30,887 nucleotides of DNA from Candidatus Thorarchaeota archaeon (GCA_011364905.1 RDNZ01000033.1:1-30887), one strand, 5' to 3'. Shown: positions 1 through 30,887, numbered from the stretch's first letter. The notes: generated from the sequence alone by a model not told the origin. Translations and numbers: made by a program.

Positions 1-686
1 GATTCAACAAGTGGCGCATCTGGGTCTGCTTTTGGCATACCTAGAGTTGAAACCTGTGCTAGGTCAGCAATCTCCATACTCACCTGGTCAATCATACCCG
101 CATGAAACACCTTGCTTTCGAAATCCATCCACTCTCCTTCTTGACCTGTTGCAGTGGCTGAGAGGGTATGAGTCAGTTGAGTTTCGCAATAGTCGAGAAT
201 AATGCTAGCGTCTTCCAAGGTTCTTGGACGCATACCCGTGACTAGACGAGAAACAGGAGCTTGTATTTCCGTACCGGGTCCTTGAACAAGCTCTGTCCTA
301 GGTCCGAACTCCTCAATTAGATGATCTATCAAATGTCTCGAGTGCGCTAGATGTGCTGAGCAACCCATATTGGCTGCTGTAAGTACAATTCTCGCTTGCT
401 GGTCTTTGATGTCCAGTCCACATGCCCCTTTCTTGTCACCCGAAAGGTCACATTTGCCCATTGTACAAAGACAACAGACCTGACAATAAGGCATGTATGA
501 AGGCTGGTATTTCGATAATAATTTGTAATCCCACGAACGGAGCGTTGTTGGACCAGGCATGGGGGTTGGACCCATAGGTTCATCCCATTCATCATCGACT
601 ATAGTACCGATGCGGACCTCAAGTCCTTTGAATCTACCAAGTCCAGTATCTGCTTCGTCCGCCTTGAAGTAAGCTTTCTTCTTCAT
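1..686 (-). CDS. cdhA: CO dehydrogenase/acetyl-CoA synthase complex alpha subunit (5' part; runs off the left edge)
   Basis: Manual translation from ATG at 686 stays open to position 1: MKKKAYFK...EPMGPTPMPGPTTLRSWDYKLL...YMPYCQVCCLCTMGKCDLSGDKKGACGLD...AHLAHSRHLIDHLIEEFG...TGQEG...FESKVFHAGMID. These are typical archaeal CdhA N-terminal motifs. The ORF track misses it because there is no stop in the window. Confidence 0.95.
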   Translation of the reverse strand, partial: MKKKAYFKADEADTGLGRFKGLEVRIGTIVDDEWDEPMGPTPMPGPTTLRSWDYKLLSKYQPSYMPYCQVCCLCTMGKCDLSGDKKGACGLDIKDQQARIVLTAANMGCSAHLAHSRHLIDHLIEEFGPRTELVQGPGTEIQAPVSRLVTGMRPRTLEDASIILDYCETQLTHTLSATATGQEGEWMDFESKVFHAGMIDQVSMEIADLAQVSTLGMPKADPDAPLVE

Positions 687-864
687 GCTACGTTCAGTTC
701 CTGTGGGTGGTAAAAAGCCCGAACACATTGCTGCATAATAAGGTTACGAATCATCCACTAAACTATGTTAATATGTACACAACGAAAAGCTAAGCCTATA
801 AACTACTTTGTTTAGGAAAAGAAAACACATCTTTTCTTTTGCTTTCAATTCGTAAGTGAACCGA

Positions 865-1662
865 CTAATTGTTCGTTTCAGCCACAAGACGACTCTTAAT
901 CTCGCGGATAGCCCTCATTCCTTTTGACTCAGGGTCAAGATCGATTGGAGCAACTCCTTTCCGATCCGCTTGCTTTATTGTGTCATCGAGTGGGACGATT
1001 CCTAACAATGGAATGTCCTCTTTCTTGACCCAAGTACGGATCATCTCTTCATCATCAGAGGATGCTGCTTTGTTGCCTATAGCATAGACTCGTCCAACAT
1101 CTATGTCCTGAGCAAGGGTCCTGATTTTTGCGAGTATGTCAAGAGATCGACGACCTGGTTCAGCTACAACTAGTAGTGCGTCCATCCCCCTTGTCGTCCC
1201 ACGTCCAAGATTCTCAATACCTGCATCCATATCCATCACAAAGGCTTCATCAGACCCAAGCACTAGATAACGCATGAGTGTCTTGAGAAGTGTTGCAGAT
1301 GGGCACATGCATCCTGAACCTCCAATCTCAACAGTGCCTGCGACTAGAAGCTTCACATTATCCGGGCCCTCAATGGCGAATTTTTCTGAAAGGTCATCCA
1401 CCCGGGGATTCAGCTTGAAAAAGCCACTGTAGCCTTTTGCTCCCTCAATCTGTAGTCGTTCCTCAACAAGAGTTTCATTCTGTGTCAATGGAACTATTTT
1501 CTTAGCCACATCCGCTGGAATTCCGAGTGCTGACCAAAGCGTATAACTCGGGTCTGCATCAACTGCTAGAATCTTGAGGCCATCTCTGCCGAGTAGCCTT
1601 GCTAAGGTTCCAGCAATAGTCGTTTTTCCAACTCCTCCTTTTCCTGCAACAGCAACCTTCAT
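865..1662 (-). CDS. cooC: CODH nickel-insertion ATPase, CooC/AcsF family
   Basis: Deviant Walker A GKGGVGKT, DADP, GCMCP (CxC Ni site), DMDAGIENLGRG; adjacent to cdhA. Confidence 0.92.
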   Translation of the reverse strand: MKVAVAGKGGVGKTTIAGTLARLLGRDGLKILAVDADPSYTLWSALGIPADVAKKIVPLTQNETLVEERLQIEGAKGYSGFFKLNPRVDDLSEKFAIEGPDNVKLLVAGTVEIGGSGCMCPSATLLKTLMRYLVLGSDEAFVMDMDAGIENLGRGTTRGMDALLVVAEPGRRSLDILAKIRTLAQDIDVGRVYAIGNKAASSDDEEMIRTWVKKEDIPLLGIVPLDDTIKQADRKGVAPIDLDPESKGMRAIREIKSRLVAETNN

Positions 1663-1683
1663 TTTCCTAGCGCCTCACTACGA

Positions 1684-2862
1684 TTACTTCTTGCGGACCA
1701 ACTCAGTCAGTTTCCGTATGGTTTGACTGATTGTGGCATCTTCTTTACTTGCCTTCCACTTCTTGAATTCCATTTCATTCATGTCCACTCTTGTCATTGT
1801 CCCTGTTCCCGCAACAATAGTGTCTGCTGTGTGGATCGAAACTGCAGCCCGTTTATCGGTCAGTCCTCCGGGCGGTCCAACATAGACAATATGAGACTTT
1901 GCAAGTGTCTTTGCGGCAGGACCTGGTAGATGCGCTAAAGCATCATCAGCGACGATGAGAGCTGTATCAAATTCTCCCGAAGATATTCTCTGAAGTGAAT
2001 GCACACCTGATACGGCCTTTTCTACTCCCATGGTATTTGATTGCACAAACATCGGAAGGGCATATGCTTCTTTTCCGTTATTTCTTTGAACCTCGACAAG
2101 TTTTGCGATTTTCGTTAGATTCGTTTCTTGATTTCCGGAGTTAATCACTCCACTTCCATAGAATATAACAGTACAATCTGCTTTCCGGAACCCATTTACA
2201 AACCCAACTAGTTCGCTACCAGGAATTCCTAGAACTTTGTCCTTTATTGAGGACTTCTCCTCGAGCTCCGATATTATCACATCAAGCAGGTCTGCGTCTT
2301 TTCCGCCAGGTATAACGAGTCTGTGGTTTGCCATCTTCATAGTTTCAGTCTGGCGGACGTCAACCACACCAATTGTGCGACTCTCAATTCCCTCAGGTAT
2401 TTTTTCCCCCCGTGGAAGTACAGCGAATCTACTAGGGTGTCGATGCAGACTCTCAGATGGGTCGGATCCCCAGTAAATAATGAAGTCACCATTGTTCCTG
2501 ACATATTCAAGGTCTATGCCAAGTCCTGAGGCATTGATGTCGTGCTCCATGACTTGTGTGGCACCTAAATCAATACTTGACGCCATGTATCCATTGAGGA
2601 GCGATGATAGTTCAATCCCTTCTTTGATGGCTTCGTTTGTTGCATGAGTCCATCCATAAACAAGTATGTTCTCACCAGTTGTCAAAATATCTGCGGCTTT
2701 CTCAAAGTCCTTCTCTGCTTGTTTCGTCTTTTGTAGTGCAGCTTTCTCCAGATGGGTATGACCTAGTGTACATAATCCCAGTGAATTGACGGTCTTTCCT
2801 GAAACTTCTGCGGCCACATCATCGCATAACAAGGAACATCCATTACAGACAATACTCTCCAC
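1684..2862 (-). CDS. FwdB/FmdB-like protein (formylmethanofuran dehydrogenase subunit B homologue) lacking catalytic/pterin residues
   Basis: N-terminal CNGCSLLCDD...LCTLG [4Fe-4S] motif, YGW, YWGSDP..HRH.SRF, VVDVRQTET, FYGSG, AHLP and GTMTRVD are collinear with FwdB. Likely start is GTG at 2862, after a GGTGG SD and the upstream stop, rather than 2913. Confidence 0.85.
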   Translation of the reverse strand: MESIVCNGCSLLCDDVAAEVSGKTVNSLGLCTLGHTHLEKAALQKTKQAEKDFEKAADILTTGENILVYGWTHATNEAIKEGIELSSLLNGYMASSIDLGATQVMEHDINASGLGIDLEYVRNNGDFIIYWGSDPSESLHRHPSRFAVLPRGEKIPEGIESRTIGVVDVRQTETMKMANHRLVIPGGKDADLLDVIISELEEKSSIKDKVLGIPGSELVGFVNGFRKADCTVIFYGSGVINSGNQETNLTKIAKLVEVQRNNGKEAYALPMFVQSNTMGVEKAVSGVHSLQRISSGEFDTALIVADDALAHLPGPAAKTLAKSHIVYVGPPGGLTDKRAAVSIHTADTIVAGTGTMTRVDMNEMEFKKWKASKEDATISQTIRKLTELVRKK

Positions 2863-2872
2863 TCTGAGCCAC

Positions 2873-3331
2873 CTACCAGATCTCAATAGCGTCAGTACAG
2901 CAATACTGTTCACAAACTCGGCAGTTCAGCCTGTCAGGAGGGAACCTGCGGCATCTCTCGAGATTAATTATCTTGGAAACTCCGTTTTCCACTCTAAAAA
3001 CTGTATTCGTACTCATAGCTGCTTTCCCTTGACTTGTGGGCGGCTCTGCAGCAACATCTACAGGACACACGACAACACAGTTGTTGCAACCGGTGCATTT
3101 ACTCTCATCAAGTTTGATTCCGGTGGCCTCAGCTGAGAGCATTGGAGCAACCATTTCTCTGAGTTTTTCTAGGTTCTTTTCGAAACCCGCTTCCAAAAGA
3201 GGAGGACATTCGTCGGGTGAGATATCACCCAATGCGAGTTTCGTAGCAAAGGCCATGCATGTTTTTGGTTCACAAAGTCGGCAGTTTGTCTTTGGTAGCA
3301 GGTTGTAGAGTTCCATTGGATTGAGTTTCAC
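2873..3331 (-). CDS. FeS-domain (PF04060-type, CdhE/AcsC/RnfB N-terminus-like) fused to an FwdG-like 2x[4Fe-4S] ferredoxin
   Basis: LLPKTNCRLCEPKTCMAFATKL...ECPPL followed by CTGCNNCVVVCPV...SQGK...VENGV...CRR...NCRVCEQYCCTDAI. Confidence 0.8.
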   Translation of the reverse strand: MKLNPMELYNLLPKTNCRLCEPKTCMAFATKLALGDISPDECPPLLEAGFEKNLEKLREMVAPMLSAEATGIKLDESKCTGCNNCVVVCPVDVAAEPPTSQGKAAMSTNTVFRVENGVSKIINLERCRRFPPDRLNCRVCEQYCCTDAIEIW

Positions 3332-3377
3332 TGTTTTGTCTCCGTCATAGCTAGATCATTGTTTCTAGGTAGAGCAT

Positions 3378-3425
3378 CAAGATGTATTTCGGTATATAGC
3401 ACAAGATATTTCCGGTATGACACAA
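3378..3425. repeat. Imperfect tandem duplication in the divergent promoter region between the fwdG-like gene and hdrA-mvhD
   Basis: CAAGATGTATTTCGGTATATAGCA (3378-3401) followed directly by CAAGATATTTCCGGTATGACA-CAA (3402-3425). Confidence 0.45.
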
Positions 3426-3486
3426 AACGTAACAAGTTGGATTATACAGCTTTCCTTATGGAACGCTTAACAGTACGGTGTAGCTT

Positions 3487-5919
3487 GTGAGCCATAGCAA
3501 AAAAACAAAGAAAAAGAACAGCAAAGGAGACAAACTAGCTGTCTTCCTATGCCGCTGTGGGTCGAATATTGCAGATACCATAGATATTGATGCACTGAGG
3601 AGCAAATACGAATCTGAAGGCATCCCTCTTGTTGATGTAGATGATCATCTCTGTTCAGACCAGGGTGTAAGTGATCTAGTAGAGAAGGTCAAAAAGAGTA
3701 AGGCGAAACAAGTTGTCATCGCTGGATGCTCACCTCTTCTACACAGGGAACTGTTCTCAGATGCAGCGAAGGAGGCTGGGATTAATCCAGGTCATCTTCA
3801 CATGGCAAACATTCGCGAGCAGTGCAGTTGGGTTCACTATGATGATCCGGAAGCTGCCACGAAGAAGGCTGCTGCAATCATCGATACTGAAATTGCTAAG
3901 GTACGCGGGTCGAATCCAATCCCAACTAATAGCCTCCCAATAACGCAGCGAGTCATGGTAGTTGGTGGAGGGGTCGCAGGAATAACGAGCGCATTAGAGC
4001 TTGCTGATGCGGGAATTGAAACAGTTATCGTTGAAAGAGAAGGATTTCTAGGCGGCCACATGGCAAAGTGGGACAAGCTTTTCCCAACGTTCGATTGTAG
4101 CATTTGTATTCTTGGACCGTTGATGACAAGACTATCTCGTCATGATAATATTCGAATAATGACCTTGGCAGAGGTGACTGATGTCATAGGTAATGTGGGA
4201 CACTATCGAGTAACAGTCAAACAAAGACCGCGCTATGTGGATATTGAATCATGTACGGGCTGCAACAGGTGCATTGAGGTTTGCCCTGTTGAGGTAGCTG
4301 ATGAATACAATAGTGGACTAGGAGACCGAAGAGCCATGGTGCGTCCCACTGTTGATGCAGTTCCAATAGCGCCATATATTGATCCAGATACTTGTATCGG
4401 TTGCCAATCATGTGCCGGAGTATGCGAACCAAAGTCCTTGAGATTTGATGATGCAGAAAAGACCGAGATAATTGACGTAGGCGCTGTTATACTTGCAACC
4501 GGTTTCAAGCCATTCAATCCCACGATAGTCGAAGAGTTTGGTTATGGTAGAATTCCGGACGTGATTACTTCCCTGGAGCTGGAACGGCTAATCAACCCGG
4601 GAGGACCAAGCGGCGGCAAACTTGTCCGCCCCTCAAACGGTAAGCGTCCACGAAACATAGTCTTTGTATCATGTGTTGGAAGTAGATCTCACAGATTCAA
4701 CCGGCCATACTGCAGTAGGGTTTGCTGTACAGCTGCTGTGAAAGAGGTGATACAGGTTAAACAACAGCTGCCTGACTGCAACGCATACGTGTTCTATACA
4801 GATATACGCACATTTGGCAAAGGACAAGAGGAGCTATATGTCCGCGCTGCAGATGAGTACAAAATCAACTTCATCAGAGGGACAATTGGAGAGGTCGTTC
4901 AGGACCCTGTTACTGAAAAAGTCACAATTAGGGCAGAGGATACACTTTTGCATCGCCTGCTTGAGTTTGAGGCAGATATGGTCGTTCTCATGGTTGGTAT
5001 GGATGCGGAACCAAGTAATGCAGCCCTCTCTCGATTGTTCAAGACCCCATTGGATGAGAATGGATTCTTTCTTGAGCTACATCCGAAATTGGGTCCAAGC
5101 AGAACTCACTCCAAGGGAGTGTTTCTTGCTGGTGTCTCTCAAGGACCAAAAGATATCGCAGACACTGTTGCGCATGCAGGCCTGGCCGCCTCCAAGGTGA
5201 AAACCCTTCTTGCATCCGGTGAAATCATCACGGACATTTGCGCTCCTTCTCTTGATGAGGAGCTTTGTATCAGTTGCAGACTATGTGAACGAGTATGCAA
5301 TCCAAAGGCAATAAAATTCAATGATCTTCACTATCCCGAGGTCGATCCAGCCGCTTGCCGCGGCTGCGGTGCCTGTGCTGCTGCCTGTCCCTCTGAGGCA
5401 CTCGACTTGCCATGCTTGACTAATGAGCAACTTGAGAGTGCAACAAAAGCAGCAGTTGAATTCAACCCCTTGAAACCAGCTATCGTTGGATACCTCTGTC
5501 GATGGTGTGCCTATAGCGCAGCTGACAGGGCCGGTACAGCCCGCATGAGATATCCTCCAAATGTCATCCCAATCCAAGTACCTTGCACTGGCCGCCTCAA
5601 TGTCGATGCATTACTCACAGCTTTTGAGGCTGGTGCTGATGGTGTTGTAGTTATGGGTTGCCATGTCCAAGACTGTCACTATAGATCTGGTGCACGTTAT
5701 GCAAAAGAGAGAACTGACAACATGCGCGAAATACTCAAGGCCGCTGGAATCGACCAACGCAGATTGTATTTTGGCAGCGCGTCCGCGTCCGAAGCAGACA
5801 GTTTTGCCGAACAAATAACTCGGTTTGTGAATGATATAGTCAAGCTCGGCCCACTGGGAACTGAGACTCCAAAGAACTTGATTGGAAAACAAAGTGCTGA
5901 GGAAGTGACTGGAGGGTGA
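3487..5919 (+). CDS. hdrA: Heterodisulfide reductase subunit A fused to a C-terminal MvhD (HdrA-MvhD)
   Basis: VFLCRCGSNI, GCSP, NIREQCSWVH, VVGGGVAG (FAD), FPTFDCSIC, ferredoxin insert, LELER, CVGSR...YCSRVCC, GPKDI and C-terminal ferredoxin; then the MvhD domain YLCRWCAYSAAD...VPCTGR...GADGV...GCHVQDCHY. Confidence 0.95.
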   Translation: MSHSKKTKKKNSKGDKLAVFLCRCGSNIADTIDIDALRSKYESEGIPLVDVDDHLCSDQGVSDLVEKVKKSKAKQVVIAGCSPLLHRELFSDAAKEAGINPGHLHMANIREQCSWVHYDDPEAATKKAAAIIDTEIAKVRGSNPIPTNSLPITQRVMVVGGGVAGITSALELADAGIETVIVEREGFLGGHMAKWDKLFPTFDCSICILGPLMTRLSRHDNIRIMTLAEVTDVIGNVGHYRVTVKQRPRYVDIESCTGCNRCIEVCPVEVADEYNSGLGDRRAMVRPTVDAVPIAPYIDPDTCIGCQSCAGVCEPKSLRFDDAEKTEIIDVGAVILATGFKPFNPTIVEEFGYGRIPDVITSLELERLINPGGPSGGKLVRPSNGKRPRNIVFVSCVGSRSHRFNRPYCSRVCCTAAVKEVIQVKQQLPDCNAYVFYTDIRTFGKGQEELYVRAADEYKINFIRGTIGEVVQDPVTEKVTIRAEDTLLHRLLEFEADMVVLMVGMDAEPSNAALSRLFKTPLDENGFFLELHPKLGPSRTHSKGVFLAGVSQGPKDIADTVAHAGLAASKVKTLLASGEIITDICAPSLDEELCISCRLCERVCNPKAIKFNDLHYPEVDPAACRGCGACAAACPSEALDLPCLTNEQLESATKAAVEFNPLKPAIVGYLCRWCAYSAADRAGTARMRYPPNVIPIQVPCTGRLNVDALLTAFEAGADGVVVMGCHVQDCHYRSGARYAKERTDNMREILKAAGIDQRRLYFGSASASEADSFAEQITRFVNDIVKLGPLGTETPKNLIGKQSAEEVTGG

Positions 5920-5923
5920 AGCA

Positions 5924-7279
5924 ATGGACAAGCCGGGAGTTGTGATTGGGGAGAAGCCAGTTGTGTCCATGGACGTTGTTGATGACAAGATTCGCTTGAC
6001 TTGGAAGACTTCTCTTCTCAAAAGAACTCTTGACCACGAGATTTCCAAATGTGTCGGCTGCAGTCTCTGTCTACCTTGTCCATGGGATGCTATCACCCTA
6101 GGACCTGTTCAGGAAACTGCTTCAGGTAGAATCGAAGGAGCTCCCTTGGTCAATGTGGACCCTGATGCTTGCACATTCTGCGGGCTTTGCGACTCTTCGT
6201 GTATTTTTGGGGCCTTCGACGCCAAGTATGAAGGTGAAGGAGCAGTCAATGAGTTTGTCAGAATTTCGGGAACTCACGAGATTGATGAAGAGAAATGTGC
6301 TCCATGCTTGCTGTGTGCCAAGGTTTGTCCAACTGACTCTCTGTCGGTGGAGGTCAAGGTGGACCACAAGAAGGATCTTGTCACATACGAGGGTGAGGAA
6401 CTTGCAGAGGGTACTATCAAGATAGACGAGGACAAATGCTCGTATTGTGGTCTATGTGAACTCCTATGCCCGGAAGTTATCAAGATTTTTTGGTCTGACG
6501 ATAAGCCCAAGCCCCCTGACTTTAGGCCTGCAGTTGGAATCAGAGCCGATTTGGACTATTGTGACTACTGTGGACTGTGCCAAGATATTTGCCCAGATGA
6601 TGCAATTGAAGTCAACTGCACTGAGTCAAGCGCTCGAGAGATAAAGCAGCCAACAATTTCTGGAAAACTCACGCATAATGATGAGACATGTGTCAAATGT
6701 GGATTATGCGCAACTGTATGTCCTTATGAGGCTCTTAAGGTAGAGAAACCCTTTACTGGAGAAGTCAAGACTCCGCGACTAGAGAAGTGCGATCCCACAG
6801 GATGTAATAACTGCTTCAACATCTGTCCAGTTGATGCTATCTATCCAACAGGAACCGCCGACAAGATTGATGTTCTTGATCACTGTGTCTACTGTGGTGC
6901 CTGCGAGCACTCATGCCCATATGATGTACTGGATGTGCAACGAGAAGGTTACATACTGGATGAGCTTGAGTGTGAGCGAGAATGGGAGAGAGCACGCAGA
7001 CTCTTCTTTGATGCTGTAGTGGGCAAAGATGCACCACCTAGCGGACTCTTTGAACGGGAGATATCTGTTGAGCCTATTGAGAGGATTCAAGCGAAAGCCT
7101 CCGCTATAGAAGGCTGGGACTCCGAGGATGGTCAGCGACTCACCGCTATGATGTCCGCTAAACAACTTAGAAACCTAATGAAGAAAAACCCTCAACTTCA
7201 CCTTCAATTTGAGCGAGGCAACACAGCCAAGGTTGTTAAGAAAATCAAGGACTCTCAAAAAGAGCATCAAGAGGAGTGA
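5924..7279 (+). CDS. fwdF: FwdF/FmdF-like polyferredoxin (8 ferredoxin-type Cys motifs) with a C-terminal extension
   Basis: Eight CxxCxxC...C-type motifs; CPWDAITLGPV as in the FwdF N-terminus; starts 4 nt after the hdrA stop with a GGAGGGTGA SD. Confidence 0.8.
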   Translation: MDKPGVVIGEKPVVSMDVVDDKIRLTWKTSLLKRTLDHEISKCVGCSLCLPCPWDAITLGPVQETASGRIEGAPLVNVDPDACTFCGLCDSSCIFGAFDAKYEGEGAVNEFVRISGTHEIDEEKCAPCLLCAKVCPTDSLSVEVKVDHKKDLVTYEGEELAEGTIKIDEDKCSYCGLCELLCPEVIKIFWSDDKPKPPDFRPAVGIRADLDYCDYCGLCQDICPDDAIEVNCTESSAREIKQPTISGKLTHNDETCVKCGLCATVCPYEALKVEKPFTGEVKTPRLEKCDPTGCNNCFNICPVDAIYPTGTADKIDVLDHCVYCGACEHSCPYDVLDVQREGYILDELECEREWERARRLFFDAVVGKDAPPSGLFEREISVEPIERIQAKASAIEGWDSEDGQRLTAMMSAKQLRNLMKKNPQLHLQFERGNTAKVVKKIKDSQKEHQEE

Positions 7280-7643
7280 TTTCATCACTACTTCTAGTGA
7301 CTGTCACTGAAATTCCATGTAGTTGGGGTGGAGATTCGTCTTTTGGGATCTCGATGAGAGCTAATGCCCATGGGCCATAGGGTATGACTGCAATTCCCTC
7401 TGCAACTTTTTCATCACCATAGGCAGCAAGCACGATCTCACCAATCTTTGATTTGACACTTGCATGGCCGCCATCTTTGAGACCTAACCTTTGTTGATCT
7501 CCCTTGCTTAGTCGCACTCTTGCTGCACTCTCAGAAAACTCCTTTGAGAGTATATCTTTGGCAGCTTCCACATCAGCCTCAAATGAATGCGCAACTACTA
7601 GTTTTAGCTCCACATTTGGGAATAGAAAGTCACCTAGTGCCAT
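7245..7643 (-). CDS. FwdD/FmdD-like molybdopterin-dinucleotide-binding-fold protein, degenerate
   Basis: SKEFSESAA..LSKGDQQRLGLKDG..VKSKIGEIVL...EGIAVIPYGPWA...GISVTV matches FwdD. Likely start is ATG 7643. The 3' end overlaps fwdF convergently by 35 nt. Confidence 0.78.
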   Translation of the reverse strand: MALGDFLFPNVELKLVVAHSFEADVEAAKDILSKEFSESAARVRLSKGDQQRLGLKDGGHASVKSKIGEIVLAAYGDEKVAEGIAVIPYGPWALALIEIPKDESPPQLHGISVTVTRSSDEITPLDALFESP

Positions 7644-7776
7644 GGCATTGACGTCCAGAGGAATTCGTGATTTATGCGCCATATTATGTTTCTGCTATCG
7701 CCCTTTTCTTTTGGGCCGCAATCAGCACCCTTTTTTAACATTGGCACCTCAGAGAGATAATTTATTGGTGGTTTCC

Positions 7777-8559
7777 TTGCGAATTGGCACTATATACGGC
7801 GACGTGTTCGCAGAACGAGTCATTGGAAATCTAATCAATTTCAAGTCTTTCTGCGAAGGTTGTGAGCCAGTGTGTGCCGAGTGTAGGAGTAGCTACGGTT
7901 CTTTCGTTGGGGATGTCGTTGGAATTCACCCCACTGATCCTCCCTCGCCCACAATGATTGAAGACCCTGAAGAGCTCATCAAGAATCTGAACCTAACGCC
8001 CTGTGACCTTCTTCTCATCGTTGCCATACATCATGACATATTGGCAGCAGTCGACTTACTTGTTGAAGCCACTGGTGCCAGAGCCGTTCTTGTGCCAATA
8101 GAGGATCCGACATGGGTTCCTCCTGGCTTACGAGCACAGGTCAAAGAAACTTTGGACAAACTAGGTATTGAATCCGCATTTCCCAAGCCCTTCTGTACAC
8201 TTGAGCCTGGAGAAGGGAAATTGATTGACGAATTCATGAAGACTTACAAGATTGGAAAGCCAATTCATTACGCAGACATGAATGGCGATGTGATAGCTGA
8301 AATAGGACCTGTGAGATCTGCGCCATGTGGTTGCACATGGTATGTCAGTCAGAAAATCAGGGGCAAGTCAATCAGTGATACGGATGCCTTATTTGATGAG
8401 ATTGCCAAGGCACATCACTCATACCCATGTACTGCATCCATGGCGAAAGACCGAGAATACGGAGATGCCCTTCTTCATGTCGCAGGATATAATGCCAGAT
8501 ATGCTGTCTGTGATGCTGTCGGCTTGAAGGAATGCAAGATGTCCACTGAGAAAGAATAA
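7777..8559 (+). CDS. DUF166 family protein (Cys-rich, probable metal/Fe-S binding)
   Basis: FAERVIGNL, FCEGCEPVCAECR, IEDPEELI, HHDI, FPKPFCTL, RSAPCGCTWYV, HHSYPCTASM, LHVAG. Real start probably TTG 7777 (GGTGG SD) or GTG 7768, not 7504. Confidence 0.8.
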   Translation: MRIGTIYGDVFAERVIGNLINFKSFCEGCEPVCAECRSSYGSFVGDVVGIHPTDPPSPTMIEDPEELIKNLNLTPCDLLLIVAIHHDILAAVDLLVEATGARAVLVPIEDPTWVPPGLRAQVKETLDKLGIESAFPKPFCTLEPGEGKLIDEFMKTYKIGKPIHYADMNGDVIAEIGPVRSAPCGCTWYVSQKIRGKSISDTDALFDEIAKAHHSYPCTASMAKDREYGDALLHVAGYNARYAVCDAVGLKECKMSTEKE

Positions 8560-8562
8560 CAG

Positions 8563-9213
8563 GTGAAAAAATTGCCAGACGAGATTTTGGATTATTGGAT
8601 GATGGTTTCGAAAGACCTTGCTGTCAGATTCAACATTGAGCTTTTCGACACAAGCTCTGCCATGTGGAGTTGGGACAACTTCTCTAAGGATATTCAGTCT
8701 CTGAGAGGCCGGCTAGGAATAGGGAAAACCCATGTCGAGGTTCTTGGGATGAAACTTGATTTTGAAACTGGTGAGGCTTACGATATTCTTTTGGATAAAC
8801 CAGTGCACAATAGTCGTCTGATACCATACTTGTTCTATTATAGCAAGGCAAAGGACAAGGGGATAGGCGGAGAGTGGATCAAGTTCAACTCCCTTCGCGG
8901 GTCTTGGGCATGTAGATATTCATTTGATGAAGAGGATGTGAGCAAACTAATCTCGGTCTTCAACGAGAAACGCGATGGAATGTTCGCAGCCATCGAGAAG
9001 TTGGGTGGAACGCGAGTTGACTTTGGAAACGCCGCATTTGAAGTATCATTTCTTCCAAATGTAAAGGTGCTCTTGATATTCGAGGAGGCTGATGAGGAAT
9101 TTCCAGCGGATGCTAGGTTACTTTATGACTCAAACTCCATCTTCTACCTGCCTCACGAATATCTGGGGACTATAAGTTGGTTTCTCGCAGAACGGGTTAT
9201 GAAGACGACCTGA
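8563..9213 (+). CDS. DUF3786 family protein
   Basis: GEWIKFNSLRG, FLPNVKVLLIFEEADEEFPADARLLYDSN...YLPHE; 3 nt downstream of the DUF166 stop. Confidence 0.78.
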   Translation: MKKLPDEILDYWMMVSKDLAVRFNIELFDTSSAMWSWDNFSKDIQSLRGRLGIGKTHVEVLGMKLDFETGEAYDILLDKPVHNSRLIPYLFYYSKAKDKGIGGEWIKFNSLRGSWACRYSFDEEDVSKLISVFNEKRDGMFAAIEKLGGTRVDFGNAAFEVSFLPNVKVLLIFEEADEEFPADARLLYDSNSIFYLPHEYLGTISWFLAERVMKTT

Positions 9214-9406
9214 GAAGTTGCAAAAAGTGCAATTTGCATTGTTAGTCCTTTCGAAAACGAAAAACGAGGTGTCGTTGGGCCCTAGTGCTTTTAAGGCAGA
9301 TGTTTTCCAGTAGGAACCGCAATCTACGCCAGAGTCGTGCTGTGTCAGACATTCCTCAGACACGTCAAATCTGGTGAAGGTGAAAATCACAAAGGTGAGG
9401 AACAAA

Positions 9407-10465
9407 GTGACTGAAAAAGTTTTGAAGACCGTTTGTGCTGGAGTAGGTTTTGTCGGTGGTGCAGCTCACGTTCCATCATTCCGTAAGGTACCCAACTCTC
9501 AATTATATGGTCTGTTGGCCAGGAAGGGTAGGGACAGTGAGAAATATGCTCTGAAATTAAAGGAAAAGATGGCGAGAAAAGACAATTTCGATCTCAAAAT
9601 CTACTATGATTGGAGTGAAGTATGCAAAGACCCTGAAGTTGATGCAGTATGTGTAGCTACACCTACACCGTTTCACTATCCAATGGGCAAAGAAGCCCTT
9701 GAGGGTGGCAAGCATGTCTACTTGGAGATGCCAATAGCTCCAAAACTCAAGGATGCTGAGGAACTAGGAGAAATTGCAAAGAAGAAGGGAGTGGTACTCA
9801 TGCCTATCCTGAACTTCAGGCGTTGTCCAGGTTACCTAAAGGCTAAGGAGCTCGTTGATAGTGGGGCGATTGGAAAACCGATTGCAATAACATTTAGAGA
9901 GTTTATTGCTGCGGAGGATCTAGCATCTCAGTGGCCTTTGAGTGGATGGGCTTGGAATATTGAGAAAGCTGGAGGGTATCCAGACTATACGTTATCTGTA
10001 TGGAGTCTTGATATGCTTCAATGGTTCTTTGATAGTCCTCTTGAAAATGTTGAGTGGACTGCAAACTATATGCCAATTGAGGGCATTGATGATTTCAAAG
10101 GCTACCAAACTGTAGGCATAATGAAGTTCGCAAATGGCTTAGTTGGTACAACAATGCTTGGCTCATCTGTAGCAAAGGGTTTGGATCTAAGTAGGTTTGA
10201 GATTTTTGGAAACAATGGCAAAACCATTCTTGTCGATTGGATTCCAAGCAAGAACCGTGAGGTCTTTGATGTGACTCTGTTTGGGAAGGATGGCGATGAT
10301 AAGAATTGGCAAGTTGAGGGACCCGGCCCCAAGATTTGGGGACACAAACAGATGATCGCCCACTTCGTTCAAGCATGTCTCGGAAATGAGAAACCCATCT
10401 GTGACTACAAATCTGCAATTGCAGCACAGAAGTGGTCAGACAAGATTGTAACCGATCTTATGTAA
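9407..10465 (+). CDS. Gfo/Idh/MocA family NAD(P)-dependent oxidoreductase
   Basis: GVGFVGGAAH Rossmann start, DAVCVATPTPFH, GKHVYLEMP, LNFRR. Start GTG 9407 follows a GGTGAGG SD. Confidence 0.85.
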   Translation: MTEKVLKTVCAGVGFVGGAAHVPSFRKVPNSQLYGLLARKGRDSEKYALKLKEKMARKDNFDLKIYYDWSEVCKDPEVDAVCVATPTPFHYPMGKEALEGGKHVYLEMPIAPKLKDAEELGEIAKKKGVVLMPILNFRRCPGYLKAKELVDSGAIGKPIAITFREFIAAEDLASQWPLSGWAWNIEKAGGYPDYTLSVWSLDMLQWFFDSPLENVEWTANYMPIEGIDDFKGYQTVGIMKFANGLVGTTMLGSSVAKGLDLSRFEIFGNNGKTILVDWIPSKNREVFDVTLFGKDGDDKNWQVEGPGPKIWGHKQMIAHFVQACLGNEKPICDYKSAIAAQKWSDKIVTDLM

Positions 10466-10482
10466 GAGATACATTGAAAGTG

Positions 10483-10513
10483 AAAGGGGGTTCTCCCCCT
10501 TTACCTCTTTTTT
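10483..10513 (+). terminator. Hairpin plus T-rich tract, probable terminator between convergent genes
   Basis: AAAGGGGG-TTCT-CCCCCTTT (8-bp stem, 10483-10502) followed by ACCTCTTTTTT. Confidence 0.55.
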
Positions 10514-10576
10514 CATCATTTACCGGTCTACGTTCTAGATGTAGATTTGCTGCTGCGATAATCATTGTTGGCGACT

Positions 10577-11017
10577 TCAATGATTGTGTCCATGTCCTGC
10601 ATCTTCATCCTCAGGCAAGAAGAATGTGAAGAGCTTGACATATTCTATTCCTTTCAGTCCGGACACTGTATTAGCGAATGCTTCAATCGACTTTCGGTTG
10701 CCCTTCAATGTGATCACTTCTAGGCAACGGTCATGTGTGGCATGAATGTGCACAGTAGAAACAACTTGAGCATGTTCTTCATGTTGAATTCTCATTAGGT
10801 CGGTCATTAACTTAGCCTTATGCTGGTAGACAATGTTCAAACTGGCCATTGTATTCCCATAATCCGCTTCAGATTCCCATTCAGCCTGCGAGAGGTACTC
10901 CCTCATGGCATCGCGGATTGCCTCGGATCTCCCTACGTATTTCCTCTTCTCTACTAATTTATCGAACTTCTCGAGTAGATCCTCAGGAACTGATACTCCG
11001 AATCTTTTGAGAGTCAT
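10577..11017 (-). CDS. nikR: Nickel-responsive transcriptional regulator NikR
   Basis: Ribbon-helix-helix start KRFGVSVPEDLL...RSEAIRDA; Ni site QH...HIH...CLE; His-rich tail GHGHNH. Start ATG 11017 with a GGTGA SD. Confidence 0.93.
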   Translation of the reverse strand: MTLKRFGVSVPEDLLEKFDKLVEKRKYVGRSEAIRDAMREYLSQAEWESEADYGNTMASLNIVYQHKAKLMTDLMRIQHEEHAQVVSTVHIHATHDRCLEVITLKGNRKSIEAFANTVSGLKGIEYVKLFTFFLPEDEDAGHGHNH

Positions 11018-11035
11018 GACACACATCACCATTAA

Positions 11036-11064
11036 TAGTAACACGATTATACTAAAAGTAACAC
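11036..11064. promoter_or_regulatory. Candidate NikR operator in the nikR / nikMNQ divergent promoter
   Basis: AGTAACAC direct repeat (11037-11044 and 11057-11064, 20-bp period) and TAGTA-N9-TACTA inverted repeat (11036-11054). Confidence 0.4.
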
Positions 11065-11113
11065 ACTTAAATGAATCTGAACAAAGTATGCTGTCGAACA
11101 GGAAGTAAGGAGT

Positions 11114-12880
11114 ATGCATGTCCCCGATGGAATAGTACCATTTTGGCTTCAGATCATGCTAATGGTAGTTAGTTCCTTGATGATGGTGACAGCGTATAGA
11201 AAGATCAAGAAGCGATTTGATGAGCGCTTGGTACCCTACATGGGTGTTTTGGCTGCAGTCATTTTCGCAGCCCAACTTGTGAACTTTCCTGTTCCTCCCT
11301 TCTCAAGTGGACACTTGGTAGGAGCTACTCTCCTAGCAGTGATGCTTGAGCCCTGGCCTGCAATGATGATAATGGCCCTTGTTCTGTTTGTCCAATCACT
11401 CTACGGCGATGGAGGGATTCTCACTTATGGGCTCAATCTCTTCAATATGGGAATATTCTCTGTATTCTTCGGATATGGAGTCGCTCTTCTCCTATTCAAG
11501 ACAACAAAACGCTTCATGACAAAAGAGAAATCGACATTGTTTTCCGCTGCGATAGCTTCTTTCATTGCTACAGTAACCGCTGCGTTTGTTCTAGGCCTTG
11601 AACTTTTCACTGTGCCTGGATTTAGCACACAGGCACTCCTGGCGATTACAGGAGTTCATGTTATCATCGGCTTCGGAGAAGCAATATTGACTACGATCAT
11701 TCTCCTTTATTTTATTAAAGCAAGTCCTCAGCTGGTTTCCTTTCTCCGCGACACAGATGAAGTCAGACATGAAACCGAAGACGAAACTGACGAAGTTTCC
11801 ACGAACCAGCGACAGTTGATAAAAGAGACTATTCCCATAGTTGTTGCGTCAATCATCATAACTGCTACAGTTGTTCTCTTTGGGCTTGCTTCAAGGAATC
11901 CTGATGGATTTGAATGGGCGCTTTTTGTTTTCGCTGGAATTGCAGAGCCTGAAAATGGATTCGAAGGCATTTTTGCTTCTCTGGGTCAAGGTCAGTTCCT
12001 GAATATCTTTTTGGGATCAATAGGAATTCTCATTGCTCTTGCTCTTGGAATTATGGTCTTTAGAAAAGCAACGCGAGACCACAGCCATAAACACACGGAC
12101 AAGTTCCTCTTGCCCTTCGGTGAAGGCAAGGGTTCTGGAAGCATCTTCTCATCAACAGGTATGCTGCTCTCTGCGGTTGCTCTTGCAGTGATAATAACAC
12201 TCCAGAATCAATTATCCGTTGTTCTCACGATTATTGGTGTTGTCCTAGTGGGTGGATGGTTTTCAGGAACTCGCTGGCGAAGAGTAATCGCCCTCGCAGC
12301 GAAGTTTGAGGTGTTAATTCTTTTCTGGATTTTCTTTGAACCATTCGTCTTTGGAAGTACCGTCGTACTAACAATATTCACACCTTGGGGACCTCTCAAT
12401 GTCTACTCAGAGGGCATATACCTTGGACTGCTTCTTGGTTCAAGGATGTTCGCTATCCTTCTTACGTTCCTCGCAACGCTATCACAGATGCATCTCTCGG
12501 AGTTCATTGGAGCGCTCCGGACACTAAGAATCCCCGCAACAATTCTTGGGTCTTTGCTCATCATGTTCAGGTATGTGCCTCTCTTCATGGAGGAACGCTC
12601 TAGAATGCATGATGCTCAGCTTCTACGAGGGTATAGCAATGGGAGACGATTTGAGAGAATCAGATCCATGGGGTACTTGGTCGGAACATCAATCGACCGA
12701 TCTTTTGATCGGAGTTCAACCGTCTATGAAGCCATGAGTCTTCGAGGGTTTGGAAAAGGAACATTGGTTTCTGGACGGGGTTTCAAGCGGTTTGATTTGC
12801 TTCTTCCGTTGATACTGCTTACCTTTGTTGCAATTCTTCCCTCTCTAGTTTCGTTTCTAATGGAGGTCTTAACACTATGA
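11114..12880 (+). CDS. ECF-type Ni/Co transporter: fused NikM/CbiM (S) + PDGLE/NikN + NikQ/CbiQ (T) components
   Basis: N-terminal MHVPDG, AQLVNFP, SGHLVG, GDGG and GEA (CbiM); ASRNPDGFEW (PDGLE domain); C-terminal FRYVPLFMEE...AQLLRG...AMSLRGF (T-component Arg motifs). One uninterrupted 588-aa frame. Confidence 0.88.
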   Translation: MHVPDGIVPFWLQIMLMVVSSLMMVTAYRKIKKRFDERLVPYMGVLAAVIFAAQLVNFPVPPFSSGHLVGATLLAVMLEPWPAMMIMALVLFVQSLYGDGGILTYGLNLFNMGIFSVFFGYGVALLLFKTTKRFMTKEKSTLFSAAIASFIATVTAAFVLGLELFTVPGFSTQALLAITGVHVIIGFGEAILTTIILLYFIKASPQLVSFLRDTDEVRHETEDETDEVSTNQRQLIKETIPIVVASIIITATVVLFGLASRNPDGFEWALFVFAGIAEPENGFEGIFASLGQGQFLNIFLGSIGILIALALGIMVFRKATRDHSHKHTDKFLLPFGEGKGSGSIFSSTGMLLSAVALAVIITLQNQLSVVLTIIGVVLVGGWFSGTRWRRVIALAAKFEVLILFWIFFEPFVFGSTVVLTIFTPWGPLNVYSEGIYLGLLLGSRMFAILLTFLATLSQMHLSEFIGALRTLRIPATILGSLLIMFRYVPLFMEERSRMHDAQLLRGYSNGRRFERIRSMGYLVGTSIDRSFDRSSTVYEAMSLRGFGKGTLVSGRGFKRFDLLLPLILLTFVAILPSLVSFLMEVLTL

Positions 12881-13635
12881 CCTGCGCAATTGATGTAAAT
12901 CATGTGTTTTTCAGATATGATGAGTTCAGGATGGAGGATATCACACTCCAGCTTCACGTGGGCCAGCAGAAAGCACTCGCTGGTTTAAATGGTTCCGGCA
13001 AGACAACCTTGTTCAAGTTACTTCTAGGCCTTCTTGAGCCAGAATCTGGAGAGATCTTCATTCTTGACAAGAAACTTACCAAGGACTCGCTTTGGGAGAT
13101 TAGGCAAGATGTTGGATTTCTCTTCCAGAATCCTGATGACCAACTCTTCGCACCTACTGTCTGGGAGGATGTCGCCTTTGGGCCTCGAAATCTCGGTCTG
13201 CCAAAAGAAGATATTGAAGATAGAGTTGAGTGGGCTCTCGATAGGGTTGGCATGTCCAGATTCTTGAACAGACCAGTGAATCAGCTGAGTCATGGTGAAG
13301 CCAAACGAGTTGCACTTGCAGGTATCATCGCGATGAGACCCAGCATACTGATTCTCGATGAGCCATTTTCAGGACTAGACTTCAAGATGGTCAAGAAAAT
13401 GATTAGTATCTTCCAGAAGTTGAGACAAGAGGGTGCTAGCATACTCTTCACTACTCACAATAGTTTCTTCATTAAAAACTGGTCTGACTCAGTCGCTGTG
13501 ATAAAAGAGGGTCGGATTGTGTATGATGGTCCTACTACTGAAGCCATGAGAAGCCGTGCCGTCACCGAGAACGTTGGTGATTGGGGACAGCTTCAGAAAG
13601 AGATGTTGTATAGCAGAAGGACACTTCTTGAATGA
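12877..13635 (+). CDS. ECF transporter ATPase (NikO/CbiO)
   Basis: GLNGSGKT, FQNPDDQLFAPTV, LSHGE, ILDEP, TH; ATGA overlap with the upstream gene. Confidence 0.92.
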   Translation: MTCAIDVNHVFFRYDEFRMEDITLQLHVGQQKALAGLNGSGKTTLFKLLLGLLEPESGEIFILDKKLTKDSLWEIRQDVGFLFQNPDDQLFAPTVWEDVAFGPRNLGLPKEDIEDRVEWALDRVGMSRFLNRPVNQLSHGEAKRVALAGIIAMRPSILILDEPFSGLDFKMVKKMISIFQKLRQEGASILFTTHNSFFIKNWSDSVAVIKEGRIVYDGPTTEAMRSRAVTENVGDWGQLQKEMLYSRRTLLE

Positions 13636-13680
13636 GTTCGATACGGTTAAAAGGCACTTCCTAAGAATCCCTTTTTCAAA

Positions 13681-13768
13681 GCGGAGGTTGCCAAGCCAGG
13701 TTAAAGGCGCAGGGTTCAGATCCCTGTCTCGTAGGAGTTCGCGAGTTCAAATCTCGCCCTCCGCACCA
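13681..13768 (+). tRNA. tRNA-Leu (anticodon CAG), intronless, CCA encoded
   Basis: Acceptor stem GCGGAGG/CCTCCGC plus ACCA; D arm GCC..GGC; anticodon stem CAGGG/CCCTG with loop TT-CAG-AT; long variable arm; T arm GCGAG-TTCAAAT-CTCGC; followed by a T run. Confidence 0.95.
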
Positions 13769-13804
13769 TTTTTTTCAACGAACTTGTCTGTTCTGGATTA
13801 TTCT

Positions 13805-14245
13805 TCAATCATCTTGAGGAAGTATAAACATTGTTTCTATTCTTTCCACTCCCTCAATCTTCTCGAGTTCTCCTGTTATGAACCGAGTCAGTTGTGAGAT
13901 GTCACGAACCCGAACCATGCAGATGAAGTTGGCGGGTCCAGAGGTTCTCAGAACACTAGAAATCTCCTCAAATCTTGATAATTTACTGTAAATCGTGTCT
14001 GATGCCGCTGGTCTGGAAGTTACCAACACTACAACTTGTACTTCGAAGCCAAGTTTCCTGTGGTCTAGGTCCAGAGTGTACCGCTTGATCACTCCAAGGT
14101 CAACCAAGCGCTCCATCCTGTTGCGAATTGAGCTTGGACTCATATCCACAACTGCGGCTATATCCCTTAGAGAGCTTCGTGCGTTTGCTGTGAGTATCTC
14201 AATAATTCTAAGGTCGTTTCCATCAATTTTCTCAGTGAATCCCAT
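13805..14245 (-). CDS. Lrp/AsnC family transcriptional regulator
   Basis: IDGNDLRIIEILTANARSSLRDIA HTH, GVIKRYT, RAM-domain SGPANF. Confidence 0.92.
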   Translation of the reverse strand: MGFTEKIDGNDLRIIEILTANARSSLRDIAAVVDMSPSSIRNRMERLVDLGVIKRYTLDLDHRKLGFEVQVVVLVTSRPAASDTIYSKLSRFEEISSVLRTSGPANFICMVRVRDISQLTRFITGELEKIEGVERIETMFILPQDD

Positions 14246-14273
14246 CTAGAACATCCCTGCTTAACAGAATGTT

Positions 14274-14672
14274 CTACGTCTTGACCCTAACGATTATCTT
14301 AGTGTCCATGACATTCCAGACTTCAACAGCCACATTCAGTTCAATCTTTGAGGCTACTTCTTCATCCGTTGGCTTTGGAACCTCATAGGTTTCGAATGTA
14401 TCGCTATCCATTAGACTGAGTGTTTCACCCAAATCAGCGATGACTGTAGCACTAGTTTTGTCAATGAGTGGGACATCCACCATCCGGTCTGCTGGCATTA
14501 TGACGTTTCGTTTCCGATTGTCAAAGAAGCCAACTGCAACTATGTTTGCTTTCGCAGCACCATGTTTTCCCGGTTTCGACTTTTCAACTGATACAACTCT
14601 ACACGGTTCTCCTTCTATCAAGAAGTACGTACCAGGCTTCAGGCTCTTTGCTTCTGCCTTCTTAATACTCAC
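14274..14672 (-). CDS. eif5A: Translation factor aIF5A (eIF5A)
   Basis: SKPGKHGAAK hypusination motif. Confidence 0.96.
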   Translation of the reverse strand: MSIKKAEAKSLKPGTYFLIEGEPCRVVSVEKSKPGKHGAAKANIVAVGFFDNRKRNVIMPADRMVDVPLIDKTSATVIADLGETLSLMDSDTFETYEVPKPTDEEVASKIELNVAVEVWNVMDTKIIVRVKT

Positions 14673-14807
14673 TATTAATCACCAACTTGTCATGCAGACC
14701 TGTGCTACTCCTCTCCTTTCGCTTCATCTATATATATTTGGGGGCGATTCAAATTTCTTTCACTTACAATAACTGTAAAAGGGACCAGATAAAGGCGAAG
14801 CCTGAGA

Positions 14808-15686
14808 GTGCCCAAAGTGATTGAAGAAAATCCTCAAGTTCTCACAGACAAACGGGCTGTAGGACTGGTCTGCAGACCTGACCGTCCAGAGATAGAGCCA
14901 ATCGCCAATCAAGTTGCCGAGTTTCTCATTTCACACGATCTAGAGGTTCAGGTTGACCCAGGCTCCTGCAATATTCTTCACACTCAGGTCGTGCCTACTC
15001 CTATTGAGGAGATGGATGCGGACTTCGTCGTAACCATTGGTGGCGATGGTACAATTCTCTATACGCTCTCTACCTTAAAGGACCGCCAAACCCCTCTCTT
15101 CTGCATAAATCGAGGCACAATTGGGTTCCTAACAGAAACAGACACCGAGTCTGCTGTTGAAGCTCTGGGGAGTGTTTTGGAGGGTGAGTGTGTCATTGAG
15201 TACAACGTAAACATAAGCTCTGGAGTGGGCGATACAGAATTTGCAGAAGCATTAAACGAAGTCTTTGTAGTTTCAAAAATCCCTGGCCGGCTACTCTCTT
15301 TTCAAGTGTTTCTCGATGGAGTCCTAGTTGACTCAGGTCGGGCTGATGGAGCCATGCTTGCTACTCCGGTTGGTTCTTCAGCCTATGCACTTGCTGCTGG
15401 TGGGTCCATTTTAGCACCAACTGTTAACGGTTTAATCTTCGTACCTGTCTGTCCGCCGAGGTTTGAACTAAAGTCAATAGTGATTCCCGACAGTTCCACT
15501 CTTGAGCTCGAGCTACTAAAGCCCAGTGTACCTGGACTGGCAATTGTTGACGGTCAGAAGCGATGGGAAGTCGACCCTCTTGAAACTGTGTGGATGAAGA
15601 AGTCTGAAACTACTACAAGATTCATACGCCTTTACGATAACTACTATGATCGGCTCAATTCGCGACTTGTTCCAAGAGTCCTTTAG
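14808..15686 (+). CDS. nadK: NAD(+)/NADH kinase
   Basis: GGDGTIL, GTIGFL, ALNE, ADG...TPVGSSAYALAAGG. Confidence 0.95.
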   Translation: MPKVIEENPQVLTDKRAVGLVCRPDRPEIEPIANQVAEFLISHDLEVQVDPGSCNILHTQVVPTPIEEMDADFVVTIGGDGTILYTLSTLKDRQTPLFCINRGTIGFLTETDTESAVEALGSVLEGECVIEYNVNISSGVGDTEFAEALNEVFVVSKIPGRLLSFQVFLDGVLVDSGRADGAMLATPVGSSAYALAAGGSILAPTVNGLIFVPVCPPRFELKSIVIPDSSTLELELLKPSVPGLAIVDGQKRWEVDPLETVWMKKSETTTRFIRLYDNYYDRLNSRLVPRVL

Positions 15687-15695
15687 GTGTCATAC

Positions 15696-16211
15696 ATGTC
15701 GCAGATCTATTATGTTGTTGATGCAGGTGTTTTGTTTTCACCATGGAAAATGGATATCAAGGATTCACTATTAGTGACGACAAGTAATATCATCAATGAG
15801 ATTCGCAACAAACCCAGCAAATCACGAACAGAAACCATGATGATCTTGGAGCGAATGTTGACCATAGATCCCGTTTCGGAATATATTACCCGTGCTAAAG
15901 ATGCAGCCATTCGTTCTGGTGATATCTCAGTGATTTCTGATAATGACATTGAATTGGTTGGCTTGGCACTAATGCTCGATGAAGAGGAAAAGATGGTCGT
16001 GCTTGTTTCTACAGATTTCGCTGTGTTGAACATCACTAGCCTCATGGGTCTCAAAATACTCGATCCTTCTAAGAAATTTGAGCAAGAAATTGTTTGGGGA
16101 ATGCGTTGTCCTGCCTGTCACCATCAAGAAAAGACGCTAAGGCGCGAAACTGAATGTCCTGTTTGCGGAACACAGATGCGAAGAACCCCGTTGAAAAAGC
16201 GCAGACTCTGA
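15696..16211 (+). CDS. nob1: Nob1-family PIN endonuclease with C-terminal zinc ribbon
   Basis: VVDAG, NEIR, SDNDIEL and STDFAVLN acidic PIN residues; CPAC...CPVCG zinc ribbon. Start ATG 15696 or GTG 15687. Confidence 0.87.
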   Translation: MSQIYYVVDAGVLFSPWKMDIKDSLLVTTSNIINEIRNKPSKSRTETMMILERMLTIDPVSEYITRAKDAAIRSGDISVISDNDIELVGLALMLDEEEKMVVLVSTDFAVLNITSLMGLKILDPSKKFEQEIVWGMRCPACHHQEKTLRRETECPVCGTQMRRTPLKKRRL

Positions 16212-16288
16212 GAATATTAGTAATACTTGGGTCTTACATCATGTAATATGGCAACTTTGTGAGGATATGCGTTGGAGAGTTGTCTTGA

Positions 16289-16558
16289 TTGACAGACAGA
16301 GCTGGACTTACAATACAACGGGACCTTGACGACATCAAGACCCAAGTCAAGAGAGAGCTGGACAGTATCCGTGATCTAATGGATTCAATCGAGTACCGAA
16401 CTCCTGCTCCACTTTGGAGCGCTCCCTTTCAGATTCATCGCTTGCGTAGGGCCATGAGAATCCACTATCTTGCCATGAAGATCAGGGATTCTACCCCTCA
16501 AAGCCCCAGCATGCGGAATCTCTCTTGGGACCTTAGGAGCGATCATGACCTGCCATGA
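16289..16558 (+). CDS. Small hypothetical protein (89 aa, N-terminal amphipathic helix)
   Basis: Fills the gap between nob1 and yjbQ, with its stop abutting the yjbQ stop; TTG start with GGAG upstream; no recognised family. Confidence 0.5.
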   Translation: MTDRAGLTIQRDLDDIKTQVKRELDSIRDLMDSIEYRTPAPLWSAPFQIHRLRRAMRIHYLAMKIRDSTPQSPSMRNLSWDLRSDHDLP

Positions 16559-16978
16559 TTACTCTCCAACAAGAACAACTTCTAAGGTTCTGCTTCGGGG
16601 CTTATTATCAAAGTCGACAAAGCAGATTTGCTGCCATGTTCCTAATGTGAGGCGCCCATTGACAAAAGGCACAATAAGACTTGGTCCAAGAATGGATGCT
16701 CTAATATGAGAGTGCCCATTACCGTCGTGCCATCTCAGATGATGATCATAAACAGCATCTATCGGTGCAATTCGTTCCATAGCAGCTGGAAAGTCGTGTA
16801 AAAGGCCATCTTCATATTCTATCGTAGTCACTGAGCCGGTCGAGCCTGTACAGAATACTGTGCAAATTCCAGTCTTAAGACCACTTCCATTCACTGTGTC
16901 TGCAACTGCGTGAGTGATATCAATCATGTCACAATCGCCGCGTGTATTGAATGATATACTGTTATGATGTGTACCCAT
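16559..16978 (-). CDS. yjbQ: YjbQ/UPF0047 family protein
   Basis: DIT, GSTGSVTTIEYE, NGHSHIRASILGPS, LGTWQQI.FVDFD..R.R. Confidence 0.92.
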   Translation of the reverse strand: MGTHHNSISFNTRGDCDMIDITHAVADTVNGSGLKTGICTVFCTGSTGSVTTIEYEDGLLHDFPAAMERIAPIDAVYDHHLRWHDGNGHSHIRASILGPSLIVPFVNGRLTLGTWQQICFVDFDNKPRSRTLEVVLVGE

Positions 16979-17047
16979 CTCAAATCACCTGTCCAAGATA
17001 CTCCTGCTTCCAGAAAAGAGCATGCACTTCTGTCTTCCGTCGTGGTG

Positions 17048-18853
17048 TCATTTTATGGGACGCATGACTTTTGACTGGGCAATCAGGGTTCGAATCCGCT
17101 TCTCTTTGTCTAGCAATGCTTCCTCGTGTTCTTGGAGGATTAGTAACGCTCCAATGTGATTTCCTGTATTGAGTGCCCGAACCAATGACATGATCGCCAG
17201 CATGACTTCATCTTGCGTGTTTACTGCAATCTCATCCATCATCTTAATAGTGTCGTTGATTGGCCCGCGTTTGTCCGGGTGATGAATGAAGCGTGTTTCA
17301 AACACTGTAAAGAGATCCTCGAATGCCTCCTTGAGCTCGTTTGCTTCTCTGAATCCCTCCGCGGATTTCGATAGCAAATCAATCGCTTTTTCAATCATAT
17401 CTGAAGAGTTTGTCAGAAGCGCTTCGCATCCTGCTGTGCGGACCCAAATTGTCGCTAGTTCCGGGACACCAAGTTCTTGATAATACTCAGCTGCATTCTC
17501 TGCTTTTTTGCTTGCCATTCTATGAAACGATTCATACCTCTCTGTTTCGCCAAGTTTCATAGCACATTCCGCAGCTTTGCCGTAGAGTTTGGACGCGCCT
17601 TCAGGGTCTTCTGATGTTGATGACTCCTCTGCAAGTTCAACATAAAGCTGTAGCGCATTCTCAAGATGCTTCCTAGCATCTGTTGCATTCCCCGATTCAT
17701 CTAGGACTTCAGCTGCCTCCTCAAGAGATAGAGCTTGCAGTTCTTTGTTAGTATCTTCTTGTTCCTTTGCGGCTTGTTGAAGATAATGGTCAATCACCTT
17801 TTTGTAAATCTCGTCTGCTTCATCGGTCTGTCCCCAATTCTTTAGACACATTGCTTGGAATCTAAGATATCTTTTCTCAGACTCGATATCATTCTGGGTC
17901 TTTGCCTTCTCTGCGAGTTCACCAAAAAGCTCGTTTGCTCTCTTGAAAGCCCACTTCGCTTTCATTGGTCGACCAATCTCATCGAACATATTGCCACCCT
18001 TCACAAGCAGCGGCGCAACTGCTTCAGCTGTACCCTGCATTTTGAGGTATGCCTCAGCAGCTTTCGACATGGCTTGTTTTCTGGCAGATGTCAATCTTTG
18101 CAGTTTGTATGCTTCTTGAGCTGCATCATAGATGTTGCCAGCTTTTTCATAAAGCTCTGCTGCCTCGTATAGATCACCTGCATCCATCATGATTCGCGTC
18201 GCCTCAGGAGACTCACCTTGCGTGTCCATTATTTGTGCTGCTTCTGCAAGGGCATTTCCGGCTGATAGGTAGTCTCCCTTCTGCTTAGCAATTTCTGCCC
18301 AACGTTTTGCTAGCTTTGCAGCGCGATCGTTGATACGCTCACCGAGTTCATCATCTCCTGCGGTATAGTATAGCCTGCTCACCTTTCTAAGAAGACTTAT
18401 CGCTTCCCCATAGTCCTCTTCTACTTCTTTTGTGTCGGCTAAGTTCTCAAGTGCATCAGCAGCTTTGGTGTTTAGTGCGCTTTTTTCATCATCCTTTTCA
18501 ATAAAATCCTGAGCTCGAAAATAGAAATCAGCTGCTTTCTTGTATTCTGTTGCTTCTTCAGCAACCCTCGCGGCAATCTTATTCAGTCGTACAATTTCTT
18601 GATAGATCTCAGGTCCCTGAGGCAGACGTATCAACATCAAGGTGGCACTTTCAAATGCTTTGAAGGCCTCAGATGCTTCATAGAGGTCTCGATACGCAAG
18701 CGCTGCTTCTTCATAGATTTTCGCAGCCTGTTCATACTCCATCTTTGTAGCTAGGCGGTTGGCATAGGCTAGAAGTAGCTTTGCTCCATGCTCCTTGTTG
18801 CCTTCACCTATTGCACTTCTGGCTTCCTTTAGAATATCATCATCAGATGTCAA
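17048..18853 (-). CDS. All-helical TPR/alpha-SNAP-like repeat protein (601 aa)
   Basis: Repeated helical hairpins (YEQAAKIYEEAALAY, YKKAADFYFRA, YEKAGNIYDAAQEAY, ASKLYGKAAECA); Ala/Glu/Lys-rich; no transmembrane or catalytic motif seen. Confidence 0.75.
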   Translation of the reverse strand: MTSDDDILKEARSAIGEGNKEHGAKLLLAYANRLATKMEYEQAAKIYEEAALAYRDLYEASEAFKAFESATLMLIRLPQGPEIYQEIVRLNKIAARVAEEATEYKKAADFYFRAQDFIEKDDEKSALNTKAADALENLADTKEVEEDYGEAISLLRKVSRLYYTAGDDELGERINDRAAKLAKRWAEIAKQKGDYLSAGNALAEAAQIMDTQGESPEATRIMMDAGDLYEAAELYEKAGNIYDAAQEAYKLQRLTSARKQAMSKAAEAYLKMQGTAEAVAPLLVKGGNMFDEIGRPMKAKWAFKRANELFGELAEKAKTQNDIESEKRYLRFQAMCLKNWGQTDEADEIYKKVIDHYLQQAAKEQEDTNKELQALSLEEAAEVLDESGNATDARKHLENALQLYVELAEESSTSEDPEGASKLYGKAAECAMKLGETERYESFHRMASKKAENAAEYYQELGVPELATIWVRTAGCEALLTNSSDMIEKAIDLLSKSAEGFREANELKEAFEDLFTVFETRFIHHPDKRGPINDTIKMMDEIAVNTQDEVMLAIMSLVRALNTGNHIGALLILQEHEEALLDKEKRIRTLIAQSKVMRPIK

Positions 18854-19015
18854 AGTGGAGTCTCCTCGATTCTATCAGATTCATGTAATGTTTCTATCAC
18901 TCGTGAAAATGTGTTCCTCATAATACTTGTCGTGATGATACAATAACCCTCATGTTATTCTCAGAACACTCAAATATCGAAACACCACTATAATGAAATC
19001 GGTAGTTGAACCGGA

Positions 19016-20119
19016 TTGGCCAAGAAAGCACTTCAGCTTGGACTCATAGGGATAGGGAAAGCTGGGCAAAGGCATCTTGCTGCTTTGAAATCCATAAAAG
19101 ATGCAGGTCTTCTAGACATTGAAATCAATGCAATATGCGATGCCGATGAAACTAATCTGAAGCAGACTGCTGCAGAATTCAGTATTCCTGCTTCTTACAG
19201 TAGTCCTACTTCTTTGATAGATGATGCGAATGTTGACATTGTCTATGTTTGCACCCCTGGAGATATGCATGCAAATCTTGTGAAGGAAGTAGCACTTAGC
19301 GGCAAAGCGGTCTACTGTGAGGAACCACTCGCTCGCAGTTGTCCTCAAGCAAGAGAGATGAATGCAGTTGCATTAGACTCAGCAGTTCCAACAAGTGCTG
19401 GCATGATACTTCGATACGATCCATTCTTTGTCTATGCAAAACAACTACTTGGGAAGTACGATTTTGGAAAACCTCTACTTGCCCATATCCGCGAAGACCA
19501 GCAATTCCCTCTAGACAGAGAATCTCTTGAACAAGAGCGGAGTGAAAACTCAATTCCGGGAGGCGGAATTCTCTTACATCAGAGTATTCAGGAAATAGAT
19601 GTACTGACGATGTTCTTTGGCGATGTGGCAACCGTGTATGCTCAGGTTGGATATCTTGGAGGCTACGAGGTCGAGGATCAAGTTTCTATTATTATGAGAC
19701 ATAATGATGGAACAACAAGCACCCTGGACTCGCTTTGGCACCATCTAGACCGTCCTGACGAGCGAAAAGTTGAGTTCTTCTTTGAAAATGGATTCATAGG
19801 AATTACTTTGGAGTCTGGAGACAACCATTTAGATTATCACCTTCGTGGAGAGGGGCCAGTTCGTGTGCATCCTCAAAGCGCAGAAGCCGCATTACTTGAT
19901 GAGCTCGAATTGTCTTCGAACAACTTAGCATTGAGTATTCAAGAATCCATATCTAACACAGGAATCAATAAACAGTTAGCCCTGAGCTACTCATTTTTGA
20001 AAGCAGTCCGCTCTGGGAACACACCTTCCCCTGGTTTTATGGACGCCTTATCAGCTCACAGAATTGTGGATGCTGCCTACGAGTCGTCCAATAACAAGAC
20101 CCCAATTGACATTCTCTAA
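19016..20119 (+). CDS. Gfo/Idh/MocA family oxidoreductase (non-canonical active-site motifs)
   Basis: GLIGIGKAG, DIVYVCTP..H, GKAVYCEEP, LRYDP, GGGILL, AHRIVDAAYES. Confidence 0.85.
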   Translation: MAKKALQLGLIGIGKAGQRHLAALKSIKDAGLLDIEINAICDADETNLKQTAAEFSIPASYSSPTSLIDDANVDIVYVCTPGDMHANLVKEVALSGKAVYCEEPLARSCPQAREMNAVALDSAVPTSAGMILRYDPFFVYAKQLLGKYDFGKPLLAHIREDQQFPLDRESLEQERSENSIPGGGILLHQSIQEIDVLTMFFGDVATVYAQVGYLGGYEVEDQVSIIMRHNDGTTSTLDSLWHHLDRPDERKVEFFFENGFIGITLESGDNHLDYHLRGEGPVRVHPQSAEAALLDELELSSNNLALSIQESISNTGINKQLALSYSFLKAVRSGNTPSPGFMDALSAHRIVDAAYESSNNKTPIDIL

Positions 20120-20173
20120 ACAGCTTTGGACATCCTTAAGTAGTCCTAGATAGACCACAAAACGAGTTCAGCC

Positions 20174-21541
20174 ATGCACGAAATTTCCCTGGACCAAGTT
20201 GACAGCTCAACCTACGATGTACTCATAGCTGGGGGTGGCGCTGGTGGTCTTCTTACTGCATTGGCACTAAGTGCTGAGGGAAAACGAGTCTTAATCCTTG
20301 AGAAGGCTGAGCGTCTCGGCGGAGTATGGCATGGTTATTGGGTGAATGGGTATCGAGTAGATCAGGGACTACATGTCATTTCACGCGTCAATCATGGCGC
20401 GTTTGCAAGACTTCTTAACACGTACTTAACACCCCCACCTGAGTTTGTACTGCACGAGGGATGGCAGTTTCGTGTCGATGAAAAAGTTGGTTCAATTCCA
20501 TCGAGTATCGGAGAAGTGCTGCGTTGGCCTTTAACGGGGTGGAGAGGGCGTCTGGGACTTCTCCGGATAGGTGCAAAGATCAAGACCATGAAACTGGAAG
20601 AGATGAAGAAATACAAAGACATCTCTTTTCTTGAGTTTATGCAGTCGAGAGGTGCAACAAACCAAACCATGCTGGATGTGATGGAAGCCGCAATCTACCT
20701 TGCTGCAGGTGTGCCAATATCTGAGGCTTCTGCGTATGAAGCACTCAGGACTTTAAAGGACACAGACAAAGAGTCATCAAAGCTCGGATCTGTTAAGAGA
20801 CTGCTCTTGGGTTCAAGTGATTATGATGAAGGCTACGTCATTGGTGGCATGGACGAGCTTATCAGAAGAACGATTGACACAATCAATGGCGATTATGTTC
20901 TCAATGCTCCTGTTGAGCAGATTCACGAACAGAATGGTTGTATAGATGGATGCACTGTTGCTGGACATACATTTTCCCACAAGTATGTCGTCAGTAACAT
21001 CCCTCTATGGTCGATGCCAGAAATAATCGATTCTAATAATCCCGAGGTCAATGATTTCTTCAAACAATGGAGTAACATGAAACCAACTCATGGCATTACT
21101 CTCTGGCTTGGCTTGAACAAAGTGATTATTGGTGATAGGAAAAACAGAGTGCTGGTCCATCCTATCCCTAATCGATGGATTGTGTCAATCTCAAGCTTTG
21201 ATTCAAGCTGTGCCCCTGAGGGAAAAGAGCTAGTAGCTGTCGCCATGATGGTGATGCCTGGAAAAAGTAAAGAGGAGATGGTTGAGGTCATGAAGGGGAA
21301 TGGTTTAGAGAAATATCACCCAGGACTCCTCGACCACATTGAGATGGAACACGTACAGATGTCCTATGCAACGCGTGCCGCGCTTATCCCCGGCCAAACG
21401 GACCTCGACAGACCTGGTCCCAGAACTCCCATTAAGGGTCTCTATATAGTAGGCACCGATACTGCAGGATCTGGTGTGGGTCTCCAACAGGCAGCTCAGT
21501 CAGCTGAGGGGGTTGTTTCAGCCCTCAATGCCGATTTTTGA
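20174..21541 (+). CDS. FAD-dependent oxidoreductase, phytoene dehydrogenase-like (COG1233-type)
   Basis: DVLIAGGGAGG, ILEKAERLGG, VDQGLH, GGMDEL, APEGKEL, RTPIKGLYIVG. Confidence 0.85.
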   Translation: MHEISLDQVDSSTYDVLIAGGGAGGLLTALALSAEGKRVLILEKAERLGGVWHGYWVNGYRVDQGLHVISRVNHGAFARLLNTYLTPPPEFVLHEGWQFRVDEKVGSIPSSIGEVLRWPLTGWRGRLGLLRIGAKIKTMKLEEMKKYKDISFLEFMQSRGATNQTMLDVMEAAIYLAAGVPISEASAYEALRTLKDTDKESSKLGSVKRLLLGSSDYDEGYVIGGMDELIRRTIDTINGDYVLNAPVEQIHEQNGCIDGCTVAGHTFSHKYVVSNIPLWSMPEIIDSNNPEVNDFFKQWSNMKPTHGITLWLGLNKVIIGDRKNRVLVHPIPNRWIVSISSFDSSCAPEGKELVAVAMMVMPGKSKEEMVEVMKGNGLEKYHPGLLDHIEMEHVQMSYATRAALIPGQTDLDRPGPRTPIKGLYIVGTDTAGSGVGLQQAAQSAEGVVSALNADF

Positions 21542-21542
21542 C

Positions 21543-22355
21543 TCAGTCACGTTTTGTGGCTTTCAATGAGAACATCAATGGAATCTTGTCTTGATTCTCA
21601 GGAAGGATCCATCTTCCAGGTTCTTTCTCAATCAAGAATGGCATCGCCTTGTAGGTTGTCACAGGAAACTCGTGCAGAAAATCGATTGTTAAGCCAGCGT
21701 CAATGAGGACATTGATTATTCTTGAGATTGGGTGGTTCCATTCAAATGTAGGTATCTTGCCTGTCCTTGCATCTGGATCCGCATACGATCCCTCCTCATC
21801 AAACCGTAGTGGCTCTTTGCCTTGAAAGTAGGGGTATTCCACCCTAAGTTCTGTTACATTCTCTCTATCATCAAAAACATAAGCAAAAGGATGAAACTCC
21901 CGAATGTAGAAAAGTCCCCCCGGATTGAGGAACCGCGAGATTATTCTCGCCCAATCTTTTAGGTTGGGAAGCCAGGTGAGGACACCTCCTGAGGTGAAGA
22001 CCACATCGAACTTGTCATTCAGATTTCGATGAAGGTCATAGATATTGGAGCAAATGAACTTGGCTGGAATATCCGCGGTTTTGCTTAATTCTCTTGCTAA
22101 CTCAATAGCCTCAGGTGCAAAATCAACACCTGTAACCTTAGCTCCGAGCCTTGCCAGTGACAATGTATCCAACCCAAAGTGGCACATGAGGTGGAGCAAC
22201 TTCTTCCCCGAAACGTCTGGGAGTTCCTCGAGCTCAATTGGATCAAGGGTCTGATTTCCATTAAGAAAGCCCTCGACGTTATAGAATTTGGACTGATAGT
22301 GGATTTTAGCTAATTTGTCCCAGAGTTCCTTATTGGCTTTCATGTATTCATCCAT
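21543..22355 (-). CDS. Class I SAM-dependent methyltransferase
   Basis: LLHLMCHFGLDTLS, VTGVDFA, FDVVFTSGGVLTWLPNL, EFHP, EWNH. Start probably ATG 22355. Confidence 0.9.
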   Translation of the reverse strand: MDEYMKANKELWDKLAKIHYQSKFYNVEGFLNGNQTLDPIELEELPDVSGKKLLHLMCHFGLDTLSLARLGAKVTGVDFAPEAIELARELSKTADIPAKFICSNIYDLHRNLNDKFDVVFTSGGVLTWLPNLKDWARIISRFLNPGGLFYIREFHPFAYVFDDRENVTELRVEYPYFQGKEPLRFDEEGSYADPDARTGKIPTFEWNHPISRIINVLIDAGLTIDFLHEFPVTTYKAMPFLIEKEPGRWILPENQDKIPLMFSLKATKRD

Positions 22356-22456
22356 TTTTGCCACATGTGTCAACCCAGTAGTGGTAACGTAAAGGTTATG
22401 TTTGGCCGATGTCGCGCAAGGCTTGACAATGTGGTTTGTTCTCAGGTGTCTAACAA

Positions 22457-23014
22457 ATGAAGATGATTGAAATTCGTTGGCATGGTCGCGGCGGACAAGG
22501 TGGCGTAACCAGTGCTGAGCTCCTTGCTAAAGCCGCCTATATTGATGGGTACAAAGGTGTCCAAGCATTTCCATATTTCGGAGCAGAACGTCGAGGTGCC
22601 CCTGTCAAGGCTTTCACTCGGATTGCTGACCAGGAAATAAACGTGAGGAGCCAGATCTACACCCCTGACATCGTAGCTGTTTTGGATTCATCTATTCTTG
22701 ACTTGACAGATGTGACTGAGGGCCTTATTGAAAATGGCAAAGTCATAATTAACACACCAAAGAAACCCGATGAAATCAGTCTACCAAAAGGACACATCTA
22801 TACTTACGATGGCACCGGTATTGCATTGAAGAACGGATTACTTGTGGGAGGACTTCCAGTCATTAATACAACTATGCTAGGAGCTTTCGCTAAGGCGACT
22901 AGCCTCGTGAAGCTAGATACTGTCCAGAAGGTCATTTGCGAGAAATGGGCTGGAAAGGTTGGCGAACGAAATGCTAAGGGTGCCAAGGAAGCCTATGACA
23001 CCTGTACGGACTAG
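22457..23014 (+). CDS. Pyruvate/2-oxoacid:ferredoxin oxidoreductase gamma subunit
   Basis: EIRWHGRGGQG, AFPYFGAERRGAPV, NTTMLGA. Confidence 0.95.
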   Translation: MKMIEIRWHGRGGQGGVTSAELLAKAAYIDGYKGVQAFPYFGAERRGAPVKAFTRIADQEINVRSQIYTPDIVAVLDSSILDLTDVTEGLIENGKVIINTPKKPDEISLPKGHIYTYDGTGIALKNGLLVGGLPVINTTMLGAFAKATSLVKLDTVQKVICEKWAGKVGERNAKGAKEAYDTCTD

Positions 23015-23017
23015 CAA

Positions 23018-23797
23018 CTATGCGTACATTCTCTCGTAACCACGTTGACCAACACTTGGCTGTTGTCTACGCATTCCATCAACCTGCTGAGCCATTTCTT
23101 CCATTTTCTTTCGGATTTCTGACGCACTCTCTTTTAGCTCTGAAACATCCACATTGACTTTGTAAAGTCGATTAAGTGCTTCAAGTAATTGGACAGCGCC
23201 TTCAGGGTCTGGTACCATTGCTATTGCTGGAGTCAGCAGCGCAAAACCGACCATGTCCCTGCAGAGAGTTTCAGACAGTATAGAACCAGCGATACCAGTG
23301 ATGATTCCCTTTGTCAGGATCTCCATTGATGAATCCTCTTCTAGATCGGCAATTTTTTCCTCTTCTGCGGCAAAAAGCACCTTACGGTCTGAGGGAAGAC
23401 CTTGTACCGGTATTCCATCAAGGATGACTGTTTCTTTTGCTCCCACAGACGCTCCCCAATCCAACAGAGTGGAACTCACATAATAAAGGCCCTCATCAGC
23501 AACTGGTAGTTCGGCTGTGACAACAAGCAAGTTCTTCTCCGTATGGCCATAGATTCTAAATGGGTGTCGAAGCCTTCCATCCAAGAAGACAGCCGCGGAA
23601 GGCATATACTTGGACCTGACATGAGCGACTTCATCCATCTGAAACTTATCAATTAGGGTGTTAGCTGCAATAGTCCCGACAACTCCTGCTGAAGGAAAAC
23701 AGCAAACCATCAAAGGTTCTTTCATCTCTATTTCCTTTGTCTGTACTACTTGAGCCTCCGGAGCTCCAAGTATTTTAACAGCGCAATCTTCGTCCAT
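23018..23797 (-). CDS. PAC2-family proteasome assembly chaperone/activator (PbaA/PbaB-like)
   Basis: FPSAGVVGTIAA, HPFRIY, GIITGIAG, PDPEGA; C-terminus ...ERMYA (HbYX motif). Confidence 0.9.
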   Translation of the reverse strand: MDEDCAVKILGAPEAQVVQTKEIEMKEPLMVCCFPSAGVVGTIAANTLIDKFQMDEVAHVRSKYMPSAAVFLDGRLRHPFRIYGHTEKNLLVVTAELPVADEGLYYVSSTLLDWGASVGAKETVILDGIPVQGLPSDRKVLFAAEEEKIADLEEDSSMEILTKGIITGIAGSILSETLCRDMVGFALLTPAIAMVPDPEGAVQLLEALNRLYKVNVDVSELKESASEIRKKMEEMAQQVDGMRRQQPSVGQRGYERMYA

Positions 23798-23853
23798 TTT
23801 TCCCGAACCTCAATTTGTTATCAATCATGCTTGAATATTAAGCTTGAGTCATG

Positions 23854-25257
23854 TCATTCTGGCTCACAATGCACGAAAACTGACTTAACAGTTTCCAATC
23901 TCTCTAGTATTCTCTTCTCAATTTCATCCGCAATCTCGTGACTTTCCGTGAGTGTCATTTGACCCGGAATTGTGCAGTCCAATAAGACAGAGATTCCGCC
24001 TTTTTCCTCATGAATCTTTATCACTCGACAAGCAACTGGTGGTGATAATTTTGAAACGACTTCTTTCACCAGCTCGACAATCTCAGATGACCTCTCTGTG
24101 ATATCCTTAGATTCATCCTGTTTCATCGTTGTTTCTAGATGAAGGGTCACTTTGTTGATGTTCCCGCCTATTCCTCTTAGGAGGTCCTCAAACCGCTCAG
24201 AAACAGCGTGTGCCTCTTTTAGAGTCAAGTTTGCAGACATTTCAAGGTCTGCAGCTATGTCTATACTCTCTGAAAACTCAAAGACACTAACATTATGGAC
24301 ACTTTGCACCTCTGGCAGCCTTCTGGCAATGACCTGCATTTGTTCATAGATATTCAGATCCGAAAACTGTGAGATATCTCCCTCTGCTGGTTCGATATGT
24401 ACAACGACATCGACTCTTGGAGCTAGTTTGGATAGCCTCTTCTCTATTTCCTCTGCAATGCTGTGTGCTTTAGCCGCAACTATGTTCTCATCTACTGCAA
24501 CAACAATATCTGCGAACAACTCAGGTCCTGAGCGTCTCGCTCTCACTCTTGTGCATTCTACCACGCCGTCAACTTCCAAGACTCTTCGTTCGATGTCATC
24601 CTGAAGCCCGCTTGGCGCACGATCTACTAAGGCGTCGAAGGTGCGTTTGCCCAATCGTGCCGAAACAATGAATATGATAATTGCCACTCCAATAGCTGCA
24701 ATGGGGTCGGCTATGGGAACTCCTGCCGCAACGAATCCAAGACCAAGGAGAACCACCACAGAGCTTAACATGTCTGTTCTGAAGTGGAGCGCATCCGCTT
24801 CAAGTGCTTGACTTCCATGTTTTTCTGCGGTTCTATAGAGTGCTCTACTCTGCAAGTAGGTTACTATAACTCCAATCGCCATTACGGCGATTCCCCATAT
24901 GGATGATTCGGGCCAACTTTGAATCTCAATCCTATGCAAAGCTTCGAGTACAATCCAAACTGATGTTATCCAGAGGATAATGGTTTCCGCAAAAGCTGCA
25001 AAGTTCTCAATCTTGCCATGTCCGTAGAGATGATCAGAGTCAGGAGCTTTTGAAGCCTGTCGTACTGCGATAAGGGTTATTCCTGCAGCCAGAAAATCTA
25101 AACCGCTGTGCAGCCCCTCAGAGAGAATGCCAAGTGAATTGGTGATTAGACCTGTGACTAGTTTTAGGACTGTGAGTAAGGCAGCAGCTAAAACAGATAG
25201 TGCAGCTATTCGCTGAACTTCCTCTCTACCGTGCTTTACCAAGTCCATCTCTGCCAT
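23854..25257 (-). CDS. Cation diffusion facilitator with three tandem C-terminal dimerisation domains
   Basis: EGLHSGLD and ALHFRTD metal sites, YGHGKIE; three AH/SH...VHxE-type C-terminal repeats. Start ATG 25257, not 25419. Confidence 0.9.
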   Translation of the reverse strand: MAEMDLVKHGREEVQRIAALSVLAAALLTVLKLVTGLITNSLGILSEGLHSGLDFLAAGITLIAVRQASKAPDSDHLYGHGKIENFAAFAETIILWITSVWIVLEALHRIEIQSWPESSIWGIAVMAIGVIVTYLQSRALYRTAEKHGSQALEADALHFRTDMLSSVVVLLGLGFVAAGVPIADPIAAIGVAIIIFIVSARLGKRTFDALVDRAPSGLQDDIERRVLEVDGVVECTRVRARRSGPELFADIVVAVDENIVAAKAHSIAEEIEKRLSKLAPRVDVVVHIEPAEGDISQFSDLNIYEQMQVIARRLPEVQSVHNVSVFEFSESIDIAADLEMSANLTLKEAHAVSERFEDLLRGIGGNINKVTLHLETTMKQDESKDITERSSEIVELVKEVVSKLSPPVACRVIKIHEEKGGISVLLDCTIPGQMTLTESHEIADEIEKRILERLETVKSVFVHCEPE

Positions 25258-25395
25258 AGGGATTCGCCACCCCTCGCGAGATATAACGATTCCTAAACGA
25301 GTTGAGACTTGGGGTAATGTTAAATCGTTATCAATTGCTAATTGAGTATGGCGCAACCTTGGGACGGTCTTAGAATATATTTGACATAAGTTCCC

Positions 25396-26580
25396 ATGAC
25401 TCACTATATCTTGGTGCACTCGATGAAATATCGTACGGATGATATTATGCCTCCTCCCATTGTTAAGCTTGCTGAAGCAGCCAAGCGGTTCATCAAGTCA
25501 CCTGGATTCCTGAATCTAGGTCAAGGGCTGCCTGGTCATATTCCGCCTGAGGAATCTCTCCTGACATTAAAAGAGCGAATTTCACATCCTGCAACTCATG
25601 TTTATACTCCTGATGAAGGACTCCTTGAGTTACGAGAAGAACTATCATTGTACTTGCGGCAGGTTTCCGGAATTGACGTGAATCCTCAAAAAGAAATTGT
25701 GATCACTGCTGGAGCAAACAATGCTTTTGCAGGTGCAATTTTTACTCTTGTGAATCCCGGTGAGAATATTATCATGCCTTCGCCTTACTACTTCAACTCG
25801 GTAATGGCCGTCAAGATAGCCGGGGCAAAGGTAAAGGAAGTTCCTGTTGACAAATCGTTTCAGCCACGTGTAGAGGATATTGAGAAAGCTATTGATGCTA
25901 AAACCAAAGCCATTTTCATTATATCCCCCAACAATCCAACGGGTGCAGTCTATGGGCGGGATATAGTTGATGGCATAGTAGACTTATGCATACAGCATGA
26001 CATCATGTTAATCTCCGATGAAACTTATTCCAGAATTGTATTTGATGGTGCAACGCATTACAGTCCTCGATCTCGCCGCGATGCTGAGAGTCATGTGGTG
26101 TCCATTGGCAGCTTTTCGAAGGATTTTGGGATGAGTGGTTGGCGTGTGGGATATATAATCGGTCCAACAGAATTCATCACTGAGTTTCTAAAAGTACAAG
26201 ACACAATCACAATCTGCGCACCAACAGCTGGCCAGATTCTTGCATTGGAGGTGTTGAAAAAGGGCCTAGATGCTGTAGAAATGGAGTTGCAGCGACTAGG
26301 TCATCTTCGTGAGCTTGCTTATCTCAGACTAAGAGAGATTGATGCATTCGAAGAAGTCAATACGAAGGGCACTTTCTACTTATTCCCTCGTGTCAAAGGC
26401 TGTACTGACTCTAAGAAACTTGTTTTAGAAATATTGCAATCAACCGGAACGTTAATCCTTCCTGGTTCAATCTTTGGCTCTGCTGGCGAAAGTCATGTAC
26501 GCATATCCTTTGGTCCTCTGACTCCCGAAGCTGTGGATGAAGCTTTTGACAGATTGTCTGGATTTTTCAAGAATGGTTAG
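25396..26580 (+). CDS. PLP-dependent aminotransferase class I/II
   Basis: LGQGLP, SPNNPTG, SDETY, SFSKDFGMSGWRVG (PLP lysine), HVRISFG. Start could instead be ATG 25423. Confidence 0.93.
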   Translation: MTHYILVHSMKYRTDDIMPPPIVKLAEAAKRFIKSPGFLNLGQGLPGHIPPEESLLTLKERISHPATHVYTPDEGLLELREELSLYLRQVSGIDVNPQKEIVITAGANNAFAGAIFTLVNPGENIIMPSPYYFNSVMAVKIAGAKVKEVPVDKSFQPRVEDIEKAIDAKTKAIFIISPNNPTGAVYGRDIVDGIVDLCIQHDIMLISDETYSRIVFDGATHYSPRSRRDAESHVVSIGSFSKDFGMSGWRVGYIIGPTEFITEFLKVQDTITICAPTAGQILALEVLKKGLDAVEMELQRLGHLRELAYLRLREIDAFEEVNTKGTFYLFPRVKGCTDSKKLVLEILQSTGTLILPGSIFGSAGESHVRISFGPLTPEAVDEAFDRLSGFFKNG

Positions 26581-27884
26581 TTGTCCTCGTACATTTCCCA
26601 TTCCCAATCAGTCACAATTTGATTCGTGTACTCATGCCATTCTTTTCGTTTAAGGCTCACAAAATTCTTCGAGATGTCCCTACCAATCGCCTCACAGATT
26701 ACGCTGTCCGCCTCTAGGCTATCCAATGCCTCTTTTAGGGAAGCTGGCAGCATCTTTATCCCAAGCTTCTCTCTTTCTTCATCGCTTAGACCGAAAATGT
26801 CCTCACTTCTTGGTTCTGGTGGCGTGAGCTTTCGATTCACTCCGTCCATTCCCGCAGCTATTATGGCTGTGAAGAGCAGATATGGATTCGTCATTGGATC
26901 CGCTGAGCGGAACTCAATTGCAGCTTTTTCCCAAGAACCAAACATAGGGATTCTGATTAACGCTGTTCTATTCTTGAGTCCCCATGCCATGTATACTGGA
27001 GCTTCTTGATGAGGCACAAGACGCTTGTACGAATTAATGGTTGGGTTGGCAATTGCTGTGATTGCCGGAGCATGCTCCAAAAGCCCTGCAACAAACATCC
27101 GAGCTGTTTCGGATAATTCAGATTTTCCTTCAACTCCGAATAGATTCTTACTACCGTCCCAGAGCTGAAGATGACAGTGAAGCCCACTTCCCGCTGTACC
27201 CTCAAAAGGTTTTGGCATGAAGGTCACGTCAACTCCTTCGTTCCTGCAGATTTTTCTGGCAAGGTTCTTGAACAATAGAATATTATCTGCCATCTTTGTT
27301 GCATCATCGAAGTCGAGCTCGATTTCCTGTTGTGATTCTCCAACCTCGTGGTGAATCACCCGAGGTTCAATACCTAGTGTTTTCAAGGTGGATGCCAACT
27401 CAAGTAGCATTTCCATTCCAGGACTGGTTGGATGAGTATCAGCATACCCTGCTTCATCAAAAGGTTCTCCGTCAGGAGTGATAAAATGGAATTCAGGTTC
27501 GACTTTTACCTTCAGCTGCATTTTGCCTGGAAGTAGTTTTTTCGACATCTCCTTAAGACGGCCTCTGCTATCCAATGAAAAACAGCCTGTGCTATTTCCG
27601 TCATCGATTTTTTCTTTAATGCAGCACATTACGGCTGCTCTTCGATGAATTGAGTACGGCAGTTCAATCAATGTTGATTTGTCTGGATCCAAACGGAGGT
27701 CAGATGACTCTACTTTTGCAAGACCAGTTACAGAACTTCCATCACAACTTGTTCCTTTTTTCATAATGGGATCATTCGTCAATTCATCGATGGTTTCCAC
27801 TGGTTTGCATGGTACTGTCATCGCCTTCAATCTACCCAGAAGGTCAGGGAATCTCAGCTCCACGAATTCAATCTTCTCTGTCAT
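26577..27884 (-). CDS. glnA: Glutamine synthetase type I family protein
   Basis: DGSS, EPEF, HHEV...QQE, FMPKP..G.AGSGLHCH, NSYKRL, EAP, NRTALIRIP, IEFRSADP..NPYL. Confidence 0.9.
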   Translation of the reverse strand: MTEKIEFVELRFPDLLGRLKAMTVPCKPVETIDELTNDPIMKKGTSCDGSSVTGLAKVESSDLRLDPDKSTLIELPYSIHRRAAVMCCIKEKIDDGNSTGCFSLDSRGRLKEMSKKLLPGKMQLKVKVEPEFHFITPDGEPFDEAGYADTHPTSPGMEMLLELASTLKTLGIEPRVIHHEVGESQQEIELDFDDATKMADNILLFKNLARKICRNEGVDVTFMPKPFEGTAGSGLHCHLQLWDGSKNLFGVEGKSELSETARMFVAGLLEHAPAITAIANPTINSYKRLVPHQEAPVYMAWGLKNRTALIRIPMFGSWEKAAIEFRSADPMTNPYLLFTAIIAAGMDGVNRKLTPPEPRSEDIFGLSDEEREKLGIKMLPASLKEALDSLEADSVICEAIGRDISKNFVSLKRKEWHEYTNQIVTDWEWEMYEDN

Positions 27885-27944
27885 CGCAAAACCCCCAGGA
27901 CTTGCTCTTTTCGTTCGGAGTTGCCTCCGTTTAAAGGTCTTGGT

Positions 27945-28265
27945 CTATCCCCAAAGCTCCTTATACCATGCTTCAGCAGCGTCTCCAAGCTCTAATCTGA
28001 TTGACCCACTTGCAACACTTACTTCTTCGTTCTCTTTAATCTCAAAATTTAGTCCAGAAATCCTGATTGCTTTCTTTTCAAGATGAACATTCCCGATGTT
28101 GCGAGCATGCATCGTTGCAACCCTCTTACCTCCATCCATAACCAGCAATTGGTCATGATAGGTCACATAGCATTTGAGCTTGAACTTACTGTCTCTAAAG
28201 GGCCCCATTTGAATCTCAAGATTGCTGAATTCTGTCTTTACATTCTCCGCCTTCATCGGTTTCAC
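27945..28265 (-). CDS. Small hypothetical protein, possible PH-like fold
   Basis: 106 aa of beta-strand-like segments ending in the helix AAEAWYKELWG; same strand as, and upstream of, glnA. Start GTG 28265 or ATG 28256. Confidence 0.7.
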   Translation of the reverse strand: MKPMKAENVKTEFSNLEIQMGPFRDSKFKLKCYVTYHDQLLVMDGGKRVATMHARNIGNVHLEKKAIRISGLNFEIKENEEVSVASGSIRLELGDAAEAWYKELWG

Positions 28266-28354
28266 TACTCAGCATGTTACGTGCCTTCTTATGAATTTCA
28301 TTATCTAGATAACACAATCCGGAAGACAGATAGTCACTTGAGTGAAACCAATCA

Positions 28355-29182
28355 ATGAATGCAATGAAGAAAGGGCTTCATATAGGCACAAGTGGGTGGT
28401 CATATGAGAAGGACTGGAAGGGAACTTTCTACACCACCGAAGGGTCCATGTTGAAGCACTATCTCTCGTACTTTCAAACTGCTGAAATCAATTCAACATT
28501 CTATGCGCTCCCCAGACCAAACTTCATCAGGCATATGTCCTCCTTAAGTGATGATGTCTTCTTCACTGCGAAAATCCCAAAGAAGGTCACACATGACAAC
28601 CGCCTGGACCTTTCAGGCGAGGGTGGTGACACCCTCCGGGAGTTCTACAGACTCATGGAACCAATCCATGATCGAATACCTGTTCTCCTAATTCAACTGC
28701 CTCCATGGGAGATTTCAACCATGGGTGACTTGGATACCTTTCTCTCATCCCTGGATCTGTCATTTAGGTATGCAATTGAGTTCAGAGACCATTCATGGTT
28801 GACTAGTAAGGTTTGGGGCCTGCTGGAGAATTATAAGGTAGCTAATGTGATTGTTGATGAACCAAAGCTACCTATCGATCTGAGAATTACTACTGACTTT
28901 TCTTACATCCGCTGGCATGGTCACGGACAAAATCCATGGTTTAACTACAGGTTCTCAATCGAGGAACTGCAGGCGTGGGTTCCTCGTTTGGAACAGGTAA
29001 CTGATAGCGTTGAGACCACTTTTGGTTACTTCAACAACCACTTTGCTGGAAATGCTCCTCTCAATGCTTTGCAGTTGTTGTCGTTACTAGGAAGAATAAA
29101 TCCCAAGCAACAGGTCAAGCTTGAACGGATGTTGAAAACAACAAAGACCACTCAATCCACACTAGATGAGTTCCAGCTTTAG
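28355..29182 (+). CDS. DUF72 (YecE/UPF0759) family protein
   Basis: IGTSGWSY..W, EINSTFY, KIPKKVTH, LIQLPP, AIEFR, YIRWHG, YFNNH..GNAPLNA. Confidence 0.93.
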   Translation: MNAMKKGLHIGTSGWSYEKDWKGTFYTTEGSMLKHYLSYFQTAEINSTFYALPRPNFIRHMSSLSDDVFFTAKIPKKVTHDNRLDLSGEGGDTLREFYRLMEPIHDRIPVLLIQLPPWEISTMGDLDTFLSSLDLSFRYAIEFRDHSWLTSKVWGLLENYKVANVIVDEPKLPIDLRITTDFSYIRWHGHGQNPWFNYRFSIEELQAWVPRLEQVTDSVETTFGYFNNHFAGNAPLNALQLLSLLGRINPKQQVKLERMLKTTKTTQSTLDEFQL

Positions 29183-29396
29183 GGTTAGAAAACCCTCCTT
29201 GAACGTAAATGCCCAAGTTTATTAGTGCACTTCGTGATGTCTAAGTGCAGAAAGTGAGAAAGAAACAGGTTAACTAATCGTATATTATCACCAGAACGTT
29301 TTCTCTGGTTTTTGTAGTGTCTGTTTTTCATAATTCACAGATTCAGTCTGAAAGACTAATCATACTCACAACAGCAGGATATAGAAAGTGGAAAAA

Positions 29397-29522
29397 ATGC
29401 AAATCGATTCTAAGATTGGGTGTACTAGAAGTCGTGTGATAAATGGATACAGTCCCCATAGAATGTTGGAAATGATTCAGAAACAAATGCTGACGAAAAT
29501 TCCCGGAAAAGAGGTGAAATAA
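29397..29522 (+). CDS. Putative 41-aa small ORF coupled (TAATG) to the downstream microprotein
   Basis: MQIDSKIGCTRSRVINGYSPHRMLEMIQKQMLTKIPGKEVK; its TAA overlaps the next ATG. Confidence 0.3.
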   Translation: MQIDSKIGCTRSRVINGYSPHRMLEMIQKQMLTKIPGKEVK

Positions 29523-29653
29523 TGAGTACAAGAAATTTCGATCACTGTAAATGCGGTCATCGTCGTGATAGGCATGAGAATTTCAAGGACGAATGCTCCA
29601 AGTGTGGTTGTGAGGTCTTCGAGAGAGGAATGCGCCTCTCTCATTATCAGTGA
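29522..29653 (+). CDS. 43-aa Cys/His-rich putative zinc-binding microprotein
   Basis: MSTRNFDHCKCGHRRDRHENFKDECSKCGCEVFERGMRLSHYQ; GAGGTGA SD 4 nt before the ATG; CxCGHx4H-x6-CxxCxCxxF pattern. Confidence 0.72.
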   Translation: MSTRNFDHCKCGHRRDRHENFKDECSKCGCEVFERGMRLSHYQ

Positions 29654-30345
29654 AATTAAGTATCTTATCTATGGCTCTTACACAAACCATCTGAGTTTCT
29701 TATTATGTGAGATCCAAAGCACCCAATGCTCATGACGAAGTTACGAAACACAGCCATCTCGAAAACCTAGTAGGTAGGAATCGCCGAACTAGTCTTTGCT
29801 TAAGGGTAAATTTGAATAATTTCATCATTCCCATCATCCTAGTACTTGTAGAAGTAACAAGAAGCCGGTCAGAAATTCCCCCTGAGTTCTATGAAAATAC
29901 TATTCCGCCCATTGAAAGACCCTGCAGAATTGTCCATAACTCTGAATTTATATTATTATCATCTAAGTAATATATAGAAGGCGATATTCGACGCAAGCCC
30001 TTAGCGGCGCCCTAGTGGCGTTTGGCGGTATTGTGGAAATCTGCATGTTCAGCATTGTCATATACGTCATGTGGAAATTCATCTCGAGAAGCGATACCCG
30101 TCACTATTAGTGATGGGGATTCATTTCTCCTTTTTTGTTCTTTTTTCCATGATATGCAGAGTAGTGCCATCTCGAAAGCCTAACAAAAAGCACCATCATC
30201 TCGCCATTGCTTACTACTGTATTCTGGGTAGGCTCTGTATTACTTTTTCAGATGCCCTTGCTAGTTCTTCTGCGTAAAATAGCATTCAATCTTGCGTCGA
30301 AAACAATCCGTATTATATTAACAATAGTGTCTACTAGTGATGATT

Positions 30346-30887
30346 ATGCAAGATTTCTATGTCAATTTCCTTCTTGATGCATTACAGAATATCAATACAT
30401 GGCTTTTTCCAATGCCTGTTCCGGTTCTTCTTTACGGAATCGCCTCAATCATTGCACTGGTCGTATTCTTCTTTCCACGCCAATCCAAGTTGTTGAATGC
30501 TCTAGTAAAAGCTTGGCTTGGTTTTGGGCTGTTCTTGGTTACAGTTTTAATGATGAATGTGGCTTTGTTACTCCTAGAAATCCCTCAAATGTACTCTACA
30601 GCAATACCCGTCTTTGGTGGTTCAGTTTTCTATTTCTTCGTGGGTCTGCTGTTCTTCATAGATATACCTAGGGACAGAATTAACTTTACAATAAACTCAG
30701 GGCAGTTCAATGCGTGGTCGTTTGGCGCACTAGTTATTTCCCTGAGTGCAACACTATTGTATCCAATAGCACAACTTCTTGTAGGACTCACCTATCCTCG
30801 CATAGTTGTCTATGGGGCTGAGATCCCAGTGATTTCATTCACCATAGCCATGCTCGTGGCAGCCATGCCTCAAACGTCAAAGTGGTT
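30346..30887 (+). CDS. Multi-pass membrane protein, DUF6064-like (partial; runs off the right edge)
   Basis: Open frame from ATG 30346 (or 30340) to the window end: MQDFYVNFLLDALQNINTWLFPMP...LYPIAQLLVGLTYPRIVVYGAEIPVISFTIAML... Not in the ORF track. Confidence 0.7.
   Translation, partial: MQDFYVNFLLDALQNINTWLFPMPVPVLLYGIASIIALVVFFFPRQSKLLNALVKAWLGFGLFLVTVLMMNVALLLLEIPQMYSTAIPVFGGSVFYFFVGLLFFIDIPRDRINFTINSGQFNAWSFGALVISLSATLLYPIAQLLVGLTYPRIVVYGAEIPVISFTIAMLVAAMPQTSKW

Follow-up and report, generated by a model that had tools for sequence, protein, structure and literature searches.

Related complexes in other archaea

Several archaeal complexes share constituents with the gene set described here. 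The Hdr-Fmd/Fwd supercomplexes of methanogens (7BKB, 9SW6, 9SFI; PMC13580544, PMC13518236) involve homologues of HdrA, MvhD, FwdF/FmdF, FwdG, FwdB and FwdD and, by analogy, are likely to be a model for the assembly of these parts and for the path of low-potential electrons. In Methanonezhaarchaeia strain YNP3N, a 'Fwd-Hdr' cluster carries a second FwdBD beside HdrA, FwdF and FwdG, apart from the canonical FwdABCD; it includes HdrBC, and formate oxidation by FwdBD was proposed (Kohtz et al. 2025, PMC12700198). The Elp-Hdr complex of Methanothermobacter marburgensis (PMC12350162; 8RVU/8RVY) contains ElpA, a truncated FdhA, as cofactor-less MopB-family subunit of an Hdr bifurcating complex and sets a precedent for such a role. 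The biochemistry of HdrA2B2C2 of M. acetivorans is known, and this complex works with free ferredoxin in vitro (PMC5296606). Its HdrA2, which works with F420H2 and ferredoxin, is induced during growth on acetate, when reduced ferredoxin is supplied by CODH/ACS. The same organism carries genes named fwdG2B2D2 and hdrA-pfd (PMC2838876, PMC5296606), but we found no paper that treats the five Methanosarcinales genes as one complex. The CODH/ACS accessory proteins of M. maripaludis include an operon-encoded 2x[4Fe-4S] ferredoxin, CooC2 and a DUF166 protein, and the DUF166 homologue is needed for CODH/ACS-dependent autotrophy (bioRxiv 10.1101/2024.03.05.583561).

The stretch of DNA analysed here (30,887 nucleotides, RDNZ01000033.1; hereafter the window) originates from a Thorarchaeota (Asgard) genome and carries an HdrA flavoprotein, an Fe-S wire and disabled copies of FwdB and FwdD within a CODH/ACS gene island. 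Compared with the Hdr-Fmd/Fwd supercomplexes, the locus lacks FwdA, FwdC, HdrB, HdrC, hydrogenase and Fdh, the catalytic site of its B and D proteins is dead, its G protein has a CdhE-type FeS domain in addition, HdrA and MvhD form a single fused protein and the set is embedded in cdh. Unlike the YNP3N cluster, it does not include HdrBC and has lost the residues of the formate/CO2 site. ElpA forms part of the electron-input arm and its MopB domain is wholly absent, whereas the window encodes a full-length FwdB/FwdD pair that would belong to the output arm. As in M. maripaludis, a dedicated Fe-S carrier and DUF166 accompany cdh, but the carrier of that organism is a simple PorE/F-like ferredoxin, and HdrA, polyferredoxin and Fwd-derived subunits are absent there.

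The hdrA(-mvhD)-polyferredoxin and fwdG2B2D2 genes of the Methanosarcinales encode the same five proteins as the window. FeS-FwdG, an Arg-less FwdB2, FwdD2, HdrA-MvhD and the polyferredoxin occur together in L108 (Methanosarcinaceae), L107, L109 and L110, and in a Methanosarcinaceae MAG the five genes are divergent and adjacent, as in the window. Protein identities between the window and Methanosarcinaceae amount to 41% (HdrA), 38% (Pfd), 46% (G), 28% (B) and 26% (D). Methanosarcinaceae FwdB2 retains the catalytic Cys (SSFCQG), for which the window protein has Asp, and the Methanosarcinaceae set is not located beside cdh, with a thioredoxin and an FTR-like gene in between. The sequence-only reading had proposed a new system, and this proposal must be abandoned since Methanosarcinaceae, Bathyarchaeia and further archaea have the same five genes, in some cases with no cdh nearby. 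The five-gene module predates Asgard, and the locus is a conserved lineage variant of the gene set named in Methanosarcina.

Gene content of the locus and properties of the encoded proteins

Two gene units diverge from a 155-bp intergenic region (3332-3486). On the minus strand, a FwdG-like gene (2873-3331) is followed by a FwdB-like gene (1684-2862), by cooC (865-1662; PF01656 CbiA and related P-loop families), which encodes the Ni-insertion ATPase of CODH, and by the 5' part of cdhA (3-728; CODH/ACS alpha subunit), which is cut by the contig end (TIGR00314, 294 bits, model positions 8-223). The remaining cdh operon (cdhB' CDE, cooC2) is located on contig C80 and shares 91-97% identity with the close relative L106. 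On the plus strand, an HdrA-MvhD fusion of the HdrA2 type (3487-5919) precedes a FwdF-like polyferredoxin (5924-7279). The FwdD-like gene (7245-7682, minus strand; possible alternative start at 7643) is convergent with the fwdF-like gene and overlaps its 3' end. Genes for a DUF166 protein (7777-8559, plus strand; PF02593, 162.2 bits, cut-off 24.4) and a DUF3786 protein (8563-9213, plus strand; PF12654, 85 bits) follow. Further downstream (10577-13635), we found nikR (minus strand) and a cbiM/cbiQ fusion with an ABC ATPase (plus strand; PF08753 NikR_C, PF01891 CbiM, PF02361 CbiQ, PF00005). The position of this Ni/Co uptake set is kept in the close relatives L105 and L106 and it may be part of the island. 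The sequence-only reading had named the genes from cdhA to DUF3786 and described them as open; each of them is at its claimed place with an open frame. In agreement with that reading, FwdA, FwdC, the CCG domain (HdrB/D) and the large subunit of [NiFe] hydrogenase had no match on this contig, and neither HdrBC nor an electron-donor subunit is encoded in the window.

The Fe-S ligands had been described as intact, and the cysteines are indeed retained in the B, G, F, HdrA and MvhD parts. In the FwdG-like protein, residues 2-52 (CdhE/RnfB-type FeS domain, PF04060) resemble the N-terminus of the large subunit of CoFeSP (4DJD_C, 3e-7) and residues 69-150 a FwdG-type 2x[4Fe-4S] ferredoxin (9SFI_U, 6.8e-9; 5T5I_G, 9.6e-7); the 12 Cys of its three clusters are invariant in 39 sequences. 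The FwdF-like protein contains 34 Cys and eight [4Fe-4S] motifs and matches 5T5I_F (6.5e-47), with an NF042909 FwdF score of 221.7 bits (cut-off 375). The HdrA-MvhD fusion covers positions 2-776 of the 777 of the HdrA2 model NF040770, with a score (909.9 bits) below the curated cut-off of 1100. It has the FAD motif, four ferredoxin motifs, CSIC and the MvhD cysteines, with PF02662 FlpD at residues 666-788, and its best PDB matches are the HdrA (8RVU_a, 5.6e-177) and MvhD-related (8RVU_F, 1.5e-35) chains of Elp-Hdr.

The FwdB-like protein starts with GTG at 2862, 10 nt past the stop codon of the FwdG-like gene. Its TIGR03129 score (205.8 bits) is below the curated cut-off of 327.8, and the canonical FwdB of the genome reaches 518.5 bits; the match to 5T5I_B has an E-value of 1.6e-29. 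When the protein was aligned by HMMER to 5T5I_B and the genome's canonical FwdB, the catalytic Cys, His and Arg were found to be replaced by Asp, Leu and Phe (SVCHG to SIDLG, PMRGH to PMFVQ). The four Cys of the [4Fe-4S] cluster are retained (CNGCSLLCDD...C aligned to 5T5I_B), and this N-terminal CxxCxxxC...C motif is nearly invariant among 137 sequences. Across 127 Thor-clade sequences, the Cys position is D/E/N/S/Q and never hydrophobic, and the Arg position is F/Y/W/A; the second His position is Q/E/H in close relatives. The catalytic positions differ between Thor subclades, but the Fe-S Cys are constant. In the tree, the protein falls within an Arg-less FwdB clade; related FwdB2 clades have Cys-His and miss only the Arg.

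The AF2 model (pLDDT 96.4) keeps the FwdB fold (Foldseek TM scores of 0.87-0.89 and E-values near 1e-30 against 5T5I_B, 8RJA_B and 7BKB_H), and NuoG of complex I (7Z7R_G) and FhcB of the formyltransferase/hydrolase complex (6S6Y) are among its fold matches. These two, like the FwdB-like protein, keep the MopB fold as structural or Fe-S subunit, but they belong to other complexes with other partners and their sequence similarity is remote. Both are non-catalytic MopB homologues and are not known to carry the pterin.

In the FwdD-like protein, the TSGRT..QG, GPYAN and MPKFKG motifs of the canonical FwdD of this genome are replaced by VVAHS..AD, GPWAL and PPQLHG, so that the TGR..QG and GPWAN motifs are missing. 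Its NF042908 score (49.7 bits) is below the cut-off of 175, but the Molydop_binding barrel domain is still detected (PF01568, 36.6 bits) and 2KI8_A FwdD-2 is matched with an E-value of 5.2e-9. The loss of the catalytic residues, as claimed by the sequence-only reading, was therefore confirmed, but its conclusion that the pterin is also lost was overstated. 'Pterin-less' remains unproven since the FwdB-like protein keeps 40 of the 68 columns conserved among cofactor-type FwdB, including WGxxP..RH, VVDxR, FxGxG and RxD. It is without a loop of about 10 residues that bears conserved G, P and D, and H150, P374, G379 and E381 are replaced. In the sister family f12, the B protein keeps nearly all conserved columns, with Glu-Tyr at the Cys-His site.

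The DUF166 protein has a conserved CxxCx3CxxC motif and additional Cys/His; C26, C29, C33, C36, C140, C184, C218, H213, H214 and H234 are invariant. In the Thor family, DUF166 is confined to cdhA-bearing genera, and in Thor loci the DUF3786 gene comes after it.

Elsewhere in the genome, a separate canonical set (fwdDBA and fwdC) is present. FwdA and FwdC matches are confined to contigs C27 and C11, and these canonical loci are without F or G genes. The genome is 81% complete, and the search for FwdF- and FwdG-like genes in it yielded none besides the two of the window. About 20 CCG-domain genes (none on this contig) and many HdrA paralogues are also encoded. The organism is an F420 user since Mtd and an FrhB-like gene are present.

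Conservation and inheritance with the CODH/ACS genes

The synteny of DUF3786-DUF166-D-F-HdrA/MvhD divergent from G-B-cooC-cdhABCDE was kept in 13 of 13 Thor-family loci and in 7 of 7 loci of the sister family f12, and in all these 20 loci cooC lies between the FwdB-like gene and cdhA. The divergent start layout at the FwdG-like gene and hdrA is common to all loci compared in both families, and complete cdhABCDE comes next in the islands of close relatives. The FwdG- and FwdB-like genes form part of the cdh transcription unit and are separated from their neighbours by about 10-20 nt. Both disabled proteins are under purifying selection, with dN/dS of 0.10-0.14 (B) and 0.08-0.13 (D). Neighbouring genes gave 0.01-0.08 (cooC 0.02-0.03, FwdG-like gene 0.01-0.02), and the B and D proteins evolve much faster than the Fe-S subunits.

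Among 81 genomes of the family, the FwdF-like protein and CdhA were both present in 39 and both absent in 36, and only 6 were discordant. Three of these have the FwdF-like protein without CdhA and their loci all stop at a contig end or gap, two genomes (62% and 81% complete) have CdhA without the FwdF-like protein, and in the remaining one CdhA is divergent and partial. A canonical-type FwdB was matched in 11 family genomes in which the FwdF-like protein, the FwdB-like protein and CdhA are all absent, and its catalytic motifs were intact in 8 of the 8 inspected. Thus, the wire tracks cdh and not fwd, and the suspected co-occurrence of degenerate B and D genes with cdh is borne out in that inheritance of the module goes with cdh rather than with canonical fwd. 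However, a single deletion can remove a whole island, so that co-loss is weak evidence of function.

In families f15 and f21 and in L110, the module again lies next to CODH genes, with different gene orders. In the Asgard family f9, CdhA occurs in 35 of 40 genomes and the Thor-type module is absent, and in module loci of Methanosarcinaceae and Bathyarchaeia cdh is absent within 9 kb. Module and cdh are therefore not linked in all lineages, and the link is not obligatory.

Proposed function and alternative explanations

The module is probably concerned with the very low-potential electrons needed in carbon fixation. Our preferred reading, in which we place about as much confidence as doubt, is that the locus encodes a soluble electron-bifurcating/confurcating module of the HdrA2 type that serves CODH/ACS, with the B and D proteins as non-catalytic scaffold. 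The bifurcating FAD would be carried by HdrA-MvhD and, judged by homology to the solved Hdr-Fmd/Fwd complexes, the low-potential branch would run from HdrA via the eight clusters of the FwdF-like protein and the three of the FwdG-like protein to the [4Fe-4S] cluster of the FwdB-like protein. The FwdB/FwdD-like pair would have given up CO2 reduction for a role as Fe-S-bearing scaffold. In Thorarchaeia, this module appears to be built into the CODH/ACS (ACDS) island, with G-B-cooC-cdhABCDE on one side and DUF166 on the other, and could be a dedicated source or sink of electrons of about -500 mV for CODH/ACS. They might serve the CO2/CO conversion at CdhA, or might activate the corrinoid protein or the A-cluster by reduction. 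F420H2, which HdrA2 of M. acetivorans uses, or a partner contacted via MvhD is the probable two-electron donor, and the high-potential acceptor would be encoded outside the locus. How the parts assemble, which way the electrons move, which donor and acceptor take part and whether ACDS is contacted are all predictions here; the link to CODH/ACS is a genetic one, and bifurcation stays predicted because HdrBC and a donor subunit are absent from the window. More tentatively, the module may dock on ACDS, with bifurcation (for instance from F420H2) pushing electrons at or below about -500 mV straight in. Entry points would be the CdhA clusters, or the corrinoid cobalt or A-cluster via the CdhE-like FeS domain of the FwdG-like protein.

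A rather doubtful alternative is a generic ferredoxin-reducing or -oxidising HdrA2-type complex with HdrBC- or HdrD-like partners encoded elsewhere, which is merely co-regulated with Wood-Ljungdahl genes. A free ferredoxin pool would then feed CODH/ACS and other enzymes, and the B and D proteins would be structural leftovers. The in vitro activity of HdrA2B2C2 with free ferredoxin fits this scenario, as do the ancestral module loci of Methanosarcinaceae and Bathyarchaeia without nearby cdh, the location of the module with HdrD or HdrBC in L110 and strain YNP3N (PMC12700198), and the CCG-domain genes and HdrA paralogues of the genome. It is at odds with the tight placement of the FwdG- and FwdB-like genes inside the cdh transcription unit, with the strict co-occurrence of module and cdh within the family and with their adjacency in several gene orders. 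The FwdF- and FwdG-like proteins might instead wire HdrA to the active canonical FwdABCD as an ordinary CO2-fixing Hdr-Fwd supercomplex, with the B and D proteins as spare or regulatory docking pair. They are the sole FwdF/G-like genes found in the genome and the canonical loci carry none, but the 11 wire-less family genomes with canonical-type FwdB make this scenario unlikely; where both sets occur, the proteins may have a double role.

We consider it similarly improbable that Asp, Glu, Ser or Asn, in place of Cys, provides an oxygen ligand by which the B and D proteins hold a W/Mo-bis-pterin, and that they catalyse some reaction different from the reduction of CO2. The restriction of the Cys position to Asp, Glu, Asn, Ser or Gln, the surviving conserved columns with dinucleotide-binding Gly/Asp motifs among them, the Glu-Tyr variant of f12 and the FwdB2 clades in which only Arg is gone all point in this direction. 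However, the residues at and around the putative ligand position differ between close relatives, the loop and the four residues named above are lost from the B protein, the TGR..QG and GPWAN contacts are missing from the D protein, and the sequences of both proteins change much faster than those of the Fe-S subunits. Finally, the encoded proteins might be maturation or assembly factors for the metal centres of CODH/ACS, acting with CooC, DUF166 and the Ni uptake genes and supplying no electrons. The FwdB-like gene is located directly upstream of cooC, and DUF166, NikR and CbiMQO genes flank the island, but an Fe-S chain of at least 23 clusters with a complete HdrA flavoprotein is hard to reconcile with chaperones and other lineages have the module at a distance from cdh and cooC. 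This explanation seems very improbable to us.

For non-methanogenic archaea with a Wood-Ljungdahl pathway, Asgard archaea among them, the source of very low-potential electrons is an open question because the CoM/CoB heterodisulfide cycle is missing. On our preferred reading, the module would be a concrete and testable candidate for this supply, with a bifurcating flavoprotein and an Fe-S wire in the acetyl-CoA synthase operon, in which a disabled former CO2-reducing site remains under selection. The so far unexplained fwdG2B2D2 and hdrA-pfd genes of Methanosarcina are parts of one ancient module, which opens the hypothesis to tests in a cultured, genetically tractable organism. If docking on ACDS were true, the module would correspond to the reductive activator RACo of bacteria but be independent of ATP, and non-methanogenic archaea could drive the conversion of CO2 to CO without CoM-S-S-CoB.

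Gene content of the island

The window, contig C30 of its Thorarchaeota (Asgard) host genome, was annotated by Pfam, NCBIfam and PDB sequence searches, and all genes that the sequence-only reading had named for the locus were recovered in this way. The minus strand carries the 5' part of cdhA (truncated by the contig end), cooC, the FwdB paralogue B* and G*, a 152-residue fusion of a CdhE/RnfB-type iron-sulfur domain (PF04060) with a FwdG-type two-cluster ferredoxin. Divergently from this G*-B*-cooC-cdhA unit, the plus strand encodes an HdrA-MvhD fusion (810 aa, best family HdrA2 with 909.9 bits) and F*, a FwdF-type polyferredoxin of 451 aa with eight cluster motifs. The FwdD paralogue D* follows F* in convergent orientation, DUF166 and then DUF3786 lie beyond D*, and downstream of the island we found a GFO-type oxidoreductase, nikR and a cbiMQ-O Ni/Co uptake set. 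The nikR gene, a cbiM-cbiQ fusion of 588 aa and the gene of an ABC ATPase (window 10577-13635) directly adjoin the CODH/ACS-Hdr island, occupy the same position in close relatives and are likely the nickel supply for its nickel enzymes. The remainder of the window contains housekeeping genes. One TPR-rich protein (601 aa, window 17048-18853, minus strand) gave weak, sub-threshold matches to eukaryotic SNAP and to lobe A of DOCK DHR-2, which are probably repeat similarity only.

Searches for FwdA, FwdC, CCG-domain and [NiFe]-hydrogenase matches gave none on contig C30, and for this contig the reported absence holds for fwdA, fwdC, CCG-domain (HdrB/D) and [NiFe]-hydrogenase genes. About 20 CCG-domain proteins are encoded elsewhere in the genome. 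The remaining cdh operon (cdhB' CDE and cooC2) is located on contig C80. A separate canonical fwd set is present elsewhere in the genome, with fwdD-fwdB-fwdA on contig C27 (518 and 530 bits) and fwdC together with ftr and mch on contig C11, and F* and G* were the only FwdF/G-like genes found in this 81%-complete genome. On contig C16 (33977-37672), a CCG-domain (HdrB-like) gene comes after a second full-length HdrA-MvhD paralogue with 39% identity, and this pair is a candidate for an HdrA2B2C2-type operon or for the source of the missing HdrBC partner. On contig C7, an MvhD-like frame (16329-16754, minus strand) has one in-frame TGA and may encode a selenocysteine-containing MvhD/VhuD-type protein.

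Active sites and iron-sulfur ligands

Three HMMER alignments to solved FwdB, and one pairwise comparison with the canonical FwdB of the same genome, show that B* carries SIDLG in place of SVCHG and PMFVQ in place of PMRGH. Similarly, TSGRT..QG, GPYAN and MPKFKG of the host's own FwdD read VVAHS..AD, GPWAL and PPQLHG in D*. These data bear out the loss of catalytic motifs from both homologues, and the known FwdB reaction is excluded for B*. A hidden selenocysteine in B* was rejected, since the Cys position aligns to Asp and there is no internal stop in the frame. The sequence-only reading had further called the module pterin-less, and this term was compared with a cofactor-type FwdB reference of 24 sequences (canonical FwdB and the FwdB2 clades keeping Cys-His), which yielded 68 conserved columns. 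Forty of these columns, among them WGxxP..RH, VVDxR, FxGxG and RxD, are retained in 80% or more of the 127 Thor-clade sequences. The catalytic residues are indeed gone, but the loss of the cofactor was overstated, and B* may still bind it. Missing from Thor-clade B* are Cys/His, H150, the Gly-His after the Arg, a loop of about 10 residues and four C-terminal positions, and the Cys position is always taken by Asp, Glu, Asn, Ser or Gln, with differences among close relatives. The AF2 model of B* (pLDDT 96.4) superposed on FwdB with a TM of 0.88.

The iron-sulfur ligands are intact, as originally read. B* retains all four [4Fe-4S] cysteines, G* has 12 cysteines that are invariant in 39 sequences (Asgard, Bathyarchaeia, Methanosarcinaceae), the eight cluster motifs of F* are in place, and the HdrA part can be aligned from end to end with HdrA from solved complexes, with Fe-S and FAD motifs present. 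In blastp comparisons at several loci, the FeS domain of G* shares about 45% identity with the CdhE N-terminus, and by tblastn it is 48% identical over 61 residues to the host's own CdhE on C80; the domain also occurs at loci that have no adjacent cdh.

DUF166 (window 7777-8559) has an invariant CxxCx3CxxC motif plus three Cys and three His in Asgard, Bathyarchaeia and other archaea. Its AF2 model (pLDDT 90.8) had no match in the PDB at E <= 1e-3 (Foldseek) and only generic Rossmann-like matches in VIA-align (Z about 7), and its sequence matched no PDB entry. DUF3786 gave nothing meaningful against PDB sequences and hit only other DUF3786 clusters, from Bacillota, in the Atlas. In M. maripaludis, DUF166 is needed for CODH/ACS-dependent autotrophy and the cdh operon carries its own ferredoxin (bioRxiv 10.1101/2024.03.05.583561).

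Inheritance and selection

The order cdhA-cooC-B*-G*, divergent from HdrA-MvhD-F*-(D*), was found in 13/13 loci of the host's own family (Thor) and in all 7 of the 7 loci of the Asgard family f12, and the proposed synteny of the degenerate B and D genes with hdrA-mvhD-fwdF and cdh is therefore conserved, with D* in brackets. DUF166-DUF3786 come next in most Thor loci. Close relatives carry the whole island (cbiMQ-nikR-GFO-DUF3786-DUF166-D*-F*-HdrA/MvhD, divergent from G*-B*-cooC-cdhABCDE-cooC2), and the intergenic gaps of G*/B*/cooC measure 10-15 nt. The module also adjoins cdhA, in different gene orders, in two further Asgard families (f15, f21), and the Asgard family f9 has CdhA without the Thor-type module. 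One f12 locus (L083) contains a 574-aa ORF without Pfam match between hdrA-mvhD and fwdF (13803-15527) and has cofC (F420 biosynthesis) immediately past fwdD; a gap of about 1.5-3.3 kb is seen at the corresponding position in L084, L085, L086 and L088 and is absent in L082 and L087.

When 81 family genomes were compared, F* and CdhA were both present in 39, both lacking in 36 and discordant in 6, counts in which related genomes are non-independent and a single deletion can remove the whole island. The genomes with F* but no CdhA (G222, G231, G210) were rejected as counter-examples because the end of a contig or a 500-N gap cuts their locus off where cdh is expected. Two other discordant genomes have CdhA without F* (62% and 81% complete), and the CdhA of the last one is divergent and partial. 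DUF166 tracks the same genera, even when it is on a separate contig. Eleven genomes have a canonical-type FwdB match (SVCHG and PMRGH confirmed in 8 of them) without B*, F* and CdhA. Taken together, these distributions indicate that the wire, i.e. the Fe-S electron-carrying proteins of the module, follows CODH/ACS and not formylmethanofuran dehydrogenase, although F* and G* have no FwdF/G-like counterpart in the host genome.

Pseudogenisation of B* and D* was rejected since every locus has open frames and the dN/dS ratio is close to 0.1. Compared with two close metagenomic relatives (L105, L106; dS 0.1-1.0), purifying selection was evident for B* (0.10-0.14) and D* (0.08-0.13), and lower ratios were calculated for HdrA-MvhD and F* (0.03-0.08) and for G* and cooC (0.01-0.03). 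B* and D* are the fastest-diverging genes over longer distances too, with identities of 46-75% for B* vs 78-95% for G* within Thor, and of 28-35% for B vs 41-58% for HdrA and G to other phyla. B* and D* are thus functional genes on which constraint is relaxed but still clear, as a scaffold would show.

Relatives beyond Asgard and the proposed electron path

Among 1.8 billion representatives, 507 relatives of B* were found. In a tree of 62 full-length relatives, B* falls inside a large non-canonical clade (44 rows), in which the catalytic Arg is present in 0/44 members; some retain Cys-His and some Cys only. The module had been proposed as a new system, but members of this clade come from Baldrarchaeia, Bathyarchaeota and Methanosarcinaceae and their contigs encode the same five genes, so that it is older and wider. 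An odd-composition group (P0173, P0180, P0184, P0185, P0192) inside the canonical FwdB clade is without Cys/His/Arg and keeps the Fe-S motif. Assignment of such degenerate high-GC representatives, e.g. P0192, to FhcB was rejected (FwdB 259 bits vs FhcB 45 bits). Since this group also decayed within the canonical clade, catalytic decay of FwdB occurred more than once.

In a Methanosarcinaceae MAG (L108), the polyferredoxin and HdrA-MvhD genes lie opposite a group made up of thioredoxin, an FTR-like gene, FeS-FwdG, FwdB2 and FwdD2, and no cdh was found within 9 kb of the module. The placement of the thioredoxin and ferredoxin-thioredoxin-reductase-like (PF02943) genes (7727-8442), between hdrA-mvhD and FeS-fwdG/fwdB2/fwdD2, hints at a protein disulfide as high-potential acceptor in this lineage. 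In a Bathyarchaeota contig, the five-gene set is interrupted by a pst operon. Two further contigs carry the module. In one it is accompanied by cooC; in the other, the metagenome contig L110, all its genes lie on one strand, and genes for an HdrD-like protein (Fer4+CCG), an FrhB-like protein, CooT and a CODH come next (7257-8555 and 9539-12180). The L110 locus is a more complete form of the module and includes candidate donor and acceptor subunits.

In M. acetivorans, these genes were named fwdG2B2D2 and hdrA-pfd (PMC2838876). Together with HdrB2C2, its HdrA2 (an MvhD fusion) oxidises F420H2 or ferredoxin with bifurcation; it is induced during growth on acetate, when reduced ferredoxin comes from CODH/ACS (PMC5296606). 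A 'Fwd-Hdr' cluster of FwdBD, FwdF, FwdG and HdrABC was described by Kohtz et al. (2025) for a Methanonezhaarchaeon in culture, with formate oxidation as the proposed role (PMC12700198). The Elp-Hdr structure, in which a cofactor-less MopB-family subunit sits inside an Hdr complex (PMC12350162), is a precedent for such a subunit in an Hdr assembly. A 2026 study placed Asgard and Bathyarchaeal FmdF in an FmdF tree and did not discuss gene context, and we found no description of the Asgard arrangement or of the dead B/D pair in the literature.

Judged from their homologues, HdrA-MvhD, F*, G* and B*D* would form an assembly resembling the Hdr-Fwd arm of the methanogen supercomplexes. As the CO2 site is disabled, electrons would have to leave the chain for a partner or for ferredoxin, and CODH/ACS is the terminus suggested by the operon layout and the inheritance pattern. 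The extra FeS domain of G* is a plausible exit toward the corrinoid protein, and F420H2 is a plausible donor because Mtd and an FrhB-like gene are present in the genome. The module is a real, conserved and selected feature, and it is a lineage-specific variant (dead B/D, cdh-embedded) of a known, uncharacterised archaeal gene set. On purely genetic evidence, the electron conduit proposed earlier is the best available reading of its role.
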